From Candidatus Saccharimonadota bacterium (GTDB lineage Bacteria > Patescibacteriota > Saccharimonadia > Saccharimonadales > UBA10212): 53,234 nucleotides of DNA. The translations under genes were made by a program, and so were the position numbers. Below the pieces are notes generated by a model. That model searched no databases. It saw only the letters and a program-made list of their open reading frames with translations, and was not told the origin of the DNA. Shown piece by piece: positions 1 through 53,234 of this stretch. How positions within the stretch are numbered: the first letter of the stretch is position 1; the number at the start of each line of letters is the position of its first letter. The stretch covers positions 1 through 53,234 of the forward strand of contig JACPKG010000016.1 in NCBI GenBank assembly GCA_016187175.1, in the 5' to 3' direction.

Positions 1-364
1 AAGCGCTCAACCGCATCCCGCATACAACGTCTTTAACAATCGGAAATAGTATCTCGGCTGGGAAATCATCTGTAAAACCATGTTGATTTTGCAAAAACCG
101 GTAAATCATATTTACGGCCTTGGTAATTTTATTATCAGCCAGCGAGTAGTAGGCTTTTTGGCCCTGTCGGTTGACTTTGACCAATCCGTATCGGCGGAGC
201 AGTGTAAGATGTTGGGAAAGGTTTGGTTGGCTCAAGCCCAACATTTCTACCATTTCATTAACATTCAACTGGTGGTGCTTTAGAAGTTGTAAAATCTCCA
301 GGCGTTTATGGTTGGCCAAAACCTTGAAGGTTTCTTCTTCTAGGGCGATCATCTTCTGGTGCAT
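1..364 (-). CDS. ArsR/SmtB-family winged-HTH metalloregulator with a Cys-containing C-terminal extension (TRASH/YHS-like); 3' end lies outside the window
   Basis: Own minus-strand translation from the ATG (complement of 362-364): MHQKMIALEEETFKVLANHKRLEILQLLKHHQLNVNEMVEMLGLSQPNLSQHLTLLRRYGLVKVNRQGQKAYYSL. This is a classic ArsR HTH. It continues ...FPIVKDVVCGMRLSA to base 1 without a stop, so it is absent from the ORF track. Confidence 0.8.
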   Translation of the reverse strand, partial: MHQKMIALEEETFKVLANHKRLEILQLLKHHQLNVNEMVEMLGLSQPNLSQHLTLLRRYGLVKVNRQGQKAYYSLADNKITKAVNMIYRFLQNQHGFTDDFPAEILFPIVKDVVCGMRLSA

Positions 365-524
365 AATTGCGGCTTCGCCTTATGAGGGACAACCAATGGT
401 TTTCCCTCACCTGAGCCGGCACGAAATAAATTCGATGCTCGGGCTGCTCCTTTCCCTTTTAAATAACATCGGGGATGCATGTTTAGATAATAGCACAAAT
501 ATATTGATATTCGAATACTTGAAT

Positions 525-983
525 ATGTCTATTATTAACTGTAGGCTTAAGTTAATGTTTTATGTTTTTTTGGCCATTAGTTTGATATTTATCTTTAGCT
601 TGGTTTTTAAGAACCTGTCAAAAAAGCCTTTTTGTTCTCTTTGTGTAGCAGTCGCATCTACTTGGCTGGCCCTGCTGGTTTTATATAAAATCGGCCGTTT
701 TGGCAACCAAGTCCTGCTTGGGCTGCTGGTCGGCCAAAGTACAACTGGTATTTTTTACCTTGCCTATCGGCGTCTGCCCCAAGCCCTGCGTATTTTTAGC
801 TTGCCTTTTTTCTTGTCGCTGACAGCTATCTTCTACGGTCTAATTACAGGCGAAATCCAGCTGTCAGTTTTTATTCTGCTGGTAGTTTTATGGACCTCAG
901 CTTGGGTAGTTTTTACATATCGCAGTGATCCCGGCAAGAAAAAAATCGCTACGATCTTAGCTGAATGCTGCGAGGATAAATGA
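525..983 (+). CDS. small polytopic membrane protein with a CSLC (CxxC) motif and a C-terminal ECCEDK tail
   Basis: Track ORF 171-983 trimmed to ATG 525 (alternative ATG 555), because codons 1-118 are antisense to the ArsR-like gene. Several hydrophobic helices. No family recognised. Confidence 0.5.
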   Translation: MSIINCRLKLMFYVFLAISLIFIFSLVFKNLSKKPFCSLCVAVASTWLALLVLYKIGRFGNQVLLGLLVGQSTTGIFYLAYRRLPQALRIFSLPFFLSLTAIFYGLITGEIQLSVFILLVVLWTSAWVVFTYRSDPGKKKIATILAECCEDK

Positions 984-1025
984 TGATGAATTTTCCCAAG
1001 CCAAGGGTGAGGTTCTAACGGGATG
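980..1025 (+). promoter_or_regulatory. truncated copy (C) of the leader module: mini-uORF MMMNFPKPRVRF-stop, CGGG, then the ATG of ccdA-like
   Basis: AAGCCAAGGGTGAGGTTCTAACGGGATG matches the 3' ends of the elements at 12585-12709 and 24043-24172. The mini-ORF (980/986..1018) overlaps the TGA of the upstream gene and ends 4 nt before ATG 1023. Confidence 0.5.
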
Positions 1026-1898
1026 GAGTTAGTGACCGCCGCATCGTTACTGACCGCCTTCATCGCTGGTATGGCAGCGCTGTTTGCGCCTTGTTGCATA
1101 GGGGTATTGCTGCCGGCCTATTTGGCTTCGATCTTTAAGACCAAGACTAAAATTTTCTTGATGACCTTTGTCTACTTCCTTGGCCTGCTGAGCATCTTTT
1201 TGCCACTGGGACTGGGTGTAGCTAGTCTAGGCAGTTTCTTTAACGATAATCACGGTTTGTTTTTCGCGATTGGCGGCGCTTTTATGCTGCTACTTGGTTT
1301 CTCCATGATACTTGGTAAATCTATTATGCTGCCGATCCATGTTCACCCAAGATTACAAAAATATGATTTTGGTTCGATTTATGTGCTGGGTTTGTTTTCC
1401 GGTGTCGCCACTACTTGTTGCGCACCGGTACTGGCTGGCGTGTTAGCCTTGTCGGTTTTGCCTGGCTCAATCTGGCTTGGCGGTCTGTACGCTCTTACAT
1501 TTGTCGTTGGGATGGTAGTGCCATTATTTATCATGGCCGCTCTGTTAGACCGCAGCCAGGTTCTTGATAAGTTTCGTTCACTTAAGCGCACTGTTAGCTA
1601 TCATCTGCTTGGCCGCCAGATCAAAACCAGCCTGTCGCATTTGATTGCTGGTTCAATATTTACTGTTTTTGGTCTATTTATCCTGATTTACGAACGAGCG
1701 AATCCTGATGTCTTCAGCGCTGGCTATCAGCTAGATATTAATCTATTAGCCGCTCGTATTACCCGATATATTAGCCGCGAGGCGCAGGCGCTACCTGAAT
1801 TTGTGTGGGCGCTATTATTCATGGCTATATTTGCAGCCATTGCTTATGCGGCCTATAGGCAGGCTAAAGCCGAAAAAGTCGAGGACGAGGATCTATGA
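1023..1898 (+). CDS. ccdA: CcdA/DsbD-family transmembrane thiol:disulfide electron transporter
   Basis: 291 aa polytopic protein with two membrane-embedded Cys pairs (LFAPCCIGVLLP and TTCCAPVLAGV), typical of the cytochrome c biogenesis CcdA/DsbD_2 family. Confidence 0.8.
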   Translation: MELVTAASLLTAFIAGMAALFAPCCIGVLLPAYLASIFKTKTKIFLMTFVYFLGLLSIFLPLGLGVASLGSFFNDNHGLFFAIGGAFMLLLGFSMILGKSIMLPIHVHPRLQKYDFGSIYVLGLFSGVATTCCAPVLAGVLALSVLPGSIWLGGLYALTFVVGMVVPLFIMAALLDRSQVLDKFRSLKRTVSYHLLGRQIKTSLSHLIAGSIFTVFGLFILIYERANPDVFSAGYQLDINLLAARITRYISREAQALPEFVWALLFMAIFAAIAYAAYRQAKAEKVEDEDL

Positions 1899-2476
1899 AA
1901 TTTAAGCTGGCGCTACTGGCAGTAATAACTGTATTTGGGGGGGCTTTTATTTTTGTCGCTAACAAGTCTGGCGACAAAACTATTACTAACATGTCACCAG
2001 CCGATAAGCTAGCAAACATGATAGGTAAACCAGCGCCCGACTTTAGTTTACCAAGCCATAATGGCCAGACTTTTAACTTAGCTCAGCAGCGTGGTAAAAA
2101 AGTCGTGCTTTTCTTTAACGAAGGTATTATGTGTTATCCGGCCTGTTGGAACCAAATGGCTTCTTTGGGTAGCGACGGCCGGCTTAATAACGACAAAGTG
2201 GTTTCAGCTAGCATCGTGGCCGACACTAAAGACCAGTGGGTCGAGGCGGTAAAAAAAATGCCCGAGCTCGGCCAAGGCACATTACTGCTGGACACGGACA
2301 TGGCGGTATCCCGTCAATATGGGATGCTACTGCTGGAATCATCAATGCACAGGGGAAGCAAGCCGGGACATACATACGTTATAGTAGATGAAGAGGGAAT
2401 TGTGCAGTACACCAGCGATGATCCACAAATGGGTATTAGGAACGATGCAATAGTGGCCGAGTTAAGTAAAATATAG
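1895..2476 (+). CDS. membrane-anchored thioredoxin-fold redoxin (AhpC/TSA/TlpA-like) with an atypical CYPAC motif
   Basis: N-terminal TM helix, then PAPDFSLPSHNGQTFNLAQQRGKKVVLFFNEGIMCYPACW. ATGA overlap with ccdA-like. Confidence 0.75.
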   Translation: MKFKLALLAVITVFGGAFIFVANKSGDKTITNMSPADKLANMIGKPAPDFSLPSHNGQTFNLAQQRGKKVVLFFNEGIMCYPACWNQMASLGSDGRLNNDKVVSASIVADTKDQWVEAVKKMPELGQGTLLLDTDMAVSRQYGMLLLESSMHRGSKPGHTYVIVDEEGIVQYTSDDPQMGIRNDAIVAELSKI

Positions 2477-2478
2477 AA

Positions 2479-3108
2479 ATGCGGATACGGACTAAACTAT
2501 CAAAAGTCGTAAAATCGGGCCGGTTTGTGATCGGTCTTAGTTTTATAGTCGGGGCTTTAGTAATTCTTGGTATAAGGTTCGTGACCTACCATCCTCCTGA
2601 CGAGGTTCACTATCATGCCAACTTCGCTGTATATTTTAATGGCCAAAGAGAGTTATTCAAGGACATTTTTTATTACATTGGTACCGAAGGGGCCTGTAGT
2701 CTTGAGCCAAAGATGACGCCCCACCAAAGAGCCCATATGCACGACAACGTTAATGACGTAGTGCACGTCGAAGACCAGGCGGTAACATGGGGAGTGTTTT
2801 TTCAAAATATTGGCTGGGTGGTTGATGCTACGCTAATCAAGACAGCCGATCAGATTCTGCTGGCGGACCCCCAAAATAAAATCACTTTTATGCTAAATGG
2901 TGAGCAGACGGATAAAATAGTTAATCGGGTAATTAAAGATCAGGATAGACTGCTAGTTGACTACGGCAGCACTTCTCCAGCAGATCTTCACAAGGAGTAC
3001 GAATCTGTCCCGACCACGGCCCGCCAATACAATATGCAGCAGGATCCTGCTAGCTGCAGCGGTCGCCGGCCAACAAACTTATCGGAACGATTCAAGCACT
3101 TGTTTTAA
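2479..3108 (+). CDS. membrane-anchored His-rich hypothetical protein
   Basis: 209 aa ORF starting 2 nt after the redoxin stop. One N-terminal TM helix and several His residues (VHYHANF, HQRAHMHDN). No family recognised. Confidence 0.55.
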   Translation: MRIRTKLSKVVKSGRFVIGLSFIVGALVILGIRFVTYHPPDEVHYHANFAVYFNGQRELFKDIFYYIGTEGACSLEPKMTPHQRAHMHDNVNDVVHVEDQAVTWGVFFQNIGWVVDATLIKTADQILLADPQNKITFMLNGEQTDKIVNRVIKDQDRLLVDYGSTSPADLHKEYESVPTTARQYNMQQDPASCSGRRPTNLSERFKHLF

Positions 3109-3119
3109 TGATTTTTCTC

Positions 3120-3292
3120 TAAGAGCTAATCCACATCTCTCTATCGGCCAAAACCGAAGATCGCCCACTTTCAATCCGTTTTTCCCTCGTCAGCGTACCA
3201 CTTTAGGTACGCTTCCTCACGAGAAAACAGATTAAAAATCATGGGCCCTGCTTCAATTTTGCCTATAACAGTGAGATGTGGATTAGCTCTTA
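3120..3292. mobile_element. MITE-like element: perfect 20-bp terminal inverted repeats flanking about 133 bp
   Basis: TAAGAGCTAATCCACATCTC (3120-3139) is the exact reverse complement of GAGATGTGGATTAGCTCTTA (3273-3292). No ORF inside. The right arm contains the last codons and the stop of the P-type ATPase. Confidence 0.45.
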
Positions 3293-5787
3293 AACTTATG
3301 ATGCAGCTTATGAATTTCCACGGCCAGCAAAACCGTGAGAATTACAAAAATTGATCCAACTAGTAAATGGTCAAAGCCAACACTTGCAACGCCAAAAACT
3401 TCTTTTAGTGGTCCGAACATAACCAGTGACTGCAACAGCGCTGCCATAAAAAGCCCAAACAAAAGTTTATAGTTCATAACTTGCCCGCCGCGGATAGCAG
3501 AATGCTGTTCGGATCTGGCGTTAAAAGCATTAGTCCACTGGCTGACAACCAGCATAAAAAAAGCTATGGTCTGGGCATACTCCAACGAGTAGCCCGATTG
3601 GATCAAAAAGTCAAAGACTATAAGGATTGGAATTGACATAGCCGCGCCCACAATGACAATCCGGCTTAAAATAACTCTGTCTAAAATAGGCGCTCTTGGC
3701 CGGCGCGGCGGTCGTTTCATATGGTCGTCCTCAGCCGGTTCCAGGCCAAGGGGGATAACTAAAGCGGTGTCGGTAACAAGATTGACCCACAAAATCATAA
3801 TGGCAGTAACAGGCAGGGGTAGTCCTATAAGCAACGCTCCAATCATCGTCAAAATCTCGCCGAGGCTGGTGGCAAGAAGATAAAACATCATCCGCCTGAT
3901 GTTGTCATAAATTATTCTGCCCTCGCTGATAGCTTGGACAATCGAAGCAAAGCTACTGTCTAGCAAGATCATGTCGCCGGCGTCTTTGGCAATGTCGTTG
4001 CCCGAGCCCATGGCAATCCCTACATGAGCATTAGTTAAGGCAGGCACATCATTTACACCGTCTCCTGTCATAGCGGTTATCTCAGACCGTTTAAGTGCCC
4101 TGAGAATATTAAATTTCTGCTGTGGCAAAATCCTCGCGAAAACGGACTTGGTCTTTAGCACAGTTTCTAATTGCTCCTCAGTTTCGGGCAAATCGCTGCC
4201 CATTATCACCTGATCGCGGTGAGTACTTATGCCAAGATTTTTGCCTACATGAAAAGCTGTTTCAAAGTGGTCACCGGTAATCATCCTTACGGAAATACCG
4301 GCGCTTTTGGCGGCTGCAATCGCGGCAGCGGACTCCGGCCGCAGCTCATCGGCAAAAGCTACAAAGCCGGCAAACTGCAACGGTAGATCTTTAAGGCCTG
4401 CCAGCTTGTCAGCGGCATGATCAACCTTCGCCCAAGCTACAGCAATTACCCGCTGTCCATTAGCTACCATGTGATGCAATCTGCTTTCGGCTTGATGACG
4501 GGTCTCGTCATCAAGCTGGCAAAGGTTAAGTAAATGTTCCGGCGCGCCTTTGACATATAAAACTTTAGCGTCAGCTTCCTGCCACAGCGCGCCGCTCATA
4601 CGTAGAGCTTGGTCAAAAGGGTAGTTCTTAATAAGCTTTCCATTATACATATGGTCACCGGCGAATTTCTGCAGCGCACGGTCGAACGGCTCAGTTACGT
4701 TAGCTGGTTGGCCAAGCGTTTTAAGAGCAATCCTTTTTAAATCAATGCGCGGATCAGCCGGCCAGTTATCGGCAACTGCTAAACTGTTTTTAGTCAGTGT
4801 TCCGGTTTTATCGGTGGCTATAGCTGTGATTAGACCAAGATCCTCAATGGTGCGCATTGAACGGACCAGGGCGTTTTTGCGGGCCATTCGGCGTATGCCT
4901 AGCACCGCGACCACAGACAAGGCAATTGGCAGATCTTCTGGCACGGCCGAAACACTCATAGCCAGCACGAACCGTAGTGCCTCATTAGCAGGAACGTCAC
5001 GCAACAAACTCAAAGTAAAGACTACCGCCGCTACTACTCCCAAGACTTTTATCAACCGACCGACCAATGTATCGATCTTCTGCTGCATCGGGCTTTTGGG
5101 CTCAGCTTGAACCGCCAATTTGGCAATGGCACCAAACTCAGTTGCCGAGCCGGTGGCTATTACCATCGCACGTCCGTTGCCAGCTGCAATGTATGTACCT
5201 GAAAAAAGCATGTTTTCCCGTTCGTAAAGTGGCTTGTCTGCCGAAATTGTGGAAACGACTTTTTTAACAGGTAATGATTCGCCAGTTAGTACTGCTTCAT
5301 CAGCCAAGAGATTTTCTTCGTGGATAACTCGGGCGTCGGCGGGGACGCGCTGACCTTCAAATAGTAAAACGATATCTCCCGGCACCAACAGGTTCGCAGC
5401 CACAGTTGTGCTGCGTCCATCGCGTAGGACCTGTACATATTGCTGGGCGTGCTTTTTTAAGCTTTTTAGTACGCGGTTGGTGGCTTGTTGCTGGGTATAA
5501 TAAATGGCTATATTAACTGCAATGATGGCGCTAATAACAATTCCATCTAGGGATTTATGGCTTAAGAAACTTATGGCTGTCGCCAAAACCAGGATTATCA
5601 CAAAGAGGCTGGCAAAGGGCTCGATAATTTTACGCCAAAGCGGCTGGCCGTCAGCTTCAAGCTCGTTGAAACCATATTGATTGAGCCGTAGGTTAGCCTC
5701 GGTGGTGCTAAGACCATGTTGACCCGAATTCAGCGAGGCATAGAGTTCTTCCAAATTTAAAGAGTGCCATACCTGCATTACAGACAT
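3283..5787 (-). CDS. cation-transporting P-type ATPase (P2-type, Ca2+/Mg2+-like)
   Basis: 834 aa with TGES, DKTGTLT phosphorylation site, KGAPE, MITGD and TGDGVNDVPAL hinge, plus N-terminal cation-ATPase and C-terminal TM bundles. Confidence 0.9.
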   Translation of the reverse strand: MSVMQVWHSLNLEELYASLNSGQHGLSTTEANLRLNQYGFNELEADGQPLWRKIIEPFASLFVIILVLATAISFLSHKSLDGIVISAIIAVNIAIYYTQQQATNRVLKSLKKHAQQYVQVLRDGRSTTVAANLLVPGDIVLLFEGQRVPADARVIHEENLLADEAVLTGESLPVKKVVSTISADKPLYERENMLFSGTYIAAGNGRAMVIATGSATEFGAIAKLAVQAEPKSPMQQKIDTLVGRLIKVLGVVAAVVFTLSLLRDVPANEALRFVLAMSVSAVPEDLPIALSVVAVLGIRRMARKNALVRSMRTIEDLGLITAIATDKTGTLTKNSLAVADNWPADPRIDLKRIALKTLGQPANVTEPFDRALQKFAGDHMYNGKLIKNYPFDQALRMSGALWQEADAKVLYVKGAPEHLLNLCQLDDETRHQAESRLHHMVANGQRVIAVAWAKVDHAADKLAGLKDLPLQFAGFVAFADELRPESAAAIAAAKSAGISVRMITGDHFETAFHVGKNLGISTHRDQVIMGSDLPETEEQLETVLKTKSVFARILPQQKFNILRALKRSEITAMTGDGVNDVPALTNAHVGIAMGSGNDIAKDAGDMILLDSSFASIVQAISEGRIIYDNIRRMMFYLLATSLGEILTMIGALLIGLPLPVTAIMILWVNLVTDTALVIPLGLEPAEDDHMKRPPRRPRAPILDRVILSRIVIVGAAMSIPILIVFDFLIQSGYSLEYAQTIAFFMLVVSQWTNAFNARSEQHSAIRGGQVMNYKLLFGLFMAALLQSLVMFGPLKEVFGVASVGFDHLLVGSIFVILTVLLAVEIHKLHHKFKS

Positions 5788-5827
5788 TATAGTTTAAGAG
5801 CTTACGCTTTGTTATGCTAAGCCTACG

Positions 5828-6421
5828 ATGGCTATTGATTTAAACCAAGAAATAAACCTGGATGATTTGCGTAAACGCTGGCACGGATGGCACCTAAAAA
5901 ACACCTTTTTCCTAATTGACGGAATGATTTTGTTTTTCTTTTTAGCCAGCGTTCCTCAAGTTGATTCATTTATCAGAAGCCTTGGCACCCTTGGTCTTTT
6001 CGGCGCTTTTTTGGTCGGCTTCTTTTTTGTGCTAACCTATACGGCCGTACCGGCAGCCTTTGTCCTGTTTGAACTGGCAAAATACAACAATCCGCTGGAG
6101 ATCGCCCTAATTGCCGCCGTTGGTTCAATGTTGGGCGACTATCTTATTTTTCGTTTCATAAAGGATAGGATAGTGCAGGAGCTAAAGCCCTACCTGGCGA
6201 AAATTGGTACGCCAAAAGTAAAACATTTATTTAAAACGCCCTATTTCGCGTGGCTGCTGCCGGTTTTGGGGGCGCTGATTATCGCCTCGCCAGCGCCCGA
6301 TGAAGTCGGTGTGGGGCTGATGGGTGCGGCAAAAGTTAAAAATAGCCATTTTTTGATTTTTTCATACGCGCTTAATGCTATAGGCATATTTATTGTCGTG
6401 CTTTTGGCTCGCAGCCTTTAA
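5828..6421 (+). CDS. polytopic membrane protein, DedA/VTT-domain-like
   Basis: 197 aa with 4-5 hydrophobic helices. The GDYLIFRFIKDRI motif resembles DedA/TVP38 proteins. Weak assignment. Confidence 0.5.
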   Translation: MAIDLNQEINLDDLRKRWHGWHLKNTFFLIDGMILFFFLASVPQVDSFIRSLGTLGLFGAFLVGFFFVLTYTAVPAAFVLFELAKYNNPLEIALIAAVGSMLGDYLIFRFIKDRIVQELKPYLAKIGTPKVKHLFKTPYFAWLLPVLGALIIASPAPDEVGVGLMGAAKVKNSHFLIFSYALNAIGIFIVVLLARSL

Positions 6422-6439
6422 TCCAAAAATACCTATTTG

Positions 6440-6460
6440 CTACAGGGTCGTACCCTATAG
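6440..6460. repeat. palindromic unit CTACAGGGTCGTACCCTATAG (AGGGT-CGT-ACCCT core), intergenic copy
   Basis: Same core as the copies inside lepA (26831-26870) and ruvC (45585-45603). Confidence 0.6.
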
Positions 6461-6522
6461 TAAAGAAAATACAAGAGGGTAATTAGGTTTTTGTGCTAAG
6501 ATAAATATATTAACAAATAAAC

Positions 6523-6810
6523 AGCTGGAAGCCTGTGACCCATCCTCCGTTGAGACTACGGAGGGCAAGAATTCAGGCACTGTGCCGCAACGGTAAGAAA
6601 ATGAGAAACCCCGTCGGGGTCTCTCATCGCACCGGTCCGCGAAAGCGGAGACGAATTTAGTTCGTCAGGTCCGATGAGAAAAACGTAGTTTGTCTCATAT
6701 TTAAGTCCGATACAGCTTTACAATCCGCCAGCTGGCGGACTCCCGAGCAGGAGTACTAAGTACTTAACAAGTTAAGTATTTTCAACCCCTGCTCCACACA
6801 GGGGTTTTTT
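6523..6810 (+). ncRNA. candidate structured RNA of unknown class (independent ncRNA or long 5' leader of the 6811 gene)
   Basis: No ORF of 60 aa or more. Dense hairpins: CCTCCGT/ACGGAGG; ATGAGA..CCCC-GTC-GGGG..TCTCAT; CCGC-GAAA-GCGG; GACGAA/TTCGTC; a second ATGAGA/TCTCAT; TCCGCCAGCTGGCGGA; ACTCC/GGAGT. Repeated GGTCCG and GTCCGAT boxes. Ends in a strong intrinsic terminator. Strand is inferred only from the terminator. Confidence 0.3.
6786..6810 (+). terminator. rho-independent terminator
   Basis: CCCCTG-ctccaca-CAGGGG followed by TTTTTT. The T-tract abuts ATG 6811. Confidence 0.75.
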
Positions 6811-8349
6811 ATGGTCGTAGCAGCCGAACAATTTATAGCAACACAGCAAGCCGAGAGCTATCGTTTTATTGAACCAGTTCACGATATTGGCGAGAGGGCT
6901 CTTTGGGGAGCTGGCGTATTTGTCCGGGAACTGGGAGTTAACGATCCTTTGACCCACTTGGAGCAGTATCTGGAAAACGGTGAGGCGGCAATGAACTCGA
7001 TCGATGAAGACTTAATTACTGACTGCGCCGAACGAATCGAAAAACCACGTTTTATCAACCCGGTCCAATTCGACAGGGTAGTCAACGATTTCATATCCAG
7101 GCAAAACAAATTTTCGATGCGCTCCATGACAGCTAAAACAGAGTATAAATTTGCTGGTAACGCAACCGATATACGTCTTTATAAACGCGCCAAAATAGAA
7201 TCAAAAGAAGTCGATAGACTGAGTAATTGGTTTGAGGGCGCTGAAGCCAATGAAGCCTACATCGTAGAGTCTATGCCCATAACAGAGAACGAAACTTACA
7301 CTATAGTCAGAATTTACCAAAAAGTAAACGCGCATGTGCTTATTGAGCATGTAGTTACGTTGCATAATTCATCGGTTGGTATCTTTAATGAGTTGCGCCG
7401 TCAGCTTAGCGCTAACGTCCCTGAAAGCCAGACGCCTCTGGAGCTTTTAAATAAAATGTACGCTTACCACCTGCCTGAAAGCTGTAGTTTCTCGGACTTT
7501 TTAGACCAGTATGTGGCGACCTATGATGGCATACTGGCTGCTCGAAACTTAGGCAAAGAGTTCAGCTTTGGTTTAGAAAGGTCGGAACGGCCTGATCCGG
7601 GTGATGATGTGGCTATGGTTCGTCGCCAAGCAGCTTTGCGCTCGGTCTACTTAGATAACATTCGAGCCCTAGGCACCAGCGGCGGCTATGTTACCCCCCA
7701 AGTTCTGAATATAAACAAAAACCTTAACCTCGGCCTGAGCCTAGAAGAGGGCTTGGTAATATCTGCGCCCTTAGCCCGCAGTTTGTTGGATTTCAGTTTG
7801 CAGCATATAGCGGCGACTTTAAACCGTGCGCCAGCAGTCATCTTAGACAGGCTGGCTTCGACCGGCGATAAGGCCAGCGCCATTGAGTCCGCTGGATATT
7901 ACGGAAGTGAAGCTAGGGCCAACGGAGTACGTTATGAAGGAGCGTGCCCGTCAGGCCCAGGCGGTATCGCGGCTCAGGAAGCGGCTGCCCTAGCGCACGG
8001 CCAAAGAATAAATCAAGACCCTACAAAGTGCGTTACTTGCCCGGCGTGTAGAAAAACAGTGGATTTACCCAAAGATTTATTCAAGAAAAAAATCTATCAC
8101 TGTGTGGAATGTAAGACGACATATAAAAATGGCGAAAAAATAGACCACAGGACACTCGAAAGCTATGGGGTTAAGAAAAAAAATTTTAGCGCCATGGATA
8201 TTCTTGGGGACTGGTGGCGGCGGCAAAAACAGGAGGACGAGATTAAAACAGCTGCCGGAAAACAAGCCAAAGCTGAACTTGGCCGAGATGTTACATATCT
8301 AGATAAGAAACGCTACGAAAAGCAGATTCGACAAAAGCTGGCGGCCTAG
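6811..8349 (+). CDS. orphan protein with a C-terminal double-CxxC zinc ribbon and a Lys/Glu-rich tail
   Basis: 512 aa ORF with CVTCPACRKTVDLP...YHCVECKTTYKNG near the C-terminus. ATG 6811 directly follows the terminator T-tract. ATG 6991 has a better SD (GGTGAGG, 5 nt spacer) and may be the real start. Confidence 0.6.
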   Translation: MVVAAEQFIATQQAESYRFIEPVHDIGERALWGAGVFVRELGVNDPLTHLEQYLENGEAAMNSIDEDLITDCAERIEKPRFINPVQFDRVVNDFISRQNKFSMRSMTAKTEYKFAGNATDIRLYKRAKIESKEVDRLSNWFEGAEANEAYIVESMPITENETYTIVRIYQKVNAHVLIEHVVTLHNSSVGIFNELRRQLSANVPESQTPLELLNKMYAYHLPESCSFSDFLDQYVATYDGILAARNLGKEFSFGLERSERPDPGDDVAMVRRQAALRSVYLDNIRALGTSGGYVTPQVLNINKNLNLGLSLEEGLVISAPLARSLLDFSLQHIAATLNRAPAVILDRLASTGDKASAIESAGYYGSEARANGVRYEGACPSGPGGIAAQEAAALAHGQRINQDPTKCVTCPACRKTVDLPKDLFKKKIYHCVECKTTYKNGEKIDHRTLESYGVKKKNFSAMDILGDWWRRQKQEDEIKTAAGKQAKAELGRDVTYLDKKRYEKQIRQKLAA

Positions 8350-10109
8350 GACCTTGATTTTGCTATAGCGGCCACGCCGCGAATAATTGCCCGACCGAGT
8401 TTCTTGCGGTGTTCTTCGTTAAGCTTTTCCAACGCGCCGTAGTGTTTTTCCAAATAGCCCAGATGTCTTTTACGTTGCTTATGAAAGGCTGATTTGGACA
8501 ATCCCGATTTGGCAATAAAGGTGCTAACCTGTTCGCTGCCGATATAGTGCGGTAAAATAACGTAGCTGGCTCCAGCTTCGTAATACTTGGCGGCGTCCAG
8601 CGGGTCATCACTGTGGAAGATGGCTACGGCTCGGGGATTTTTGCGCTTTAAATAATCCAGTAAAAAGGTATTAACCTGGAAATCAGGAATCGTCGAAACG
8701 ACTAAGCGGGCCCGCTCCACGCCGGCTTCTTCTAGCAGTTCGACGTCAGTCGCATCGCCATATAAATAATTGATCTTACGACTTATCAATATATCAATAA
8801 TCTCAGGATCATAATCTATAACTACATATTTTTTCTTGAGCTTTTTAAACAGATTGATAAACTCGTGCCCGCCGCGCTGATAGCCAAATAAAACCAGTTC
8901 ATAATTTGTTTCCGGTTTCATGTCACTTTGAGCTTTTTTGCGCTCAAAAAGACTAAGATACTTTTCGAGGTGCGGATAAAGCCGGTCGCCAAAAGTTACC
9001 AGATAAGTTGATATGGCAATTGAAGCCAGGGCAATGATGGTGAGCAGGCTGACCATAGTAGGAGGAACCAAGCCTTGCTGCACGGCTAAAATGATAAAAA
9101 TAATTGAAAATTCGCTGACACTGGTAAGGGCAACGGCTGTCTTGAAACTGGTCCTTCTGGTATAACCTAATTCGCCAAGAGTGGCGAGCAATATAATTGG
9201 CTTTAGCAAAACAACAATCAGGACAGAAGCAATTACGACCCCAAAGAATTCACCAAATTGATCAAAAGAAAGCTCTGTGCCAAGAGCAATAAAAAAGATT
9301 ATAACAAAAAAGTCGCGCAACGGTCGCAGCCGGGCAGCAATTTCTTGAGCATAAGGCAGGGAGGCTAAAAATACGCCTGCGGCCAAAGCACCGATGGCCA
9401 AACTGAAACCGGCCTTGGCCAACAAGGTCGCGCCGCCAAGTCCCCAAGCGATAGCGAATAAGAACAAAACTTCTTGCTCACTGGCTACCAACTTCTGGGT
9501 TTTTGGCAGCAAGTACCGGCTTATCCAGTACATGATCGATCCCAGAATAAAACCCTTGAAGGCTAAAGCGGCCAAAGAGTCCAAAGCTAACCATTCGCCG
9601 TCTTGGGCCGAAGCAATGACTATTAAGGCGATAGCTGCTGCAATATCTTCGACTAAAAGTATGCCAATTGTCAGCTTGCCATACAATCGCCCTTGTTCTT
9701 TGTGGTCGCTCAGGAGCTTAAGAGCCACGACGGTGCTATTCAACGAAAGGCCCAAAGCAATAAATAACGCCTCGCGGCTATCAAGTCCAAGTACGGAGCC
9801 GACAAAATAACCGATCGTGGTCACTGATACAATTTGTATACTGGCTGTGAGGAAAGAGGCTTTACCAACTTCGCCGACCACCTTGGGGTTCATTCCTAAT
9901 CCGATGATAAACAACAGCAGGGCGATACCCATTTCCCCAAAAATGTCTAGGGTATCTGGGGAACTACTGATACGTAACAACGCTGGCCCGACAATAATGC
10001 CAGTAATGATGTGGCCAATAATTAGTGGCTGGCCGATGGATCGCATCAGCATGGAAACGCCAGCGCCAATGGCAATTATCAGGCTTAGTCCTGCGAAAGC
10101 ATTTTCCAT
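8346..10109 (-). CDS. CPA2 (Kef-type) cation:proton antiporter with a C-terminal RCK/TrkA-N domain
   Basis: About 12 TM Na_H_exchanger-like core, then a Rossmann-like domain (VLFGYQRGGHEFINLF). Start moved to MENAFAGL (10109) to avoid overlap with the NRAMP gene. Stop overlaps the convergent 6811 gene in CTAG. Confidence 0.85.
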   Translation of the reverse strand: MENAFAGLSLIIAIGAGVSMLMRSIGQPLIIGHIITGIIVGPALLRISSSPDTLDIFGEMGIALLLFIIGLGMNPKVVGEVGKASFLTASIQIVSVTTIGYFVGSVLGLDSREALFIALGLSLNSTVVALKLLSDHKEQGRLYGKLTIGILLVEDIAAAIALIVIASAQDGEWLALDSLAALAFKGFILGSIMYWISRYLLPKTQKLVASEQEVLFLFAIAWGLGGATLLAKAGFSLAIGALAAGVFLASLPYAQEIAARLRPLRDFFVIIFFIALGTELSFDQFGEFFGVVIASVLIVVLLKPIILLATLGELGYTRRTSFKTAVALTSVSEFSIIFIILAVQQGLVPPTMVSLLTIIALASIAISTYLVTFGDRLYPHLEKYLSLFERKKAQSDMKPETNYELVLFGYQRGGHEFINLFKKLKKKYVVIDYDPEIIDILISRKINYLYGDATDVELLEEAGVERARLVVSTIPDFQVNTFLLDYLKRKNPRAVAIFHSDDPLDAAKYYEAGASYVILPHYIGSEQVSTFIAKSGLSKSAFHKQRKRHLGYLEKHYGALEKLNEEHRKKLGRAIIRGVAAIAKSRS

Positions 10110-10161
10110 CTGATTGTATTTTAGCGTGAAACCCCTAAAGGTAAAACTTAGCGCAAGTTTT

Positions 10162-11472
10162 TTAAAACATCGCCAAGATAGCAGCCCCACCAGCCAATGC
10201 CATGATGCCGGTTACACACCAACCAGCGATTGTCGTGGTACGCTTATTGACCCAGGGACCCATGATGCGACGATTGCTACTTAAAAGGACGATGAAGGTA
10301 AGTACTAACGGTGCTACTATGCCATTGGTAATCGCGGAGTAAATTAGTGCTTTAATAGGGTCAATGCCCAGGAAATTTATCGCCAATCCGATAAGCATCG
10401 AAAATATCAGCACGCCGTAAAAAGCATGGGCCTGCTTGAAAGACCGTGCCAGACCTTCTTTCCAGCCAAAACTCTCACTGACAGCATAACTGCTACTGCC
10501 GGCCAGTACCGGAACGGCCAGCAGACCAGTGCCGACGATACCGATAGCGAACAAGTAATATGTAGCATCACCGGCAACCGGCCTAAGGGCTTCGGCAGCC
10601 TGGGCGGCGCTGTCAATATTGGTTATCCCCTGGCTGAACAAAAGCGCCCCACCGGCGGCAATGATAAAAAACATCACAATATTGGAAAGCAGCATACCGC
10701 TCCAAACATCGACCCGCATTTTATTGATAGATTTTGGATCGGGCGTATGTTTTCTCATCACATCTGTCCGGCCTGCCAGCGCCCTTTCTTCAACTTCCTG
10801 CGAAGTCTGCCAAAAAAATAAGTATGGCGAAATGGTGGTCCCAAGGATGGCGCAAATCAGCAAAATTTGATCTTTAGTCAGCGAAATGGACGGTGACAGG
10901 ACGCTTTTTGAGACTTCGCTCCAATTTAGGTTGGCCAGCAAAGCAGAGGCAACGTAAGCTAGCAATACCAAGGCCAGCCATTTAAGATAACGGGCATAAC
11001 GGGCATAGGGAAGAAAAATCTGCAACAGCAGGCTGAGGGCGACAAACCCGATAACTAGAAGTACATAGTTAGCAGCCGGCTGCAATAATTGGACGGCCTT
11101 GGCCATGGCGCCAAGATCGGCGCCAATATTAAATGCATTGGCGCCAAATAAAAGTAAGGTAGCGATATAGAGCAAACGTTTAGAAAAATGTTGGCGGATA
11201 TTGCCGGCCAGCCCCCGGCCGGTTACGATGCCAATACGGGCGCACATTTCCTGCACAATCGACATTAGTGGAAAAGTAAATACGCTTAACCAAAGCAGCT
11301 GGAAGCCGTACTGCGCACCGGTTTGTGAGTAGGTTGCGATTCCTGACGGATCGTCATCACTGGCGCCAGTGGTTAGGCCCGGGCCTAGCGTATGCCAATA
11401 ATCCCTAGTTTTTTTAATTGGGCCAACTGCCTCAACCTTTTCGATTTCATTGATAATTATGTTTTGGGCCAT
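10162..11472 (-). CDS. NRAMP/SLC11-family divalent cation transporter
   Basis: GPGLTTGASDDDPSGIATYSQTGAQYGFQLLW N-terminal signature and 11-12 TM helices. Start set at MAQNII (11472), because a TGTTATAAC -10-like box (minus strand) lies inside the longer track ORF. Confidence 0.85.
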   Translation of the reverse strand: MAQNIIINEIEKVEAVGPIKKTRDYWHTLGPGLTTGASDDDPSGIATYSQTGAQYGFQLLWLSVFTFPLMSIVQEMCARIGIVTGRGLAGNIRQHFSKRLLYIATLLLFGANAFNIGADLGAMAKAVQLLQPAANYVLLVIGFVALSLLLQIFLPYARYARYLKWLALVLLAYVASALLANLNWSEVSKSVLSPSISLTKDQILLICAILGTTISPYLFFWQTSQEVEERALAGRTDVMRKHTPDPKSINKMRVDVWSGMLLSNIVMFFIIAAGGALLFSQGITNIDSAAQAAEALRPVAGDATYYLFAIGIVGTGLLAVPVLAGSSSYAVSESFGWKEGLARSFKQAHAFYGVLIFSMLIGLAINFLGIDPIKALIYSAITNGIVAPLVLTFIVLLSSNRRIMGPWVNKRTTTIAGWCVTGIMALAGGAAILAMF

Positions 11473-11631
11473 CTTCTTACCGCTTATGTTATAACAGTTT
11501 GTCATACCTTACCATCTACTAACTACCAACTGCCAAAATATGGCTTGACGCAGTAAGCAATATTATCTAAGCTTATGTTTACGTGTTGCGGGCCATGTCC
11601 GCATCAAATAAAAACGGGAGGTAAAATAAAA

Positions 11632-11724
11632 ATGCCTATCAAGGTTAAATTTATGCGCTCACGAGCGCATAAAATAAAAGTCCAAATCTCGCAGTCTTTC
11701 TGGGCTACATACCAGGTCTATTAG
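11632..11724 (+). CDS. possible 30-codon basic small ORF (MPIKVKFMRSRAHKIKVQISQSFWATYQVY)
   Basis: GGGAGG SD 9 nt upstream of the ATG. Contains the palindrome TATGCGCTC-acg-AGCGCATA. No homology recognised. Confidence 0.25.
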   Translation: MPIKVKFMRSRAHKIKVQISQSFWATYQVY

Positions 11725-11800
11725 CCATTGAACTTAGACCCTAGAACGTCGAACATTACTTTAGCATTTACCATAGAACATGTGTTCCAAGAGCTACGAT

Positions 11801-12481
11801 CTATTGCTTGGTTTGCTTGGCGATCTCAGCGTCTAGGAGAGTTTTAAATTTTTCAAACTGCGGACGGTTGTTTTGATCTGTCAGCCTGGAACTTTCTATA
11901 TGGACACCATTTAGAAAAAAGGTCGGCGTGCTCATTGGCAAACCGCTTTTATTAAACTCGGCAAGGTCAGCATTAATAGCATCGTTGACTTTACTGCTTC
12001 CATAATCTTGCTTGAACTGTTCCATATTCAAGCCGATTTTTTGAGCGTATGAATCAAAAAGACTGCGCGCGTTAGCGGAATTCGTCCAAGTTTGCCAATT
12101 GGAGAAATCATAGAGTATATCGTGCATTTCCCAGAACTTATTTTGCTGATCGGCAGCCTCGGCCGCTCTAGCCGCCGCAAAGGCGTTAGGGTGGATGGAA
12201 ACTAGAGGTAAATTGCGGAATTGGAAATAGATATCTTGACTGTATTGGGCTATTACTTGCTGTAGCACGGGTTCATAGGCTTCGCATGCCGAACATTGAT
12301 AATCACCATACTCGATTAACCTGACATTTTTTGTGCCTTCGCCTCTAACATGATTAGTTATCTGGGTTTGGCTACCCAGCGTGCTACCACCGGCATTATT
12401 GCTAGAACGCTGGCTAAAGATAAATATGCCGCCAAAAATGACGACTATAGCGGCTAAAATTGTTAGAAAGCGTTTATCCAT
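11801..12481 (-). CDS. membrane-anchored DsbA-family thiol:disulfide oxidoreductase
   Basis: N-terminal TM helix and a thioredoxin fold with YGDYQCSACEAYEP (CxxC). Start at MDKRF (12481), preceded by a GGTAGGAG SD and a TGTTATAAT extended -10 (complement of 12506-12514). Confidence 0.8.
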   Translation of the reverse strand: MDKRFLTILAAIVVIFGGIFIFSQRSSNNAGGSTLGSQTQITNHVRGEGTKNVRLIEYGDYQCSACEAYEPVLQQVIAQYSQDIYFQFRNLPLVSIHPNAFAAARAAEAADQQNKFWEMHDILYDFSNWQTWTNSANARSLFDSYAQKIGLNMEQFKQDYGSSKVNDAINADLAEFNKSGLPMSTPTFFLNGVHIESSRLTDQNNRPQFEKFKTLLDAEIAKQTKQ

Positions 12482-12584
12482 ATCTCCTACCCTTAGTTTT
12501 TGATTATTATAACATAATATTGTCTTATAATGCAACCTACCTATTATCTCATACTCCGCTTTAAGTGCTTTGCTCTGCTAAGAT

Positions 12585-12709
12585 TATAGTACGGATGAAT
12601 CCCGTTAGACCTCAGCCTGCAACTTTCACACTAACTTTGCGTTGGATCTGCTTTAAATTGCCAACGATCAACAATTTTTATAAGCCAAGGCTGAGGTTCT
12701 AACGGGATG
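12585..12709 (+). promoter_or_regulatory. leader module copy A: -10 box, near-leaderless 35-codon uORF, and a long-range helix sequestering the SD and AUG of the downstream gene
   Basis: TATAGT at 12585-12590. 12599-12617 (ATCCCGTTAGACCTCAGCC) pairs with 12689-12708 (GGCTGAGGTTCTAACGGGAT, one bulge). The uORF stop at 12700-12702 lies 4 nt before ATG 12707. Confidence 0.6.
12595..12702 (+). CDS. leader peptide MNPVRPQPATFTLTLRWICFKLPTINNFYKPRLRF
   Basis: Same 35-codon length as the copy at 24058-24165. Shares MNPVRPQPA, R..CFKL (with synonymous codon differences) and PRLRF-stop. Confidence 0.5.
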   Translation: MNPVRPQPATFTLTLRWICFKLPTINNFYKPRLRF

Positions 12710-13714
12710 AAAACCATAGGCATATTACTTTTAGCGGTGGTACTGGCCAAGTGTATCTTGCTTTATAAAGCTTCCAAAGCTCTACCGCTGGCTGAACTTC
12801 GCCGACGGGCAAGGGGTGGTGGCGATAAACACACCCAAGCTCTTTATAAAGTATTAGCTTTTCAGTCTTCATTAAAATTTATTATTTGGACGGTCGGAGT
12901 AACTTCTGCCACGATGCTTGTTTTGCTGGCAGCTGATTTTTCTGGCTGGCTAGTTTTAGTATTTATAGCCGCCACCAGCTGGTTGCTTTTAGACGAGCGG
13001 TTTTCTATCCGGACCGGGAACTGGCTGTGGGAAGTTTCGGCCCTTGTGGCCTCGGTGGTTTTGCCAGTTGTCAATTTTTTGCAGCCGGTACTCGTGCGCC
13101 TCGGCGGCCATGTTAGGGGTTTAGAGCGTGGTCATACAGGTATTTACGAGGTTGAAGATTTAATGGATTTTATCGACCGCCAAAGCAGGCAACTGGATAA
13201 CCGTCTTTCGGCCGCTCAACTCCAAAGCGTTCGTAGCGCTCTGAAATTTGCTGACCAAAATATCGGTAGTGTAATGACGCCGCGCAAATCGGTAAAGTGG
13301 GTGGCGGCCAACGAACCTATCGGTCCGACGTTAATGGACGACTTACACAAAACAGGTCATAAGCGTTTTCCAGTTGTGACCGATACCGTTTCTGTTAAGT
13401 CGACAGCACCAAAAATCGTCGGCACGCTTTACCTACGCGATCTTTTAAAAAACCTGGAAAAGCCGGGCACCGCCCAAGATATTATGAAAAAAGACGCCCA
13501 CTTTATTAATGAGTCAAATAGTTTGCGCCAGGCACTGGACGGCTTTGTAAAGTCAGGCCAACATCTGTTGATCGTGGTTAACAACTTTGAGGAAGTAGTA
13601 GGAGTTTTAACTTTAGAAGATGTGCTGGAACAAATATTGGGAGAAAAAATTGCTGATGAATTTGAAAGTTACGATGATTTACGAGCTGTCGCCGGCCACG
13701 AAGCCAAAAAATAA
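12707..13714 (+). CDS. CNNM/CorC-family protein (DUF21 transmembrane domain plus CBS pair), putative Mg2+/Co2+ transport mediator
   Basis: 335 aa with 3-4 N-terminal TM helices, then a tandem CBS region (VMTPRKSVKWV ... HLLIVVNNFEEVVGVLTLEDVLEQILGE). No CorC_HlyC C-terminal domain. Confidence 0.8.
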   Translation: MKTIGILLLAVVLAKCILLYKASKALPLAELRRRARGGGDKHTQALYKVLAFQSSLKFIIWTVGVTSATMLVLLAADFSGWLVLVFIAATSWLLLDERFSIRTGNWLWEVSALVASVVLPVVNFLQPVLVRLGGHVRGLERGHTGIYEVEDLMDFIDRQSRQLDNRLSAAQLQSVRSALKFADQNIGSVMTPRKSVKWVAANEPIGPTLMDDLHKTGHKRFPVVTDTVSVKSTAPKIVGTLYLRDLLKNLEKPGTAQDIMKKDAHFINESNSLRQALDGFVKSGQHLLIVVNNFEEVVGVLTLEDVLEQILGEKIADEFESYDDLRAVAGHEAKK

Positions 13715-13836
13715 TTTGTACCGACGGGCTTAAGTATGTATATTGTTGGCAGTTCGTGGAAAGCCACAAATCTCTACCGCCACCAGGAACGCCCGAAAGC
13801 CTTTTATATCTTTTCCATCTTGACTATCCAGAAATT

Positions 13837-13867
13837 CAAACCCGTCGTCAAATGTCGGGTTTTTTTA
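13837..13867 (+). terminator. rho-independent terminator
   Basis: CAAACCCG-tcgtcaaatgt-CGGGTTT followed by a T-run. Confidence 0.6.
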
Positions 13868-14367
13868 ATGACCACCAAATCCCTGCCGTCTTAGCCAAAT
13901 GTATAGAGAACGGACTTCAGGTTAGTGAACATGTACGGGCATCAGTTTTAACACACCCCTCGTTGTTAAGCGTAAGACTAGTACAAGTTGACTGCCAGCC
14001 GATGCACGACAGACACATATCCTTATCCTTTGGGATTGACTGGGACTATGACTTAGTGCCAGAAGAGGTAGTGCCAATACAAGCGCTTGATCTATCCGGC
14101 AGTTGGGCAGACAGGAACCGTAAGATGATTGCCTACCATTCATGGGCAACGGATGACACTAAAGAATATCCTTCGCACAATCCACCGACTAAAAGATCCA
14201 TGGCTATACGTAAGAGTGAGCGAGATCCACAAGTAGTTTTATTGATACTTCGTACAATCATTTCCCAAATTATGGTTGTGCCAAATCCTAAAATAGAAAT
14301 GGCAGCGGCCACTATCCGGCCAGAAGTAGAAGCTATTGGCCAAGTGGCAATATTTTCAGCAGATTGA
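13852..14367 (+). CDS. doubtful hypothetical ORF
   Basis: Part of track ORF 13756-14367. Its ATG sits inside the terminator hairpin, and the region is overlapped by minus-strand ORFs (14133-14450, 13922-14149) that are no more convincing. No motifs recognised. Confidence 0.25.
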   Translation: MSGFFNDHQIPAVLAKCIENGLQVSEHVRASVLTHPSLLSVRLVQVDCQPMHDRHISLSFGIDWDYDLVPEEVVPIQALDLSGSWADRNRKMIAYHSWATDDTKEYPSHNPPTKRSMAIRKSERDPQVVLLILRTIISQIMVVPNPKIEMAAATIRPEVEAIGQVAIFSAD

Positions 14368-14530
14368 AAGCGACTTCTCGGCGAGCCACACCGTAAATTG
14401 TTACTTTTCCATTTCTCGTCTTTATCTTTAAGTAGGGAAGAAGCAGACATTGTGTGACGAGGCAGTAGTTACGGTAAATGGAAAATGGGAGAGTCTGGAA
14501 TTCGATAATCCATCTGTTACAATTGTGAGG

Positions 14531-15844
14531 ATGGATAGGATTTTAAGCCGTGATGTGGCGGGTCATGCTGGGAAAAAAGCCACGTTGCAGGGCTGGCTGC
14601 ATAAGAAGCGATTGCTGGGCAGGCTAAACTTTATTTTGCTACGCGACCGCAGTGGCGTGACGCAAATAGTGGTTGAAGACGAGGCCGAAATTAAGAAGCT
14701 TCACGGCCTCCACATTGGTACGGTATTGGTAGTTAGTGGTACTGTTGTTGCCGAAAAGCGGGCTCCGGGTGGAGCTGAAATCCGCGACCCAAAAATCACA
14801 GTCGCAGTACCCGTAACTGACGAACCACCGATTGAAATTGATAAGCCCCTTAGTCACAAATCAGCCAATCTAGACACTCTTTTTGATAACCGCGTTATCG
14901 GCCTACGAAACTTGCGCGAACAAGCTATTTTTAAAGTTCAAGCGGCGGTTAAAGAGGCCATCCGCCAGTACTTGTTTAGCCAGGACTTCGTTGAGTTTAA
15001 CTCGCCCAAACTTTTACCAGGAGCGACGGAAGGCGGGGCAGATGTCTTTAAGCTCGATTATTTTGGTAAAGAAGCTACGCTGGCCCAAAGCGCCCAGTTT
15101 TATAAACAAATCATGGTTGGTGTTTACGAGCGGGCCTTCGAAATCAACCCAACTTACCGCGCCGAGCCTTCGGCTACTACCCGCCACATGACGGAATTCA
15201 TAACAATAGACGTAGAAATGGGCTTTATTGACTTTAATGAATTACTTGACTTGTTAAGTAATTTGCTTAATGTCGTTGTTGACAACGTATGGAAAAATAA
15301 AGCCCAAGAACTCAAACTGTGGGAAGCTAAAAGACCCGTCTTGCCAGCCACAATTCCGACTATGACTATGGCTGAGATCCATGAAAGATACTCCAAAGAT
15401 ACCGGCGAAAATTCGGTAGGCGAAAAAGACCTGCGACCTGACGAGGAGCGCTGGATTTGTGAATACACCGCCAAAAATTTGAAGTCCCAAGCAGTATTTG
15501 TGACGCAGTGGCCGGCCAGCGAAGCCAAATTCTATCACAAGCTTTATGATGATAAGCCGAAGCTGGCGGAACGTTTTGACCTGCTCTTTCGCGGAGTGGA
15601 AATTGCCACCGGCAGCCTGCGCGAACACCGCTACGATAAATTGGTCAAGCAGCTCAAAGACAAAACCGGTAGCGGGCCCGATGCGCCCGGATTCAAATAT
15701 TTCCTGCAAGCGTTTAGGTACGGCATGCCGCCACACGGTGGCTTCGGCATGGGCCTGGAACGCCTAACCGAAAAGATTATTGGCCTTTCAAATGTTAAGG
15801 AAGCAACATTATTCCCAAGGGATATCAACCGCTTGACTCCATAG
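14531..15844 (+). CDS. aspS: aspartate--tRNA ligase, archaeal/eukaryal-type (short, probably non-discriminating)
   Basis: OB-fold N-terminus (ATLQGWLHKKRLLGRLNFILLRDRSGVTQIVV) and class II motifs (FEINPTYRAEPS; GGFGMGLERL). About 437 aa from MDRILS. Confidence 0.9.
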   Translation: MDRILSRDVAGHAGKKATLQGWLHKKRLLGRLNFILLRDRSGVTQIVVEDEAEIKKLHGLHIGTVLVVSGTVVAEKRAPGGAEIRDPKITVAVPVTDEPPIEIDKPLSHKSANLDTLFDNRVIGLRNLREQAIFKVQAAVKEAIRQYLFSQDFVEFNSPKLLPGATEGGADVFKLDYFGKEATLAQSAQFYKQIMVGVYERAFEINPTYRAEPSATTRHMTEFITIDVEMGFIDFNELLDLLSNLLNVVVDNVWKNKAQELKLWEAKRPVLPATIPTMTMAEIHERYSKDTGENSVGEKDLRPDEERWICEYTAKNLKSQAVFVTQWPASEAKFYHKLYDDKPKLAERFDLLFRGVEIATGSLREHRYDKLVKQLKDKTGSGPDAPGFKYFLQAFRYGMPPHGGFGMGLERLTEKIIGLSNVKEATLFPRDINRLTP

Positions 15845-15847
15845 TTT

Positions 15848-16732
15848 ATGAAAATTCCGGTCAAGACTCTAAAAAATGGTTTTTCATTACCGATCTATGG
15901 AATGGGACTATGGCAGGTTGGCGGCCGTTACGAAATTGATACCAGCCAGGATACTGAGGAAATTGAGAATATCCAACGAGCGATAACTTTAGGCATTGCT
16001 CATTTTGACACGGCCGAGCTTTATGCGGCGGGACATTCGGAAGAACTACTCGGTGCTGCTATCAAAGGATTTGACAGAAACAAATTAACAATTGCCACTA
16101 AAGTCTCACCCGAGCATCACCACTATGATGCATTGCTACATGCCTTCGAAAACAGCTTAAAGCGAATAGGTACTGAATACATTGATCTATATATGCTGCA
16201 TCGTTTTCCGCCGCCGGGCACCAAAATTGAAGAAAGCTTGAAGGCCATGAACCGGCTTGTGGAAGAAGGTGTCGTTAAAAATATCGGTGTTTCTAACTTC
16301 ACGAATAATCGCTTTAAAGAAGCCCAAAAATATTCGGCTCATCCAATAGCGTGTAATCAAGTCCATTACAATGTGGAGTATAGAGAAGTTGAAGATAAAA
16401 GTGTGCTTAGATTCTGTCAAGAAAATGACACCTTCTTGGTGGCTTACAGACCACTACAAAAAGGAGAACTTCCCAAATCCCCGCTCCTTAAAGAACTTGC
16501 CGAAAAGTACAATAAGACCCCAACACAAGTTTCACTTAATTGGTTAATTTCACAAGACAATGTGGTAACAATTTGTAAAACCAGCAATCCAGAGCATCTG
16601 AAAGAAAATTTGGGGGCCTTAGGTTGGAAGCTGGAGGCTGGTGATGTTGAGCGAGTAAGACGGAATTATGAAGTCCAGCATAAAGTTTCAGATGCTGTTC
16701 CGCTCGATTACGAAGGTGACATAGTACCATGA
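15848..16732 (+). CDS. aldo/keto reductase
   Basis: 294 aa with LPIYGMGLWQ, HFDTAELYA, IDLYMLH and NIGVSNF motifs of the AKR superfamily. Confidence 0.85.
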   Translation: MKIPVKTLKNGFSLPIYGMGLWQVGGRYEIDTSQDTEEIENIQRAITLGIAHFDTAELYAAGHSEELLGAAIKGFDRNKLTIATKVSPEHHHYDALLHAFENSLKRIGTEYIDLYMLHRFPPPGTKIEESLKAMNRLVEEGVVKNIGVSNFTNNRFKEAQKYSAHPIACNQVHYNVEYREVEDKSVLRFCQENDTFLVAYRPLQKGELPKSPLLKELAEKYNKTPTQVSLNWLISQDNVVTICKTSNPEHLKENLGALGWKLEAGDVERVRRNYEVQHKVSDAVPLDYEGDIVP

Positions 16733-17298
16733 AGGCGTTTTTGATTCCTGGAAACGGGGAAGACCTCAAGTCGCGGGATTACCAGGCAGTGTTGAACATG
16801 TACAAAGAGCTTGGCTATAAGCCCAAATTCGTACCGATCGATTGGAAGTATAAGACAATTGATGATTGGGTGGGGCAAGTCAAAAAACAAATCCCAGCAA
16901 GCGATATCAAAAACTCGCTCTTGTCCGGCTTTTCCTTTGGGTCAATGATAGTTCTGGCGGTAGCGGCTGAAGTTAACCCGAAAAAACTTTTGCTGTTTTC
17001 TTTATCAACCTATTTTGCCGAAGATTTTCCGAAGCAAGAAAAAGATTTAAAACGAATTGGCAAGAGACGAATTGAAAAATTTAAAAACCTTTCATTTAGC
17101 AAAACCGCAGCTAAAATTAATTGCCCAACATTGCTTTTTGTTGGGAGTAAGGAAATAAAGAAATACAAAGATACAGATCACCGTAGCAAAAAAGCACATC
17201 AAGAAATTAGTAATAGTAAATTGATTGTTGTACAAGGCGTTGGCCACAATGTGAGCGACCCTAAATATGTAGAAGCAATTAAAAAGGAGTTAGTGTGA
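16729..17298 (+). CDS. small alpha/beta-hydrolase-fold protein
   Basis: 189 aa with a GFSFGS nucleophile elbow (GxSxG) and a C-terminal GVGHN His. ATGA overlap with the AKR gene. Confidence 0.7.
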   Translation: MKAFLIPGNGEDLKSRDYQAVLNMYKELGYKPKFVPIDWKYKTIDDWVGQVKKQIPASDIKNSLLSGFSFGSMIVLAVAAEVNPKKLLLFSLSTYFAEDFPKQEKDLKRIGKRRIEKFKNLSFSKTAAKINCPTLLFVGSKEIKKYKDTDHRSKKAHQEISNSKLIVVQGVGHNVSDPKYVEAIKKELV

Positions 17299-17936
17299 GG
17301 GTTTTGGTTTTTGGTGCTAGTACGACTCAAGGCTATTGGGACACAGAAGGCGGTTGGGTAACTCGCCTGCGTCGCTATTATGATGAGAAACAGGTTAAAT
17401 TACAGGCTGCCGGAAATGTTAATGAAGGCCAACCGGCAATTTTTAATTTAGGTATTTCCGCGGATATGTCATCCGATGTGCTTAAGCGCTTTGAGCCCGA
17501 AACAGTTGCTCGCCAGCGTGGCGAACTAGCTTTTATTTTTTGTGTCGGCGGTAATGATAGCGCAATAGAAAATTCCAAACCTCGGGCGACAACTGAGGAC
17601 TATAAGTCGAATATAGAGACCTTAATAAAAAAAGCCCGCCAATTTTCAGACAAAATAATGGTTATTGGTCTAAATCCAGTTGATGAGACGCGCACTACAC
17701 CTGTTTTTTGGGCCGATGTCCATTACACGAATGAGGGGATGAAAAGCAATAATAATACTCTTATGGAAGTTTGTAAGAAAGAAAATATCCCATATGTTTC
17801 CATTTTTGAAGATATGGAAAAACGCTTTAAAGCTGGCGAAGAAATGTTTGTTGATGGTTTACATCCAAACAACGAAGGTCACGAGCTGATATTCCAATTG
17901 GTACAGCCTGCCCTAGATCAGCTTCTAAATACTTAA
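17295..17936 (+). CDS. SGNH/GDSL-family hydrolase
   Basis: Block I VFGASTTQG, block III GGND, block V DGLHPN. GTG start overlaps the upstream stop. Confidence 0.8.
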   Translation: MRVLVFGASTTQGYWDTEGGWVTRLRRYYDEKQVKLQAAGNVNEGQPAIFNLGISADMSSDVLKRFEPETVARQRGELAFIFCVGGNDSAIENSKPRATTEDYKSNIETLIKKARQFSDKIMVIGLNPVDETRTTPVFWADVHYTNEGMKSNNNTLMEVCKKENIPYVSIFEDMEKRFKAGEEMFVDGLHPNNEGHELIFQLVQPALDQLLNT

Positions 17937-17949
17937 CCTGTTAAGTATT
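17928..17949. repeat. AT-rich palindrome AATACTTAA-cctg-TTAAGTATT
   Basis: 9-bp stem overlapping the stop of the SGNH gene. Related copies at 6761-6778 and 19870-19893 share TAAATACTTAAC. Confidence 0.55.
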
Positions 17950-18050
17950 CTCGGCTGAGAAAGATTTATGAAAACAAGGCGTACAATGTAACATCAGCTT
18001 GTTAGCGTTGCTTACAAAAGCATATAATCTTAATGGAAAAGGTGGTATTA

Positions 18051-19871
18051 ATGTCGAATAAAAACTCTTTGGTTGACGAGAATAAAACACCCGAGCCAGC
18101 CAGACAGCTGCCGGAAATAGAGGCAGACTTACCTCTGCCATCGCCGCCGGCCGGACCGCCGCCCCCAAAACCGGCTGCCAAAAAACCGCCACCGGCTGGT
18201 TCTCGATGGCAACGTTTGCGCGACTGGTATAGTGCGCATAAAAAACTATCTATTCCGCTGAGCGTTCTAATCTTGCTGCTGATTATTTTGGCTATTCCGG
18301 CCAGCCGCTACGGTGTTGCCGGGCTGGCCCTTAAAAAGAACTTTGTAATTGCAGTAAAAGACGCTACGACTAACGCGCCAGTCAGTGGCGCTTTGGTTAG
18401 CGCCGGCAGTATTAGTGACCAAACCGACGGCAGCGGCAAGGCTACATTGAAGCTTAAACCCGGCAACCGTACAGTTACGGTCTCGAAAAAGTACTATCGG
18501 GAAGAAACCACAAAAGTGATGGTGCCGTTATTGCAATCTAAGAGCACACCGGAAATCAAACTCCAAGCCACTGGCAGGCAAGTCCAAATCAGTGTTAAAA
18601 ATTCCATAACCAAAAAGGCGCTACCCGAAGTAAATATCAAAGTTGCAGACATTGACGCCAAGACCGACAAGGACGGCAGTGCCTTAATAGTTCTGCCGGC
18701 CGGGTCTGCTTCGCAAAAGGCGGCACTATCCTTAAGCGGCTATAACGACACCGATGTAACAGTTAAAGTTAGCGATGCCAAGGTCGAGGAAAACGAATTT
18801 ACACTTGCACCAACGGGTAAAATCTACTTTTTATCCAAGCTCAGCGGCAAGATTGATGTAGTTAAGTCAAACCTGGACGGCACTGGACGTGAAACTGTTC
18901 TAGCTGGTACCGGCCGCGAAGACAGCCAAAACACCGTATTACTGGCCAACCGTGACTGGAAGTACCTGGCGTTGCTATCACGCCGCGACAGCGACCTAGC
19001 GAAGTTGTATCTCATAGAAACAGGCAACGATAAAATTACTGCCATTGACGAAGGCAACGCCACATTTAATCCCCTTGGCTGGAGCGGCGCGTACTTTGTT
19101 TATCAAGTTGACCGGAAGGGTTATCAGCCATGGCAGCCTAAACAACACGTCTTAAAAAGTTATGATGTTGCCGCCAAAAAGACCAATTTATTAGATGAGA
19201 CAGGTGCGTCAGGCAGTTCGAGCAACGATGCAAAATACGAGTTCTATAGCAGCACTTACATTGTTGGGCAGCGGCTGGTATTTAGCAAAGCCTGGTACAT
19301 GGGTCCGGGCACTGAGGCTTCAGACGACAATCAACTTGGTATTTATAGCGTAAGCGCTACTGGCAATGGCGGCAAGGCCACTCATAAAACCTTCAGCTAC
19401 CAGGCCGATAAGTCAACTTATGAACAATCTTTTCTTAATAAGCCCGATCAAGTTTATTTTCAGGTTACAGAAAAAGACGGGGAAGCTAAATATTTTGTTT
19501 ACGCTAACAATCAGGTTAGTGAAAATCCTTCGGTCAAGGATGATTTCAATAACAATTTAAATAGCGGACAGTATATTACTTATTTGCTGTCACCGTCTGG
19601 TGGCTCGACATTTTGGAGTGAATCACGCGACGGCAAAAACAGCTTATTTATTGGTGATGGCGTTGGTGGTAACGCCAAGCAGATAGCAAAACTTTCTGAA
19701 TATGAAACATACGGTTGGTATACAGAAGACTATCTACTGGTTTCCAAAAATAGCAGCGAGCTTTACATTTTTGGAACTGAAGGCCTAAAAAAAGACGACG
19801 CAGCATTAAAAATCACAGATTATCATAAGCCTGATTTTTCTTACTATGGCGGTGGCTACGGAGGACTGTAA
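18051..19871 (+). CDS. large membrane-anchored surface protein (Pro-rich N-terminus, Ig/carboxypeptidase-regulatory-like repeats, beta-propeller-like C-terminal half)
   Basis: Start at ATG 18051, preceded by AAAGGTGG. PPAGPPPPKPAAKKPPPAG, one TM helix, then beta-rich repeats. No enzymatic motif. Confidence 0.7.
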   Translation: MSNKNSLVDENKTPEPARQLPEIEADLPLPSPPAGPPPPKPAAKKPPPAGSRWQRLRDWYSAHKKLSIPLSVLILLLIILAIPASRYGVAGLALKKNFVIAVKDATTNAPVSGALVSAGSISDQTDGSGKATLKLKPGNRTVTVSKKYYREETTKVMVPLLQSKSTPEIKLQATGRQVQISVKNSITKKALPEVNIKVADIDAKTDKDGSALIVLPAGSASQKAALSLSGYNDTDVTVKVSDAKVEENEFTLAPTGKIYFLSKLSGKIDVVKSNLDGTGRETVLAGTGREDSQNTVLLANRDWKYLALLSRRDSDLAKLYLIETGNDKITAIDEGNATFNPLGWSGAYFVYQVDRKGYQPWQPKQHVLKSYDVAAKKTNLLDETGASGSSSNDAKYEFYSSTYIVGQRLVFSKAWYMGPGTEASDDNQLGIYSVSATGNGGKATHKTFSYQADKSTYEQSFLNKPDQVYFQVTEKDGEAKYFVYANNQVSENPSVKDDFNNNLNSGQYITYLLSPSGGSTFWSESRDGKNSLFIGDGVGGNAKQIAKLSEYETYGWYTEDYLLVSKNSSELYIFGTEGLKKDDAALKITDYHKPDFSYYGGGYGGL

Positions 19872-19893
19872 ATACTTAACTAGTCAAGTATTT
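19870..19893. repeat. AT-rich palindrome AAATACTT-aactagtc-AAGTATTT
   Basis: Starts within the stop codon of the 18051 gene. Same family as 17928-17949. Confidence 0.5.
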
Positions 19894-19936
19894 ACAAATT
19901 AATTGAAGCTAACCACAATGGTTCATCGTGAGTTAC

Positions 19937-20527
19937 ATGGCTAATAATTTTGACGCAAAAATCATTGAATGGCTGAGATCCGGCGGTCTAGGCTTTATGC
20001 CGTCTGATACAATTTATGGATTGTCGTGTCGGGCGCTGGACGAAAAGGCTGTCGAACGTCTACATATGTTAAAAAAACGGGACTTGGATAAACCTTTTAT
20101 AGTTCTGATTTCCGACATATCACAACTTAACGGTCTAAATGTTGATCCGGCCCAGGCCGGACCGATAAAAGACTATTGGCCTGGGAAGATAAGCCTGGAA
20201 TTTAGTGCGCCAAAAGCACCAAATTGGCTACACAGAGGAACAAATAAATTTGCGATTCGCTTGCCAGATAATCCAGACCTGCGGGTCTTGATACAGCAAG
20301 CCGGACCAATTATAAGTACTAGCGCAAATATTCAGGGCGCCAGGCCGGCTTCTTCTGTTGCCGAAGCCTGGCGGTATTTTGGAGAAGAATTGGATTTTTA
20401 TGTTGACGCAGGTGAAATCAAGACCGAGCCTTCAACAATCGTTAAGATTAGAGACGGTAAACTAGTAGTGGCACGCGAAGGAGCTGTTAAACTCAAGCGC
20501 TTAAGCTTCATGTTAAAATGCGAATAG
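19937..20527 (+). CDS. tsaC: L-threonylcarbamoyladenylate synthase (YrdC/Sua5 family)
   Basis: GFMPSDTIYGLSC, KKRDLDKPFIVLI and IISTSANIQG motifs. About 196 aa from MANNF. Confidence 0.8.
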   Translation: MANNFDAKIIEWLRSGGLGFMPSDTIYGLSCRALDEKAVERLHMLKKRDLDKPFIVLISDISQLNGLNVDPAQAGPIKDYWPGKISLEFSAPKAPNWLHRGTNKFAIRLPDNPDLRVLIQQAGPIISTSANIQGARPASSVAEAWRYFGEELDFYVDAGEIKTEPSTIVKIRDGKLVVAREGAVKLKRLSFMLKCE

Positions 20528-20812
20528 ATGGGACCAAGAGTTGCACAAGATATCACTCCGCCGTCTGTTACCAGGCAGCCGGACAGTTTGCTTAAGACGC
20601 CCTTGATGCCAGAAATAGTAGCAGATATACCTGTTAAAATGCCCGCCCGGCCAACCACCTCATTTATTCCAATTAGCAAACCGGATGAAAAAGTTATCCC
20701 TGCCAAGACCAAGGCACCAAAAGCACATCATGTTCCTTGGTTAGCCATAAGCTTGGCCTGTCTATTTACCTTTACCATGAGCCTGGCTGCCTACTTTGCC
20801 TTTAAGTCTTGA
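20528..20812 (+). CDS. small hypothetical protein with a C-terminal TM helix
   Basis: ATG immediately follows the tsaC stop. 94 aa, Pro-rich, with a C-terminal hydrophobic helix. Its 3' end overlaps convergent murC by 11 nt. Confidence 0.45.
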   Translation: MGPRVAQDITPPSVTRQPDSLLKTPLMPEIVADIPVKMPARPTTSFIPISKPDEKVIPAKTKAPKAHHVPWLAISLACLFTFTMSLAAYFAFKS

Positions 20813-22151
20813 ATTCTTGGCGGAGCCACTCATCCAGACTACCTACTCCACCGGCCGTCAAACATAAAACTATATGGCCTGATGCGGCGTGCTTGGCAAT
20901 TACTGATTTTAATTTTTCATCCAGTTTGGCAGCTTCGGTATGTTCTTGAGCTTTTTGACTTAGTAAGTTTTTTAAATCCTGGGGTGACAGGGTTGGTAAT
21001 CTTGGGTCTTCGCGCGCCAGATAGCTGGGTACTATATAAAGCTTTTTAACATTGTCAAAAAGCTTTCCCAGTTCGTCTTTTATAAAGTGCTGGCGTAGAT
21101 TATGCAGCCCTTCGTATATGACTACAATGTCTTGCCCGGTTTGCCCTGAGCCTGCCCGCGGTGAGCTTGTCGAATCCGTCGCATGGGTCGAACGAGCGAC
21201 TTCTTGGGCCATTTGCAATGCACCCCGTATTTTTTCTGGCGTATGCGCGTAGTCGCTATAGATGTTTGGTGTAATTTCTTCAAAGCGCCGCGCCAGACCA
21301 GGGAAACTGTTGAGTATATCTATCAATTCGTCTAGCGGCCGATCAACTATCTCGTAAAGACCTTTTGCTGCCAGCCAAGCATTCAGACGGTTCACCTGAC
21401 CGGGCAGCTTGATTTTGTTAATAGCCTCGTCATTGTCATGCAGCAGCAGCACGTTTTTAGCTGGAGACAATTTGAGTTCCTTGGCGTCAGCGTGCCATAT
21501 AACGGACCACTGGCTCTGTTTAATAAATTCCCGAAATGCTTGGTAGTATTCCTCGCGGCTGGGATAAATGTCCGGGTGGTCCCAGTCTAGACCGCTAATG
21601 AGGCTTATGAAAGGGTGAAAAGCTAGGAAATTACGGTCATATTCATCGGCTTCGTAGACAAAAAATTCGCTGCCGTTAGCATACTGACCAGATTCACCAA
21701 AACTGAACTTGGCGCCGACTGAATAGCTGATAGGAATGCCGAGCTGCTTAAATAACCAGACGGTCATGGCCGTGGTAGTAGTTTTGCCGTGTGTACCAGC
21801 GATGGCTATTAACCTAAGCTGTTTTTGCGACAAAATCTCGTTTAAAAATTCGTCTCGCTTACTGGTTTTAATGCCGTGCTCTTTACAAAAGGCCAGTTCG
21901 GGATGGTTGGGGTCGGTCTTGGGCAAAGCCGAGCTGTAGACGAACCAATCAATTGGTTTTTTAGCGTGTACAGCTGCGATCTGCTCTTTGCTCTGCCCTA
22001 CATGAATATCTGAGACTCCTTGACCTGCTAAGTACTTTAAGTGTGAGCTATCATGGACGTCTGAGCCGCTGACATTATAGCCGGCCTGCTTGGCAATCAG
22101 AGCTAGCGGCCCAATCCCGGCGCCGCCAATCCCCGAAAAGTAGATATGCAT
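20802..22151 (-). CDS. murC: UDP-N-acetylmuramate--L-alanine ligase (Mur ligase family)
   Basis: MHIYFSGIGGAGIGPLALIAKQAGYNVSGSD Rossmann N-terminus and GTHGKTTTTAM P-loop. Contains a Ser/Thr/Gly-rich insertion (HATDSTSSPRAGSGQTGQ). Confidence 0.85.
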   Translation of the reverse strand: MHIYFSGIGGAGIGPLALIAKQAGYNVSGSDVHDSSHLKYLAGQGVSDIHVGQSKEQIAAVHAKKPIDWFVYSSALPKTDPNHPELAFCKEHGIKTSKRDEFLNEILSQKQLRLIAIAGTHGKTTTTAMTVWLFKQLGIPISYSVGAKFSFGESGQYANGSEFFVYEADEYDRNFLAFHPFISLISGLDWDHPDIYPSREEYYQAFREFIKQSQWSVIWHADAKELKLSPAKNVLLLHDNDEAINKIKLPGQVNRLNAWLAAKGLYEIVDRPLDELIDILNSFPGLARRFEEITPNIYSDYAHTPEKIRGALQMAQEVARSTHATDSTSSPRAGSGQTGQDIVVIYEGLHNLRQHFIKDELGKLFDNVKKLYIVPSYLAREDPRLPTLSPQDLKNLLSQKAQEHTEAAKLDEKLKSVIAKHAASGHIVLCLTAGGVGSLDEWLRQEFKT

Positions 22152-22310
22152 ACTTAAATAGCGTATCCAGCCTTCGTAGCATTAGCAATAGGTTTAATAC
22201 AGACTCTGATGCTAGGTGTAATTGAGGTTATACACGTATAACAGACTACTTCGGCGGAGTAGGCCAGCGGGAAGCGTTTAGCGTACAGAGTCAAGTATTT
22301 TTCTTGGATT

Positions 22311-22955
22311 TTGACGACGTCCATCACTCGTGACAAGATATTAATAGATGTGAAAGAAATATTAGATAAACTTCGTCGAGTTCCCTACTCTGCTTTTTTG
22401 GCGCTTTTTATTATCGGCGTCATTGTAACACTGTACGCGCTGAGGCATAACAACCAGACAATGGTAAAGCTAAGAGCTGAAGTTTATGCGACCGACCAAG
22501 CCGGTGGTGACGTCAATGGCGCGTTGAACAAGCTACGAGAATATGTCCACGGCCACATGAATACCAGTCTATCTAGCGGTAGTAACACCATTCAACCTCC
22601 AATCCAGCTCAAATACACTTATGAACGGCTGCTGGCAGCCGAACAAGCTAAGGCCCAAAGCGCTAGCTCCCAAATATATACTGATGCCCAAAACTACTGC
22701 CAACAAAAGTTTCCGGCCGGCTTTTCCGGCAGTGGCCGCATTCCTTGCGTGCAAGAGTATGTGACTAGCCGTGGTGTAAAAACAACACCTCTTCCAACAG
22801 CACTTTACCAGTTTAATTTTATTAGTCCGACCTGGTCGCCCGACTTGGCTGGCTGGAGCTTGGTCTTTAGCATTTTAATGTTTCTGGCTTTAGTTTGGGG
22901 CTTTTCAATGAAACAACTGACAAAACCTAAAAAGCCAAAAATAGTTTTGGACTAA
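22311..22955 (+). CDS. hypothetical membrane protein (two TM helices)
   Basis: 214 aa ORF with a TTG start in the track. TM helices near the N- and C-termini. No family recognised. Confidence 0.5.
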   Translation: MTTSITRDKILIDVKEILDKLRRVPYSAFLALFIIGVIVTLYALRHNNQTMVKLRAEVYATDQAGGDVNGALNKLREYVHGHMNTSLSSGSNTIQPPIQLKYTYERLLAAEQAKAQSASSQIYTDAQNYCQQKFPAGFSGSGRIPCVQEYVTSRGVKTTPLPTALYQFNFISPTWSPDLAGWSLVFSILMFLALVWGFSMKQLTKPKKPKIVLD

Positions 22956-22977
22956 CCAAACGTTTCGGGCTTTGGTT

Positions 22978-23598
22978 TTATTGGCTGGTTGATGGCGTGG
23001 GAGTGGTGCTAGGGCCACTTTGCGGAGTAGTGGTAGTTGGCTGGTTAGTGCCGTCGGTCGGTATAATAGTGCTGGCATCCGGGTTCTTATAGTATTCGTT
23101 GATTTTGGTAACTACTTGGCTACTATCTTTTAGGTTTTCCCAGAAAGTAACGGTGTCGCGGTTGATGATCATTGTATCCTTCGGGGCATGAAGCTCAGTG
23201 GTGCCTAGTTTGCGCAAGGTATAATTGGTATTCTGTTGGGTTGTATTGGGTGAGTTGGCGCTGTTGTTCTCGATGTAAAAAATGTTTGTCAGTACCAGAA
23301 ACTTAGAATTTAAATCATTGACTTTACCAAAGTATACCTGCCCATTGTTTAGAAAAACGGCTTGATACTCTTTTTTGTTAATGTATTTTGCCTCCGAAGT
23401 GGGATCCGCCAGTCCGGCATAAAGCGCCACAGCCACTAGAAGTAGGGCGACTCCTACTATTACCGTAAATAGTTCTATACGCATGAACTTAACACCTAGA
23501 CTTAGACGGTGCTTAGGCCTTTGTTGGTGCGCCGGCCCAGAACCGCTAGTTGCGGGTTGATTTGACAGGCTGTTTCTGCCACTTGGTGTAAACTCCAT
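22978..23598 (-). CDS. hypothetical membrane-anchored protein with a Thr/Pro-rich C-terminus
   Basis: 206 aa with one TM helix (ELFTVIVGVALLLVAVALYAG) and the tail TNQPTTTTPQSGPSTTPTPSTSQ. Confidence 0.55.
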   Translation of the reverse strand: MEFTPSGRNSLSNQPATSGSGPAHQQRPKHRLSLGVKFMRIELFTVIVGVALLLVAVALYAGLADPTSEAKYINKKEYQAVFLNNGQVYFGKVNDLNSKFLVLTNIFYIENNSANSPNTTQQNTNYTLRKLGTTELHAPKDTMIINRDTVTFWENLKDSSQVVTKINEYYKNPDASTIIPTDGTNQPTTTTPQSGPSTTPTPSTSQ

Positions 23599-23688
23599 TA
23601 GATTATCTCCACTTGTCCGTTAACCTTTACTCCACCTAATATAACGCATAAGCGCTTTAGCGTTCAACTATGACTAGTTCCTCTGGGC

Positions 23689-23718
23689 TTGACAAGAGAA
23701 AACCCCTCGGAGTATGTT
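23689..23718 (+). promoter_or_regulatory. sigma70-like promoter (TTGACA, 18 nt spacer, TATGTT)
   Basis: TTGACA at 23689-23694 and TATGTT at 23713-23718, upstream of the 65-aa gene, which has an AAGGAGAGGG SD. Confidence 0.45.
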
Positions 23719-23757
23719 AGGGGTACATTAGTAACCTAAGGAGAGGGAAATTCACAA

Positions 23758-23955
23758 ATGGCTTATAAGCATACAAACAGTAAAGGTGTTACATACTACT
23801 TGAACTCTAAGCAAGTCACACTTCGAGGTGGTAAAACTCAAACTATCTATTATTTTTCCAAGGACGAGCGCAGAGATACTGGAACGGATCTGCCATCTGA
23901 CCGCGCAGTCAACGAAAACCCCCGCAATGGTTTTCTTACGCTAAAGCGTAAATAA
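23758..23955 (+). CDS. small basic protein (65 aa)
   Basis: Strong SD, own promoter and own terminator. MAYKHTNSKGVTYYLNSKQVTLRGGKTQTIYYFSKDE. No family named with confidence. Confidence 0.6.
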   Translation: MAYKHTNSKGVTYYLNSKQVTLRGGKTQTIYYFSKDERRDTGTDLPSDRAVNENPRNGFLTLKRK

Positions 23956-23976
23956 TCCGGACAAAGTACACGTTAA

Positions 23977-24005
23977 GAACATCCGCCAGAGGCGGATGTT
24001 CTTTT
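23977..24005 (+). terminator. rho-independent terminator
   Basis: GAACATCCGCC-aga-GGCGGATGTTC followed by TTTT. Confidence 0.8.
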
Positions 24006-24042
24006 ATAGGTTTCTCTCCTCTTAAAACGGGAGTCCCTGGTT

Positions 24043-24172
24043 TATAATTTAGCCAGGATGAATCCCGTTAGACCTCAGCCTGCAATTTCCAAACCCAATT
24101 GGCGTGGGAGTTGTTTTAAACTTCAATCGTTTACTTTTGATCGTCAGCCAAGGTTGAGGTTCTAACGGGATG
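24043..24172 (+). promoter_or_regulatory. leader module copy B upstream of murJ
   Basis: TATAAT at 24043-24048. 24062-24080 (ATCCCGTTAGACCTCAGCC) pairs with 24152-24171 (GGTTGAGGTTCTAACGGGAT, one G-U and one bulge). The uORF stop at 24163-24165 lies 4 nt before ATG 24170. Confidence 0.6.
24058..24165 (+). CDS. leader peptide MNPVRPQPAISKPNWRGSCFKLQSFTFDRQPRLRF
   Basis: 35 codons, parallel to 12595-12702. Confidence 0.5.
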   Translation: MNPVRPQPAISKPNWRGSCFKLQSFTFDRQPRLRF

Positions 24173-25753
24173 AATCGATGGCTTAACCGCGCCAACCAAC
24201 GAATATCTCTTACCGGTGCCGCGGTACTGCTGGTGGTGGCTGCTTTGGTCGGCCAGATGCTGGGTTTTTTACGCACCCAGATCATTAATGGTAACTTTAA
24301 CAGCCCCGGCCATATCACAACTGATGCCTACTTTGCCGCTTTTAAAATTCCTGACTTCTTTTTTTATACCATTGCTGCTGGTGCGTTGGGCGTGGCCTTT
24401 ATGCCGTTTTTGGCTGATAAGCTGGCCGCCGGTGATAAAAAATCCGTTTGGCATTTAACCTCGGGCTTACTTAATCTGCTAGGCCTTTTGATGGTGGGTG
24501 TTGCCATTATCTTGCTTATTTTTACTGAACCCCTGCTAAAAATAGTGGTCGGTAATAACCTGAGTCCAGACCAGATGCACGATGCGGTGACAATCATGCG
24601 AATTGTGGCTCTAAACCCCTTGATCTTCACTATTTCCGGAATTCTTACCAGTTTGCAGCAAACTTTTGGCCGTTTCTTTTTCTTCGCCCTAGCGCCAATT
24701 CTTTATAACGGCTGCATTATTGCCAGCGTCTACATTTTTAAGGACAGTCTAGGTCTGGTTGGCTTGGGTATAGGCGCGCTGGCTGGCGCAGTGCTGCAAC
24801 TGCTGTTTGTCCTGTTGGGACTGGTTGGACTAAACTTCCGCTATATCCCTACTTTTCACTGGCGCAGTCCAGACTTTAGACGTATCTTAAAGCAGCTGCC
24901 GCCGCGTTCAATTGACCAGGGCATTGACTCTATCAACTCGATTGTTGAAACTAACCGCGCCAGCACTCTGGGCCGGGGATTTATTACCTTTTACGAAAAC
25001 GCTTATACTTTGCACCTCGTGCCGATTATGTTAATAGGAACTACTATAGCCACGGCTGCCTTTCCGCGCCTAAACGAACGTTTGGCCCAAGGCCGCCCCG
25101 ACTTATTTAGGCGTGACTTTTTGATGGTGCTACGGGCGATGATCTGGATAATTGCGCCGATAGCTGTAATTTCTTTCTTTGGTCGGGCCTACTTTGCCCG
25201 TTTGATATACAAGAATATAGCGCCGGAAATCGCTATTATCCTTGGCTTTTTGGTAGGGGCAATTGTTTTTAGAACACTTTACGCTATTATTTCCCGCTAT
25301 TTTTATGCCCAAAAAGACACTAAGACGCCGCTGTTTGTCTCCTTGTTCGTGATAGCCCTTAATATATTTCTGGCCTTTCAGCTGGTTAAAATCTACGGCG
25401 TGACCGGCCTGGCGCTGGCGCAGTCAATCGTTGCGGCTGTCGAAGTCTTTATTTTGCTTTTGATTATGGTTTGGCGTGATAAGTTGGTCATCACTGTTGA
25501 TTTTTGGAGCGGTCTTATGCGTACGCTTTCGGTCACCGGTTTTACCATTATTACTACTTACACGCTGGTATCGTTAATTCCGCTGGAGGCTACTGACCGT
25601 GGTTTTATAACATTAAGTTCCAAACTCCTGGCTATTATTTTGCCAACATTTATCGTTCACCTGTCCGTTTCATCGCTGTTTGGTTTAGAGGAAGTCCAGC
25701 CAGTTACCAAAAAGTTGAAACAACTTGCCCTCAAACCCATCAAAATCCAGTAG
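24170..25753 (+). CDS. murJ: lipid II flippase MurJ/MviN
   Basis: 527 aa, about 14 TM helices, MOP-superfamily pattern (LGFLRTQIINGNF...DAYFAAFKIPDFFF). Confidence 0.85.
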   Translation: MNRWLNRANQRISLTGAAVLLVVAALVGQMLGFLRTQIINGNFNSPGHITTDAYFAAFKIPDFFFYTIAAGALGVAFMPFLADKLAAGDKKSVWHLTSGLLNLLGLLMVGVAIILLIFTEPLLKIVVGNNLSPDQMHDAVTIMRIVALNPLIFTISGILTSLQQTFGRFFFFALAPILYNGCIIASVYIFKDSLGLVGLGIGALAGAVLQLLFVLLGLVGLNFRYIPTFHWRSPDFRRILKQLPPRSIDQGIDSINSIVETNRASTLGRGFITFYENAYTLHLVPIMLIGTTIATAAFPRLNERLAQGRPDLFRRDFLMVLRAMIWIIAPIAVISFFGRAYFARLIYKNIAPEIAIILGFLVGAIVFRTLYAIISRYFYAQKDTKTPLFVSLFVIALNIFLAFQLVKIYGVTGLALAQSIVAAVEVFILLLIMVWRDKLVITVDFWSGLMRTLSVTGFTIITTYTLVSLIPLEATDRGFITLSSKLLAIILPTFIVHLSVSSLFGLEEVQPVTKKLKQLALKPIKIQ

Positions 25754-25839
25754 GTGTCCAGTATGGGGTATAAGGTATCAGGTATAATTTTTATACATCA
25801 TACTTAATACCAAATACGTTGTACCTGTTGCGCCTCTGT

Positions 25840-25845
25840 TATAAT
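25840..25845 (+). promoter_or_regulatory. extended -10 box (TGTTATAAT) of lepA
   Basis: The TATAAT ends 9 nt before ATG 25855, so the lepA mRNA would be leaderless or nearly so. Confidence 0.45.
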
Positions 25846-25854
25846 CTGGAGGAT

Positions 25855-27843
25855 ATGGATCAGAGGCTCATTCGGAACTTTTGTATTATTGCGCACATTG
25901 ATCATGGTAAGAGCACGCTGGCTGACCGGTTGCTGGAATTAACCGGTACCGTAGAAAAACGCAACATGAAGGCCCAGATCCTGGACAAAATGGAACTGGA
26001 GCAGGAACGGGGCATCACCATTAAGCTTGCTCCGGTCCGCATGAAATACCGGCCAGCCGTTAACCATTCACCATTAACTGTTCACCATGCATTAACCATT
26101 GGCCATGATCCATTAACCGAAGAAAACGGTAAACGGATAACAGATAACGCATGGAAAACGGAAAACGGTAAAGGGAAAACGGATCAAGTTGAGTATGAAC
26201 TCAACTTGATTGATACTCCCGGTCATGTGGACTTCAGTTACGAGGTCAGCCGCAGCCTGGAAGCCGTCGAAGGTGCGATTTTAGTGGTCGACGCCAGCCA
26301 GGGTGTGCAGGCCCAGACTTTATCAAATATTTATTTGGCGTTAGCAGCTAACCTCAAAATTATTCCGGTGCTGAACAAAATTGATTTGCCGGCCGCAAAC
26401 GTGGAACGGGTTAGTGACGAAGTTATAAAATTACTAGGCTGCCAAAAGGAGGACATTTTACTAATCAGCGCCAAAACCGGTGAGGGGGTGGACCAGGTTT
26501 TGGGACGAGTCGTTGCTGATGTGCCACCGCCATCGGGCAAGGCCGAGGCGCCGACCCGGGCGCTGATTTTTGATAGCTACTATGACGATCACAGAGGAGT
26601 TATTTTGTATGTCAGGCTGGTTGACGGCCGAATTTCCAAGCAGGATTTAATCAAAGTGATGGCTACTGGTGCTCAAGCTACAGCACTGGACGTCGGTTTT
26701 TTGAGCCCGGAAATGAAACCAGCGACGGCTTTGGCGGCTGGAGAAATCGGCTATGTTGTCACCAATCTCAAATCGGCCCGTGAAGCTAAAGTCGGCGACA
26801 CCGTCACCACAGCCAACGACTATAGCGACTATAGGGTCGTACCCTATGACGGTCATAGGGTACGACCCTTAGAAGGGTATAAAGAGGTGCGTCCGTTTGT
26901 CTATGCCGGTTTTTTCCCAAACAGCAACGAAGACTACCAAACTTTTAAGATCGCGGTCGAGAAGTTGTCTTTAAGTGATTCGTCGCTGCAGTACACGTCG
27001 GAAAATTCACCGGTTTTGGGCTTTGGCCTGCGTCTTGGTTTTTTGGGTTTATTACATATGGATATTGTTCGTGAGAGGCTGCAACGAGAGTATGATCTTG
27101 ACCTAATTATCACCAACCCCTCAACTGATTACGAGGTCAGTCTGACCAACGGCCAATTAGTTGATATAAAATCAGCCGCCGACTTGCCGAGTATTAGTAC
27201 AATATCTGAAATTCGTGAGCCGTGGATAAAGGGCGAGATAGCCTGTCCGGCCGTATTTTTGGGTAGCGTTTTAGAGCTAATCAGTAAATCACGAGGGCTT
27301 CATAAACGAATCGAACATATTTCTACGCATTCGACTCCCAAAAATACGGCCGGATCTGACCAAGGTTTAGTAATTATAGATTTCGAAGCGCCACTTACCA
27401 ACTTGATTACCGATTTTTATGACCAACTTAAAAGCATTACTTCCGGCTACGGTTCGTTTAGTTACGAGCTGGCGGATTACCGGGCCGGCGACCTAGTTAA
27501 AGTTGATTTTTATGTCACCGGCGAAAAGGTTGACGCACTGAGTGTTATTGTGCACAAAACCGAGGCCGAACGCGTAGGCCGCCGGGTCGTAGAAAAACTC
27601 AAGGAAGCCATTCCGCGCCAGCAGTTTAAAGTTAGCCTGCAGGCGGCCATCGGTAGCAAATTTATCGCCCGCGAAGACATATCGGCTTACCGCAAAGATG
27701 TTACCGCCAAACTTTACGGCGGCGACGTTACCCGCCGTAAGAAACTTTTGGCCAAGCAAAAAAAGGGCAAAGAGCGCATGAAGCGTTTTGGAAATGTTGA
27801 TGTCCCTGCCGAAGCTTTCACCGTAATGCTGAAACGTGATTAA
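25855..27843 (+). CDS. lepA: translation elongation factor 4 (LepA) carrying in-frame insertions
   Basis: IRNFCIIAHIDHGKSTLADRL, DTPGHVDF, NKIDLP and the LepA-specific C-terminal domain (GDVTRRKKLLAKQKKGKERMK). Start at MDQRLIRNF. Confidence 0.9.
   Translation: MDQRLIRNFCIIAHIDHGKSTLADRLLELTGTVEKRNMKAQILDKMELEQERGITIKLAPVRMKYRPAVNHSPLTVHHALTIGHDPLTEENGKRITDNAWKTENGKGKTDQVEYELNLIDTPGHVDFSYEVSRSLEAVEGAILVVDASQGVQAQTLSNIYLALAANLKIIPVLNKIDLPAANVERVSDEVIKLLGCQKEDILLISAKTGEGVDQVLGRVVADVPPPSGKAEAPTRALIFDSYYDDHRGVILYVRLVDGRISKQDLIKVMATGAQATALDVGFLSPEMKPATALAAGEIGYVVTNLKSAREAKVGDTVTTANDYSDYRVVPYDGHRVRPLEGYKEVRPFVYAGFFPNSNEDYQTFKIAVEKLSLSDSSLQYTSENSPVLGFGLRLGFLGLLHMDIVRERLQREYDLDLIITNPSTDYEVSLTNGQLVDIKSAADLPSISTISEIREPWIKGEIACPAVFLGSVLELISKSRGLHKRIEHISTHSTPKNTAGSDQGLVIIDFEAPLTNLITDFYDQLKSITSGYGSFSYELADYRAGDLVKVDFYVTGEKVDALSVIVHKTEAERVGRRVVEKLKEAIPRQQFKVSLQAAIGSKFIAREDISAYRKDVTAKLYGGDVTRRKKLLAKQKKGKERMKRFGNVDVPAEAFTVMLKRD
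26056..26187. repeat. about 130-nt quasi-palindromic low-complexity insertion, in frame in the LepA G domain
   Basis: The 5' half is CCATTAAC-like repeats and the 3' half is GAAAACGG(T)AAA-like repeats. The halves are roughly complementary (CCATGC/GCATGG, CCGTTAACC/GGAAAACGG). Encodes AVNHSPLTVHHALTIGHDPLTEENGKRITDNAWKTENGKGKTDQ between switch I and DTPGH. Confidence 0.6.
26831..26870. repeat. 40-nt near-perfect palindrome (two AGGGT-NNN-ACCCT units), in frame in lepA
   Basis: ATAGGGTCGTACCCTATGAC-g-GTCATAGGGTACGACCCTT; 19 of 20 positions complementary. Encodes YRVVPYDGHRVRP. Confidence 0.7.
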
Positions 27844-27851
27844 ATACATCC

Positions 27852-28115
27852 ATGAAAGCTCCTGTTGATCCGCGAAAAGTTAAAGAAATTGCTGACCAAA
27901 AGGTCGTTAGCCGATTATCGCCAGTCCGCGATAGCGCCTTTAACCGTTTTCCTCTGTTATTTACGCTTTTAGGAGCCTTTGGAGTAGTGGCAACCCTTTA
28001 CGGCTTTGAGCGCTTAATAGATAAAAGCGAACTTTTGTCTGACAGCCCTTTTATTTTGCTAGGTACAGGCATCTTAACACTCATTTTGACCGGCTCGCTT
28101 TACAAAAAGTTGTAG
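27852..28115 (+). CDS. small membrane protein (two TM helices)
   Basis: 87 aa ORF 8 nt after the lepA stop. Two hydrophobic helices. Confidence 0.5.
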   Translation: MKAPVDPRKVKEIADQKVVSRLSPVRDSAFNRFPLLFTLLGAFGVVATLYGFERLIDKSELLSDSPFILLGTGILTLILTGSLYKKL

Positions 28116-28185
28116 TGTTATCGTGTGATAATCTGTTAGGCATGACCGAGAGTTTAATACTCGCACAAAGTGGGTCGAGCAACTA

Positions 28186-28923
28186 ATGAAACTAAACTTT
28201 TACGATGACTTCAAGAAAGTGCTGTTAGACTACAAGATATCGGAGCGAGCCAGGCAAGCACTTGCAGGCTTGCCGCTGGTCTTGATGGTTGCACCCACCT
28301 CCACTGGGCGCAACACCATGATTCGCGAACTGCTAAAAACTGGTAAATATTACTTTGTTGTTTCTGATACTACTCGCCCACCACAAATTCGCGACGGCAA
28401 AATGGAAGAGCACGGTGTCGAGTATTTTTTTCGAAGTGAGGAGGAAGTTCTGAATGACCTAAAGCGGGGTGAGTTTTTAGAGGCGGCGATCATTCATGAA
28501 CAACAAGTCTCAGGAATTAGCATCCGCGAGTTGGAAAAAGCCAAAAAGTATAAAAAAGTGGCAGCCACAGATATAGAAGTAATTGGCACGGACAATATAA
28601 TACTTGCTAAACCGGATGCGGTAGCTGTATTTTTGGTGCCCCCAAGCTTTGAAGAGTGGCAAAAAAGACTCAATAGCCGGGGGCAAATGAGTCCGCCCGA
28701 AATGAACAACCGCTTGGTTAGCGCAGCAAAAGAGCTTAAAGCCGCTCTTACACGTGACTACTACCATTTCGTAGTAGCTGATGATTTAGCACGCACTGTG
28801 CCGCTGGTGGATAAAATTGCTCACGGCAGTAACGACCAAGCAGAACAGCAAAGGGGCCAAGCACTAATTAAAGAACTATCTAAAGAACTTCAGCAGAAAT
28901 TGGAACCCGGGCTTGCAAATTAA
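28186..28923 (+). CDS. guanylate kinase-like protein with a degenerate P-loop
   Basis: SDTTRPPQIRDGKMEEHGVEYFF matches the GMP-binding region of guanylate kinases, but the Walker A position reads APTSTGRNT (Arg in place of the Lys). Confidence 0.65.
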   Translation: MKLNFYDDFKKVLLDYKISERARQALAGLPLVLMVAPTSTGRNTMIRELLKTGKYYFVVSDTTRPPQIRDGKMEEHGVEYFFRSEEEVLNDLKRGEFLEAAIIHEQQVSGISIRELEKAKKYKKVAATDIEVIGTDNIILAKPDAVAVFLVPPSFEEWQKRLNSRGQMSPPEMNNRLVSAAKELKAALTRDYYHFVVADDLARTVPLVDKIAHGSNDQAEQQRGQALIKELSKELQQKLEPGLAN

Positions 28924-28951
28924 GAGAAGTAGTCTTATAAGATATTGATAT

Positions 28952-29191
28952 ATGACCAGATACGCAGTCAGCCGCGAGAGGCGCTCCGACCTGTTGAATG
29001 AACATAAACGGGCCGATTTGCCTAGCCGCGCTGCAGTAAGACTTGTACTAGAAAGAGTTAGAGACTGGTGGAATACAAGCGTCCCGGAATCTCGGGCCCA
29101 GTTAGTGGCAGCTACAAGCGGGCGGCTGGCGCTTGCTGGCGAAGTAGAACCAGACGAAAACTATCCACCGTCTTTATATAGCCTTTCCTAG
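28952..29191 (+). CDS. doubtful hypothetical ORF (79 aa)
   Basis: Track ORF only. Arg-rich, no motif, no clear SD. Confidence 0.3.
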   Translation: MTRYAVSRERRSDLLNEHKRADLPSRAAVRLVLERVRDWWNTSVPESRAQLVAATSGRLALAGEVEPDENYPPSLYSLS

Positions 29192-29215
29192 CAAGCCAGC
29201 CGGGCGGTAACATAA

Positions 29216-29279
29216 TTAGCACTCTTGACTTAGATCTGCCAATTTTTGTAAACTAGCACTCAGTACATATGAGTGCTAA
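29216..29279 (+). promoter_or_regulatory. heat-shock promoter region with a CIRCE operator (HrcA binding site)
   Basis: Perfect CIRCE-type inverted repeat CTAGCACTC-N9-GAGTGCTAA at 29253-29279. An extra TTAGCACTC half-site at 29216-29224 abuts a TTGACT -35-like hexamer (29225-29230). Confidence 0.8.
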
Positions 29280-29322
29280 TAAGGGAAAAAATAACCCGAG
29301 TGTCGAAACTATGGAGTGCTAG

Positions 29323-30033
29323 ATGACCGAAAGACAAGGTAAATTACTTCAAGCTATAGTCGAGCAATATGCCGAGGTAGCCAGTCCGGTGGGCAGCAGC
29401 CTACTGGCCAAGGTGTTCGATGTTTCCAGTGCCACCATCCGGGCCGAAATGGCCGATCTGGAACGCAGTGGCTACATCATGCAGCCGCACACTAGCGCTG
29501 GCCGTATTCCAACCGACAGGGGCTATCGTTACTACGTCAACCAGCTGGCCCAGCTAGGAGAGAAAGCAAAACCACGTGCCGAGCGCGCCGAACAGGCGTT
29601 GGCAGCCAGGGTAGCAGGTGGTGGATTACCGGAACGGACTATCCGCAACGCTGTAGACACACTGGTTGAACTGACCCATAATTTGGGACTGGCGACGATT
29701 GGTGAACAGCTTTATATAAGCGGCCTGTCCAATCTGTTTGGCCAGCCGGAATTCATACACCCGGGGCAGGTCCAGGAGGTTGCGAGGCTTCTGGACAATC
29801 TAGAACCGTGGCTATATGAAGCTGCGCCCAACCAACCGTTAAGCGTTTATATCGGCCGGGAGAACCCCATTGGTAGCACCGCTGGCTGCAGTCTAATTAT
29901 CAGCCGTTTCCGCAGTCCGTTTTCCGACCGTAGCTACATCGGTACGCTGGGACCAACCCGCCAAAGTTATCGTGAGGTTATGGCCCTGGTTGGCCGTGCC
30001 GGCCAAGCTTTGGAGGAGACAATTTATGTCTAG
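29323..30033 (+). CDS. hrcA: heat-inducible transcription repressor HrcA (short form)
   Basis: MTERQGKLLQAIVEQYAEVASPVGSSLLAK...SSATIRAEMADLERSGYIMQPHTSAGRIPTDRGYRYYV is the canonical HrcA wHTH. 236 aa, shorter than the roughly 340 aa typical length. Confidence 0.85.
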   Translation: MTERQGKLLQAIVEQYAEVASPVGSSLLAKVFDVSSATIRAEMADLERSGYIMQPHTSAGRIPTDRGYRYYVNQLAQLGEKAKPRAERAEQALAARVAGGGLPERTIRNAVDTLVELTHNLGLATIGEQLYISGLSNLFGQPEFIHPGQVQEVARLLDNLEPWLYEAAPNQPLSVYIGRENPIGSTAGCSLIISRFRSPFSDRSYIGTLGPTRQSYREVMALVGRAGQALEETIYV

Positions 30034-30036
30034 TAT

Positions 30037-30064
30037 TTCGTATTTGGCTTTTCGTATTTGGCTT
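30037..30064 (+). repeat. perfect tandem duplication of 14 nt (TTCGTATTTGGCTT x2)
   Basis: Read directly, in the hrcA-grpE spacer. Confidence 0.7.
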
Positions 30065-30081
30065 TTTGAGGGACAACCCCG

Positions 30082-30624
30082 ATGAAGCAGAAGCAAAATA
30101 CCAGCAGCCAACAGCCAATAGCGTTCGAGGATTTGCGAAAACAAATCCTTGAACTAACAGAGGCTTTGCAGCGTGAGCGAGCCGATGCTGTAAACCTAAG
30201 ACGCCGGGCGGACGAAGAGCGCTCCCAAGCAGCCAACTTTCATAAAGCCATGGTGGTGCGCGATATTCTGCCAATTGTCGACAACTGCGAAAGATTACTA
30301 GAGCACATTTCCGCCGATTCCAAGGTCCGGCCTTGGAAACAGGGGGTGGAGCAGATTGTGAAGCAGTGCCAAAAAACGCTGGATGATCTTGGGGTTGAAC
30401 GTATTAAGACGGTTGGCCAACATTTTAACCCCCACTTGCACGAAGCTGTCAGTATGGACCTGTCCTCCGACTTGTCCGCCGAAGATTCAGCGGAGGCGGA
30501 AGCCTCGGCGAAGGAGGGGGATGGCGAGCACGAGATTATAACCGAGGAGCTTCAAGCAGGCTACAAAATCGGTAGCGAAGTTGTTCGCCCCGCCATGGTC
30601 AAAGTAAGGAAGGAGAAAGAGTAA
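30082..30624 (+). CDS. grpE: nucleotide exchange factor GrpE
   Basis: Coiled-coil N-terminus and GrpE core (FNPHLHEAV ... GYKIGSEVVRPAMVKV), with an acidic insertion. Confidence 0.9.
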   Translation: MKQKQNTSSQQPIAFEDLRKQILELTEALQRERADAVNLRRRADEERSQAANFHKAMVVRDILPIVDNCERLLEHISADSKVRPWKQGVEQIVKQCQKTLDDLGVERIKTVGQHFNPHLHEAVSMDLSSDLSAEDSAEAEASAKEGDGEHEIITEELQAGYKIGSEVVRPAMVKVRKEKE

Positions 30625-30995
30625 TGGAAAGAAATAAATTACAAGAAAGTTTACAACGCGGGCGAGAAAGTCTAAGTAGACTAGCTAGATGGATCATCGA
30701 TCAAGTTGCTATCTATCCCTCTGATTTTAATGCCCGTCTAGCAGCATCGCCCGTAGCGACCGAAATAGCGGCGGCGCGCCGAGGGGAAGGGACTAGGAGC
30801 GAAGACGAAATTCTGAATGGTCTTCCCCCACAGGTACAAAAATACGCGTTAATGACAGCAGATAGGACCAGACCGTTAGATCAGACTGAAGCAGGTATAT
30901 CTGCCAGAAGGCTAGAAGAAAGATCTAGGCGTTTAGCAGAAGCACAGCACCGTCTGCGCGGACCCCAGGGTCTTCGCTTAGATCGGGGAGAGTAA
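30624..30995 (+). CDS. hypothetical protein inserted between grpE and dnaK
   Basis: 123 aa. TAATG overlap with grpE, and ends 1 nt before dnaK. Arg/Glu-rich, no family recognised. Confidence 0.5.
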
Positions 30996-30996
30996 A

Positions 30997-32952
30997 ATGG
31001 GGAAAATTATAGGCATAGATTTAGGAACGACTAACTCGGCGATGGCCGTGATGCAGGCCGGTAAGCCGGAAATTATTGCTAATAGTGAAGGCAACCGTAC
31101 TACGCCAAGTGTAGTGGCGATTAATAAAAATAGCGAACGTTTAGTTGGCCAAGTGGCTAACCGCCAGCGGGTAACTAACCCAACCAACACTATTTTTGGT
31201 GTCAAGCGTCTAATTGGGCGCAAATTCACCGATCCGGAAGTCCAAAAAGACATCGAGTTGATGCCTTATAAAATCGTTAAGGCTGGTACTGGCGTGAAAG
31301 TAGAAATGGCCGGCAAAGAATATAGTCCCGAAGAAGTCAGCGCTATGATCTTATCCAAGCTTAAAGCTGACGCTGAAAAATTCCTTGGCGAACCGGTAAC
31401 CGAAGCTGTCATTACCACACCGGCCTACTTTGATGATAGCCAGCGTCAGGCTACCAAGGATGCCGGTAAAATTGCCGGGCTAGAAGTCAAGCGCATCATT
31501 AACGAACCAACGGCTGCCGCCTTAGCATACGGCTTGGATAAAGGTAAAGAAGAAAAAATCGCCGTTTACGACCTCGGCGGCGGCACTTTCGATATTTCCA
31601 TTCTGCAGCTAGGCGACGGCGTCTTTGAAGTTTTAAGCACGCACGGTGACACGCACTTGGGTGGTGAGGACTTTGACCTGCGAATCGTTAACCATTTTGT
31701 TGACCAGTTTAAAAAAGAGTCCGGCATTGATGTTAAAGATGACAAAGCCGCCATGCAGCGTCTAAAGGAAGAGGCCGAAAAAGCTAAAAAAGAACTGTCT
31801 ACCGCAGAAGTAGCTGATATCAATTTGCCGTTCTTGACCGCTGATGCGGAGGGTCCGAAGCACTTCGAGTATAAACTTACTCGCGCCAAACTGGTGGAGC
31901 TGGTTCAGGATTTGATCGATAAAACCGAGGAGCCGGTTAAGAAGGCTATTAAAGACGCCAAATTAACACCTGCTGACATCAATGAAATTGTTTTAGTGGG
32001 CGGTATGACCCGCATGCCGGCCGTAGTCGAAAAAGTTAAATCAGTTTTTGGCAAAGAGCCGATGCAGGGTGTCAATCCGGATGAAGTCGTAGCAGTAGGC
32101 GCGGCTATTCAGGCCGGCGTGCTGCAAGGCGACGTTAAAGACGTGCTGTTGCTGGATGTTACTCCACTATCGCTGGGTATTGAAACACTTGGCGGCGTAA
32201 CTACTAAACTGATCGAACGTAACACCACTATTCCAACCAGCAAAAACGAGGTCTTTAGCACGGCAGCCGATAACCAAAACAGCGTAGAAATCCACGTGCT
32301 GCAAGGCGAAAGAGAAATGGCCGAAGGCAACAAAAGCCTGGGCCGCTTTGTGTTGGATGGTATTCCACCGGCGCCACGCGGCGTGCCACAAATTGAAGTC
32401 ACTTTTAATATTGACGCCAATGGCATTTTGAACGTCACTGCCAAAGATAAAGGTACGGGCAAAGAGCAAAGCATTACCATCAAAGAAAGCGGCAGCTTAA
32501 GCAAAGAAGAGGTGGAAAAAGCCGCCAAAGACGCTGAGGCCCACGCTGAGGAAGATAAAAAGAAACGCGAAACTATCGAAGTTAAGAACCAGCTAGACAA
32601 CGCTGTTTACCAAGCAGAGAAAATGAAGACCGACTATAAGGATAAGTTGAGCGAGGAAGATGCCAAGACTTTGCAAGAAGCTATTGACGAAGCCAAGACT
32701 CATCTGGAAGCGACTGATAAGGATGAGCTGGAAAAAGCCGCCAAAGACTTAAGCGAAAAGATCATGCCAATCGGAGCTAAAATGTATGAGCAAGCGAACA
32801 AAGAGAGCGAAGCGAAACCGTCCGACGCGTCCCCCGAAGGATCGGCGAAGGGGGGAGCTTCAGCGAAGGATGGTGAGTCAAGCAAAGGTAAGAAATCCGA
32901 TAAGGACGAGCCAGTCGAAGGCGAAGTTGTTGATGATAAAGGAGAAAAGTAA
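30997..32952 (+). CDS. dnaK: molecular chaperone DnaK (Hsp70)
   Basis: [17 protein letters not shown] and [10 protein letters not shown] motifs. 651 aa. Confidence 0.97.
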
Positions 32953-33245
32953 TGACGCGAACCGTCTATCTCTTCGAGTCAGTAGGTGGCGCAGACCCAC
33001 ACAATCATGCTGATCTAGACAAGACTATGAAACTAGTCGCGACCCAATATGGCTATTCGTCGCCTGAGGATTTTGCTAACGGTAATTATAAAGCATATGC
33101 TCGCTGTCTCTTCGCGGCGCTCAACCAACCCCCGAGAGCTTTAGATCACGAACTTCAAACTACTGTTGATAGAACAGCTTTTTCGTGGGTCAACCTACTA
33201 CGGCAGGTATACGGTGTTCTTGACTCAAGGCGAAAACCTAACTAG
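32952..33245 (+). CDS. hypothetical protein (97 aa)
   Basis: TAATG overlap with the dnaK stop. No family recognised. Confidence 0.4.
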   Translation: MTRTVYLFESVGGADPHNHADLDKTMKLVATQYGYSSPEDFANGNYKAYARCLFAALNQPPRALDHELQTTVDRTAFSWVNLLRQVYGVLDSRRKPN

Positions 33246-33249
33246 GTTA

Positions 33250-33582
33250 ATGGTGGATAGTGATAACTTTTGTCAGTTGTGGCTGACGTGTGCGGATAAA
33301 GCCGGGGCCAATAAGATCGCCAAAACTCTGCTGGACAAGAGATTAGTCGCTTGCGTCCGGCAAATTCCGGTGGCTTCCGATTTTCATTGGCGTGGTAAAA
33401 TTCAACACGCCAATGAGATAATGCTATTGATGGAAAGCCGCGGGGATTTATTCGATGAGATTGAGCGTGAAGTTGCTAAACTCCATAACTACGATACCTT
33501 TGTACTTGAAGCCACACCCGTCACTAAAATTTCTAAGAAAGCCGGACAATGGTTAAAAGGTGAACTAAAAAATGTCAGATGA
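33250..33582 (+). CDS. cutA: divalent-cation tolerance protein CutA
   Basis: LWLTCADKAGANKIAKTLLDKRLVACV...HWRGKI...E..LLMESR...HNYDTFVLEATPV fits the CutA1 fold family. Start moved to ATG 33250. Confidence 0.8.
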   Translation: MVDSDNFCQLWLTCADKAGANKIAKTLLDKRLVACVRQIPVASDFHWRGKIQHANEIMLLMESRGDLFDEIEREVAKLHNYDTFVLEATPVTKISKKAGQWLKGELKNVR

Positions 33583-34090
33583 AAGTCGGGATAGATTCAC
33601 TAGCATTGTTCAAGGTCAATTGCCAAGCACCAAAGATCGTTTGAGGCAAGCACTTAATGACCCGAAAGTTACTGGTTATTTTAATAACCATCCGGAACGA
33701 GACGGATATGCAGATAGGCAAGGCTATTTTAAGCTTCTTGACTATTTGGCGTATGAACACGGGTTATTTCCGGAAGAGTCTACTGAAGTTATAAGTAGGC
33801 TCTCCAGTAGATCCAGGCGTCAAGTAGCTAGCCGCAACTATGACCAAGAATTTTTGGGCATAATCAACTACCTTGAAGAATACGAACTGAGGATTCTACA
33901 AGCCACGGATGATAGAAGAATTAGAAAAGCTGCTCGTTTTTTAATACTTGGAGAGGGTGATGAGGAGGATCTGGACAGTGAAGAAATACTATCTGGGGTT
34001 GCCAAAACGTACAGGATTAATTTAGTTGACGCCAGAGAAGCTTTAGACATTCAAGAGAAAAGATTAATTGAAGAGCTACCTGATGTTTAG
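33572..34090 (+). CDS. hypothetical acidic protein (172 aa)
   Basis: Overlaps the cutA end by 11 nt. No family recognised. Confidence 0.5.
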   Translation: MSDESRDRFTSIVQGQLPSTKDRLRQALNDPKVTGYFNNHPERDGYADRQGYFKLLDYLAYEHGLFPEESTEVISRLSSRSRRQVASRNYDQEFLGIINYLEEYELRILQATDDRRIRKAARFLILGEGDEEDLDSEEILSGVAKTYRINLVDAREALDIQEKRLIEELPDV

Positions 34091-34161
34091 ACACAACTGC
34101 TCTAGAGAATGGTCTTTGGGTAGTGCGTATAGGATCGGATATCAAACATTAGTCTGTAGTC

Positions 34162-35286
34162 ATGGCTAAGAAAGATTATTATGAGGTTTTGGGGGTTGGT
34201 AAAAATGCCAGCGCTGACGAGATCAAGAAGGCCTTTCGGCGGCTGGCGGTCGAACATCATCCGGATCGTGGCGGTGCCGAAGAAAGTTTTAAAGAAATTA
34301 ACGAAGCCTACGAAGTTCTTAAAGACTCCGAAAAACGCAAGCGCTACGACCAATTTGGCCACGCCGGTGTTGGTAGCAGCGCGGCTAGCGAGGGGGCGCC
34401 TTTTGGCGGCTTCGGCGGTCCTGGTCAAGAATTTCACTTTGATTTTGGCGATCTAGGCCTAGGCGATATTTTTGGCAGTTTTTTTGGCGGTACTACGACT
34501 ACCGGCAGCCGCCGCCAAAAGCGAGGCAACGACGTCGAAACCAATATAGATATCAGTTTTGAACAAGCTGTTTTCGGCACAGAGGTAGATTTGCGCCTTA
34601 AGCTTGAAGACAACTGCGAACATTGCCGGGGGACAACGGTTGAGCCAGGCTATGAGCTAAAACTTTGCGACCAATGCAAAGGCGCCGGCCAAATTACCAA
34701 TGTTATGCGGACGGTTTTTGGCAATATCCAGCAGGCAGTAACCTGTCCGCAGTGCAAGGGTAAAGGTAAAACTCCTGAAAAGATCTGCTCAGTTTGTCAT
34801 GGTAAGGGAACCCAGCGTAAACCCCAAGCCATTAAACTTAGAGTCCCGGCTGGTATTGATGATGGTGCTACCATCCGCTTGCGCGAGCATGGCGAGGCGA
34901 CTACTGACGGACCGAAAGGCGACCTCTATGTCAATATTCGTGTTCGCCCGCACAAAAAATTCACCCGCGAGGGCGACCTGATACTTTCCAGTGAGCATAT
35001 CGGAATGGTTGATGCCGCCCTAGGCACCCAAATTGACGTTGAAACAGTCGACGGCCCGGTCCGCATGAAAGTCCCAGCCGGCACGAACTCCGGCAGTGAT
35101 TTTAAACTGTCCGGCCACGGTGTACCGCACTTAAAAGACTCTGGCCCCTTCGACTCCGCCCAGGGTAAACGCGGCGCTCATATCGTGACAATTTTAGTCG
35201 ATACCCCCACCAAACTATCAGCCAGCCAAAAAGAGTTGCTAGAAGATCTCAAAAACAACGAAGGCAAACACGGTTTATTTGGTTAA
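34162..35286 (+). CDS. dnaJ: molecular chaperone DnaJ (type I Hsp40)
   Basis: J domain (DYYEVLGV...HHPDRGG), G/F region and four CxxCxGxG zinc-finger repeats. Confidence 0.95.
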   Translation: MAKKDYYEVLGVGKNASADEIKKAFRRLAVEHHPDRGGAEESFKEINEAYEVLKDSEKRKRYDQFGHAGVGSSAASEGAPFGGFGGPGQEFHFDFGDLGLGDIFGSFFGGTTTTGSRRQKRGNDVETNIDISFEQAVFGTEVDLRLKLEDNCEHCRGTTVEPGYELKLCDQCKGAGQITNVMRTVFGNIQQAVTCPQCKGKGKTPEKICSVCHGKGTQRKPQAIKLRVPAGIDDGATIRLREHGEATTDGPKGDLYVNIRVRPHKKFTREGDLILSSEHIGMVDAALGTQIDVETVDGPVRMKVPAGTNSGSDFKLSGHGVPHLKDSGPFDSAQGKRGAHIVTILVDTPTKLSASQKELLEDLKNNEGKHGLFG

Positions 35287-35287
35287 T

Positions 35288-35896
35288 CTATTGTCGTGGT
35301 GGATTAACGCCGGCGTATTGAAGAAGTTTGGCACCTACTAAAGCGGCCAACCTTTTGTGCCTTGGTAATGCGTTAAATCTATCCGTTCCTCGTCTCTTTT
35401 TACGCCATAACATCAATAAATCAGCATCATCTAACAATGTTTCAATTGGTTCGCCAGCTCCATGCACCCGTCCATCTACAGAAGCACTGATGCCAGCAGC
35501 CTGAAGATTTCTTTCAATACGATCTCGGATAATAACCAAGGCTTCTAGACTATTTACTTTAGGCAGAACAATAGCAAACTCATCGCCGTGTATACGCACT
35601 GCTACGGCATCCAAATCCCGATCCTCATCGGTCCGATGGTCCTCTTCGACATTTTTAAGCTCGGTCCGGACACTTTGAGTCATAACGCTACCGGCGCGGA
35701 CAAGTAACTGGTTGCCGGCTGCGTGGCCGTGTTGATCATTGATAGCTTTAAGACCATCAATGTCCACCATTAATAGGCTAAAGTCGCCTGGTATTTTAGC
35801 TTTTAGATCACGCAGTTTTCTTTCTAGCCCGGCGTGATTTAATAAACCCGTAAGACGGTCCCGGTATCCATCATCTTGTAAGCTTTCAGCGTGCAT
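35288..35896 (-). CDS. stand-alone GGDEF-domain protein (HGDEF variant)
   Basis: RDRLTGLLNH, MVDIDGLKAINDQHGHAAGNQLL and RIHGDEFAIVL. Start at MHAESL (35896), 6 nt downstream of a TGTTATAGT box on the minus strand. Confidence 0.8.
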   Translation of the reverse strand: MHAESLQDDGYRDRLTGLLNHAGLERKLRDLKAKIPGDFSLLMVDIDGLKAINDQHGHAAGNQLLVRAGSVMTQSVRTELKNVEEDHRTDEDRDLDAVAVRIHGDEFAIVLPKVNSLEALVIIRDRIERNLQAAGISASVDGRVHGAGEPIETLLDDADLLMLWRKKRRGTDRFNALPRHKRLAALVGAKLLQYAGVNPPRQ

Positions 35897-36035
35897 GTAC
35901 TTACTATAACATAAATGTTTACTATATGTCAAAAACGGCTGTGTTTACTTGCCCCGCACCAAGTCTTGACCCATTCGACAGGCTCAGGATCAAGATTTGG
36001 CGTGAGGTTGACTCAAGGGTTACAATAAAATTTAG

Positions 36036-36227
36036 ATGATTCCCAAAAATACAAACCAATCTGGCTTTACCCAGCACTTAGCCTCCGAGATTATCCGCCG
36101 CAAGCGGATATATTCGAAGAACGCAGAGCTAAGTGCTGGGTTTATCCCAATGCTTATCATGATCGTGATAGTATTAGCTATTTTTATCTGGTTAGTCTAT
36201 TCCCGCGTCTCCCACTCCGGTAGCTAG
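36036..36227 (+). CDS. possible small tail-anchored membrane protein (63 aa), overlapping a long hairpin
   Basis: C-terminal TM helix (FIPMLIMIVIVLAIFIWLVY). The N-terminal half is encoded by a 14-bp perfect inverted repeat, so an RNA function is an alternative. Confidence 0.35.
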   Translation: MIPKNTNQSGFTQHLASEIIRRKRIYSKNAELSAGFIPMLIMIVIVLAIFIWLVYSRVSHSGS

Positions 36228-36258
36228 CGTTCGCATTGCCTAACCACAAGAGCTATGT

Positions 36259-36264
36259 TATAAT
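36259..36264 (+). promoter_or_regulatory. extended -10 box (TGTTATAAT)
   Basis: Ends 11 nt before ATG 36276, with no SD between them. Confidence 0.45.
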
Positions 36265-36275
36265 ATATAGTAATT

Positions 36276-37238
36276 ATGAATATTCCCAGAGATCCAGGGA
36301 GTGTACCCCTAACAGTTGAGCCAGAGGTAGCCAAGGAGTACCACAAGCGACGTCGGGCTAATAGTATAGCTTGGCAGCCTAGACAAATAACTGCCGATAG
36401 ATATCGAATCTATGAACTGCTAGAAGCAGGTGAATTACTGATTGGCGGTCCGGAGGCAGATTATATTGAAGGTGTAGCCCAAAAAGATAACGATATCTTA
36501 GAAATCTTGGGCAATAGCGCTTTGTCACTTATAACAGCCGAGCATGCGACTACGCAAATTAGAGTTGAGGACGACGGAACAAAAAAGGAAAAAGAAAACG
36601 ATGCTGGAACGGGCTCATTGGCAATTGTTGTGGGCAAAGAAACAAACAGCTATGTTCTAGTTGCTATTGGTCGTCAAACAGGTGACCCCAATAATGACGA
36701 TACGCATCCCTTCAAGAGTAATATTGCTAATGTTATCGAATCCAACCCGCAAATGCGCGCTTTTTTCTCTCTCCATGGAATGTCTAGGGCTAAAGGTGCG
36801 GATTTCTTAGACAAACAAGGCTTCGCGGTAATTGTAGGTATAGGCGACAAGCCGTCACCTGCCACTAAGGCGCTGGTGGATGAATTAGACATAGTTGCCA
36901 AAGATCTCGGCTTGAGATTAGGAATAAACCAAAAGTTTTTAGATTTTAGCACTAAAAACTGGCAACCAATCCTGGACAAGAACGGTCTTGTTAAAAGAAA
37001 GGTTTTTGAGTCGCCATGGTACACCACGCGCGGTTATGCCCAAGCTGTTTTGGCAGAACAAGAAAGAGTGGAAGCATTTACGGCCGTACAAATGGAGTTA
37101 AGTTCTGCGATCCGCCATACGCAGGCGGATTTGAGAAAAGCTATCTTTCCAGACCTTGAAAGCCAGGTAATAGGCGCGGCTTTGGGCTATCATTTTGTTA
37201 GAAGGGCTGTAGGTAGCGTGGCGCTTTTGGGAGGCTAG
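36276..37238 (+). CDS. hypothetical protein, first gene of the rimK cluster (possible amidohydrolase fold, very uncertain)
   Basis: 320 aa. ITAEHATT and FFSLHGMS are faintly reminiscent of N-formylglutamate amidohydrolase-type motifs. No firm assignment. Confidence 0.55.
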   Translation: MNIPRDPGSVPLTVEPEVAKEYHKRRRANSIAWQPRQITADRYRIYELLEAGELLIGGPEADYIEGVAQKDNDILEILGNSALSLITAEHATTQIRVEDDGTKKEKENDAGTGSLAIVVGKETNSYVLVAIGRQTGDPNNDDTHPFKSNIANVIESNPQMRAFFSLHGMSRAKGADFLDKQGFAVIVGIGDKPSPATKALVDELDIVAKDLGLRLGINQKFLDFSTKNWQPILDKNGLVKRKVFESPWYTTRGYAQAVLAEQERVEAFTAVQMELSSAIRHTQADLRKAIFPDLESQVIGAALGYHFVRRAVGSVALLGG

Positions 37239-37240
37239 TC

Positions 37241-38044
37241 ATGACTGATAAGACTTCGAAAGAATGGTGGCAGTCTGCCTATACCAACCGCTACTTTAAA
37301 ACACGCCCCAGTGCACGGATATCTAGTGAGCAAACAGCTAAAGACACCGCTTTCATTGTAAAAACTCTGAATCTTAAAAAGGGAGCTAAATTACTGGACC
37401 TTGGATGTGGGCATGGTCGTCATACGATTGCCTTAGCGGAACTTGGTTATAGGGTCACTGGCTTAGATTACTCGCGTGACTTTATCGAACTAGCACAAAA
37501 AGAAGCCAAAGCAAAAGGTGTGTCAGCCCAGTTTGTCCAACAAGATATGCGTGAAATTACTTATGAGGCAGAGTTCGATGCTGTTATCAGTTTCTTTAGC
37601 TCGTTTGGTTATTTTGCAGATGATGAAGATAATCAGCTGGTATTACGAAAAGTTGCCAAGGCGCTCAAGCCGAGCGGTATTTTGCTGATCGACCTCAATA
37701 GCTTGGGCAGGACATTGAGAAGATACATTGCAAATGGACGGTATGACGAGAAACGTCAAGTTTTTACGCTAACCCGCGATAAGCTATTTCCCACGGGACA
37801 AAAAGGCCAGCTCCAGCTAGATTTTGATCCAAAAACCATGAAGAGTAGCTGGATTTATTCCTGGAGTGAAAATGGCAAGCCCCAGCAGGACAAAGGAGAA
37901 ATAAGGGTATACAGCTTAGCCGAGATGATCCATCTATTAAAAGATGCAGGCTTGGAGTTTGATAGAGTGTGGGGCGGCTATGAAATGGAAGATTTTACCT
38001 CGATAAGCCCTCGGATGATACTGAAAGCTCGTAAGATAGAATAA
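37241..38044 (+). CDS. class I SAM-dependent methyltransferase
   Basis: LLDLGCGHGRHTIALAELGYRVTGLDYS (motif I plus acidic post-I) and ISFFSSFGYF. Confidence 0.85.
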   Translation: MTDKTSKEWWQSAYTNRYFKTRPSARISSEQTAKDTAFIVKTLNLKKGAKLLDLGCGHGRHTIALAELGYRVTGLDYSRDFIELAQKEAKAKGVSAQFVQQDMREITYEAEFDAVISFFSSFGYFADDEDNQLVLRKVAKALKPSGILLIDLNSLGRTLRRYIANGRYDEKRQVFTLTRDKLFPTGQKGQLQLDFDPKTMKSSWIYSWSENGKPQQDKGEIRVYSLAEMIHLLKDAGLEFDRVWGGYEMEDFTSISPRMILKARKIE

Positions 38045-38178
38045 TTCTATCTGGAAAGCCTTGTAATAATAACTTAAAGATGTTAAAATTTAGATAAATG
38101 AGCACCCCAGGATAAGTTATTTCCGGGTGTCTTGTTTTTTAGGCCCTAAACACTTATAAATAACCAAGGATAAACTCT

Positions 38179-39087
38179 ATGAATATAGCAATCTTGGCTC
38201 GGCCGACAGGCAAGAATAACGCTGACCGCTTGCTTGCTGCTGCCAAAAAAAGGGGTCACAAAGCCCAGGTTGTCGATTACACGAAAGTTTATTGCAACGT
38301 CGAAAAAAATAGACCGCAGATTTTTTACAATGGCAAGCCCTTACCGCACTTCGATGCCGTGATTCCTCGGATAGCCATATCCAGCCAAAGTTACGGCAGC
38401 GTGATTATCCGGCAGTTCGAAATGATGAATGTCTTTACAACTACCGGCTCGCTGGCTTTTTTGCGGGCCCGCGATAAACTGCGCAGTATGCAGCTCCTGG
38501 CGCGCAATAATATAGATATTCCCAAAACAGTTGTGGCGCGCGAAACTAAAGACGTTGAACGGCTGCTGGAGCTGGTAGGTGGCACACCCGTAATTATCAA
38601 GGTCGCCAGGGGCAGTTTGGGTGTCGGTGTCGTGCTGGCCGAAACTAAAAAAGCGGCTCGTTCGATTATCCAAGCATTCTTAACTCAAGATGTAAACATC
38701 TTGGTGCAGGAGTTTATTGCAGAGGCCGATGGCCAAGATGTACGGGTCTTTATTATTGACGATCAAGTTGTTGCTGCCATGAAACGCAAAACGCTTGATG
38801 AGGATGAGTTCCGCTCCAACATTAACCTGGGCGGCGTGGGCGAGCCGGTCACTCTCACCAAGAAAGAGGCAAGTGTTGCCAAGCGGGCTGCCAGACTGAT
38901 GCATCTTTCGATCGCTGGCGTTGATATTTTGAGGTCCAAGCGAGGACCACTGGTCATGGAGGTCAATGCTTTCCCGATGCTGACCGGTATCGAAGCCACC
39001 ACCAAAATTGATATAGCTGATAAAATAATTGAATATGTCGAGCGCAGTGTAGGAGCTAAGATTAAAAAAGATAAAGTCGGTGTTTAA
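38179..39087 (+). CDS. rimK: RimK-family ATP-grasp alpha-L-glutamate ligase
   Basis: Collinear with E. coli RimK as I recall it: MNIAILAR, LPHFDAVIPRI, ARDKLRSMQLLAR, GVGVVLAETKKAA, FRSNINLGG, GVDILRSKRGPLVMEVNA. Confidence 0.9.
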   Translation: MNIAILARPTGKNNADRLLAAAKKRGHKAQVVDYTKVYCNVEKNRPQIFYNGKPLPHFDAVIPRIAISSQSYGSVIIRQFEMMNVFTTTGSLAFLRARDKLRSMQLLARNNIDIPKTVVARETKDVERLLELVGGTPVIIKVARGSLGVGVVLAETKKAARSIIQAFLTQDVNILVQEFIAEADGQDVRVFIIDDQVVAAMKRKTLDEDEFRSNINLGGVGEPVTLTKKEASVAKRAARLMHLSIAGVDILRSKRGPLVMEVNAFPMLTGIEATTKIDIADKIIEYVERSVGAKIKKDKVGV

Positions 39088-39106
39088 GCTTTTTAGCCAA
39101 CAATAA

Positions 39107-39742
39107 ATGAAAATTTTAATCGTTGATAATGGTACACACTACAAAAAGCGGCTGAATGGGCTGTTGGAGGGGCATGAAATTACGATTGTCCAACACCCGA
39201 ATGTCACTCCTGATCTTCATAATCCAGGTCTTGACTTAATTGTGCTATCCGGGGCTTATGGCACACACAGCATTAAGTACCACGGTGATAAATTGCTAGC
39301 CCATGAACAAGAATTTATCCGTAGCGCCAAAGTCCCCGTTATTGGTATTTGTTATTCAGCCCAGTTGATAGCCCATATGTACGGCGCCCGCCTGTCCGTC
39401 TTGCCCGGCGGCAAGCGGTTTAAGGGCGTAAAGAGAATCTGGAACATCAGGCAAACCCCATTTGACTTTTTTGAAAACAACACCGGCCGGGTGTGGTCTT
39501 CACAACGCTGGCGTATCACTGATCTACCAAACGAGCTAGAAGCTTGGTGTGCCAGTGCCACTGGCGTGGAAATCTTTAGACATCGCGACAGGCCGGTGTA
39601 CGGTTTGCAGTTTCACCCCGAACACTATACTGCCCATCGGGACGGGCAGCGCATTTTCAAGAAAATAATCGAAATCGAACTGAAATCAAAGGCCCAAACT
39701 AAAAAACTGTCTCAGCCGATATTGGCTACAAAAAAACTTTAA
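39107..39742 (+). CDS. class I glutamine amidotransferase-like protein
   Basis: Nucleophile elbow VIGICYSAQLI and GLQFHPEH His/Glu motif. 211 aa, stand-alone. Confidence 0.75.
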   Translation: MKILIVDNGTHYKKRLNGLLEGHEITIVQHPNVTPDLHNPGLDLIVLSGAYGTHSIKYHGDKLLAHEQEFIRSAKVPVIGICYSAQLIAHMYGARLSVLPGGKRFKGVKRIWNIRQTPFDFFENNTGRVWSSQRWRITDLPNELEAWCASATGVEIFRHRDRPVYGLQFHPEHYTAHRDGQRIFKKIIEIELKSKAQTKKLSQPILATKKL

Positions 39743-39899
39743 GGCGCTAGTGGTAAAATGCTGATATGACAAGTGGCGAGCTTTCTGTACTGCTTCGCAG
39801 TAGAACAGTGCGTAATACAAAGCTCTTGTGTCAGGTGTCGGAATAGATGCAAAAAGTTAAGCTATTGACGACAGCCACAGAGAAAGTCTATTGCTAGGC

Positions 39900-40379
39900 A
39901 TGGCAGAGATTATTTTGCTAAGTATTGTAGTGCTGCCACTTCTATGCACCTTTTTCTTAAAAAGCAATGGCGCTTTGACATTTCTGACTGTCTGTGTGGG
40001 CTACGTACTGGTTAGTTTAGCCAGCAACGACCTGGAAAATTTTTTAAGCGATTCCGGTATTAACAGCCTTGATCTACAGCTTACTGATTTAATCCTGGTA
40101 TTCGGGCCGGTGCTTTTGACGATGCTTTTAACCAGAAAAGCCTTGTCTAACCAATTCAAATTTTTGATGCACTTGATTGCCGCCGCTTGCGCCGGCGGAC
40201 TCATGGCCTTGATCACTGCGCCCTTCCTGGCAAGCACTTCGACCGTCGACATTTTTGATACATGGACGTGGGCTAGCCTGCAAAAAATTCAGACAGTTGT
40301 AATAGTTATTGGCGCCCTTGTCAGCCTGTCTCTAATTTGGTCCGGCGGTCTCAAAAATCGGTTCAGACACCACAAATAG
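39900..40379 (+). CDS. hypothetical polytopic membrane protein
   Basis: About 4 TM helices. Start moved to ATG 39900. Confidence 0.5.
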   Translation: MAEIILLSIVVLPLLCTFFLKSNGALTFLTVCVGYVLVSLASNDLENFLSDSGINSLDLQLTDLILVFGPVLLTMLLTRKALSNQFKFLMHLIAAACAGGLMALITAPFLASTSTVDIFDTWTWASLQKIQTVVIVIGALVSLSLIWSGGLKNRFRHHK

Positions 40380-40403
40380 AATAGAAAAGTAAGAGCTGAT
40401 TCT

Positions 40404-40415
40404 TTGGAGGGCCAC
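40404..40415. repeat. direct copy (a) of the tRNA-Lys 3' end (TTGGAGGGCCAC)
   Basis: The complement GTGGCCCTCCAA matches the ..GGGCCCTCCA terminus of tRNA-Lys at 41619-41630. Confidence 0.55.
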
Positions 40416-40455
40416 CGTGAAGGCTGTAGCAACTGCCATTCAGGTTAGCCAGCAT

Positions 40456-40986
40456 TTACATATTAGTACTCTCAGCTGAGGTTGCCTGGGCTTCATCAAT
40501 TAAATCCAAGCTACCACCAGAAGCCAGTATCCTGGCTATGTCGGCTACCTCTAAAGTACGCCGAAAATCACCGTAATAAACATTCCGCTCTCCAGGATAC
40601 GGAACGCGTACATTCCATGTTTCACTTTTATGTTTTAGCAGCAATGACTCACCCGGTTCGAGCTTCTCGCCGGTCGATATCTCTATCAAACCATAGGCAT
40701 TTCTGTCTAACCGTCTTGTCCTAATTCCTTCCGGTTCCTCAGGAATATTTAACCTGACGTATAGTCCATACTTATGTGTCTGATGATAGATTCTCTCTAA
40801 AATCTTGCAGGCCTCAGAATATGCTTGTCTTCTCAGTTGTTGTCGGCGCACACTGTCGGATTGTTCAGATGTAGCCCAAGATATTAGAGTGGACGATGCT
40901 TCCTCAAGTAACTTAGTGATACCTGTTAATTCTTGTTCGTCAAAAACAATGTCGTGTGAGCCGGACCTTGCCTCGCCATTTGTCAT
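40456..40986 (-). CDS. hypothetical protein (176 aa), cargo between tRNA-end repeats a and b
   Basis: Track ORF. No family recognised. Confidence 0.5.
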   Translation of the reverse strand: MTNGEARSGSHDIVFDEQELTGITKLLEEASSTLISWATSEQSDSVRRQQLRRQAYSEACKILERIYHQTHKYGLYVRLNIPEEPEGIRTRRLDRNAYGLIEISTGEKLEPGESLLLKHKSETWNVRVPYPGERNVYYGDFRRTLEVADIARILASGGSLDLIDEAQATSAESTNM

Positions 40987-41130
40987 ACACTAAGTTTATT
41001 TTTCAAACCAAGTTTTAGCAAGCAAAAGCACAATGAATTTGGTTCGGAAGTTGCACTAGGTCTAATCTAGAGCAGTTAATTGTAAAATCCTCAACAAAAA
41101 CTAAAATAACGGGGGTAAAAAGGCTTATGC

Positions 41131-41142
41131 TTGGAGGGCCAC
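41131..41142. repeat. direct copy (b) of the tRNA-Lys 3' end (TTGGAGGGCCAC)
   Basis: Identical 12-mer to copy a. Confidence 0.55.
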
Positions 41143-41151
41143 GAAGATTTG

Positions 41152-41361
41152 TTAGGCAGTTTCCTGCTCAAGCTTCGTTAATCGTTCATCGACCTGCTTG
41201 TTAATTTCTTCTATCGCTTCGCCAACTCCAATAAAACCATCAAGCATTTCTTTTCTGAGAGCTTCTAGTTTTTCTTCGAGATTTTCGTCAAATCTAGCTT
41301 CGGCTTGTGAAATCCGAGTATCAATAAACTGCTTTAAGTCTTCCAGTTGTTGGTCATTCAT
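41152..41361 (-). CDS. small coiled-coil protein (69 aa), cargo between repeats b and c
   Basis: Heptad-like, Glu/Leu/Lys-rich sequence. TAATAT box upstream. Confidence 0.5.
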   Translation of the reverse strand: MNDQQLEDLKQFIDTRISQAEARFDENLEEKLEALRKEMLDGFIGVGEAIEEINKQVDERLTKLEQETA

Positions 41362-41381
41362 AAAGCTATATTAGCACAAGG

Positions 41382-41390
41382 CTTGGAGGG
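41382..41390. repeat. direct copy (c) of the tRNA-Lys 3' end (TTGGAGGGC)
   Basis: Followed at 41449-41463 by a copy of the tRNA-Lys T-arm (CAGTGGGATTCGA). Confidence 0.5.
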
Positions 41391-41586
41391 CTCAGTCCTT
41401 CGCTAAAGCTTCGGAGCACAGGCCAGTAGTGTGAGCGCACATCTGCGCTCTCAGTGGGATTCGAGTTATTCTTGTCTGGCCAAATTTTAGTTTGGCCTTC
41501 GCTCTAACTGAGCTTCAAAGGTAAACTCAAACAGCCACTGGCTGTTCTCGCCCTACGGGTTCGAATCCCGCATTGAAACATCCATT

Positions 41587-41616
41587 GAAAAAACCTGACA
41601 CAAGGTCAGGCGTTTT
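41587..41616. terminator. bidirectional rho-independent terminator
   Basis: AAAAAA-CCTGAC-acaag-GTCAGG-cg-TTTTT, immediately 3' of tRNA-Lys. Confidence 0.75.
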
Positions 41617-41618
41617 TA

Positions 41619-41695
41619 ATGGAGGGCCCAGTGGGATTCGAACCCACGACACGCGGCTTAAAAGGCCGCTGCTCTGACCAGCTGAGCTATGGGCC
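41619..41695 (-). tRNA. tRNA-Lys (anticodon TTT), CCA encoded
   Basis: Hand-folded from the reverse complement: GGGCCCA-TA-GCTC-AGCTGGTCA-GAGC-A-GCGGC-CTTTTAA-GCCGC-GTGTC-GTGGG-TTCGAAT-CCCAC-TGGGCCC-T-CCA. 77 nt. Confidence 0.9.
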
Positions 41696-41884
41696 CGCAG
41701 CGCCCCGACACTGTCGGGGCGCTAATGGCGCTAATAATTCGGCTCCGGAGCTGAATTAACCCCTGATATTATCCTTTTTTTGACTAAAAAAATCAACGAG
41801 TTCATCAACTCCCTGGTTTGTATCTCGGTGACTTAAAAAACGCAAGCAATTAACTTCTTGTCTCTCATATGCCATTATGGCGAA

Positions 41885-43399
41885 ATGAGACGGTTTCGGC
41901 GGACAACTTTGATTCTATTTTTCTGTCTGGCTGTTCTGGCCGGTCTCGGCTTGTCCCGAAAAATAAATCTTGAACCGCCAGTTTGGACCTCATCACCGAT
42001 TGCATTTTGCTTGTCCGCCATAGCCTTGGCGGCGGGCTTATTGCTGCTCAAGCCTAAAAATTTAGCCAGTCTATTGTTAATTTTATTTTTAGGCTTGAGC
42101 CTTGGCCTGTGGCGTGGCAGTATTTACATGCAAAAATTGGGCGAGCTCAAGGCAATAACTGGTCAGCAGGTAACGGTCGAGGCAACTGCTACCAGCGACG
42201 CGATTTATGCTGCCGGCTCCCAACTGGAATTCACGGCAGGCCACGCCCACCTCTTGCAGGGATTCTTGCAGGGATTGTCCCTGCAAGAGGGACAATCCCT
42301 GCAGGGCAAGGAGTTGGCGGGTAGTTTTAAGGTCAGCGGTTTTGGCGAGCCAATGATTTACCGCGGCGACCGAGTGCAAATTAGTGGCAAACTCTATCCA
42401 ATGCGCGGATCCAACCAGGCCCGCATTGCTTACGCCCAGCTTAAACGTACTGGGCTAGACAGTAGCTGGATCAATAACTTTACGCGTCGACTGAGTGCTG
42501 GTATGCAAACGGCTCTACCCGAACCAAATTCATCCTTCGGAATGGGTCTGCTGATTGGCCAACGCAATACCTTGCCCAGCGAACTGACAAACCAACTAGT
42601 AATGGTTGGCTTAGTACACATTGTGGCTGTATCAGGCTATAATCTGACTATTTTGGTCCGTGCCATGGCCAAACTTAAACTTGGTTCTAAATACCAGCGG
42701 CTACTTGCCAGCCTGGCTTTGATTGGCGTTTTTATCCTGATGACCGGCTTTGCCGCCTCGATTGTCCGGGCGGCGATTGTATCGATCTTGAGTCTTTGGG
42801 CCTGGTATTATGGGCGCAAAATCCGGCCGATATTAATTTTGGCTTTCACAGCCGCCATCACCGCTTTAGTCAACCCTTTTTATATCTGGGGAGATTTGGG
42901 CTGGTACTTATCGTTCCTGGCCTTTTTTGGCGTTTTAATTATCGCGCCACTGGCCGCCAAGCGATTTTTTAAAAAACGACCCAGATTACTTGGCATGATA
43001 GTTTTAGAAACACTGGCTGCGGAAGTTATGACCTTGCCGCTAATTATGGCCACGTTTGGCCAGTTGTCTTTAATTGGATTGCTGGCTAATGCCATCGTTG
43101 TGCCACTAATTCCGTTCACCATGCTATTCGGCGTGATTGCTGGCACCGCCGGTATGTTACTGCCAGCGCTGGCCGGCTGGTTTACCTGGCCGGCCAATAT
43201 GTTGCTGACTTTCATCTTGGATATGGTAAAAATCTTCGCGGCTATTCCTGAAAGTTTCCAACGGGTTTCAATCAACTTAATGGCAATGCTTAGCTTGTAC
43301 CTTGTGGCCTTAGTCCTGGTGGTTATTTTGCACCACCGCGTTAAAAAGAGCTCCGCTGACAGAACAGAACTAACACAAGATTTTATCGCCGGGCGTTAA
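41885..43399 (+). CDS. comEC: DNA internalization competence protein ComEC/Rec2 (no beta-lactamase domain)
   Basis: DUF4131-like N-terminus and Competence domain (LVMVGLVHIVAVSGYNLTIL). Many TM helices. Start uncertain (TTG 41858 or ATG 41885). Confidence 0.8.
   Translation: MRRFRRTTLILFFCLAVLAGLGLSRKINLEPPVWTSSPIAFCLSAIALAAGLLLLKPKNLASLLLILFLGLSLGLWRGSIYMQKLGELKAITGQQVTVEATATSDAIYAAGSQLEFTAGHAHLLQGFLQGLSLQEGQSLQGKELAGSFKVSGFGEPMIYRGDRVQISGKLYPMRGSNQARIAYAQLKRTGLDSSWINNFTRRLSAGMQTALPEPNSSFGMGLLIGQRNTLPSELTNQLVMVGLVHIVAVSGYNLTILVRAMAKLKLGSKYQRLLASLALIGVFILMTGFAASIVRAAIVSILSLWAWYYGRKIRPILILAFTAAITALVNPFYIWGDLGWYLSFLAFFGVLIIAPLAAKRFFKKRPRLLGMIVLETLAAEVMTLPLIMATFGQLSLIGLLANAIVVPLIPFTMLFGVIAGTAGMLLPALAGWFTWPANMLLTFILDMVKIFAAIPESFQRVSINLMAMLSLYLVALVLVVILHHRVKKSSADRTELTQDFIAGR
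42253..42310. repeat. in-frame tandem and palindromic insertion in comEC
   Basis: CTTGCAGGGATT x2, then a perfect 15-bp hairpin GCAGGGATTGTCCCT (42268-42282) / AGGGACAATCCCTGC (42288-42302). Encodes LLQGFLQGLSLQEGQSLQG. Confidence 0.7.
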
Positions 43400-44001
43400 C
43401 GGCAGGCGCGGCGTGATTTTGGCGAGGAGCCATCATTATATTCTGCCACAAGTGTTACGCAGAATTTACCGGCCTTTTTTGATACTTCTAAGACCTTGAC
43501 AGTTTCAGATTTACTTGGCCGTTCTTGCGTCCCCTGCTCAAGTTGTATATTTAACACAACGCCTTGATCGCTAGTGTAACCGCTACCGTTCGAACCGATG
43601 GCTTCAAAAGCCCGGTTATTTTGGGTGAATTCATTTTTACTGTTTTTGGTTGCGGAAATGTATACTGCAACACCAGTTCGACAGTTATTGCTGCCACCTA
43701 TATTTGCTTTAAAGCCCTGGCCGGACCCTATTCCGGGTATTTCAACATTAGCCGCGTGAATACTGATCTCTGGAGGGAGTAGTTTCCTAGGGCATTTACC
43801 GGCAATTTCATACTCATCGAGATTTTGTAAGGATCTATTAAGCTCAATTTCGTCAGATTGTGTAGGACTCTCTCTGGAGTCTGAACCCTTTGGATACAAG
43901 AACTTTGGTTTGGCCGCGGCTAATGAACCAGCCGCAAGCGCCAAGGCGACTCCGGATCCGCTTAGTAGCCAGGGATATTTTTCTCTTAAAAATCTGTTCA
44001 T
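43396..44001 (-). CDS. secreted/lipoprotein-like hypothetical protein
   Basis: Signal-peptide-like N-terminus (MNRFLREKYPWLLSGSGVALALAAGSLAAA). No family recognised. Confidence 0.55.
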   Translation of the reverse strand: MNRFLREKYPWLLSGSGVALALAAGSLAAAKPKFLYPKGSDSRESPTQSDEIELNRSLQNLDEYEIAGKCPRKLLPPEISIHAANVEIPGIGSGQGFKANIGGSNNCRTGVAVYISATKNSKNEFTQNNRAFEAIGSNGSGYTSDQGVVLNIQLEQGTQERPSKSETVKVLEVSKKAGKFCVTLVAEYNDGSSPKSRRACR

Positions 44002-44136
44002 GCCCAATAAAAAAACCTCAAGATCATAATTGAAGATTACAAATCAATATGACATAAAAAGTATAAAAAAGCAATAACATGATAACACCTTGAGGCCAAT
44101 ACTTAACACCTTAGAATATGATAGAATAAACCAGAT

Positions 44137-44868
44137 ATGTCTGGACATAGTAAATGGGCAACAATTAGGCGCCAGAAAGAAGCCACCGACGCTAAACGCG
44201 GCGCTCTGTTTACTAAACTTGGCAACCAGATAGCCATAGCCGCGCGTGGCGGCACTGACCCAAACCAAAATTCGGCGCTGGCCATGGCTGTTGAAAAAGC
44301 CAAAGCCGCCAATATGCCGATGAACAATATCGAACGTTCTATCCAACGCTCGGCCGATAAATCCGCCGCCCAGTTAGAAGAAATCATGTACGAGGGCTAC
44401 GGCCCGGGCAGTATAGCTATTTTGGTAGAGATAGCAACCGATAACAAAAACCGCACCTATCCCGAAGTTCGCTCGGCCTTCGCCAAAAACGGCGGGCATC
44501 TGGCTGCACCTGGTAGTGTAGCCTTCCAATTCAGCCGTAAGGGAATGATAAGAGTTAAGGGAACCGGCGAGGAATTGCAGCTGCAAGCTATCGAAGCCGG
44601 CGCCGAAGACGTTTATGAAGAGTCAGAAAACAGCGAGACTGTGATTTATACTGCCCCGAGCGACCTTGCCAAAGTGCGTGAGGCAATGAAAGCCGCGGAC
44701 GCTGAAATTGTTGAAGCGGGGTTAAGTTACGTACCAAACAACGTGCTTAAAGTCGAAGATCCCGAAACCGCCCGCAAGATAGTCAACCTCATGACCGCCC
44801 TGGAGGATTTGGATGACGTCACCGCCACTCACACCAACTTCGACATATCGGAAAACATCAAGGTCTAA
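44137..44868 (+). CDS. yebC: YebC/PmpR-family DNA-binding regulator
   Basis: MSGHSKWATIRRQKEATDAKRGALFTKL is the family signature. Confidence 0.9.
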   Translation: MSGHSKWATIRRQKEATDAKRGALFTKLGNQIAIAARGGTDPNQNSALAMAVEKAKAANMPMNNIERSIQRSADKSAAQLEEIMYEGYGPGSIAILVEIATDNKNRTYPEVRSAFAKNGGHLAAPGSVAFQFSRKGMIRVKGTGEELQLQAIEAGAEDVYEESENSETVIYTAPSDLAKVREAMKAADAEIVEAGLSYVPNNVLKVEDPETARKIVNLMTALEDLDDVTATHTNFDISENIKV

Positions 44869-44870
44869 AA

Positions 44871-45518
44871 ATGCGCTTGTTTTTATCATCACAAGACTTT
44901 GGCAACTATCCGGAAGTGGCGGCTAAGTTGGCTGGGAAGAATAAAAAAGCAGCTTATATTAAGAATGCTCAAGATGACTTACCGCCAAAAGAAAGAAATT
45001 TTAGTACGCCGGAAAAGAAAAAAATGTTTGAAGCAGCAGGTTTTGAATTTGAGGAGCTGGACCTACGTGATTATTTTGGGGAGCCGGATAAATTACTTAA
45101 CAAGTTAGGTAATTTTGGGTCTTTTTGGTCTTCGGGTGGTAATACTTTTATTTTGCGTCGGGCGATGAAAGCCAGTGGCCTGGATGAGGTCTTTCAAAAA
45201 TTACTGAAAGAAGACAAGATAATGTACGGCGGTTGGAGCGCCGGGGCGTGCGTAGCAGCTCCTTCGCTGCACGGCATCGAATATGGCGACAGACCTCAGC
45301 CAAATGTAGTACCTAAGAATTACCCAATCAAAGATACGATTTGGGAGGGCCTTAATTTAGTACCTTTCATGGTTGTCCCGCATTATAAGTCAGACTGGTT
45401 TGGTGCCGAGGCCGATAGGTCACTAACATACTTTAAAAGACACAAAATACCGTGTAGGCCGTTACAGGACGGCCAGGTTATCGTCGTGAGCGACAGGAAA
45501 GTTGAGTTTTTAAAGTGA
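44871..45518 (+). CDS. peptidase S51 (dipeptidase E-like)
   Basis: SSGGNTFILRRAM and GWSAGACVAAP (nucleophile Ser) motifs. Confidence 0.75.
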   Translation: MRLFLSSQDFGNYPEVAAKLAGKNKKAAYIKNAQDDLPPKERNFSTPEKKKMFEAAGFEFEELDLRDYFGEPDKLLNKLGNFGSFWSSGGNTFILRRAMKASGLDEVFQKLLKEDKIMYGGWSAGACVAAPSLHGIEYGDRPQPNVVPKNYPIKDTIWEGLNLVPFMVVPHYKSDWFGAEADRSLTYFKRHKIPCRPLQDGQVIVVSDRKVEFLK

Positions 45519-46006
45519 GAATTATAGGCATTGATCCGGGGACGGGGATTTTGGGTTTTGGCGTCATCGACGTCGATAACTCCTCTAAGGGTACGACCCT
45601 TAGGTATAAGTTGGTTGACGGTGGCGTTATCCGGACGCCGACCAAAGAGGGTGATGCCGATCAGCTAGGTATTATTTTTGAAGAGCTAACCGACATAATC
45701 GCTTCCTGCAAGCCTTCGGAAATGGCTGTCGAAAAATTGTTTTTTGCTCAGAACGTCACTACTGCGATGACCGTAGCCCAAGCCAGAGGAGTGGCAATTG
45801 TGGCCGGCAAACAAGCCGGGCTAAAAATTGCCGAATATACACCGCTGCAAATTAAGCAGGCCTTAACTGGTTACGGCCGAGCCGACAAGAAACAGATGCA
45901 GGAAATGGTCCGGGTGTTGTTGGGACTTAAAGAAATTCCCAAGCCCGACGACTGTGCGGATGCCTTGGCCTGTGCCATAACCCACGCCATGACATCCAAG
46001 ATATAG
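45515..46006 (+). CDS. ruvC: crossover junction endodeoxyribonuclease RuvC
   Basis: (V)RIIGIDPGTGILGFGVI, EKLFFAQNVTTAM and DDCADALACAITHA catalytic motifs. GTGA overlap with the upstream gene. Confidence 0.9.
   Translation: MRIIGIDPGTGILGFGVIDVDNSSKGTTLRYKLVDGGVIRTPTKEGDADQLGIIFEELTDIIASCKPSEMAVEKLFFAQNVTTAMTVAQARGVAIVAGKQAGLKIAEYTPLQIKQALTGYGRADKKQMQEMVRVLLGLKEIPKPDDCADALACAITHAMTSKI
45585..45603. repeat. palindromic unit CTAAGGGTACGACCCTTAG, in frame in ruvC
   Basis: Same AGGGT-NNN-ACCCT core as 6440-6460 and 26831-26870. Encodes SKGTTLR in a loop that is shorter in E. coli RuvC as I recall it. Confidence 0.65.
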
Positions 46007-46035
46007 AAGCCCTCGCCTTGTGCGATAATTAAAAT

Positions 46036-46608
46036 ATGATTTCGAAGCTGGAAGGCAAGGTGGCCGAGAAAATTGGCGAGGTTGTTGTTATTGACTGCGG
46101 CGGGGTAGGTTATGGAGTGCTGGTTCCTTTTGAAGATTTTGGCGCGCTACATAATGGTGAAAAAGCCAAACTTTATATCTACGAGAGTATTCGCGACAAC
46201 GCACACGATTTATTCGGTTTTCGCAACCTTGAGGCTAAGCAACTCTTTGAGCAATTACTAAGTGTTAAGGGCGTAGGACCAAAAATGGCCTTGGCGATTT
46301 TAAGTGTGGCGTCGCTTTCACGCGTTCGGCAAGCAATCGCCGCTGGCGACATAAAATTCCTATCTCAATCAAAGGGTGTAGGCAAACGGGCCGCCGAGCG
46401 GGTAGTGGTCGACCTTAAAGACAAAGTCGGGCTAACAGCCAGCCAAGATGCCACGGAATTCCTAACTACGTCAGCCGACCCCAGTGATGAAGCTCTCCAG
46501 GGGTTAGTAGCTCTGGGTTACTCGGTTGCCGACGCTGCCGAAGCTTTGAAAAAAGTTGATCAAGAACTGCCACCGGCCGAGCGTATTAAACAAGCCCTTA
46601 AATCCTAA
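46036..46608 (+). CDS. ruvA: Holliday junction DNA helicase subunit RuvA
   Basis: MISKLEGKV...VIDCGGVGYGV OB domain, HhH motifs (LLSVKGVGPKMALAIL; KGVGKRAAERVV) and domain III. Confidence 0.9.
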   Translation: MISKLEGKVAEKIGEVVVIDCGGVGYGVLVPFEDFGALHNGEKAKLYIYESIRDNAHDLFGFRNLEAKQLFEQLLSVKGVGPKMALAILSVASLSRVRQAIAAGDIKFLSQSKGVGKRAAERVVVDLKDKVGLTASQDATEFLTTSADPSDEALQGLVALGYSVADAAEALKKVDQELPPAERIKQALKS

Positions 46609-46617
46609 AAGAATGGC

Positions 46618-46851
46618 TTGACATTGAAGCCTGAATCCAGCAGTCCAAGTGTAGACGAACAACATGACTTTATTAATCGTTTTGTGCATGTCAATGGATA
46701 CGGTGGCTACAGCGAGGCTCGGCAGGCTTGGGCTCGCCGGCAGCAATATCTTGATGCAATAAACTCTAAAGGGATGGACGCAGGGACTTATTTGCAACAC
46801 TATCCTGATCCTGATCTTCGTGATGAGTTCCAAAAACTGGAGTTGATATAG
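46618..46851 (+). CDS. doubtful hypothetical ORF (77 aa, TTG start)
   Basis: Track ORF only. No SD or motif. Confidence 0.25.
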   Translation: MTLKPESSSPSVDEQHDFINRFVHVNGYGGYSEARQAWARRQQYLDAINSKGMDAGTYLQHYPDPDLRDEFQKLELI

Positions 46852-46991
46852 GATATCTGAATGAGTTCTTTAGGGTCGCTGGTTTGAAAGAACGAACTTT
46901 GGTGGTCCTTAACTGAACAGGTCTGGAACTACATTGTATCAAGCAAGCCTCTATTACTTGTACCAAGCTACACTGACGGAGTAAGATTGAC

Positions 46992-48890
46992 ATGATGAGG
47001 TTTACAAAGTTTCATATTGAAAACTATAAAGGCATAGACAGCGTTGATGTCGTTTTAGATGCTTATGAGGGCGGTAATGTTCTAACATTGGTGGGGCTTA
47101 ATGAGAGTGGTAAAACCACAGTTTTAGATGGCATTTACTTCTTTCAGAGAGACGAACTACCAGAGTCGAAACGCTTTCAGTTAATCCCAAAGAAGTACGG
47201 CCACAACTTCAGTGGAGATATTTTAACTTCAGCATCAATGGTTCTTGATGACGAGGACGAAAAGAAAATCAAAAAATTTGCCGCAGAACAAGCCTACTTC
47301 CGTATCAATCCTGCTTATAAGATAAAAGAGATAGTTATAAGTAAGAGATATCACTTCAAAGCCTCTACTTACACAGGGTCGTCGTTTAGCTATGGTTTTA
47401 AGATAGTTGGACAAGCACTAAGAGCAAAAGACAAAAAATTTCAAACTCTATCCCTAACAGATCAGAAATATGAAAAAATTGGTAATTATATACACAAAAA
47501 TCTTTGCCCAACCATGATTTATTATCAAAACTTCTTATTTGACTTCCCTCTCAAAATATACCTTGAGAGTTTCGCAAAAGAACCGAAAGGACAGGATATA
47601 TATAGACAGGTTGTCCAAGATATACTTCACTCAATAGATGAAACTCTTGACCTTAAAGAGAATGTACTTAAGCGATTGCAGACTGGCACAGACGAAAGTA
47701 AAAGTGCATTAAATCAAACCATCAATCTTATGGGGAACGCTATAACAACTGAGATTATTGACTCATGGGGAGACATTTTTGATGATGATTGGCAGGGTAA
47801 AGAAATATCTATAGTTGATGGTATAGATCAGATCGAAGAAGAAGTCGAGGTCTCTCCTGCCGTGCCTGCTTCTGGAGATACACCTGCCACTCCAGCTAAA
47901 AAGGAAGTCCGTAATCGACCTGTGCATTATCTTCAGTTTAAGCTCAAAGACGGAACTAATTTGTTTGAGATCGCCGAAAGAAGCCTCGGTTTCAAATGGT
48001 TCTTCGCCTTTCTCCTTTTTACAAAATTCAGATTAAGTAGAATGACAGATCCAGGCGAAACCCTTTTCTTGCTCGATGAGCCTGCATCAAACCTTCACTC
48101 AACTGCACAACAAAAGTTAACCCATGTATTTGAAAAATTAACTAGTCAGAAAAACCCAGCCAAGTTAATTTTTTCAACACATAGCCACCATTTAGTCCGA
48201 TCCGAATGGCTTGAGACAGCTTCTATAGTTCAGAACACAGCAATTGATTATGAACAGTCTGGCATGTCTGCCGACAAAAAAGATACAAAAGTTAAACTGA
48301 CCTCCTATAAGCGTTTTGTGGCTGCTCACCCAAATCAAACTTCTTATTTTCAGCCTATTTTAGACAGTTTGGACTATAAACCAAGTGAACTCGAGTTAGT
48401 GCCAAATATAGTGATCGTTGAGGGCAAGCATGATTTCTATACATTCAAATATATGAATGAGATTATGGGCATTGGTAAAAATGCACCCAATTTATATCCA
48501 GGTAATGGGTGCGGACAAAATGATAGAGTAATTAGGCTTTATGAGGCTTGGGGTAAAAACTATCTTGTGCTACTGGACTCTGATCCCGCAGGTAAAAGTG
48601 CCATTAAGAAATACGCTCAAGAAATTGGTGACTTTGTCGATGGCAAAATATACGGGCTTCAAGATGTTTCCGCTTCTTTTAAAGGAGTGGAGACAGAGAA
48701 ACTATTCTCCGATACAGACGCTTTACTGGTTATTAAGACTCTAGATCCTCAAGCAAAACAGTTTTCTAAAGCTAAGTTTAATGAAGCAATTAAAAATCTT
48801 CTCTTCCAAAAGAAGAAAATTAAACTTTCCAAGACAACTACAAACCGCTTTGAGAAAATATACAAGTTCCTCGCTGAAAAGATAAAATGA
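46992..48890 (+). CDS. OLD-family nuclease: N-terminal ABC-type ATPase fused to a C-terminal TOPRIM domain (candidate anti-phage defence protein)
   Basis: Walker A LVGLNESGKTTVLDG; signature-like ERSLGFKWFFAF; Walker B/D-loop TLFLLDEPASNLH; H-loop FSTHSHHL. TOPRIM Glu (IVIVEGKHDFYTF) and DxD (LVLLDSDPAGKSA). Visibly more A+T-rich than the flanking genes. Confidence 0.8.
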   Translation: MMRFTKFHIENYKGIDSVDVVLDAYEGGNVLTLVGLNESGKTTVLDGIYFFQRDELPESKRFQLIPKKYGHNFSGDILTSASMVLDDEDEKKIKKFAAEQAYFRINPAYKIKEIVISKRYHFKASTYTGSSFSYGFKIVGQALRAKDKKFQTLSLTDQKYEKIGNYIHKNLCPTMIYYQNFLFDFPLKIYLESFAKEPKGQDIYRQVVQDILHSIDETLDLKENVLKRLQTGTDESKSALNQTINLMGNAITTEIIDSWGDIFDDDWQGKEISIVDGIDQIEEEVEVSPAVPASGDTPATPAKKEVRNRPVHYLQFKLKDGTNLFEIAERSLGFKWFFAFLLFTKFRLSRMTDPGETLFLLDEPASNLHSTAQQKLTHVFEKLTSQKNPAKLIFSTHSHHLVRSEWLETASIVQNTAIDYEQSGMSADKKDTKVKLTSYKRFVAAHPNQTSYFQPILDSLDYKPSELELVPNIVIVEGKHDFYTFKYMNEIMGIGKNAPNLYPGNGCGQNDRVIRLYEAWGKNYLVLLDSDPAGKSAIKKYAQEIGDFVDGKIYGLQDVSASFKGVETEKLFSDTDALLVIKTLDPQAKQFSKAKFNEAIKNLLFQKKKIKLSKTTTNRFEKIYKFLAEKIK

Positions 48891-49228
48891 CCTCAAAAAT
48901 AACTCAGCTAAAAGAGTTTTACATTAAGTATTTTCAAGATGTGCCTGTACAAAAATATGCAGCGATGTACATAGGCCGTGATGAAGACACGATAATTAGG
49001 TGGCGACAATCTGATACTAAATTTGCGGAGTCAATACAGAGAGCAAAAGCGGAATGGATCCGCAAAAGACTTCTAGCTACGAAGGCAGAGTTTGCACTAG
49101 AGCGGCTTGAAAAAAATGTGTTTAGCCCAAAAATGCTTGATGAGAGAGATTATAGTGCTGGTATCGTAATTTATCGGCCAGAACGCTACCCTAGAGGATA
49201 TGACGGCCAGGCAAAACAACCTCAATGA
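48887..49228 (+). CDS. small putative HTH DNA-binding protein (terminase-small/transposase-HTH-like), translationally coupled to the OLD gene
   Basis: ATGA start/stop overlap with the OLD gene. YAAMYIGRDEDTIIRWRQSDTKFAESIQRAKAEW resembles phage HTH modules. Confidence 0.55.
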   Translation: MTSKITQLKEFYIKYFQDVPVQKYAAMYIGRDEDTIIRWRQSDTKFAESIQRAKAEWIRKRLLATKAEFALERLEKNVFSPKMLDERDYSAGIVIYRPERYPRGYDGQAKQPQ

Positions 49229-49242
49229 GCTAGTCTAGTCGA

Positions 49243-49785
49243 TCAGAGCCAATTTAGTCTACGACCACGAACTATGTAGACAAGGACAGCCTTTACTATT
49301 TCAATGGCTGCAATACCTATCCCAGCCACAATTAGTGCGTCCTTGGTCGGGTTGGCAGAGTTCTTTAGAGTCTGAAAGACAAATTGAGTTCGATAGGGCT
49401 GGCTCTTAGACTGTATGTATTCATTGATTTCAGCGTCACTGTAGCCGTTGTCTCGAGCAGACTGAATGAATTGATTTAGATTAGGATTTGATAATGCAGA
49501 ATTACAGGCGTTCTTCGCCTTAGTTTCATCTGACGAATAAAGACTGGTCGAGGATTGGGAATAGCTTAACCCGATAATCCCCAAACCACTAAACGAATAG
49601 CTATGGCCGTCAGCACATATTATTTGACTTTTTTGTAAATCGACTGATGAATAGGTTTGATTGCCGCTTGAATATATTGCCCAAGTTATTAAGGCCAATG
49701 CTAGGTAAGCAAAGACATATGCCACCTTCAAGAAGCGGTGCCACCATCGCTCATAGTTTTGTTGATCCAACGCTGCTTTACTCAT
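49243..49785 (-). CDS. hypothetical membrane protein (N- and C-terminal TM helices)
   Basis: Start moved to ATG 49785 (GGGAGG SD 9 nt upstream). No family recognised. Confidence 0.5.
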   Translation of the reverse strand: MSKAALDQQNYERWWHRFLKVAYVFAYLALALITWAIYSSGNQTYSSVDLQKSQIICADGHSYSFSGLGIIGLSYSQSSTSLYSSDETKAKNACNSALSNPNLNQFIQSARDNGYSDAEINEYIQSKSQPYRTQFVFQTLKNSANPTKDALIVAGIGIAAIEIVKAVLVYIVRGRRLNWL

Positions 49786-49808
49786 AAAGGACAACCTCCC
49801 TCTAGGTT

Positions 49809-49911
49809 GTCGAGACCAGCAACAGCTTGCGCCAATTGCGTTCGAGGAAAGTTGCCCATTTCTTGGCGCAAGCTACCTCGATAGGTATAAAAAACCGCTG
49901 CTAGTCTCGAC
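49809..49911. repeat. nested inverted repeats (about 103-nt compound hairpin)
   Basis: Outer arms GTCGAGACCAGCA / TGCTAGTCTCGAC (12 of 13). Inner arms AGCTTGCGCCA (49824-49834) / TGGCGCAAGCT (49864-49874). Confidence 0.55.
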
Positions 49912-50330
49912 AGATATAGCATAGTTCGCTAGAGCAAAAGAAGCAACGAAAAAGGTTCAAAAAATGCTATAATGTAGTTACAACTTATTAAACAGAACTG
50001 CATAAGCGGTCTAATTCGGCAAAGTGCCGAGGAAGGCTGCTTTTTATGTTTAACCCACACAGGAGCAGAAATAATATTTCCTAATGGCGCTGGCAAAAGT
50101 GGCCATGCTACCAAAAAATAGAAACAGTCTTGAGGCTTTAAATACTAACACACAAACACTGTTCAACTTCTTAGTCCTAATAACCGATATTCAGTACCGT
50201 ATTAAGTATGGGCGATCTCTGGAATGGGATAGGGGTAAAGGTTATAGTAAAGATATGAATAGTAGCTTTCCAGATCAGATACCTTCCGTTGACAACGGTC
50301 TGGAAAGCGTTGCTCAACGGAGGATATCTG

Positions 50331-52031
50331 ATGAGCTCTAGCTTTCCCAAGTCTAAATGCTTTGTTTATCTTAGACGCTCACAAGACCGAGAGGATAGAC
50401 AGGCGTATTCGCTTGAAAAACAAGATCAGCAAGTTCGGCAAATCATTACAGATAATAACTATGTAGCTATCCATTTACCGCCAGAAGAAAGGTCGGCCAG
50501 GTACTTAGGTCGTCCGATATTCAATGATATGTTAGAACGCATCGAAAAAGGCGAAGCTAGATATATAGCCGTGTGGCAACTTAGCCGATTAAGCCGCAAT
50601 CCCATAGATGCAGGTAGGATCATCTACATGCTAGACCAAGGTTCTTTATTAGCTATACATACACCCACTAGAACCTACCGCAACACCCCAGATGATAAGG
50701 CATTCTTAGCTATAGAACTTGCGTTTGCTAAAAAGAATAATGATGACCTGAGCGTCCAAGTGAAAGAAAGTTTTGAGCAAAAGCGCAATCATGGTGAATA
50801 TCCTGGTCCTGCACCGCTCGGGTATTACAACGCTATTATAAGTCCAGGCCATCGTAACATAGTGCCTCATCAAGAAAACGCACAAAAAATTATTAGGCTT
50901 TTTCAAAAAGCTGCCAGCGAATGCTATACACTTCACGATATTTGGCTTGAGACAGAAAAGCTAGGTTTGCGGTCCAAAAATGGCTTGCCTCTAGCGAAAC
51001 AAACTGTGGTTGGCATTTTGAAAAACAGAGTTTATACAGGCGTTTTTAAGTATGGTAGCCCCGAGTATCATCAAGGAGCATATGAGCCCCTGATTAGTAT
51101 TGAGATTTATAATAAAGTGCAACAAGTTATGGGCTGGGCGCATAAGCGTAATGTACCCCATACCACAGCAGGACGATCATATCCTTATAAGGGCCTACTG
51201 CTTTGTGGCACATGCAATTTCAACATAACAGCCTATACTAAGCCAAAAACCCTATCCAATGGCTCAGAAGCATATTATGAGTTTTATACCTGCACCAAAA
51301 AGAGCAAGACAGTTAAGTGCACTGAGTCTCAGATCTCTGCTAAAGAATTGGAAGAAGCGATCAAGTCCAAAATGTCAGAGTTCGAAATAAGTGAAGAAGA
51401 CGGTAAGACTTGCCTGCGGTTAATTGAGGGGCTTTTTGACAGCCACATAAAAAATCAGCAACGATACCGTGAAATATGGGAAAAAGACCGTAGAGACGCA
51501 AAAAAAGCACTTGAGGTGCTTGATGAAAAGCTTGAAACAGGCGTTATCGAAGATGAAAGATATAAGAGCCGTAGTAATCGCCATCGGGCGGTGCTGGCTA
51601 GAACTACGCAACTGCTTGAAAGTTCTTATCAAGACGCCGAACGCTGGCTAGAACTAGCAACGGAGGTATTTTCAAGTGTTACTAACCTAGGTGTAGTCTT
51701 TGAACAAGCTGAGGATACAGAACGGCGTGAACTTATGAAGTATTTAGGTTTGAACTGGACTTTAAGTGATAGAAAAGTGGCTCTAACACCTAGAGAACCA
51801 CTACATTTGTTACATATCAGCAATCGAAATCAATCTTGGCGGGGCGGGCAGGATTCGAACCTGCGGCCAATCGGTTATGAGCCGACTGCTCTAACCACTG
51901 AGCTACCGCCCCTCGTCGTCCGCCTAGGCGGACTCCTCTTCAATTTTACAAGTTCTGCTACGCACGACCTTGTAAAATTGGTAAAAGAACAGTATAAACC
52001 CAAGTATAACAGATGTATGAGATATAATTAG
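50331..52031 (+). CDS. large serine recombinase (resolvase domain, recombinase domain, zinc ribbon, coiled coil); the 3' end of the ORF runs antisense through tRNA-Met
   Basis: CFVYLRRSQDREDRQAYSLEKQ (catalytic Ser region), IAVWQLSRLSRN, YPGPAPLGY, and the Cys cluster CGTCNFNI...YTCTKKSKTVKC. No stop until 52031, although recognisable recombinase sequence ends near 51830. Confidence 0.8.
   Translation: MSSSFPKSKCFVYLRRSQDREDRQAYSLEKQDQQVRQIITDNNYVAIHLPPEERSARYLGRPIFNDMLERIEKGEARYIAVWQLSRLSRNPIDAGRIIYMLDQGSLLAIHTPTRTYRNTPDDKAFLAIELAFAKKNNDDLSVQVKESFEQKRNHGEYPGPAPLGYYNAIISPGHRNIVPHQENAQKIIRLFQKAASECYTLHDIWLETEKLGLRSKNGLPLAKQTVVGILKNRVYTGVFKYGSPEYHQGAYEPLISIEIYNKVQQVMGWAHKRNVPHTTAGRSYPYKGLLLCGTCNFNITAYTKPKTLSNGSEAYYEFYTCTKKSKTVKCTESQISAKELEEAIKSKMSEFEISEEDGKTCLRLIEGLFDSHIKNQQRYREIWEKDRRDAKKALEVLDEKLETGVIEDERYKSRSNRHRAVLARTTQLLESSYQDAERWLELATEVFSSVTNLGVVFEQAEDTERRELMKYLGLNWTLSDRKVALTPREPLHLLHISNRNQSWRGGQDSNLRPIGYEPTALTTELPPLVVRLGGLLFNFTSSATHDLVKLVKEQYKPKYNRCMRYN
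51837..51912 (-). tRNA. tRNA with CAT anticodon (elongator Met or Ile2), CCA encoded
   Basis: Hand-folded from the reverse complement: GGGGCGG-TA-GCTC-AGTGGTTA-GAGC-A-GTCGG-CTCATAA-CCGAT-TGGCC-GCAGG-TTCGAAT-CCTGC-CCGCCCC-G-CCA. 76 nt. Confidence 0.85.
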
Positions 52032-52034
52032 GGG

Positions 52035-52490
52035 GTGCTGCAAAGAGTAAAAAACCTTTGGAATCATAGACGCGTAAAACAACTTACCGATCCGCGAAAC
52101 ATCGGCCTTTATATTTTTTTGATTGTGGTACTGGCGATTTCATGGAGCGCAGTCAAGACGGTCCAGACTAATTATGAATTGCAAAAACAAATCTCAACCC
52201 TAAAGCAACAAAACGAAGTTCTTAAACTGCAGAACCAAAATACCGACCTGCAGAACAAATACTTACAGACTGATCAGTATTTAGAACTGGCCGCCCGACA
52301 AGACCTTGGCCTGGCCGCTCCCGGTGAACAAGTTATGCTGATATCCAAAGACGCGGCTCTGAAATACGTTGATCAAAGCCTGGTTCCTAAAACCGAGTTT
52401 GCCAGCCAGGAAGACAAACGCTCCGGATACGCCAAAAACTTTGAAGCCTGGCGTAATTTCCTACTAGGCCGCCAACTCCGCCAAGATTGA
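52035..52490 (+). CDS. septum formation initiator (FtsB/DivIC-like)
   Basis: One TM helix followed by a Gln/Leu-rich coiled coil (YELQKQISTLKQQNEVLKLQNQNTDLQNKYL) and ELAARQDLGLAAPGEQV. GTG start uncertain. Confidence 0.7.
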   Translation: MLQRVKNLWNHRRVKQLTDPRNIGLYIFLIVVLAISWSAVKTVQTNYELQKQISTLKQQNEVLKLQNQNTDLQNKYLQTDQYLELAARQDLGLAAPGEQVMLISKDAALKYVDQSLVPKTEFASQEDKRSGYAKNFEAWRNFLLGRQLRQD

Positions 52491-52603
52491 CATTTCTACC
52501 CCTGTTTGCTAGTATTTTATAAGCCTAATTTGGCATTTCCTTGCCACCTTCTTTGCCGTCCCTCGACAAGCTCGGGACGATAAAGTTTGCAGGCAAACTT
52601 TAT

Positions 52604-52678
52604 CGCGGGGTGGAGCAGTAGTAGCTCGCGTGGCTCATAACCACGAGGTCGCAGGTGCAAATCCTGCCCCCGCTACCA
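52604..52678 (+). tRNA. initiator tRNA-fMet (CAT), CCA encoded, atypical T-loop
   Basis: CGCGGGG-TG-GAGC-AGTAGTA-GCTC-G-CGTGG-CTCATAA-CCACG-AGGTC-GCAGG-TGCAAAT-CCTGC-CCCCGCT-A-CCA. 1:72 mismatch and close to E. coli tRNAfMet as I recall it. The T-loop reads TGC instead of the usual TTC. Confidence 0.8.
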
Positions 52679-52687
52679 TGAAAAGCG

Positions 52688-52711
52688 CCCGACGCCAGGT
52701 CGGGTGTTTTT
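52688..52711 (+). terminator. rho-independent terminator after tRNA-fMet
   Basis: CCCGAC-gccag-GTCGGG followed by TGTTTTT. Confidence 0.7.
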
Positions 52712-52829
52712 CATGGAGGGGCAGGCTGCACCTAACCGTCCGTGAATAGCAGAGTCTTTACAGCTTAAGTTAGTAGATCTTAACAGATGTTATTCTAGCG
52801 TGAACTCAGAGTGCCACTGGCACTCTTCG

Positions 52830-52854
52830 GGTGCAAATCCTGCCCCCGCTACCA
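52830..52854 (+). repeat. 25-nt direct duplicate of the tRNA-fMet 3' end (att-like scar)
   Basis: GGTGCAAATCCTGCCCCCGCTACCA is identical to 52654-52678. A degenerate inverted copy (TGGAGGGGCAGGCTGCACCT) lies at about 52714-52733. Confidence 0.7.
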
Positions 52855-52946
52855 TTTTGTTTATGCTTAAAACCTCTCAATTATGGGGGTTTTTTTGATT
52901 TTGCTTATGGTTGCTGTTATTAGGTTGCTAAATTAAACTTAGACTA

Positions 52947-53234
52947 ATGGCTGGAGAAACAGGAGCTAAACCAGAGTTAAGCGTGGCTGAATTGACTCAA
53001 AAAGTTGAAGGCGCACACGCCTCATTGCTAGAGCATGCCAGTTGGATAGTTGGTATGCCCTTTGAAACTCCTATCCGTGTTCAAGATAAAATGTATGCGG
53101 GCGAAAAAGACCCAAGGTCGCTAGACTTGATTGTCCGCTTGGACGAACAAGGGGTTTTTTATATCTGCAAAGACCTTACTGATAGTGATACGCCCTGGAA
53201 TGTGTCCGCTACGAATGAACCGACAGAAAAAGAG
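52947..53234 (+). CDS. hypothetical protein, 5' part only (runs off the window)
   Basis: ATG 52947 stays open to the window end (96 codons, MAGETGAKPELSVAELTQKVEG...). No family recognised. Confidence 0.4.
   Translation, partial: MAGETGAKPELSVAELTQKVEGAHASLLEHASWIVGMPFETPIRVQDKMYAGEKDPRSLDLIVRLDEQGVFYICKDLTDSDTPWNVSATNEPTEKE

Follow-up and report, generated by a model that had tools for sequence, protein, structure and literature searches.

A palindromic MITE-like element that inserts at start codons in Patescibacteria and probably leaves its host genes translatable

Main

Rickettsia palindromic elements (RPEs) reportedly sit inside protein-coding genes without inactivating them, and REPINs are said to be hairpin-forming repeat doublets of ~100 nt that are long-lived, have conserved ends and depend on an enzyme acting in trans. 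In the T4 gene 60 hop and in the byp elements of Magnusiomyces mitochondria, an insert is made harmless during translation, with matched take-off and landing codons. In the MS2 maturation gene and in hok mRNA, long-range pairing closes the start unless ribosomes act on the nascent RNA. Leaders of the mgtL/mgtA type use translation of a short upstream open reading frame (uORF) to decide whether a downstream helix forms. Known bacterial MITEs include the Correia/NEMIS elements of Neisseria, ERIC, the pneumococcal RUP and the cyanobacterial Nezha.

The locus described here lies in a 53,234-nt stretch of DNA from a Candidatus Saccharimonadota bacterium (hereafter the window), in which two genes are each preceded by a complete copy of one element (copies A and B) and a third gene by a remnant (copy C). 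The element is apparently undescribed and common in ultrasmall (CPR) bacteria; a literature search with sequence strings and keywords returned no description of it.

Copies of the element in the window

Copy A comprises the following features.

12579–12590, plus strand: two overlapping −10-like hexamers, TAAGAT (12579–12584) and TATAGT (12585–12590), read from the sequence; putative near-leaderless promoter
12595–12599, plus strand: left direct repeat ATGAA (flank identity), the original start codon and 2 nt, now the uORF start
12595–12702, plus strand: uORF of 35 codons and TAA, MNPVRPQPATFTLTLRWICFKLPTINNFYKPRLRF (read from the sequence and the ORF list)
12599–12617, plus strand: 5′ arm of the 19-bp helix, uORF codons 2–8 (fold)
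12600–12707, plus strand: element proper from TIR to TIR (TCCCGTTAGA ... TCTAACGGGA), 108 nt (covariance model, 103 bits)
12689–12708, plus strand: 3′ helix arm with the Shine–Dalgarno sequence (SD) GAGG at 12693–12696, TAA at 12700–12702 and the first bases of the main ATG (sequence and fold)
12707–12711, plus strand: right direct repeat ATGAA, the host gene start (sequence and flank identity)
12707–13714, plus strand: host gene for a CBS-domain membrane protein that resembles CNNM/CorC only in its architecture (domain search)

The predicted fold of copy A pairs 12599–12617 with 12689–12708, with one bulged base, at a minimum free energy of −43.8 kcal/mol, compared with −22.9 ± 3.8 kcal/mol for shuffled sequences (z of −5.6). 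It consists of a single long helix, with no alternative helices. An intrinsic terminator was rejected, as there is no T tract 3′ of the helix and the terminator scan was empty. The main ATG at 12707 is separated from the TAA at 12700–12702 by CGGG, which was read directly. Neither of the two hexamers was called in a −35/−10 promoter scan; TAAGAT, 10 nt upstream, is kept in the copy A orthologue (locus L014), whereas TATAGT is not.

Copy B has identical codon count and spacing, and its fold reaches −50.6 kcal/mol (z of −6.5).

24043–24048, plus strand: TATAAT hexamer, 9 nt 5′ of the uORF ATG (read from the sequence)
24058–24165, plus strand: uORF of 35 codons and TAA, starting with the left repeat ATGAA at 24058–24062 (sequence and ORF list)
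24063–24170, plus strand: element proper from TIR to TIR, with SD GAGG at 24156–24159 and TAA at 24163–24165 (covariance model, 94 bits; fold)
24170–25753, plus strand: host gene, MurJ lipid II flippase (domain search), starting with the right repeat ATGAA at 24170–24174

The TATAAT of copy B was not called either by the promoter scan, which needs a −35 hexamer. Host-gene orthologues carry the element too, that of copy A in L014 and MurJ in L003. Copy C is limited to a 3′ remnant.

990–1025, plus strand: copy C, with SD GAGG at 1009–1012, TAA at 1016–1018, TCTAACGGGA at 1014–1023 and ATG at 1023–1025 (sequence)
1023–1898, plus strand: host gene, a DsbD_TM-like membrane protein (domain search)

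The covariance model scores 14.9 bits on copy C (E of 0.05) across 924–1025, and a decayed 5′ half may reach back to approximately 924, within the end of an ORF at 171–983. In the window as a whole, a 26-nt block of the 3′ end recurs three times and a 30-nt block of the 5′ end twice, compared with an expectation of zero.

A sequence-only reading of this DNA had described A and B as a 35-codon uORF whose UAA ends 4 nt short of the main ATG, with a 19-bp helix covering that ATG and its SD, and direct reading and folding confirm that anatomy. Its account of copy C was right as to the stop and the CGGG-ATG end, but the remnant has no 5′ arm and forms no helix (fold z of +0.4). The TATAGT box that it singled out is present at 12585–12590, but lacks both a promoter call and conservation in L014. 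The arm difference that it saw in copy B is a C-to-T change in the 3′ arm that turns a G–C pair into G–U; this is not compensatory evidence, because most family members have a G there, giving a G·G mismatch. The host of copy A, which it had called CNNM/CorC-like, is a transmembrane protein with CBS domains, but DUF21/CNNM was undetected in it by Pfam.

A family with conserved ends

Species-representative genomes were scanned with an ATG-free gapped pattern, and at least 119 stretches matched; among the matches listed, most belong to Patescibacteria and some to Omnitrophota, Planctomycetota and others. Several copies occur per MAG, and an 18-mer is present in 23 loci. The element measures 79–121 nt, and all except one copy fall within 97–121 nt. 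The termini TCCCGTTAGA and TCTAACGGGA are near-invariant in 159 elements, but the search patterns themselves dictated 18 of the 20 bases, so that the only informative terminal pairs are pair 1 (3′ A, 93% T–A) and pair 7 (98%). Arm positions 11–13, which were free of such selection, co-vary, with Watson–Crick fractions of 0.79–0.92 compared with 0.36–0.44 after shuffling and at least three pair types. Among the matches listed, 129 of 159 elements lie in front of an ORF of at least 50 amino acids.

No longer element bounded by the same termini, and no autonomous partner or transposase, was found in the 143 loci searched. At the gathering threshold, Rfam returned only three tRNAs in the window, consistent with the initial statement that no named riboswitch or leader family is recognizable. 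Copy A searched at E values up to 10 gave only noise, and 12 loci with other subfamilies yielded one tRNA. A blastn search with copy A as query matched no annotated plasmid or phage, and a scan of viral contigs gave only two hits.

Insertion at start codons

Among the matches listed, 144 of 159 elements have an ATG whose A is their last base. The left and right flanks are identical at frequencies of 0.86, 0.86, 0.81, 0.88 and 0.84 across exactly 5 nt, compared with 0.22–0.29 outside, which defines a 5-nt direct repeat, ATGRR, in which AA is commoner than GA or AG. Two purines (RR) follow the ATG in 91.5% of element-bearing starts, compared with 41% of background gene starts (p of 4e-33). Rare flanks co-vary as well (ATGCG/ATGCG, ATGCC/ATGCC, ATAAA/ATAAA and ACGAG/ACGAG). 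Position 1 of the repeat may be either duplicated or supplied by the terminal repeat, as GTGAA/ATGAA cases occur.

Empty sites were located by tblastn among the collected loci. Five orthologous gene pairs, those of L31, AspRS, atpG and two more, are filled in one genome and empty in the other, the empty sites having a single ATGRR; the orthologue search with the CBS-domain host protein gave no confirmed relative. One of the empty sites is in the window.

14531–14535, plus strand: empty site, the AspRS start ATGGA, preceded by TACAAT and 7 nt (comparison with L001)

In the AspRS orthologue of L001, the element stands at this position flanked by ATGGA on both sides. Signs of recent movement come from locus L104, in which two copies that are 98.3% identical each precede a different gene, and from one MAG (L110 and L123), in which copies 95.5% and 91% identical have different flanks.

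The element is thus short and without a transposition gene, has TIRs and a duplication of fixed length, and occurs at many unrelated loci with filled and empty sites. On this comparative evidence, namely start-codon placement, the 5-nt repeat, filled and empty orthologous sites and near-identical copies at different genes, copies A and B are best described as resident copies of a non-autonomous, palindromic MITE-like mobile element of ~100–120 bp that targets start codons. The sequence-only reading had set a plain MITE at random positions against its own proposal; target-site duplications and presence/absence polymorphism are indeed found, but the positions are not random, being on start codons.

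Two other modes of insertion were considered. An IS200/IS605-type insertion, 3′ of a target pentanucleotide and with its own right-end copy of it, was judged less likely because copies 91% similar in one genome have different matched flanks (ATGAA and ATGCG). A serine-recombinase crossover of 2 nt was judged unlikely because flank positions 4 and 5 both co-vary.

The host genes are unrelated housekeeping genes, including those for AspRS, L31, frr, TruB, DnaG, FtsH, MurB, MurJ and the ATP synthase gamma subunit (atpG). The hosts in the window do all encode membrane proteins (the CBS-domain protein, MurJ and the DsbD_TM-like protein), as had been pointed out, but across the family no association with membrane proteins or with Mg2+ transport is supported.

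The upstream frame

The uORF is open to a TAA at −7 or to a TGA at +1 (overlapping the start as ATGA) in 53 of 109 copies, compared with 11.2 ± 3.1 after shuffling. The middle of the element is stop-free in the uORF frame in 54 copies, compared with 10 and 9 in the other frames; this comparison was restricted to the middle and complemented by shuffling because the terminal repeat itself has stops in the control frames. Where the length would permit in-frame fusion (length mod 3 = 1), an internal stop is present in 17 of 18 copies, the exception being the 79-nt copy L067, which has no stop within the stretch read. Length co-varies with the flank such that a stop is available: elements of 105 nt occur with ATGA(A/G) in 9 of 9 copies, and those of 104 nt with ATGGA or ATGCA in 5 of 7. 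Families ii and iii of Saccharibacteria prove to be a single family inserted in opposite directions, and in each the frame is open the way the element resides and, for the most part, closed the other way round. These comparisons support the earlier proposal that uORF translation would melt the helix and be followed by termination and re-initiation at the main AUG.

An internal stop interrupts the uORF in about half of the copies, most of them outside Saccharibacteria, and the 3′ arm of many families has no SD, so that restart at the uORF end cannot be a universal route. That many such copies nevertheless precede essential genes would suit a mechanism in which the element is skipped, either by excision of the hairpin from the RNA with rejoining of the ends, or by an initiating ribosome that slides or hops from the first AUG over the foot of the folded hairpin to an identical second one. 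The identical AUGRR on both sides of the helix base and the SD-like GAGG 5′ of the second AUG are also in line with skipping. However, skipping gives no reason for an open uORF frame or for the co-variation of length and flank that places a stop at the main ATG, no ribozyme family matched, and we know of no bacterial machinery that excises and ligates such hairpins; we regard it as very improbable.

The peptide itself shows no sign of coding selection. Codon-position entropy is flat (0.77/0.81/0.80), the synonymous fraction is equal in all three frames, and one orthologous uORF pair shows 2 synonymous and 7 nonsynonymous codon differences, the other 0 and 17. On these grounds, and with no Pfam or NCBIfam match, a function of the peptide was rejected; the selection on the peptide that had been suggested from A and B, and the dN/dS-type check proposed for it, thus came out negative. 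The proline codons are simply encoded by the terminal repeat and the arm.

This bears on the initial interpretation of copy A as a dedicated leader of the mgtL/mgtA type that senses Mg2+ or proline and controls a gene for Mg2+/Co2+ transport as well as further membrane proteins. In its favour, copy A has a uORF and a helix that sequesters the SD, its peptide begins MNPVRPQP, and its host is a membrane protein with CBS domains. Against such a leader stand the origin of the proline codons, a peptide without coding-type conservation, the lack of an alternative helix or terminator, the non-detection of DUF21/CNNM in the host protein, the host-gene orthologues without the element and, above all, the same element before AspRS, L31, frr, TruB, DnaG, MurB, FtsH, atpG and others. 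Its distribution largely refutes this interpretation, to which we give hardly any credence.

Hexamers resembling a −10 box peak 6–9 nt (6–7 and 9) before the 5′ ATG (33 of 109 copies). Transcription might instead start inside the element, from an outward promoter in the A+T-rich middle, producing an mRNA without the 5′ arm and making the helix and uORF irrelevant to host expression. Other bacterial MITEs and insertion sequences, for example Correia elements, are known to carry outward promoters, and in copy A and several relatives TATAAG-like hexamers precede the SD by ~20 nt. Such a promoter seems improbable, as the hexamer is missing from copy B (CGTCAG) and the open uORF frames, the stop placement and the conserved 5′ arm would be left unexplained.

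Conservation of the helix

Between orthologous copies the arms are 90% identical and the middles 70%, whereas four-fold sites of the host genes are saturated at 41%, which suggests a retained function for the arms. Copy A and its L014 orthologue are 91% identical (0.907), compared with ~72% in the surrounding coding DNA. Concerted evolution was rejected as the source of this conservation, since copy A is nearest its orthologue, above any paralogue, and paralogues within one genome are no closer than those between genomes. The sense strand has more G·U than A·C appositions (311:237), and the sense fold is more stable than the antisense fold in 70 of 109 copies. In the major CPR family the orientation is fixed (38:0) and an asymmetric internal loop is conserved. 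A consensus inner structure was sought in the middle of the window's family and was not found.

Arm conservation, the exclusion of homogenization, the sense-strand G·U bias, and the fixed orientation and internal loop of the major CPR family all favour an exapted regulator, that is, an element of mobile origin whose resident copies the host now retains as an RNA device acting in cis. The candidate roles are a 5′-terminal stabilizing hairpin, a kinetic gate that restricts translation to nascent transcripts or a binding site for a conserved protein, and the copies together would amount to a regulon dispersed over a few per cent of genes. On the other side, the host genes have no function in common, their orthologues manage well in its absence, near-identical recent copies indicate ongoing spread rather than an old fixed regulon, the middle shows no conserved inner structure, and neither a ligand-like pocket nor an Rfam relative was found. 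We consider exaptation of this kind rather unlikely.

The fixed orientation of the major CPR family and the arm conservation in old copies are not explained by an insertion that is merely tolerated.

Proposed mechanism

The explanation that we favour, and consider probable on comparative grounds, is a start-codon-inserting MITE-like element whose uORF stop and restart keep the host gene translated. The element would insert at a gene start codon and duplicate 5 bp (ATGRR). The original start codon would retain its own promoter (often leaderless) or its own SD, and would now open a short uORF that runs into the element. The 3′ terminal repeat TCTAACGGGA would provide a stop beside the duplicated ATG, either TAA at −7 or TGA overlapping ATGA, and in the window's family an SD (GAGG) too. 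Both arms would pair into a long helix burying the SD and the main AUG; ribosomes on the uORF could keep or force this helix open, which would be easiest while the transcript is nascent and the 3′ arm has yet to be synthesized. They would then terminate at a stop that either ends 4 nt short of the main AUG or overlaps it, and restart there. We propose that for this reason insertion does not kill the gene, and that a gene behind the element can probably still be translated.

A helix starting 4 nt after the uORF AUG should hinder initiation on folded mRNA, and the model needs co-transcriptional loading of ribosomes.

A bolder extension, which we put forward as possible though doubtful, is that the element represents a pan-CPR class of hairpins homing to start sites (ATGRR), with a symmetric stop-(SD)-ATG restart module in the terminal repeats, that hosts have co-opted to gate translation across the genome. 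Translation of a few per cent of genes, including many leaderless ones, would then depend entirely on ribosomes loading while the transcript is still being made. Co-option would account for arms that appear to be under strong purifying selection in old resident copies.

If the proposal is true, this is a mobile element with the start codon as its niche, surviving in very compact genomes by rebuilding the start that it interrupts. Annotation of thousands of CPR genomes could then easily go wrong at these uORFs and at the true gene starts that follow them. The copies would offer naturally occurring tests of leaderless translation and of re-initiation in CPR bacteria, and the terminal repeat would be a compact, portable stop-SD-ATG coupling cassette. 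Genetic tools are available for Saccharibacteria (PMC10633639). The unusual ATGRR specificity and the fixed orientation of the main family imply an undescribed enzyme, and arm conservation well above the neutral expectation raises the question of whether a selfish element has turned into a dispersed regulator.

Comparison with known systems

Integron attC sites were considered because of the GTTAGA/TCTAAC heptamers. The likeness consists of an imperfect hairpin of 60–140 nt, the same heptamer pair (GTTAGAA/TTCTAAC, compared with GTTRRRY/RYYYAAC) and conserved unpaired bases. The boxes of attC are ordered 5′-RYYYAAC ... GTTRRRY-3′ (R″ and R′ boxes), whereas the element reads 5′-GTTAGA...TCTAAC-3′ on both strands, and this inverted order led to rejection of the identity. 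The element also differs in having a 5-nt duplication and no cassette array or integrase context.

The strong conservation of the arms in situ recalls the REPIN/RAYT system; however, REPINs are extragenic and have no target-site duplication, whereas the element sits on start codons within a 5-nt duplication. Leaders of the mgtL/mgtA type resemble it in that translation of a short upstream ORF would decide the formation of a downstream helix, but the element is dispersed and mobile, and neither alternative helices nor a terminator, a conserved peptide or a link to Mg2+ genes was found. As in T4 gene 60 and byp, matched sequences flank an insert that would be neutralized at translation; here the comparisons favour termination and re-initiation over hopping, and the insert lies at codon 2 rather than inside the ORF. 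RPEs are likewise palindromic selfish elements tolerated by genes, but they are read in frame and join the protein, whereas in the element fusion is avoided in all but one copy of in-frame length and the uORF would be split off by stop and restart.

The closest likeness in kind is to the bacterial MITEs, which are similarly short, non-coding and multicopy, with TIRs and a short duplication, occur at filled and empty sites, form a long hairpin when transcribed and can alter the expression of neighbouring genes. To our knowledge, no parent insertion sequence is known for the element. It differs from other MITEs in that its insertion point is the start codon (ATGRR) in ~90% of copies, in that its terminal repeat places a stop beside the duplicated ATG (together with an SD in the window's family) behind an open upstream frame, and in that its termini are conserved across phyla.

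Copies of the element in the window

The anatomy that the sequence-only reading had described for copies A and B, a uORF running through a helix to a stop, a spacer and the main ATG, was confirmed by direct reading of the coordinates and by folding.

12595 (ATG) to 12700-12702 (TAA), + strand: copy A uORF, from sequence reading
12693-12696, + strand: copy A GAGG, from sequence reading
12707, + strand: copy A main ATG, from sequence reading, with CGGG between the uORF TAA and this ATG
24058-24172, + strand: copy B, with a layout equal to that of copy A

In copy A, positions 12599-12617 pair with 12689-12708 with one bulge, and the minimum free energy is -43.8 kcal/mol versus -22.9 ± 3.8 kcal/mol for shuffles (z-score of -5.6); copy B folds at -50.6 kcal/mol (z-score of -6.5). 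The window holds two occurrences of the 5′ 30-mer and three of the 3′ 26-mer, with none expected by chance. A covariance model built on relatives scored 103 bits for copy A and 94 bits for copy B, and over the whole window detected nothing beyond copies A, B and C. Copy C, previously listed as a truncated copy, retains the 3′ part alone; this part is real, the helix is absent on folding, and the covariance match is weak (924-1025, 14.9 bits, E-value of 0.05). It may be a decayed full copy with its 5′ half absorbed into the upstream reading frame (924-989), because the final codons of ORF 171-983 (..AGT GAT CCC GGC AAG A..) resemble the 5′ end of the element (ATG GAT CCC GTT AGA). A mini-ORF of 12 codons (980-1018) shares an ATGA overlap with the upstream stop and finishes at the element TAA of copy C.

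Copies A, B and C precede the genes for a CBS-domain membrane protein, MurJ and a DsbD_TM-like protein, respectively. The first had been called CNNM/CorC-like; its membrane and CBS character stands, and a CNNM/DUF21 domain was not detected in it.

Three further inverted repeats lie in the window. One, unrelated to the element (29243-29261 and 29314-29332; 19-nt arms, 79% complementary), covers with its second arm ATG 29323 of ORF 29323-30033, forming another possible start-codon-masking hairpin. The other two are strong and lack the element termini: 3120-3142 and 3270-3292 (23-nt arms, 96% complementary), between convergent genes, and 27246-27263 and 27337-27354 (18-nt perfect arms), inside ORF 25819-27843.

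Distribution and conserved architecture

When one genome per species was scanned with the 3′ 18-mer, 23 loci emerged, nearly all in Saccharibacteria MAGs and several per genome. Directly downstream lie genes as unrelated as those for AspRS, L31, frr, TruB and DnaG, besides FtsH, MurB, ATP synthase gamma, MurJ and others, which removes the proposed link to Mg2+ and membrane proteins. A second scan, with the two 9-10-nt termini as sole requirement and no ATG demanded, returned at least 119 stretches. The matches listed include Patescibacteria (Saccharibacteria, Paceibacteria, the Kaiser-, Nomura-, Wolfe-, Yanofsky-, Jorgensen-, Levyi- and Moranbacteria groups, and others) and also Omnitrophota, Planctomycetota/Sedimentisphaerales, Elusimicrobia, WOR-3 and a few MAGs labelled Proteobacteria. 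Some labels outside the CPR may be binning errors, as for a 'Binatia' contig (L021) that mirrors a Patescibacteria contig (L022). Only two matches fell on viral contigs.

The element measures 97-121 nt, with a single exception of 79 nt (L067). Its termini, TCCCGTTAGA and TCTAACGGGA, show practically no variation, although the search patterns left only pair 7 and the final A free to vary. Arm positions 11-13 differ between subfamilies with complementarity kept (Watson-Crick fractions of 0.86, 0.92 and 0.79 versus 0.43, 0.36 and 0.44 in shuffled pairings), each showing at least three pair types, and are followed in most families by a bulge. The major CPR subfamily (L110, L109, L047, L088 and 30 other loci) has the 5′ arm TCCCGTTAGA-NN-YCGCGGTCGC and the 3′ arm GACCGCGACCTG-NN-TCTAACGGGA. 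In it an asymmetric 3x1 internal loop is conserved, both arms contain CCGCGRYC as a direct motif, and a GGAGG-like tract is frequent at 35-45 nt 5′ of the main ATG; its gene-associated copies are oriented 38:0 relative to the gene.

Start codons are also occupied by shorter variants, approximately 85 nt long, whose left terminus is mutated to TCCCGTTATTAGA or TCCCTTTAGA (L009, 6478-6560; L010, 365-450, minus strand), so strict pattern counts underestimate copy number. An Omnitrophota MAG carries a 33-nt mini-palindrome of termini only, CCCCGTTAGAAAT-TAC-ATTTCTAACGGGG, nested inside the 5′ arm of a full element (L002, ~2590-2700; L005, ~530-640, minus strand); in L002 another 5′ end follows the element directly.

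Start-codon targeting and mobility

Among the matches listed, the terminal A is the A of an ATG in 144 of 159 physical elements, and 129 of these ATGs begin ORFs of 50 aa or more. A repeat of the gene's first five bases lies just 5′ of the 5′ terminus: left and right flanks agree at 0.86, 0.86, 0.81, 0.88 and 0.84 across exactly five positions and at 0.22-0.29 on either side. Rare flanks co-vary (ATGCG/ATGCG, ATGCC/ATGCC, ATGAT/ATGAT, ATAAA/ATAAA, ACGAG/ACGAG), and tandem elements have one ATGAA in common. The two positions that follow the ATG both hold purines in 91.5% of starts with an element versus 41% of ordinary long ORFs of the same loci (p = 4e-33); no element-bearing start has GG there.

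Orthologous genes were found both filled and empty, with a single ATGRR at the empty site. The L31 gene has the element in L015 and lacks it in L010, and the promoter-like AAAAAGTTATACT stands upstream in both; of the ATP synthase cluster, two genes carry the element in L017 and lack it in L137, and for a third gene the situation is the opposite. The AspRS gene carries the element in L001 (flanks ATGGA/ATGGA) and is empty in L014, the locus orthologous to copy A, and in the window:

14531-14535, within listed ORF 14450-15844: empty AspRS target site, ATGGA, preceded by TACAAT and 7 nt, a leaderless-type layout

Two copies in L104 that precede different genes are 98.3% identical; L110 holds a 95.5%-identical pair, and L123, from the same MAG, has a relative at 91% whose flank differs (ATGCG). 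Saccharibacteria families ii and iii are mutual reverse complements, and thus one family in both orientations relative to host genes. Filled and empty sites, near-identical copies and both orientations are defining features of MITEs, and they argue that the element is, or was, mobile. Four of five MITE features were found; the fifth, a parent element with the same ends that would carry the enzyme, was not found in the related loci examined. A plain MITE, which the sequence-only reading had held against its own proposal, thus agrees in the filled and empty sites and five-base duplication and departs in placement, which is at start codons rather than random.

A reading frame that leads to the host start codon

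The 3′ terminal repeat places a TAA at -7 relative to the duplicated ATG, and a TGA falls at +1 if the gene starts ATGA. The uORF frame is open throughout to one of these stops in 53 of 109 copies, versus 11.2 ± 3.1 with shuffled middles (maximum of 20 in 500 trials); the middle is stop-free in this frame in 54 copies versus 10 and 9 in the others. Copies whose length would join the uORF in frame to the host protein are under-represented (18/109), and an internal stop blocks 17 of these 18, the 79-nt L067 being the exception. Length-105 copies have ATGA(A/G), with TGA overlap, in 9/9 cases; length-104 copies mostly have ATGGA or ATGCA and use the TAA. Almost all Saccharibacteria copies have an open frame in the orientation in which they reside, and reading them the other way mostly gives a closed one, although the same family occurs both ways round. 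This is the pattern expected from selection for termination beside the main start codon, and it supports the earlier proposal that uORF translation would melt the helix, with termination next to the main ATG and re-initiation there.

The peptide itself shows no coding selection. Codon-position entropy in the middle is flat (0.77/0.81/0.80), the synonymous fraction is 0.158 versus 0.170 and 0.148 in shifted frames, and synonymous and nonsynonymous codon differences from the orthologues number 2 and 7 for copy A and 0 and 17 for copy B. The 'R..CFKL' shared by A and B reflects family sequence similarity, and the proline codons read as a sensing leader are part of the terminal repeat and arm. Nor did mgtL-like control hold up, as neither an alternative helix (folding) nor a terminator (scan) was found.

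Hexamers resembling a -10 box peak 6-7 and 9 nt upstream of the 5′ ATG (33/109 copies), and many hosts are therefore leaderless genes; others have an ordinary Shine-Dalgarno sequence or overlap the preceding gene through ATGA. Copy A and its orthologue share the hexamer TAAGAT, 10 nt upstream, rather than the TATAGT earlier taken as the promoter box of copy A; a -35/-10 scan called neither. Copy B has TATAAT 9 nt upstream, preceded by a small gene with a terminator-like hairpin: a 65-aa ORF (23758-23955), within a block 81% identical to L003, the locus orthologous to copy B, and then GAACATCCGCC-AGA-GGCGGATGTTC plus TTTT (23977-24005), a hairpin that the scan did not call. With a helix that begins four bases past the uORF AUG, initiation on an already folded mRNA should be difficult; we infer that ribosomes would engage the transcript while it is being made, ahead of synthesis of the 3′ arm.

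Conservation of resident copies

Across five orthologous filled pairs, arms are 90% identical (264/294) and middles 70% (179/255); four-fold degenerate sites of the same host genes are 41% identical (242/584). Coding DNA of the window is ~72-74% identical to that of the closest relative examined, compared with 90.7% identity between copy A and its orthologue. Gene conversion was ruled out as the cause of arm conservation, because copy A is nearer to its orthologue than to its paralogues, and paralogues that share a genome resemble each other no more than paralogues from different genomes do. Arm mismatches favour G.U on the sense strand (311 versus 237), and the sense strand has the more stable fold in 70/109. 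If the insertion were simply tolerated, one would not expect the arm conservation, the G.U bias, the better sense fold, or the fixed 38:0 orientation of the major CPR subfamily with its shared loop and motif. Either the hairpin has a host-level role, as a gate, 5′ stabilizer or protein site, or its mutations do harm by unbalancing restart.

Comparison with known systems

Searches of Rfam with the window, copy A and related loci matched no family to the element, in agreement with the earlier reading, which had recognized no named riboswitch or leader family; the matches in the window were three tRNA genes alone:

41623-41696, - strand: tRNA gene, Rfam match
51840-51912, - strand: tRNA gene, Rfam match
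52604-52675, + strand: tRNA gene, Rfam match

Annotated plasmids and phages gave no match, and literature searches, including text queries for the terminal sequences, found no description; the element is apparently new to the literature. It does not group with mgtL-type leaders, attC sites or REPINs: its box order is inverted relative to attC sites, and it differs from REPINs in target-site duplication and genic position. The mechanistic sketch of the sequence-only reading was thus partly right, and its object is a mobile element rather than a dedicated leader. Judged by its sequence features, this is an element of the MITE kind: a mobile palindrome that targets start codons, carries a proposed restart module of its own and occurs widely among CPR bacteria. 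Known inserts whose effect is neutralized in translation include gene 60, the byp elements and the palindromic elements of Rickettsia, and the start sites of the MS2 maturation gene and hok are gated through long-range pairing on nascent RNA. By analogy, the element would resemble the former in its translational neutralization and the latter in the gating of a start site by long-range pairing.

Follow-up and report, generated by a model that had tools for sequence, protein, structure and literature searches.

A palindromic insertion family at start codons of Saccharibacteria genes, with one copy in front of murJ

Results

The region upstream of murJ

A stretch of 53,234 nt from a Candidatus Saccharimonadota bacterium (hereafter, the window) was analyzed, with a focus on the region preceding murJ, the lipid II flippase gene. 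An initial annotation, made from the sequence alone, had described this region as a leader module. Its gene assignment was confirmed by Pfam, and MurJ homologues (n = 3308) nearly all have the N-terminus MN(R/K)WL. The features of the locus are as follows.

23975–24003, plus strand: intrinsic-terminator-like hairpin with a 13-bp stem, an AGA loop and a T-rich tail (RNAfold, −21.1 kcal/mol)
24043–24048, plus strand: −10 box TATAAT, 9 nt 5' of ATG 24058; murJ sites lacking the element (empty sites) have the same layout of −10 box, 9 nt and ATG
24058–24062, plus strand: ATGAA, the original murJ start codon and two further bases, now the start of a through-reading frame; empty sites have a single ATGAA
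24058–24165, plus strand: through-reading upstream ORF (uORF) of 35 codons, started by ATG; the frame is always open in relatives and the peptide is not conserved
24063–24080, plus strand: left terminal inverted repeat, TCCCGTTAGACCTCAGCC, recognized by its exact recurrence at 12600–12614, by its pairing, and by termini that are conserved while their extensions covary between subfamilies
24081–24151, plus strand: variable interior of subfamily 1, 67% identical to the interior of the orthologous copy at locus L003
24152–24170, plus strand: right terminal inverted repeat, GGTTGAGGTTCTAACGGGA, with a Shine-Dalgarno (SD) motif GAGG at 24156–24159 and the uORF stop TAA at 24163–24165
24170–25753, plus strand: murJ, lipid II flippase, 527 aa (Pfam PF03023, E = 6e-62)

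A small upstream ORF (23758–23955) is ended by the hairpin at 23975–24003, which, judged from its sequence, should isolate murJ from upstream transcription. The hairpin was not picked up by a simple terminator scanner, probably because its T run is partly absorbed by an extension of the stem. Since there is no SD between the −10 box and ATG 24058, transcription is predicted to begin at this ATG (a leaderless mRNA) or no more than 3 nt before it.

The uORF product is MNPVRPQPAISKPNWRGSCFKLQSFTFDRQPRLRF, and its stop codon is followed by CGGG and then by the murJ ATG. The −10 box, the uORF, the 4-nt gap and the upstream terminator were thus all as first annotated, and the paired arms could be placed at 24063–24080 and 24152–24170, where they form a 20-bp helix with one bulge. 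The left repeat contains an anti-SD-like ACCTC. It is preceded by TGAA (24059–24062), the left copy of a target duplication. The right repeat, TGAGGTTCTAACGGGATGA, holds a stop codon in every frame (TGA, TAA and A-TGA), and its last A is also the A of the murJ ATG. The murJ start is in this way recreated from the terminal A of the element and the right copy of the duplication, TGAA at 24171–24174. The element ends TCCCGTTAGA(C)CTCAGCC and GGNTGAGGTTCTAACGGGA are the pairing arms, i.e., true terminal inverted repeats, and both GAGG 24156–24159 and the murJ ATG are buried in the helix. The 136-nt region has a minimum free energy of −58 kcal/mol (z = −7.2), and none of 200 shuffled sequences folded as well.

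No known RNA family accounts for this fold. Searching the window against Rfam 15 at gathering thresholds returned tRNAs only, and an E-value scan of 23950–24250 gave a best score of 17.5 bits, all matches being chance-level miRNA and sRNA models. No conserved structure or covariation was detected in the interior by RNAalifold across ten subfamily-1 copies, with only one weakly compensatory pair, which rules out a riboswitch-like core there. A leader-peptide transcription attenuator was also rejected, given a single long helix directly before the ATG, no U-tract, a peptide that is not conserved and an interior without covariation. Neither alternative terminator/antiterminator hairpins at the murJ element nor a run of regulatory codons in the uORF were found. 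A minus-strand ORF (24049–24318), already doubted when it was first noted, is broken by stop codons in the murJ orthologues of loci L003, L024, L025, L026, L028 and L029.

Related copies in the window and beyond

The window carries two full copies of the element and one fossil, all three in front of membrane protein genes. The 22-nt 5' arm of the murJ copy recurs exactly at 12593–12614, where no such repeat was expected by chance. Besides the murJ copy, these are:

12595–12711, plus strand: copy A, of the same subfamily as the murJ copy; ATGAA, element, and ATGAA before a CBS-domain membrane protein gene (12707–13714)
890–1027, plus strand: copy C, a fossil whose left arm has lost its 10-nt core TCCCGTTAGA, leaving ATGGA next to CCTCAGC; its interior is longer

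Copy A has its uORF at 12595–12702 and shares the architecture of the murJ copy, as first proposed (77% identity over 119 nt). Its interior is 92% identical to that of the orthologous copy at L014, whereas the adjacent protein is only 63% identical, which hints from sequence conservation that some copies may have a host-level function. The orthologue of the CBS-domain gene at L001 lacks the element, while the window and L014 are filled. In copy C, the right repeat (1006–1023) is intact and leads into the ATGGA of a DsbD_TM/CcdA-like gene (1023–1898), and an upstream ORF (171–983) reads into its 5' half. No GIY-YIG gene, a gene type encoded by long relatives of the element (see below), occurs anywhere in the window, and the 35-aa ORF of the murJ copy contains no domain.

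Genomes, one per species, were scanned with an exact search for the right arm. This gave 23 loci, nearly all of them in MAGs of Saccharibacteria, a single MAG having as many as four. In metagenomes, where the query was the arm and no TG was required after it, at least 120 loci matched. Among the 120 matches listed, true elements numbered about 45; the remaining ~75 were discarded as chance 16-mers inside coding genes, apparently corresponding to the IEVLTG motif of Lon- and GyrB-like proteins. In viral contigs, no short-form copy was found, and the arm of the long form had one chance match.

In total, more than 50 further copies were recovered beyond the window, in Saccharibacteria genomes and metagenomes, in front of unrelated housekeeping genes. 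The downstream genes include frr, dnaG, murB, atpH, Asp/Asn-tRNA synthetase, truB, pilB, pilM, zwf, rpmC, a rpmE-like gene, genes for AAA proteins, and murJ. The exact recurrence of the arm, the identity between the murJ copy and copy A, and the occurrence of the termini in dozens of Saccharibacteria contigs put the element at murJ far beyond chance.

The 52 unique copies share one plan: a −10-like hexamer, 6–10 nt, then xTGRR / TCCCGTTAGA…interior…TCTAACGGGA / TGRR-gene. In the fetched loci, the 8-mer CTAACGGG is almost always the end of an element adjoining an ATG start codon. Short copies span 59–139 nt between the two start codons and are multi-copy, dispersed and without a transposase gene. 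The extensions of the two repeats covary between subfamilies (CCTCA/TGAGG, CTCCA/TGGAG, GCCAG/CTGGC, GCTAG/CTAGC and TTACCTC/GAGGTAA). In the reconstructed target logo, information is confined to ATGRR and to a weak AT-rich stretch between −16 and −9, so the association with start codons may be the work of selection and not of targeting.

Filled and empty sites indicate a mobile insertion

In 49 of the 52 unique copies, the same TGNN stands at the 5' end and at the start of the gene (as ATGAA, ATGGA or ATGAG). Three copies (L058, L068 and L147) have GTG on the 5' side and ATG on the 3' side, and in a variant at L002 the repeats end in C…G, giving a GTG start. The first base of the rebuilt start codon therefore belongs to the right repeat, and the target duplication is most likely 4 bp by sequence comparison, with 5 bp as the lesser alternative. 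Base pairing was rejected as the cause of the ATGRR direct repeat: AUGRRU is no more than quasi-palindromic, and pairing imposes neither R4 = R4' nor R5 = R5'. By eye, no third strand (YYCAT) was seen in the interiors of four copies (both full window copies, L021 and L022).

Orthologous loci were found both with and without the element. Three murJ orthologues from three lineages (L024, L028 and L029; 77% identity) lack it; they are leaderless, with no SD, and have TATACT or TATAAT, 9 nt, and ATGAAT(C/A)GATGG… (in the form TATACT-N9-ATGAATCG). This comparison of murJ upstream regions across relatives counts against the dedicated murJ leader that was proposed initially. The murJ site is filled with subfamily 1 in the window and at L003, holds a different subfamily (subfamily 2) at the same position at L025 (85% identity), and carries degenerate versions at L026 and L027. 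At the rpmE-like gene, L010 is empty (TATACT, 9 nt, ATGAAG), and L015 carries the element behind that same promoter. For a class II tRNA synthetase gene, L001 is filled, and both the window (14531) and L014 are empty.

Further signs of mobility come from comparisons between copies. In the pairs L004/L042 and L002/L005, interiors that are 97% identical stand before genes that are not homologous. Copies of the 109-nt subfamily face either way with respect to their host genes (~80% identity to the reverse complement). For the 112-nt subfamily of the window (subfamily 1), all copies found point the same way, and the reverse strand lacks an open frame. One mini-element, with TTAA on both sides, lies within another copy, and tandem elements with a common junction also occur. 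Between the orthologues L021 and L022 the flanks differ (ATGAG/ATGAG in the former, ATGAA/ATGAA in the latter), which would need independent insertions or concerted change.

In ~1.2 Mb of fetched loci, a noisy search found no transposase gene flanked by these termini, and a search for an autonomous element as distant repeat pairs, also too noisy, yielded no candidate. Integron attC sites were considered due to a GTTRRRY in the arm; they were rejected, as the core sites come in the opposite order and the copies are spread over housekeeping genes. Taken together, these observations place the murJ element in a family of palindromic start-codon insertions that is, or was until recently, mobile.

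The element is read through by an open frame

We compared the reading frames of 49 unique short copies. Across 1093 interior codons, the uORF frame contains no stop, against 80 and 102 in its two alternatives. The frame is open in every one of the 49 copies, where shuffled sequences predict 12.9 (maximum 23). The peptide itself varies: orthologous pairs differ in the interior by 47 nonsynonymous and 5 synonymous codon changes, and within a subfamily 1-nt indels switch the frame of the C-terminal half (…RF* vs …EVLTG*) without ever closing it. The N-terminus M(N/D/S)PVR is conserved, and the conserved residues are exactly those encoded by the repeats. These patterns support the uORF as a real, selectively maintained frame, in which what is kept is the openness rather than the peptide.

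Two arrangements dominate at the 3' end. In 29 of 52 copies the stop lies 4 nt before the host ATG, with the TAA inside the right repeat and an ATG-to-ATG distance of 109, 112 or 139 nt. In another 19, a TGA stop shares bases with the host start codon in the form ATGA (ATG-to-ATG distance of 83, 110 or 113 nt); the overlap frame is never used by copies whose host gene starts with ATGG. Both have the geometry of termination-reinitiation, with an upstream stop overlapping or close to the downstream start. A 72-nt variant without an SD at L010 is fused in frame to the host gene, the only such fusion seen, and this makes sense only if the 5' ATG is a working start. Translational bypass of the T4 gene 60 or byp type was rejected, because only 5 nt match, these are not codons, and the uORF has its own stop.

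The sequence context of the 5' ATG is also informative. A TANNNT motif is enriched 6–10 nt upstream of it (37 of 55 upstream regions, with 0–2 per other position), and an SD-like motif precedes it in only 12 of 52 copies. Many other genes of the window have the same layout of a −10 box, a few nucleotides and ATG. A minority of targets (L002, L113, L147 and L151) are SD-led or overlap the stop of the upstream gene. As the empty sites are leaderless, the host genes were presumably leaderless before insertion, and these in silico signs are consistent with leaderless mRNA.

With regard to the proposed leader, the uORF was supported as a real frame under selection, and so was the helix that sequesters the SD and ATG. 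Its role as a dedicated regulator of murJ was not, since the same cassette precedes unrelated genes. Regulation specific to murJ by a leader peptide likewise found no support, as the peptide is not conserved and no terminator/antiterminator pair exists. The suggested dependence of murJ expression on the element fared better: as murJ is preceded by a terminator and then a −10 box, ribosomes very probably have to pass through the element for it to be translated.

Long relatives encode a GIY-YIG nuclease

A long form of the element was found at L147 (3012–3293), with the ends GTGAA/TCCCGTTAGAGCC…GGCTCTAACGGG/ATGAA and start codons 278 nt apart. Its through-reading ORF encodes a 93-aa GIY-YIG protein (PF01541, E = 1.6e-16). 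A public protein collection contained 388 homologues, most of them exactly 93 aa, with the ends M[NS]PVR… and …FLALTG*, i.e., the first and last codons of the gene are the inverted repeats. The GIY-YIG catalytic residues Y, Y, G, R, H and E are invariant in the long-form proteins, and protein variants with PVT…(D/G)VTG mirror the TTACC/GGTAA variant of the repeats.

Long-form copies sit on start codons with an ATGA overlap at folD (L150) and a rfbD-like gene (L151–L154), with further ones at L147 and L006. The long form brings no promoter, RBS or start codon with it and borrows the host start codon; as it ends in ...CTAACGGGATGA, its stop overlaps the rebuilt host start. Only the 10–11-nt termini and the insertion architecture are common to the short and long forms, and their interiors differ.

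The nearest solved structures were the UPF0213 proteins 1zg2 (E = 4e-8) and 1ywl, which have been classed as minimal GIY-YIG domains of the bacterial Slx1 family, whose members are regarded as largely vertically inherited repair enzymes (PMC1564403).

Discussion

A translation-tolerated insertion as the probable explanation

The architecture of the murJ leader and its relatives, with inverted repeats, a target duplication, filled and empty sites and, in one subfamily, both orientations, reads as that of a mobile insertion and not of an evolved sensor. We consider it likely that 24059–24170 is a miniature, MITE-like, non-autonomous derivative of a start-codon-inserting nuclease cassette of Saccharibacteria (Patescibacteria), one that is tolerated by being translated. 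The tolerance would arise because translation of the uORF re-delivers ribosomes to the host start.

Under this explanation, murJ would ancestrally have been leaderless, as it still is in sister lineages. Transcription from TATAAT 24043 would start 0–3 nt ahead of ATG 24058, and ribosomes would initiate on the 5'-terminal AUG and translate 35 codons through the hairpin. The translating ribosome would unzip the 20-bp helix that buries the SD GAGG and ATG 24170, terminate at TAA 24163–24165, and re-initiate 4 nt downstream on murJ. Such read-through and re-initiation would make the insertion translationally transparent, with murJ output remaining tied to the original promoter and start. The inverted repeats would be needed for mobility, presumably as the substrate of the nuclease of the family, and the RNA helix would be a by-product of these repeats that enforces the coupling. 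The short copies would be non-autonomous derivatives mobilized by the GIY-YIG cassette, the miniature form having lost the nuclease and kept the open frame. The cassette may be restricted to start codons because it lacks one itself, and the short copies because of selection in very compact genomes.

More tentatively, at somewhat short of an even chance in our judgement, the whole family may be a type of selfish DNA not described before, which could be called a "start-codon parasite". Autonomous members would consist of a ~280-bp promoter-less, RBS-less and start-codon-less gene for a 93-aa Slx1-like GIY-YIG nuclease acting as the mobility enzyme. The repeats would be the first and last codons of this gene; it would be expressed only when landing on a working start codon, would hand the ribosomes back via an ATGA overlap or a 4-nt gap, and would have MITE derivatives. 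The Slx1-like nuclease would perhaps cut a cruciform or hairpin formed by the repeats.

Two other explanations were weighed at greater length. The element could be a regulatory leader of the host, possibly an exapted repeat, in which the helix and uORF tune murJ and other envelope and housekeeping genes to ribosome availability, temperature or growth state, with the coupling to leaderless initiation as its purpose. The strong conservation of the arms and of the SD/ATG sequestration would fit this idea, as would the selection that keeps the uORF open, the membrane protein genes behind all three window copies, and the conservation of the interior of copy A and its L014 orthologue above that of the downstream protein. 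We nevertheless think it unlikely. The downstream genes are functionally unrelated, orthologous genes (including murJ) do without the element, and different subfamilies occupy one site. The interior has neither covariation nor a conserved pocket and matches no Rfam family, one subfamily stands in both orientations, and copies at unrelated loci can be 97% identical.

The second is that of an ordinary MITE moved in trans by a conventional DDE transposase, the GIY-YIG version being a MITE that captured, or was built around, a small nuclease gene. Terminal inverted repeats with a target duplication of fixed length are a hallmark of DDE transposition, and the TTAA flanks of the nested copy would point the same way. 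Ends starting with CCC and a 4-bp duplication may also resemble those of IS1380/piggyBac-like elements. GIY-YIG nucleases are not known to function as transposases, nor is any GIY-YIG enzyme known to carry out strand transfer. On the other hand, no transposase with these termini appeared in the fetched loci by the noisy search described above, and the N- and C-termini coincide with the repeats in the 388 nuclease homologues, which argues for a stable unit rather than an accidental capture. We assign this explanation a low probability.

A product that matters by its sequence, be it a functional small protein or an arrest or leader peptide, is very improbable for the 35-codon ORF: its frame is always open and its N-terminus conserved, but the conserved residues are exactly the repeat-encoded ones, nonsynonymous changes exceed synonymous ones by 47 to 5 between orthologous copies, 1-nt indels switch the frame of the C-terminal half, and there is no regulatory codon run.

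Implications

A mobile, translation-tolerated insertion would change how such "leaders" in Saccharibacteria and other CPR genomes are annotated, as mobile insertions rather than gene-specific regulators, with the gene start at the second ATG. The empty and filled sites, when compared, would also indicate that leaderless genes are numerous in these uncultured bacteria, and that this mode of initiation is strong enough to drive essential genes. By rebuilding the start, keeping a frame open, placing stops in three frames and supplying an SD, the element could insert nearly harmlessly at the most sensitive position of a gene, a hand-over that would be the translational analogue of intron or intein splicing. 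Essential genes such as murJ, murB, dnaG and frr would become dependent on a uORF, which is testable in cultivable Saccharibacteria.

Should mobility be due to the 93-aa GIY-YIG protein, this would represent a new and extremely compact mechanism of transposition or homing, and would provide a function for part of the Slx1/UPF0213 family. The cassette would then be the smallest autonomous mobile element known, and its protein the first case of a structure-specific-type GIY-YIG nuclease serving as a mobility enzyme.

Comparison with known systems

In the full-text literature, as far as our partial coverage of it reaches, no description of the element or of a mobile role for this branch of nucleases was found, and several known systems resemble the family in part. 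The Correia elements (CREE) of Neisseria, ERIC and RUP are short (~100–150 bp), multi-copy MITEs that have no transposase gene and insert at TA or other short intergenic targets. The likeness lies in the terminal inverted repeats, the target duplication, the filled and empty sites and the long RNA hairpins in mRNAs. In contrast to them, the Saccharibacteria family is essentially limited to start codons, and the start is restored by the terminal base of the element itself. The family also has a through-reading frame, with stops in three frames adjoining the rebuilt ATG, and its long relatives encode a GIY-YIG nuclease and not a DDE transposase.

Rickettsia palindromic elements (RPE) lie in frame within ORFs and become part of the protein. 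They share with the Saccharibacteria element that palindromic repeats are tolerated in translated sequence and are read through, the peptide being incidental. The Saccharibacteria element differs in forming an ORF of its own, upstream of the host gene and ending at or across the host start codon, with the single in-frame fusion at L010.

The long form resembles the T4 seg genes in sitting between or before host genes and relying on host expression signals. It also shares the GIY-YIG catalytic domain with the I-TevI lineage and with the bacterial Slx1/UPF0213 (YhbQ-like) proteins, of which UPF0213 is closest. Homing endonucleases, however, have a separate DNA-binding domain and no flanking inverted repeats, and move only into cognate alleles, whereas the long form is a 93-aa, domain-only protein that is bounded by repeats, occurs at many unrelated genes and has miniature derivatives.

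At the level of translation, the element is similar to coupled ORF pairs and erm-type leaders, where a stop lies within 4 nt of, or overlaps, the next start, and the SD and AUG are locked in a helix until a ribosome opens it. Unlike erm-type leaders, it has no sensing step (stalling codons, or dependence on an antibiotic or amino acid) and no alternative hairpins; its uORF would start at a leaderless 5' AUG, and the module is a repeated insertion rather than a locus-specific leader. By kind, the family belongs with MITEs and selfish nuclease genes. What is unusual is its confinement to start codons, the rebuilding of the start by a terminal base, the built-in translational hand-over, and repeats that are the first and last codons of a nuclease gene.

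Copies and composites of the element in other genomes

Tandem composites of the element occur in two fetched loci, L113 and L053, at the following positions.

L113 1054-1240, composite tandem element
L113 5320-5400, composite tandem element
L113 10920-11000, composite tandem element
L053 2045-2180, composite tandem element

In these composites a short variant whose repeats end in C…G (ATGA|CCCCGMTTAGAAGT…ACTTCTAACGGGG) is followed by TCTA and then by a second element. The L113 1054-1240 composite lies between rplP and rpmC, and translation of that copy revealed a single open frame throughout. In P0234 the same composite is fused upstream of a GIY-YIG ORF.

Copies with the same termini were also detected in a MAG labelled Omnitrophota, and include a tandem pair, a nested TTAA-flanked mini-element and a GTG-start variant.

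L002 2508-2711, copy of the element
L002 4978-5090, copy of the element
L005 505-649, copy of the element

The presence of the element in this MAG reflects either mis-binned contigs or cross-phylum transfer. For L021 and L016, matches in MAGs that carry the labels Binatia and Francisellaceae, respectively, the question of mis-binning or transfer is the same.

Repeats and gene starts in the window

The 5′ half of the fossil copy C (890-1027) is read through by ORF 171-983 (270 aa), for which no Pfam match was obtained; the C-terminus of the encoded protein may be a piece of the decayed element.

The repeat search of the window recovered two further palindromic features, i.e., an inverted repeat (I8) and a 28-nt motif with the core TACTTAAC-NN-GTTAAGTA (n = 5; D2, I4-I6, I11 and I18).

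3120-3142 / 3270-3292, I8, arms of 23 nt, 96% complementary, spacing 127 nt
6756-6783, 15238-15265, 17925-17952, 19868-19895 and 45089-45116, 28-nt palindromic motif

I8 is flanked by the convergent ORFs 2479-3108 (+) and 3283-5787 (-), and may be a bidirectional terminator, a small RNA or another palindromic element. Some copies of the 28-nt motif are in intergenic spacers or at gene ends, and two of the five fall within ORFs of the mechanical ORF list; the motif could be an operator or a further small repeat family. A long inverted-repeat pair (I1) was rejected as a separate feature because it is produced by two of the three tRNA genes in the window.

41623-41696, tRNA gene
51840-51912 (-), tRNA gene, I1
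52604-52675 (+), tRNA gene, I1

Many start codons in the window have a -10-like hexamer 6-11 nt upstream and no Shine-Dalgarno (e.g., 2479, 5828, 14531, 36276, 40456, 44137, 46036 and 52035), whereas those at 23758, 30624, 30997 and 37241 have a strong one. Given this upstream pattern, a large share of the genes of this genome look leaderless, as judged from the sequence.

Stand-alone GIY-YIG genes

More divergent small GIY-YIG genes were identified in the same set of loci.

L011 7142-7384, small GIY-YIG gene
L081 1166-1387, small GIY-YIG gene
L150 2055-2291, small GIY-YIG gene
L155 5212-5772, small GIY-YIG gene

Inverted-repeat termini were absent from those of L011 and L081, the two of the four whose ends were read. 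The stand-alone GIY-YIG nuclease family is abundant in these genomes, and not just as the cassette form of the element.

What the first reader, a model, noticed from the sequence alone, without database searches (positions are those of the whole stretch)
26831..26870. 40-nt near-perfect palindrome inserted in frame in lepA
ATAGGGTCGTACCCTATGAC-g-GTCATAGGGTACGACCCTT is 19/20 self-complementary. It is made of two AGGGT-NNN-ACCCT units. It adds about 13 residues (YRVVPYDGHRVRP) to a segment that is shorter in E. coli LepA, by my recollection (GDTLTLARNPAEKALPGF). The same unit occurs in ruvC (45585-45603) and intergenically (6440-6460). In-frame colonisation of conserved genes by palindromic repeats is known for Rickettsia palindromic elements, but I know of no description for this kind of genome.
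Basis: partly seen in the sequence, partly recalled or inferred. Interest (0 to 1): 0.65.

Follow-up and report, generated by a model that had tools for sequence, protein, structure and literature searches.

The report
REP hairpin doublet inside lepA
The 40-base palindrome in lepA is real: it is two head-to-head copies of a small hairpin repeat of the REP kind, which in related Saccharibacteria flanks a REP-type tyrosine transposase gene and often sits in frame inside conserved housekeeping genes.

Summary
Positions 26833-26869 form two 18-nt arms that are 100% complementary, separated by one base. The 13-mer AGGGTNNNACCCT occurs 4 times in the window against 0.02 expected. Four independent metagenome assemblies carry the palindrome.

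The window is a Saccharibacteria (CPR) contig. The unit belongs to a dispersed hairpin family with consensus TGCTATAGGGT-CGT-ACCCTATAGCA. Its stems show compensated changes. In related genomes pairs of these hairpins flank a 202-206 aa Y1/HUH transposase. That protein's only NCBIfam match is the REP-associated tyrosine transposase (RAYT) model, and its best structural match is the E. coli RAYT-REP complex 4er8. The outer stem co-varies with the RAYT lineage.

The 24-nt element is 8 codons long and open in 2 of 3 frames. It lies in frame in tsaD, mutY, ksgA and bipA of relatives, and in lepA and ruvC here.

In lepA, the closest relative (81% identity) has one unit, a more distant one has none, and the window has two. 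The window gains 10-11 residues just after domain II, in a loop that carries other inserts in other lineages.

Intragenic REPs are already described in other phyla (Di Nocera 2013), so this is a new member of a known kind. No RAYT gene lies in the window. Mobilisation by RAYT is inferred, not shown.

The parts
26829..26872 (.). REP doublet (REPIN-like palindrome) in frame in lepA. The left unit is 26829-26849 (loop CGT), the centre base is 26851, and the right unit is 26852-26872 (loop ACG). The perfect arms are 26833-26850 and 26852-26869.
   Evidence: present in four independent assemblies.
26817..26834 (+). 9-nt tandem duplication CGACTATAG x2 abutting and overlapping the left unit. It is part of the 30 nt that L001 lacks.
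   Evidence: Read directly; alignment.
25855..27843 (+). lepA (EF4) host gene, 662 aa counted from the Met at 25855 and intact. The insert occupies residues about 325-336, just after the EF-Tu domain 2 match, which ends at residue 318.
6438..6462 (.). Single REP hairpin TGCTAcAGGGTCGTACCCTATAGtA, matching the family consensus at 23 of 25 positions. It is intergenic, 16 nt downstream of the stop of ORF 5828-6421.
45585..45603 (.). Single short-stem REP unit CTAAGGGTACGACCCTTAG (8-bp stem, loop ACG) in frame in ruvC, encoding SKGTTLR. The window's RuvC is 6 residues longer here than the RuvC of L160.
45515..46006 (+). ruvC host gene (163 aa).

Best explanation
The palindrome is a head-to-head doublet of a REP-type hairpin element. 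The family consensus is TGCTATAGGGT-CGT-ACCCTATAGCA. The window's lineage also carries a short-stem variant, CTAAGGGT-ACG-ACCCTTAG.

The family belongs to a REP/RAYT system of Saccharibacteria. In related genomes a single-copy Y1 (HUH) tyrosine transposase gene is flanked by the same hairpins, and further copies are scattered through the genome.

The core element is 24 nt, or 8 codons. It has no stop codon in two of its three frames in either orientation, reading AIG(YD/SY)PIA or CYRV(V/R)PYS. Copies that land in tolerant surface loops of proteins therefore keep the reading frame and persist.

In lepA, one unit was acquired before the window's lineage split from that of L001. A second, inverted unit was added later in the window's lineage. 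Together they now form an 18-bp perfect hairpin or cruciform and add 10-11 residues to the linker after domain II of EF4.

What is shown:
- the repeat family and the compensated changes in its stem;
- its physical association with RAYT genes in relatives;
- the in-frame copies in several conserved genes;
- the none / one / two series of units at the lepA site across relatives.

What is inferred:
- that the RAYT is the enzyme that spreads the hairpins, by analogy with E. coli TnpA-REP and IS200/IS605 single-strand transposition;
- that the window's own genome encodes such an enzyme;
- how the second lepA unit arose, whether by transposase-mediated insertion next to the first unit or by hairpin-primed inverted duplication, followed by homogenisation of the arms.
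For: Repeat family:
- The motif occurs 4 times against 0.02 expected.
- Nineteen metagenome loci hold the 18-mer. From these loci plus the window, L001, L072 and L096, 32 distinct copies with the GGGT(CGT/ACG)ACCC core give a 25-nt consensus.
- On 39 distinct hairpins, 88% of cells pair and 7 of 11 pairs show double changes. None of 500 shuffles reaches this, and the slid controls score far lower.

RAYT link:
- Hairpin pairs 646-662 bp apart flank 202-206 aa ORFs in L124, L127, L129 and L132.
- These ORFs match Pfam Y1_Tnp at E 3e-10.
- Their only NCBIfam match is the REP-associated tyrosine transposase model.
- The HUH histidines and the Tyr are invariant in 30 sequences.
- The AlphaFold model (pLDDT 89) has 4er8, the E. 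coli RAYT bound to a REP hairpin, as its best PDB match (E 1.7e-6, TM 0.64).
- More distant RAYTs (L162, L163) are flanked by hairpins with the same GGGTCGTACCC core but different, self-complementary outer stems.
- The RAYT sits between the same two genes in three contigs, as a vertically inherited single-copy gene would.

In-frame copies in relatives:
- tsaD, mutY (two sites), ksgA, bipA and a ycaQ-like gene carry copies in frame.
- The closest BipA relatives are labelled Saccharibacteria.

lepA series:
- The window has two units, L001 has one (CTACGGGTACGACCCTTAG) and L002/L003 have none.
- Other lineages carry unrelated 16- and 53-aa inserts in the same loop.

The palindrome is present in four independent assemblies.
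Against: - No RAYT homologue is found in the 53-kb window (tblastn). The rest of this genome was not available, so the link between this organism's copies and a transposase rests on relatives.
- The RAYT score against NCBIfam NF047646 is 44 bits, below the curated cut-off of 80. Sequence searches of PDB found nothing.
- The window's three intragenic units deviate from the consensus in their outer stems.
- Both arms of the doublet share a non-consensus flank (TATGAC/GTCATA). This requires homogenisation or inverted duplication, not two independent insertions.
- In bipA and at mutY site 2 the hairpin replaces native sequence with zero or +1 residue net change. Plain insertion does not explain this.
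- No transposition or cleavage has been observed.
Confidence: 0.8

Rival explanations
1. The repeat family is real, but the lepA doublet was made without any transposase. A single pre-existing unit, as in L001, was copied in inverted orientation by intrastrand template switching at a hairpin during replication. This is the same process that makes and perfects quasi-palindromes.
For: - The arms are 18/18 perfect and include the non-consensus bases TATGAC/GTCATA.
- The window holds six perfect inverted repeats with arms of at least 14 nt. Four lie inside lepA and comEC. One (27246/27337) keeps its pairing in L001 through compensated synonymous changes.
- Between sequencing runs, the only difference in 13 kb is the centre base G/C, which is what an inversion of the palindrome would give.
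- At one orthologous mutY site the hairpin loop is inverted between two relatives.
Against: - The left unit's outer stem (CTATAGGGT) is of the canonical family type. The right unit's outer stem (ACCCTTAG) is the short variant, so the left unit is not a plain mirror copy of the whole right unit.
- The 30 nt gained also include a 9-nt tandem duplication.
- Inverted doublets of the same hairpin are the normal arrangement beside RAYT genes (L132, L162, L163).
- This rival explains only the second unit. It does not explain the dispersal of the family.
Confidence: 0.3
2. The hairpins are not mobile DNA. They are a functional motif, such as a protein-binding site, a DNA-uptake signal in these naturally competent, comEC-bearing bacteria, or an RNA stability or termination signal. 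On this reading they spread by mutation plus biased recombination or gene conversion, and the Y1 protein merely binds them.
For: - In bipA the perfect hairpin replaces native sequence in register with no length change. In the 21 closest BipA orthologues read in this region (84-95% identity), the 20 other than the hairpin-bearing protein keep the native form, of type LMIGYQPLG.
- MutY site 2 changes by only +1 residue.
- Copies tend to sit where the native sequence already resembles part of the hairpin (ruvC).
- The intergenic copy lies 16 nt after a stop codon, a typical place for an RNA 3' structure.
Against: - There are no intermediates. The bipA patch is 12/24 identical to the native DNA, against 84% for the gene as a whole, so it arrived in one templated step.
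- Clear net insertions exist: lepA +30/33 nt, ruvC +18 nt, tsaD +7 aa, ksgA +6 aa.
- The density, 4 units in 53 kb, is far below that of known uptake sequences (about one per kb, stated from memory).
- The hairpins flank the Y1 gene on both sides, and their outer stems co-vary with it, as in REP/RAYT systems.
- No run of T follows the hairpins.
Confidence: 0.12
3. The extra LepA peptide is itself the selected feature, a lineage-specific adaptation of EF4, and the nucleotide palindrome is a by-product.
For: - The ORF is intact and the insert is carried in four samples.
- Several Saccharibacteria lineages have inserts in this same loop.
Against: - The same nucleotide unit is read in another frame in ruvC and is non-coding at 6438-6462.
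- In relatives it is read in two frames and both orientations, in unrelated proteins.
- The centre polymorphism changes Gly to Arg within the insert.
- The inserts in this loop are unrelated in sequence between lineages.
Confidence: 0.05

Closest known systems
REP/RAYT systems (REPtrons, REPINs) of Proteobacteria; E. coli TnpA-REP (PDB 4er8)
   Same: - A short GC-cored hairpin repeat with many solo copies.
- Inverted doublets able to fold as one long hairpin.
- A single Y1/HUH transposase gene flanked by its own hairpins.
- Hairpin sequence that co-varies with the transposase lineage.
- A transposase gene held at a conserved chromosomal position.
   Different: - The host is a CPR/Saccharibacteria genome of small size and high coding density.
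- The protein is about 205 aa, scores below the NCBIfam cut-off, and is 15% identical to 4er8 over the structural alignment.
- The loop is only 3 nt.
- The terminal tetranucleotide is ATAG in the main variant, and GTAG only in some variants.
- A large share of the copies seen are inside genes: 3 of 4 units in the window, and at least 7 of the distinct canonical copies in the related loci.
Intragenic GTAG/CGTC REPs described by Di Nocera et al. 2013 (PMC3733652): Opitutus terrae, Thauera, Xanthomonas, Rickettsia conorii RPE-4/-6
   Same: - In-frame REPs inside known genes.
- More than half are dimers.
- Many lie in DNA repair and RNA or translation genes. Here the hosts are ruvC, mutY and a ycaQ-like gene, plus lepA, bipA, ksgA and tsaD.
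- The same gene can be hit at the same site in related species.
   Different: - Different phylum and different hairpin sequence.
- Here some copies replace native sequence in register with no net length change.
- The loop is found inverted at an orthologous site.
- I found neither of these last two points in the parts of that paper I read.
Rickettsia palindromic elements (RPE-1 and relatives)
   Same: Palindromic repeats inserted in frame in conserved genes, tolerated in surface loops.
   Different: - RPEs are about 100-150 bp and encode 30-50 residues (from memory).
- They have no sequence similarity to this hairpin.
- They are not tied to a flanking Y1 transposase gene.
IS200/IS605 family insertion sequences
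   Same: - A Y1 HUH transposase with subterminal hairpins.
- About 650 bp between the two hairpins.
- The predicted fold matches IS608 and ISDra2 TnpA.
   Different: - Here the gene is at a fixed syntenic position in three contigs.
- The hairpins occur alone far from any transposase gene.
- The best structural match is the RAYT, not an IS transposase.

Membership tests
REP/RAYT system (REPtron / REPIN) | Short (20-40 nt) imperfect palindrome able to form a stem-loop. | tested here: met
   25-nt consensus with an 11-bp stem and a 3-nt loop. 88% of cells pair, 7 of 11 pairs show compensated changes, and none of 500 shuffles reaches this.
REP/RAYT system (REPtron / REPIN) | Many dispersed copies within one genome. 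| tested here: inconclusive
   There are 4 units at 3 sites in the 53-kb window, and six loci from the one metagenome Ga0193742 carry copies.
REP/RAYT system (REPtron / REPIN) | A cognate Y1 transposase gene flanked by the same hairpins. | tested here: inconclusive
   Met in related contigs L124, L127, L129, L132, L162 and L163. Not found in the window itself, and the rest of this genome was not seen.
REP/RAYT system (REPtron / REPIN) | The transposase is a RAYT: HUH motif, catalytic Tyr, RAYT-like fold. | tested here: met
   Pfam PF01797 at E 3e-10. The only NCBIfam hit is NF047646, but at 44 bits against a cut-off of 80. H79, H81 and Y139 are invariant. The top Foldseek hit is 4er8 at E 1.7e-6 and TM 0.64.
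REP/RAYT system (REPtron / REPIN) | Conserved GTAG (or CGTC) tetranucleotide at one end of the hairpin. | tested here: inconclusive
   The main variant ends in ATAG (CTATAGC). GTAG is present in the compensated variant GCTACC...GGTAGC, in one L163 copy, and as CTAC in the window's copy at 6440.
REP/RAYT system (REPtron / REPIN) | Inverted doublets that can fold as one long hairpin (REPIN). | tested here: met
   The lepA doublet has an 18-bp perfect stem. Inverted pairs lie 42-60 nt apart beside the RAYT genes of L132, L162 and L163.
REP/RAYT system (REPtron / REPIN) | Copies predominantly extragenic. | tested here: not met
   3 of 4 units in the window, and at least 7 canonical copies in relatives, lie in frame inside conserved genes. 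Intragenic REPs are, however, a described minority in other species (PMC3733652).
REP/RAYT system (REPtron / REPIN) | The RAYT binds and cleaves its REP as single-stranded DNA, and copies are mobilised. | not testable with these tools
   Needs biochemistry or an evolution experiment.
Rickettsia palindromic elements (RPE) | Element of about 100-150 bp encoding 30-50 residues, Rickettsia-type consensus. | tested here: not met
   The unit is 19-25 nt and the doublet 40-44 nt, encoding 10-11 residues. RPE sizes are stated from memory.
IS200/IS605 insertion sequence | Transposase and both ends move together as a multi-copy unit. | tested here: not met
   Solo hairpins lie far from any Y1 gene (window; L123, L125, L136, L141). 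The Y1 gene sits at the same syntenic position, between an HhH-GPD glycosylase gene and a GDSL hydrolase gene, in three contigs.

The most novel reading that the evidence does not exclude
In Saccharibacteria, REP hairpins spread through coding DNA not only by insertion. They may also overwrite, in register, native sequence that already resembles them. BipA reads LMIGYQPLG in the native form and LAIGYDPIA in the hairpin-bearing form, with no length change. The hairpins also flip in place, as shown by the loop inversion at an orthologous mutY site and the G/C centre of the lepA doublet. That would point to a templated, similarity-guided exchange reaction, either RAYT strand swapping or hairpin-primed template switching. 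Such a reaction would let a selfish repeat live inside essential genes of a very compact genome.
Probability: 0.3. Interest if true: 0.75.

Novelty: new member of a known kind. Interest (0 to 1): 0.55.

Why it matters
Saccharibacteria and other CPR bacteria have genomes of about 1 Mb with very little intergenic space. They also often carry unexplained insertions in conserved proteins.

This case shows that at least some of those insertions are copies of a REP-type hairpin tied to a RAYT transposase. It therefore extends REP/RAYT biology to this phylum.

It also offers a simple explanation of how a selfish repeat survives where non-coding DNA is scarce. The unit is 8 codons long and open in two frames.

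Practical consequences:
- Such hairpins break short-read assemblies. Most RAYT contigs found here are only 1-5 kb.
- They can mislead gene callers. The database's own call for this lepA is 600 aa rather than 662.
- They add lineage-specific peptides to marker proteins used in phylogeny.

The in-register replacements and loop flips, if general, would be a new behaviour for REPs.

Tried and rejected
- **Exact look-up of the window's LepA.** It found no other contig, so the rest of the genome could not be reached.
- **Genome-collection scan with the 14-mer.** It was useful only for L072, L096 and three other Saccharibacteria loci.
- **Viral contigs with the 15-mer.** There were 18 hits, none with the extended stem consensus. 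I treat them as chance, so there is no sign of a phage link.
- **Rfam.** Only three tRNAs were found in the window.
- **PDB sequence searches with the RAYT.** Neither a single sequence nor a profile found anything. The fold comparison was needed instead.
- **AlphaFold model of the window's LepA.** It was poor, with mean pLDDT 56. The insert and most of domain III are below 50, so it does not show whether the insert is a surface loop. I rely instead on the alignment to solved EF4 sequences and on the Pfam domain 2 boundary.
- **EF4 domain boundaries from a paper.** The text I read did not give them.
- **Search for degenerate copies in the window.** Allowing up to 2 mismatches to the 13-mer found only the same four units.
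- **Orthologues of the hairpin-bearing tsaD, ksgA and ycaQ genes.** None were among the held loci. Their net insert sizes therefore rest on distant PDB homologues.
- **Linking a RAYT to this genome by coverage in the four runs.** I considered laying RAYT loci on the runs. I did not try it, because RAYTs of different lineages are only 55-80% identical as proteins, too far for read mapping.
Full report
**1. The observation**

Positions 26833-26850 (AGGGTCGTACCCTATGAC) and 26852-26869 (GTCATAGGGTACGACCCT) are perfectly complementary over 18 nt, with one base between them. Folded as one strand, the stretch forms a single long hairpin that extends, with a one-base bulge, to CTA...TAG. The energy is -20.6 kcal/mol as DNA (z = -6.0) and -35.3 kcal/mol as RNA (z = -6.4). 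No shuffle does as well.

The 13-mer AGGGTNNNACCCT occurs four times in the window against 0.02 expected.
- 6444, intergenic, 16 nt after the stop of ORF 5828-6421;
- 26833 and 26857, in lepA;
- 45588, in ruvC.

A search allowing two mismatches finds no further copies.

Logan contigs of four groundwater metagenome runs span the palindrome with no difference or one difference, so it is not an assembly artefact.

**2. The host gene and the size of the insert**

The window is a Saccharibacteria (Patescibacteria/CPR) contig. The best LepA hits are labelled Saccharibacteria, Saccharimonadales or Patescibacteria group.

The lepA ORF is intact and has all EF4 domains. Against E. coli and T. thermophilus EF4 there is an 11-residue gap opposite YRVVPYDGHRV, between E. 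coli E282 and K283. This lies four to eight residues after the end of the Pfam EF-Tu domain 2 match, which ends at residue 318.

An alignment of 37 Saccharibacteria LepAs shows that most have no insert here. Two other groups have unrelated inserts in the same loop:
- 16 aa in P0018 and P0019;
- 53 aa in P0012, P0014 and P0050. Its DNA itself folds as a long imperfect hairpin, with DNA z = -4.7.

The loop is therefore permissive. The AlphaFold model of the window's LepA was too poor to add anything (mean pLDDT 56).

**3. History at the lepA site**

- L001, the closest relative (81% identity), has one unit at this site: CTACGGGTACGACCCTTAG, read as LRVRPL.
- L002 and L003 (76% identity) have none: KNPSTQPLEGYK.
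- The window has two units.

The window is 30 nt longer than L001 and 33 nt longer than L002. The right-hand unit is therefore older than the split from L001, and the left-hand unit is specific to the window's lineage. The extra 30 nt also contain a 9-nt tandem duplication, CGACTATAG x2 at 26817-26834.

**4. What the unit is**

A scan of metagenome contigs with TATAGGGTCGTACCCTAT returned 19 loci. From these loci plus the window, L001, L072 and L096, 32 distinct copies that share the GGGT(CGT/ACG)ACCC core give the consensus TGCTATAGGGT-CGT-ACCCTATAGCA. This has an 11-bp stem and a 3-nt loop. The window's intergenic copy matches it at 23 of 25 positions.

Variants keep the pairing. Examples are GCTACCGGGT...ACCCGGTAGC, ATTCACGGGT...ACCCGTGAAT and CACCGGGT...ACCCGGTG. 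Counted on 39 distinct hairpins:
- 88% of cells pair;
- 7 of 11 pairs show changes on both sides;
- none of 500 shuffles reaches this, and the slid controls score far lower.

The inner four pairs were fixed by the search pattern and say nothing either way.

**5. The transposase**

In L124, L127, L129 and L132, two hairpins 646-662 bp apart enclose a 202-206 aa ORF. The evidence on this ORF is as follows.
- It matches Pfam Y1_Tnp, the IS200-like model, at E 3e-10.
- Its only NCBIfam hit is the REP-associated tyrosine transposase model, at 44 bits. That is below the curated cut-off of 80.
- The family has at least 944 members in the protein collection. JGI names some of them 'REP element-mobilizing transposase RayT', and NCBI names one as a Saccharimonadales transposase.
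- The two histidines of the HUH motif and the Tyr of SRYIHxNP are invariant in 30 sequences.
- A confident AlphaFold model (pLDDT 89) has the E. coli RAYT bound to a REP hairpin, 4er8, as its best PDB match (E 1.7e-6, TM 0.64). The IS608 and ISDra2 transposases follow.

In three contigs the gene sits between the same HhH-GPD glycosylase gene and GDSL hydrolase gene. This suggests a vertically inherited single-copy gene rather than a jumping insertion sequence.

RAYTs that are 56-59% identical are flanked by doublets of hairpins with the same core but other outer stems (L162, L163). L160 has a more divergent hairpin. A hairpin that co-varies with its flanked Y1 gene is the signature of REP/RAYT systems (PMC2817692, PMC3116915 and PMC3733652, listed).

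No RAYT homologue lies in the window.

**6. Copies inside genes**

The 24-nt core has no stop codon in two of its three frames, in either orientation.
- GCT ATA GGG TAC GAC CCT ATA GCA reads AIGYDPIA. With the loop inverted it reads AIGSYPIA.
- The +1 frame reads CYRV(V/R)PYS.
- The third frame carries two TAG codons.

In related contigs the canonical hairpin lies in frame in the following genes:

| Gene | Locus | Peptide |
|---|---|---|
| tsaD | L123 | SAIGYDPIA |
| mutY-like | L130 | LAIGSYPIA |
| mutY-like, two copies | L140 | FAIGYDPIA and FATGSYPVA |
| ksgA | L125 | FPIGYDPIE |
| bipA | L141 | LAIGYDPIA |
| ycaQ-like | L136 | PAIGYDPIA |

The closest BipA relatives are labelled Saccharibacteria, so these contigs belong to that phylum. 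One MAG labelled Limnocylindria (L072, P0241) is probably mis-binned.

In the window, both lepA units use the second frame (YRVVPY, HRVRPL). The ruvC unit is a short-stem variant, CTAAGGGT-ACG-ACCCTTAG, read as SKGTTLR. RuvC is 6 residues longer here than in L160 and 3 longer than in T. thermophilus. The half-site ACCCTTAG recurs in the window's ruvC, the window's lepA and L001's lepA, so it marks a subfamily of this lineage.

**7. Two things that plain insertion does not explain**

(a) Replacement in register.
- BipA of L141 has the same length as its orthologues. In the 21 closest orthologues whose sequence I read in this region (84-95% identity), the 20 other than the hairpin-bearing protein itself keep the native form, of type SLMIGYQPLG.
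- At the DNA level there is no gap. Identity is 12/24 inside the hairpin, against 84% for the gene as a whole.
- MutY site 2 changes by +1 residue only.
- In ruvC the native TTAAGGGCAAGG already resembles half of the unit.
- TsaD (+7) and KsgA (+6), like lepA and ruvC, are net insertions.

(b) Flipping in place.
- At the orthologous mutY site 1, L130 has loop CGT and L140 has loop ACG, while the flanks are 92% identical.
- In the window, the only difference among four runs over 13 kb (23740-36900) is the centre base 26851. It is G in X1 and X2 and C in X3 and X4. This is what an inversion of the palindrome would produce, and it changes Gly to Arg.

These points suggest that templated, hairpin-driven exchange acts on these elements. 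I cannot tell whether the RAYT or replication template switching is responsible.

**8. Comparison with what is known**

REP/RAYT systems and REPIN doublets are well described. Di Nocera et al. 2013 (PMC3733652) already report REPs inside genes in several species. More than half of those are dimers encoding 20-30 residues, and many lie in replication and repair genes. Their list includes R. conorii RPE-4 and RPE-6.

The present case fits that picture, down to the repair genes ruvC and mutY.

I found no paper that links RAYT or REP with Saccharibacteria or CPR. The hits are unrelated, and one search gave nothing relevant.

I therefore rate it a new member of a known kind. The high intragenic share, the in-register replacements and the loop flips are possible new features that need a genome-wide test.

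**9. Verdict**

The element is more precisely named a REP-type hairpin doublet of a Saccharibacteria REP/RAYT system. The weakest link is that the transposase was seen only in relatives, not in this 53-kb contig, and that mobilisation is inferred by analogy.

Noticed in passing
window 27246-27263 and 27337-27354 (inside lepA, domain V region): An 18-nt perfect inverted repeat with arms 73 nt apart. The left arm codes CPAVFLG, and the right arm lies in a lineage-specific insert (TPKNTAGS). In L001 the same two arms are 17-nt perfect but differ from the window at two positions per arm. Those changes are compensated and synonymous. LepAs without the insert (L002, L164, L165) have no such repeat. 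This is a conserved long-range stem inside a coding region, and it is unexplained.
   Followed up: partly
window 26851: The centre base of the lepA palindrome is G in runs X1 and X2 and C in X3 and X4. It is the only difference among the four runs between 23740 and 36900. It is equivalent to an inversion of the palindrome, and it changes Gly to Arg.
   Followed up: partly
window 42267-42303 (inside comEC); also L135 1030-1052: A second palindrome doublet, with 16-nt arms that are 100% complementary and 5 nt apart, built from another hairpin family, TTGCAGGGA-NNN-TCCCTGCAA. It lies in frame (LQGLSLQEGQSLQG). One more copy lies next to a family-1 hairpin in L135. The window's ComEC is about 15 residues longer here than that of L160, but the two proteins are only 35% identical.
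   Followed up: partly
window 42046-42061 and 42085-42100 (inside comEC): Another perfect 16-nt inverted repeat, GCTCAAGCCTAAAAAT / ATTTTTAGGCTTGAGC, with arms 23 nt apart, in the same gene.
   Followed up: no
window 3120-3139 and 3273-3292: A 20-nt perfect inverted repeat, TAAGAGCTAATCCACATCTC, with arms 133 nt apart, between the convergent ORFs 2479-3108 and 3283-5787. It may be a small element with terminal inverted repeats.
   Followed up: no
window 26056-26184 (lepA G domain, residues 68-109): A 42-residue insert between the G2 and G3 motifs, absent from E. coli EF4 and from many Saccharibacteria. It is built of short direct repeats: three copies of about CCATTAACCATTCACCAT and two of GAAAACGGTAAACGG. 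It varies in length between lineages. A low-depth contig in run X3 skips 25946-26203.
   Followed up: no
L164 10001-11998 (lepA of P0050; also P0012, P0014): A 53-residue insert in the same loop as the window's palindrome. Its DNA folds as a long imperfect hairpin (-39 kcal/mol, z = -4.7). This is a different, larger intragenic palindromic element.
   Followed up: partly
L141 8845 (bipA) compared with L166 3001-4830: A perfect 24-nt hairpin replaces native bipA sequence in register with no length change. Identity to the native DNA is 12/24 inside the hairpin, against 84% for the gene as a whole.
   Followed up: yes
L130 3273 compared with L140 415 (mutY-like gene): The same orthologous site carries the hairpin with its loop in opposite orientations, CGT versus ACG. 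The flanks are 92% identical.
   Followed up: yes
L129 13645-14255: A second Y1/RAYT paralogue (41-47% identical) on the same contig, split across two frames. It may be a second REP/RAYT system or a pseudogene.
   Followed up: no
L072 (DATHJH010000035.1) and protein P0241: This contig and its BipA are labelled Candidatus Limnocylindria (Chloroflexota). The contig shares sequence with Ga0193742_1000790, and its BipA is 84-95% identical to Saccharibacteria proteins. It is probably a mis-binned contig.
   Followed up: partly
window 25819-27843: The protein collection's own gene call for this lepA is 600 aa, covering 91% of the 662-aa protein (P0001). The caller therefore chose a start codon inside the conserved G domain.
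   Followed up: no
window 46992-48890: A 632-aa AAA_15/AAA_21 ATPase (AbiEii/OLD-like Pfam matches) follows ruvA. In L160 the RAYT gene sits in this neighbourhood, between ruvA and the gene next to ruvC.
   Followed up: no

Follow-up and report, generated by a model that had tools for sequence, protein, structure and literature searches.

The question raised by this locus is whether an OLD nuclease gene and the small HTH gene that overlaps its 3' end form a dedicated defence module, or whether they stand side by side for another reason. The two genes lie in a stretch of 53,234 nt (hereafter the window; GCA_016187175.1, contig JACPKG010000016.1, forward strand) from Candidatus Saccharimonadota bacterium (UBA10212), and both ORFs could be placed exactly:

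46992 to 48890, plus strand: OLD-family ABC ATPase with a TOPRIM nuclease domain, 632 aa, most likely a class-1-like cargo gene (Pfam, PADLOC, motifs, AF2, Foldseek)
48887 to 49228, plus strand: 113-aa helical HTH protein encoded by a backbone gene of the element and assigned to a family of phage small terminases (TerS) (PHROG, neighbourhoods, AF2)

As the original prediction had stated, the pair is joined by an ATGA overlap: within gataaaATGAcctc, the ATG of the 113-aa ORF (48887-48889) overlaps the TGA of the 632-aa ORF (48888-48890). Both were regarded as real genes rather than chance ORFs because each is a member of a large and conserved family (2351 matches for the 632-aa ORF and 170 for the 113-aa ORF). 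The predicted A+T-richer stretch next to a serine recombinase and a tRNA was also recovered, with a GC content of 0.37-0.38 at 47-49 kb vs. approximately 0.46 in the flanks, a recombinase gene at 50289-52031 and a tRNA-Met gene, and the proposed mobile, defence-island context held. The flanking genes encode ComEC, YebC, peptidase S51, RuvC, RuvA and DivIC. A promoter and terminator scan of the element gave a signal no higher than the shuffled expectation.

The 632-aa protein is a divergent but recognisable OLD-family ABC-ATPase/TOPRIM nuclease. Its Walker A (G35, K41 and T42 in GLNESGKTT), Walker B (D362 and E363 in LLDEP) and H-loop (H397/H400 in STHSHH) residues, as well as the TOPRIM residues E477 (IVIVEGKHD), D481 and D529/D531 (LLDSDPAG), were all invariant in 34 homologues, which bears out the motifs and the family identity initially read from the sequence. 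In line with this, the Pfam and PADLOC searches suggested along with that reading upheld the OLD identity. The protein matched AAA_15 (2.7e-20), AAA_21 (4e-15) and the PADLOC Old model (3.5e-17, residues 351-541), and the best ATPase-domain score came from the PADLOC AriA model, which covers residues 2-402 only. PF20469, the OLD TOPRIM family, remained sub-threshold (E=0.0024; 18.8 bits, cut-off 23.2) and matched 7 of the 34 homologues (best 9e-6). We nevertheless accepted the TOPRIM assignment because of the invariant motifs, these homologue matches and the structural match. With the AF2 model (pLDDT 85.9), the top Foldseek match was the Thermus OLD structure 6P74 (E 1.7e-14, full-length alignment), followed by GajA, and the retron Eco8 structure was also among the top matches; identity to solved or modelled OLD proteins in the structural alignments was 12-14%. 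As read from the model itself, approximately 50 residues with one helix-strand-helix unit separate E477 from the DxD motif, the part of TOPRIM inspected for the helical insert of class 2. A single-sequence search of the PDB gave marginal matches only, so that profile and structure searches were needed, and tblastn of the OLD protein against 50,697 GenBank phage records returned no match.

The surroundings of the pair were delimited with the help of an empty-site allele. A 72-nt contig present in three groundwater metagenome runs joins position 46891 to 51834, with GCAGG in between, and skips 46892-51833; on the basis of this allele, the region was defined as a 4.9-kb element that is present or absent. 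In the three runs, read depths were 20.3, 22.1 and 7.3 at the joint, 28-38, 37-48 and 6 over the element, and 54.8, 72.7 and 9.2 in the left flank, with the empty-site and element depths adding up to the flank depth. The element, its ends and the two tRNA-Met genes are as follows:

46892 to 51839, no strand: whole integrative element, approximately 4.94 kb, present or absent in the natural population (empty-site contig, depths, GC)
46899 to 46902, no strand: left junction (attL), TTGG, also found at the right junction (51836-51839); crossover resolved to about 10 nt at best
51837 to 51912, minus strand: tRNA-Met (CAT), the integration target (ARAGORN; Rfam tRNA, 76.6 bits)
52604 to 52678, plus strand: second tRNA-Met (tRNA scan)

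Between the empty-site allele and the occupied junctions, a patch of 7 nt differs, so that the allele is not their exact reciprocal product; the junction flanks CTTTGGTGGTCC and TCTTGGCGGGGC are partly alike. The 3' CCA end of tRNA-Met (51837-51839) lies at the right junction, and no direct repeat of the tRNA-Met 3' end of at least 9 nt was found at the left border, so the left boundary was taken from the empty-site contig together with the conserved recombinase tail. Among the relatives, plausible end repeats of 10-11 nt were detected in two loci only (L006 and L015). A step in depth at 49232-49261 in run X2 (28 vs. 38) was considered as a sign of a cargo-less variant and rejected, as the break coincides with Nextera adapter fragments. 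Neither a circular nor an encapsidated form was seen in the contigs, and a search of the same groundwater runs for a related phage (the TerS-TerL-portal region of L026) gave nothing at 80% identity or above.

Three further ORFs, one of them split by the integration, complete the element:

50289 to 52031, plus strand: large serine recombinase (Pfam Resolvase 5e-16, Recombinase 4e-10 and Zn_ribbon_recom 9e-8; PHROG 95 integrase 6e-64)
46903 to 46995, plus strand: detached 3' end of the recombinase gene, its last 30 codons in the circularised element (WSLTEQVWNYIVSS..., from in-silico joining)
50084 to 50341, plus strand: conserved small ORF of 85 aa, overlapping the recombinase start (homologues at the same position in L003, L005 and L006; 16 invariant columns)
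49243 to 49794, minus strand: orphan ORF of 183 aa with hydrophobic N- and C-terminal segments, inside the element (ORF call)

All three Pfam domains of large serine recombinases scored above threshold. In the integrated state, the recombinase ORF runs antisense through tRNA-Met to 52031, and its element-borne part ends at approximately 51839. Joining 51839 to 46903 in silico yielded a recombinase ORF of 547 aa, compared with 580 aa in the integrated form, and the stop codon of its detached tail (TGA, 46993-46995) overlaps the ATG of the OLD gene. L003, L006 and L013 also encode this tail motif at their left ends, and the recombinase is 59-73% identical to those of L003, L005 and L006. Furthermore, the recombinase 3' end overlaps the 3' end of a tRNA or tmRNA gene in nine related loci as well as in the window (tRNA-Met, tRNA-Asp, tRNA-Glu and tmRNA). 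The 85-aa ORF had no Pfam match and is a candidate excision or regulatory factor. The 183-aa ORF gave no significant family match in Pfam, PADLOC or PHROG; its equation with an ORF of the same size at the same position in L006 was rejected, as the two are unrelated. No replication-related domain, and hence no replication module of the satellite type, was found in the five element ORFs, and the element has no recognisable repressor or excisionase gene.

Profile matches and gene neighbourhoods place the family of the 113-aa protein among the phage small terminases. The protein itself matched PHROG 4044 (TerS) at 1.5e-4, and PHROG TerS profiles matched 19 of 29 family members at 1e-3 or better (best 3.2e-7). 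In approximately 11 phage contigs (L026/27, L029, L031-35, L037, L041, L042 and L044), its homologues abut or overlap the large terminase gene, which is recognisable by Terminase_3/_3C/_6N/_6C domains and is followed by a portal gene; the members in this position are 40-65% identical and have no recombinase in view. The first 80 residues, modelled by AF2 with a pLDDT above 90, form a compact HTH plus a long helix with 19 invariant columns. With terminase small subunits (PHROG 4044/309; PaP3, NV1, Sf6 and phBC6A51 2AO9), the protein shares the N-terminal HTH, the long helix and the disordered tail, the PHROG match and the location of its relatives directly upstream of a large terminase. In contrast to them, the copy in the window has no large terminase gene beside it, the Foldseek matches of its model, although headed by small terminases, were all non-significant (E > 0.2), searches of Pfam, NCBIfam and PADLOC gave no match, and it has no Pfam family. 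Further, tblastn of the 113-aa protein against the 50,697 GenBank phage records was negative, and a scan of genome contigs for the small protein returned only five loci.

In approximately 13 chromosomal loci, a large serine recombinase gene follows the small gene at a distance of 0.3-3 kb, within the same minimal, tightly packed architecture of 3-6 kb and at four different tRNA/tmRNA targets. This constant linkage, together with the very strong conservation of the N-terminal 80 residues and the lack of large terminase, capsid and replication genes in the element, would also suit a recombination directionality factor (RDF, or excisionase) or a transcriptional regulator that was recruited from a TerS-like HTH fold and works within the same element. 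RDFs of serine integrases are structurally diverse, which counts in favour of such a role. However, the members found in phage contigs are located where TerS genes canonically stand, with an overlap onto the large terminase gene and no recombinase in view, and as a candidate RDF the 85-aa ORF at the start of the recombinase gene is better placed. We therefore regard an RDF or regulator role of the 113-aa protein as unlikely.

A decayed, immobile prophage remnant, in which an integrase, a small terminase and the OLD gene as a moron were kept by chance, would explain why replication and structural genes, a circular form in the contigs and a clean direct repeat at the element ends were not found. 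Such a remnant is very unlikely, however, given that the same 3-6 kb architecture recurs in the 13 loci at the four kinds of target, that the recombinase ORF is intact and its attP-spanning tail conserved in four elements, and that occupied and empty alleles with sharp boundaries coexist in the same populations.

The slot directly upstream of the small gene varies in content from locus to locus. It holds OLD in the window and in L003, a KAP NTPase resembling PifA/QatA in L006 and L013, a PDC-S73 Mrr-nSTAND3 protein in L025 (3e-152), a Schlafen AlbA_2 protein in L012, a HamB/PDC-M23B helicase in L017 (1e-107), a PDC-S02 nuclease in L020 and SocA/Panacea in L005 and L055. An OLD gene was found anywhere in the locus in only one (L003) of about 40 loci with homologues of the small protein, the window aside. 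Conversely, the small gene accompanies OLD homologues in 2 of 16 independent contexts (the window and L003) and is absent from the remaining 14, the sample of OLD neighbourhoods being small. In L001/L002, which encode the closest homologue of the OLD protein (74% identity), the next gene is a convergent one for a PIN-domain protein, and the small gene is missing; elsewhere, the OLD homologue is overlapped by an unrelated 108-aa ORF (L046) or neighboured by a 277-aa ORF (L047/48) or a convergent 82-aa ORF (L049-51). The possibility that the 108-aa ORF of L046 is a disguised homologue of the small protein was rejected, since the sequences are unrelated. Beside OLD in ten viral contigs (L057-L066), no homologue of the small gene was found.

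These counts did not confirm the dedicated HTH partner, and with it the new two-gene class of OLD systems, put forward in the original prediction, which had itself named a lack of co-occurrence elsewhere, together with clustering of the OLD protein among stand-alone class 1 enzymes, as the outcome that would speak against it; in essence, this outcome was obtained. The small gene rarely stands beside OLD in other loci, and its constant partners are the large terminase in phages and the large serine recombinase in islands. In L003, OLD and the small gene occur in the same order with a 6-nt gap (43% and 68% identity to the window, respectively), yet this locus belongs to the same element family, and its recombinase, 59% identical, and its shared tail motif explain the repeated arrangement by common ancestry; a functional link in this sub-lineage retains a small probability. 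Likewise, ATGA-type coupling joins the small gene to unrelated cargo, namely the KAP NTPase (L006/L013) and Mrr-nSTAND3 (L025) genes, so the overlap reflects tight packing of the element rather than a link specific to OLD. A fifth OLD class, in which the HTH protein would be sensor, regulator or antitoxin of the nuclease, is thus highly improbable: the ATGA overlap, the L003 arrangement and the lack of any other known OLD partner nearby speak for it, but KAP, STAND and Schlafen genes are coupled to the small gene just as closely, its TerS family adjoins the large terminase in phages, and most OLD contexts, that of the 74%-identical homologue included, lack it. As a practical lesson, translational coupling through ATGA is no evidence of a functional pair if the downstream gene is part of a mobile-element backbone.

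Class 1 OLD systems consist of a single gene without a conserved adjoining partner (PMC10568477) and include P2 Old, Thermus scotoductus OLD (TsOLD; PDB 6P74) and Vibrio cholerae Vc OLD (PMC10568477; PMC12392090). The OLD of the window resembles them in that its neighbours differ among homologue contexts, 14 of 16 of which lack the small gene, in its best fold match (6P74) and in its location on a mobile element, P2 old occupying a prophage hotspot of variable defence genes (PMC10568477; PMC12392090). It differs from class 1 in its length (632 aa vs. 528 aa in TsOLD), in its very low sequence similarity (12-14% identity), in the sub-threshold Pfam OLD TOPRIM match and in its Patescibacteria host, and its activity is putative. 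The ATPase fold is common to GajA of Gabija, retron OLD and AriA of PARIS, and the fused TOPRIM domain to GajA and retron OLD, which are among the top Foldseek matches. Unlike these systems, however, the OLD of the window lacks the UvrD-like helicase of Gabija (class 2), the reverse transcriptase and ncRNA of retrons (class 3) and the separate AriB of PARIS (class 4). Within 5 kb, ORF lists and domain searches revealed neither a helicase nor a reverse transcriptase nor a separate TOPRIM gene, a single ORF encodes both ATPase and TOPRIM, and Rfam found only tRNAs, and no retron or other ncRNA, over 46500-52700. The predicted absence of GajB, reverse transcriptase and AriB partners was therefore correct, while the placement outside the four described OLD classes was not supported: the protein is most likely an ordinary stand-alone, class-1-like nuclease.

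Overall, we consider it probable that the OLD is of a stand-alone, class-1-like type and forms the exchangeable cargo of a satellite-like integrative element in a Patescibacteria genome. The identities of the genes, the boundaries of the element, its presence/absence polymorphism, the changing cargo and the missing association of OLD with the TerS-like gene are direct results, whereas the defence activity of OLD by itself and the packaging role of the TerS-like protein are inferred. The region 46892-51839 is a compact integrative mobile element of approximately 4.9 kb at the tRNA-Met 3' end, with a backbone comprising the recombinase gene that spans the attachment site, the conserved small ORF upstream of the recombinase and the 113-aa TerS-family protein. 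The cargo slot, flanked by the attachment site and the TerS-like gene, is filled with anti-phage genes that vary among copies, here with a single OLD. This OLD would act alone, like class 1, as an ATP-binding dimer with a putative defence activity; its predicted TOPRIM site (E477, D481, D529 and D531) would nick or degrade DNA by two-metal catalysis, and phage genome replication would be blocked or the infected cell killed. In the circular form, the genes would be chained from recombinase stop to OLD start and then from OLD stop to TerS-like start, with the ATGA overlap as operon-like packing and no protein partnership. The most likely beneficiary of the TerS-like protein is the element itself, and among its possible uses we favour the redirection of helper phage packaging to element DNA, as in PICI-type satellites; for such a packaging role, the chances appear somewhat below even. 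A more tentative proposal is that these loci may belong to a hitherto undescribed family of Patescibacteria elements that resemble phage satellites and are minimal in size (3-6 kb), each with a large serine recombinase whose gene is divided upon integration, a mimic of the small terminase that takes over the packaging of a helper phage and a single anti-phage slot whose cargo is translationally chained to both. The slot contents counted under this proposal are OLD, KAP NTPase, STAND, Schlafen, a Hachiman-type helicase or a toxin-antitoxin.

The element was compared with PICIs/SaPIs, P4-like satellites, marine VEIMEs (PMC9618062) and PICMIs (PMC10803314). Similarly to these phage satellites, it is small and site-specifically integrated, encodes an integrase and a phage-close TerS homologue, and houses anti-phage genes in a single variable locus. 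Site-specific integration and discrete ends are seen in the empty site of the three runs, the tRNA-Met target and the attP-spanning tail. PICMIs, with about six genes, are similarly minimal in size and gene number, and their iolg is a small ORF that overlaps the int gene, as does the small ORF at the recombinase start here (PMC10803314). In contrast, the element has a large serine recombinase gene spanning attP instead of a tyrosine integrase gene, and lacks primase/replication, AlpA/repressor and capsid-remodelling genes as well as a known helper phage; classical satellites carry replication, repressor and excisionase genes, of which no recognisable ones are present here. The literature searched describes no satellites from the host phylum.

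As a defence system, this OLD is ordinary, and the more interesting find is the family of elements that carries it. The element could offer a compact serine integrase/att system, and the TerS-like gene and the recombinase tail would be a marker pair for mining new defence genes of Patescibacteria. These bacteria have tiny genomes and few CRISPR systems, and to our knowledge almost no mobile elements or satellites have been described from them. If the satellite-like reading is true, the family would be the first one of satellites, and a defence-gene shuttle, in ultra-small CPR bacteria, and the way in which Patescibacteria acquire and exchange immunity would be explained by a recurrent serine-integrase/TerS-like element of 3-6 kb in which single defence genes are swapped.

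An OLD-family ATPase-TOPRIM nuclease and a small HTH-like protein of 113 aa had been proposed to form a two-gene defence module at 46992-49228. The coordinates of both open reading frames (ORFs) proved exact, and at their junction, gataaaATGAcctc, the downstream ATG and the upstream TGA share a four-base overlap. Their anticipated setting was also recovered: GC content was 0.37-0.38 over 47-49 kb compared to about 0.46 on either side, and a serine recombinase with three Pfam domains and tRNA genes were found nearby. The features concerned are as follows.

46992..48890, plus strand: 632-aa OLD protein
48887..49228, plus strand: 113-aa protein, hereafter TerS-like (small-terminase-like)
49243-49794, minus strand: 183-aa orphan ORF that converges on the TerS-like gene and has hydrophobic segments at its N- and C-terminus
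50084-50341: 85-aa ORF, overlapping the recombinase start
50289..52031, plus strand: large serine recombinase (Pfam Resolvase, Recombinase, Zn_ribbon_recom)
51837-51912, minus strand: tRNA-Met (CAT), crossed antisense by the 3' end of the recombinase ORF
52604-52678, plus strand: second tRNA-Met (CAT)

The assignment of the 632-aa protein to the OLD family was sound. Residues 2-402 matched Pfam AAA_15 (2.7e-20) and AAA_21 (4e-15), the generic AriA model was the top PADLOC match spanning the full ATPase, and the P2-type Old model of PADLOC matched residues 351-541, including the TOPRIM core (3.5e-17). The OLD TOPRIM model of Pfam, also expected to match, remained below threshold (E 0.0024) and was significant in 7 of 34 homologues (best 9e-6). 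In an alignment of these homologues (42-74% identity), all ATPase and TOPRIM motifs quoted in the original prediction were invariant, as were D481, G534, E569 and K593. An AlphaFold model built from this alignment was confident (mean pLDDT 85.9), and its top full-length PDB match was 6P74, the Thermus scotoductus class 1 OLD (E 1.7e-14), followed by GajA and retron OLD/ATPase structures; a sequence profile also ranked 6P74 first (2e-8). The protein is thus an OLD-family ATPase-TOPRIM enzyme with an intact catalytic set.

As had been stated, neither a helicase, a reverse transcriptase nor a separate TOPRIM gene was present near OLD, and an Rfam scan of its surroundings returned tRNAs only. The pairing had further been placed outside the four described OLD classes. 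The OLD protein has the defining feature of class 1, a single gene, and lacks those of classes 2 (Gabija), 3 (retron) and 4 (PARIS); it is a divergent new member of an already known single-gene kind.

The reading of OLD and the 113-aa protein as a two-gene module was not supported. The genes next to OLD relatives vary: a convergent PIN_12 gene comes after the closest homologue (74%, L001/L002), an unrelated overlapping 108-aa ORF after that in L046, a 277-aa ORF after that in L047/48 and a convergent 82-aa ORF after those in L049-51. Ten IMG/VR contigs carrying OLD relatives contained no homologue of the small gene. Among the best 120 matches per family, OLD and small-protein contigs coincided in length only for the window and L003 (79,865 bp), the sole other small-gene locus with an OLD gene. 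OLD has no conserved partner. The 47%-identical OLD of L046 (1-7113) lies in a different mobile element with a serine recombinase, a DnaG-type zinc-ribbon primase-like gene, HTH_17 and DUF5659.

The 113-aa protein matched nothing in Pfam, NCBIfam or PADLOC. Its 170 homologues are mostly unnamed proteins from Saccharibacteria and Paceibacteria metagenome bins; its N-terminal 80 residues are strikingly conserved (19 invariant columns among 29 sequences), and four high-confidence helices plus a disordered tail are predicted. PHROG profiles would place it with terminase small subunits: it matched phrog_4044 at 1.5e-4, as did 19 of the 29 relatives (best 3.2e-7), and five of them matched phrog_309. 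In a Foldseek search with the model, small terminases and the TerS-like 2AO9 ranked top, none significantly.

Small-gene loci were collected from species-representative genomes, JGI metagenomes and IMG/VR, complemented by exact look-up; each was searched with the window's proteins, and all neighbouring ORFs were clustered. Two contexts predominated. The first was seen in about 11 phage contigs: a 390-520-aa gene with large-terminase domains (Terminase_3/_3C/_6N/_6C) adjoins or overlaps the small gene, and a portal gene comes next; by position, the small gene is the small terminase there. The second comprises 13 chromosomal loci, the window among them, where a large serine recombinase follows the small gene at a distance of 0.3-3 kb and no large terminase was found. 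In the window and nine scanned related loci, the recombinase gene and an opposite-strand tRNA-Met, -Asp, -Glu or tmRNA gene overlap at their 3' ends. In a rough clustering, copies of the island type (55-75% identity to that of the window) were separated from those of the phage type (38-60%). With a recombinase 59% identical to that of the window, L003 is a member of this island family. For some chromosomal copies, the 4 kb downstream contain no serine recombinase (L014/L016 7995-8357, L018 6412-6789, L024 7998-8366, L054 4982-5359); these copies may represent other element types or remnants.

Across the island-type loci the small gene is constant and the gene just upstream varies; the latter is usually defence-like and its end is often overlapped by the small gene start. 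The following cargo was found.

L006 5338-7968 and L013 2042-4672: 876-aa KAP NTPase (PADLOC PifA 4e-24, QatA 1e-19)
L025 5722-7995: 757-aa Mrr_cat + nSTAND3 protein with ATGA-type overlap (PDC-S73 3e-152)
L012 3961-5196: Schlafen AlbA_2 protein (Pfam)
L017 221-2764: HamB/PDC-M23B-like helicase (1e-107) plus a 172-aa ORF
L020 1228-2148: MrcB_N/NucS-type nuclease (PDC-S02 1e-46)
L005 27-623 and L055 4973-5900: pairs of SocA/Panacea genes (Pfam)

L015 appears to carry no cargo. L003 (216 aa), L007 (219 aa) and L019 (385 aa) contain unannotated cargo ORFs that might encode unknown defence functions.

The window sequence was also found in public groundwater metagenome runs. In three of them (X2-X4), a 72-nt contig links 46891 to 51834 via GCAGG, skipping 4942 bp; run X1 contained the occupied form only. 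In X2 and X3, empty and occupied depths sum roughly to the flank depth.

Sequencing depth in the runs with an empty site (joint; element; left flank)
X2: 20.3; 28-38; 54.8
X3: 22.1; 37-48; 72.7
X4: 7.3; about 6; 9.2

Logan contigs in X2 and X3 also end at 49232, 47450, 50656, 51811 and 51896; these breaks carry the Nextera adapter CTGTCTCTTATACACATCT and are technical, not biological variants. The empty-site allele reads GCAGGTC compared to ACGAACT in the occupied form (46892-46898; equal length, six of seven positions differing, all transitions) and has one further mismatch in 51834-51840, and so departs from what an exact reciprocal of attL/attR would read. Both junctions contain TTGG (46899-46902 and 51836-51839), the right copy taking in the CCA end of tRNA-Met.

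Joining 51839 to 46903 in silico yielded a 547-aa recombinase. The left end of the element (46903-46995) supplies the final 30 residues of this protein (WSLTEQVWNYIVSS...), and its stop codon, TGA (46993-95), overlaps the OLD ATG. The integrated ORF instead encodes 580 aa and runs antisense through tRNA-Met to 52031; integration thus swaps the recombinase C-terminus. The tail motif LW[RW]..E.VWN[YF] also occurs directly upstream of the cargo at the left ends of L003 (~7263), L006 (~5288) and L013 (~1992), which independently fixes the left boundary and shows that attP falls within the recombinase gene. Together with the empty-site contig, the tail defines the element as 46892-51839, in the order recombinase tail, OLD, TerS-like gene, 183-aa orphan, 85-aa ORF and recombinase. 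OLD is carried in the cargo slot of this present/absent integrative element. In L006, a same-length ORF of unrelated sequence occupies the place of the 183-aa orphan.

Outside the element, the flanks are housekeeping genes (ComEC, YebC, peptidase S51, RuvC and RuvA on the left, DivIC on the right). The divIC-like gene is bracketed by the two divergent tRNA-Met (CAT) genes, of which the left one alone is the integration site; divIC-like homologues also lie a few kb from the TerS-like gene in L004, L014/L016 and L018. Relatives alone point to the host lineage: the named small-protein loci are Saccharibacteria or Saccharimonadales bins, and DivIC, YebC and RuvC are 41-67% identical to counterparts in other small-protein loci, of which just L004 is a named Saccharibacteria bin. 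Between ruvA and the element, a 77-aa ORF (46618-46851) had no family match and no homologue in any fetched locus.

As established for class 1 enzymes, which are single-gene ATP-dependent nickases/exonucleases (PMC10568477; PMC12392090), OLD would act alone, blocking phage DNA replication or aborting infection. For the 113-aa protein we favour packaging piracy modelled on SaPI/PICI-type satellites, in which a phage-like TerS would steer the terminase of a helper phage to the element, as proposed for marine VEIMEs (PMC9618062). Alternatively, it may serve the serine recombinase, as its directionality factor or as its regulator. A second candidate for an excision/directionality role is the 85-aa ORF, by analogy with iolg of PICMI (PMC10803314); its counterparts in L003, L005 and L006 share 16 invariant columns with it, and it had no family match.

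The element resembles P4, PICI and PICMI, minimal satellites with defence hotspots. Unlike these, it relies on a large serine recombinase, the gene for which is split on integration, has no replication or repressor gene and resides in Patescibacteria, for which no satellite was described in the literature searched. It was therefore not filed as a satellite: its way of working is that of a hitcher-type defence island, and it is called satellite-like only. The carrier family is a variant, itself new, of known defence-carrying integrative/satellite-like elements, and it is this family, rather than OLD, that is worth following up.
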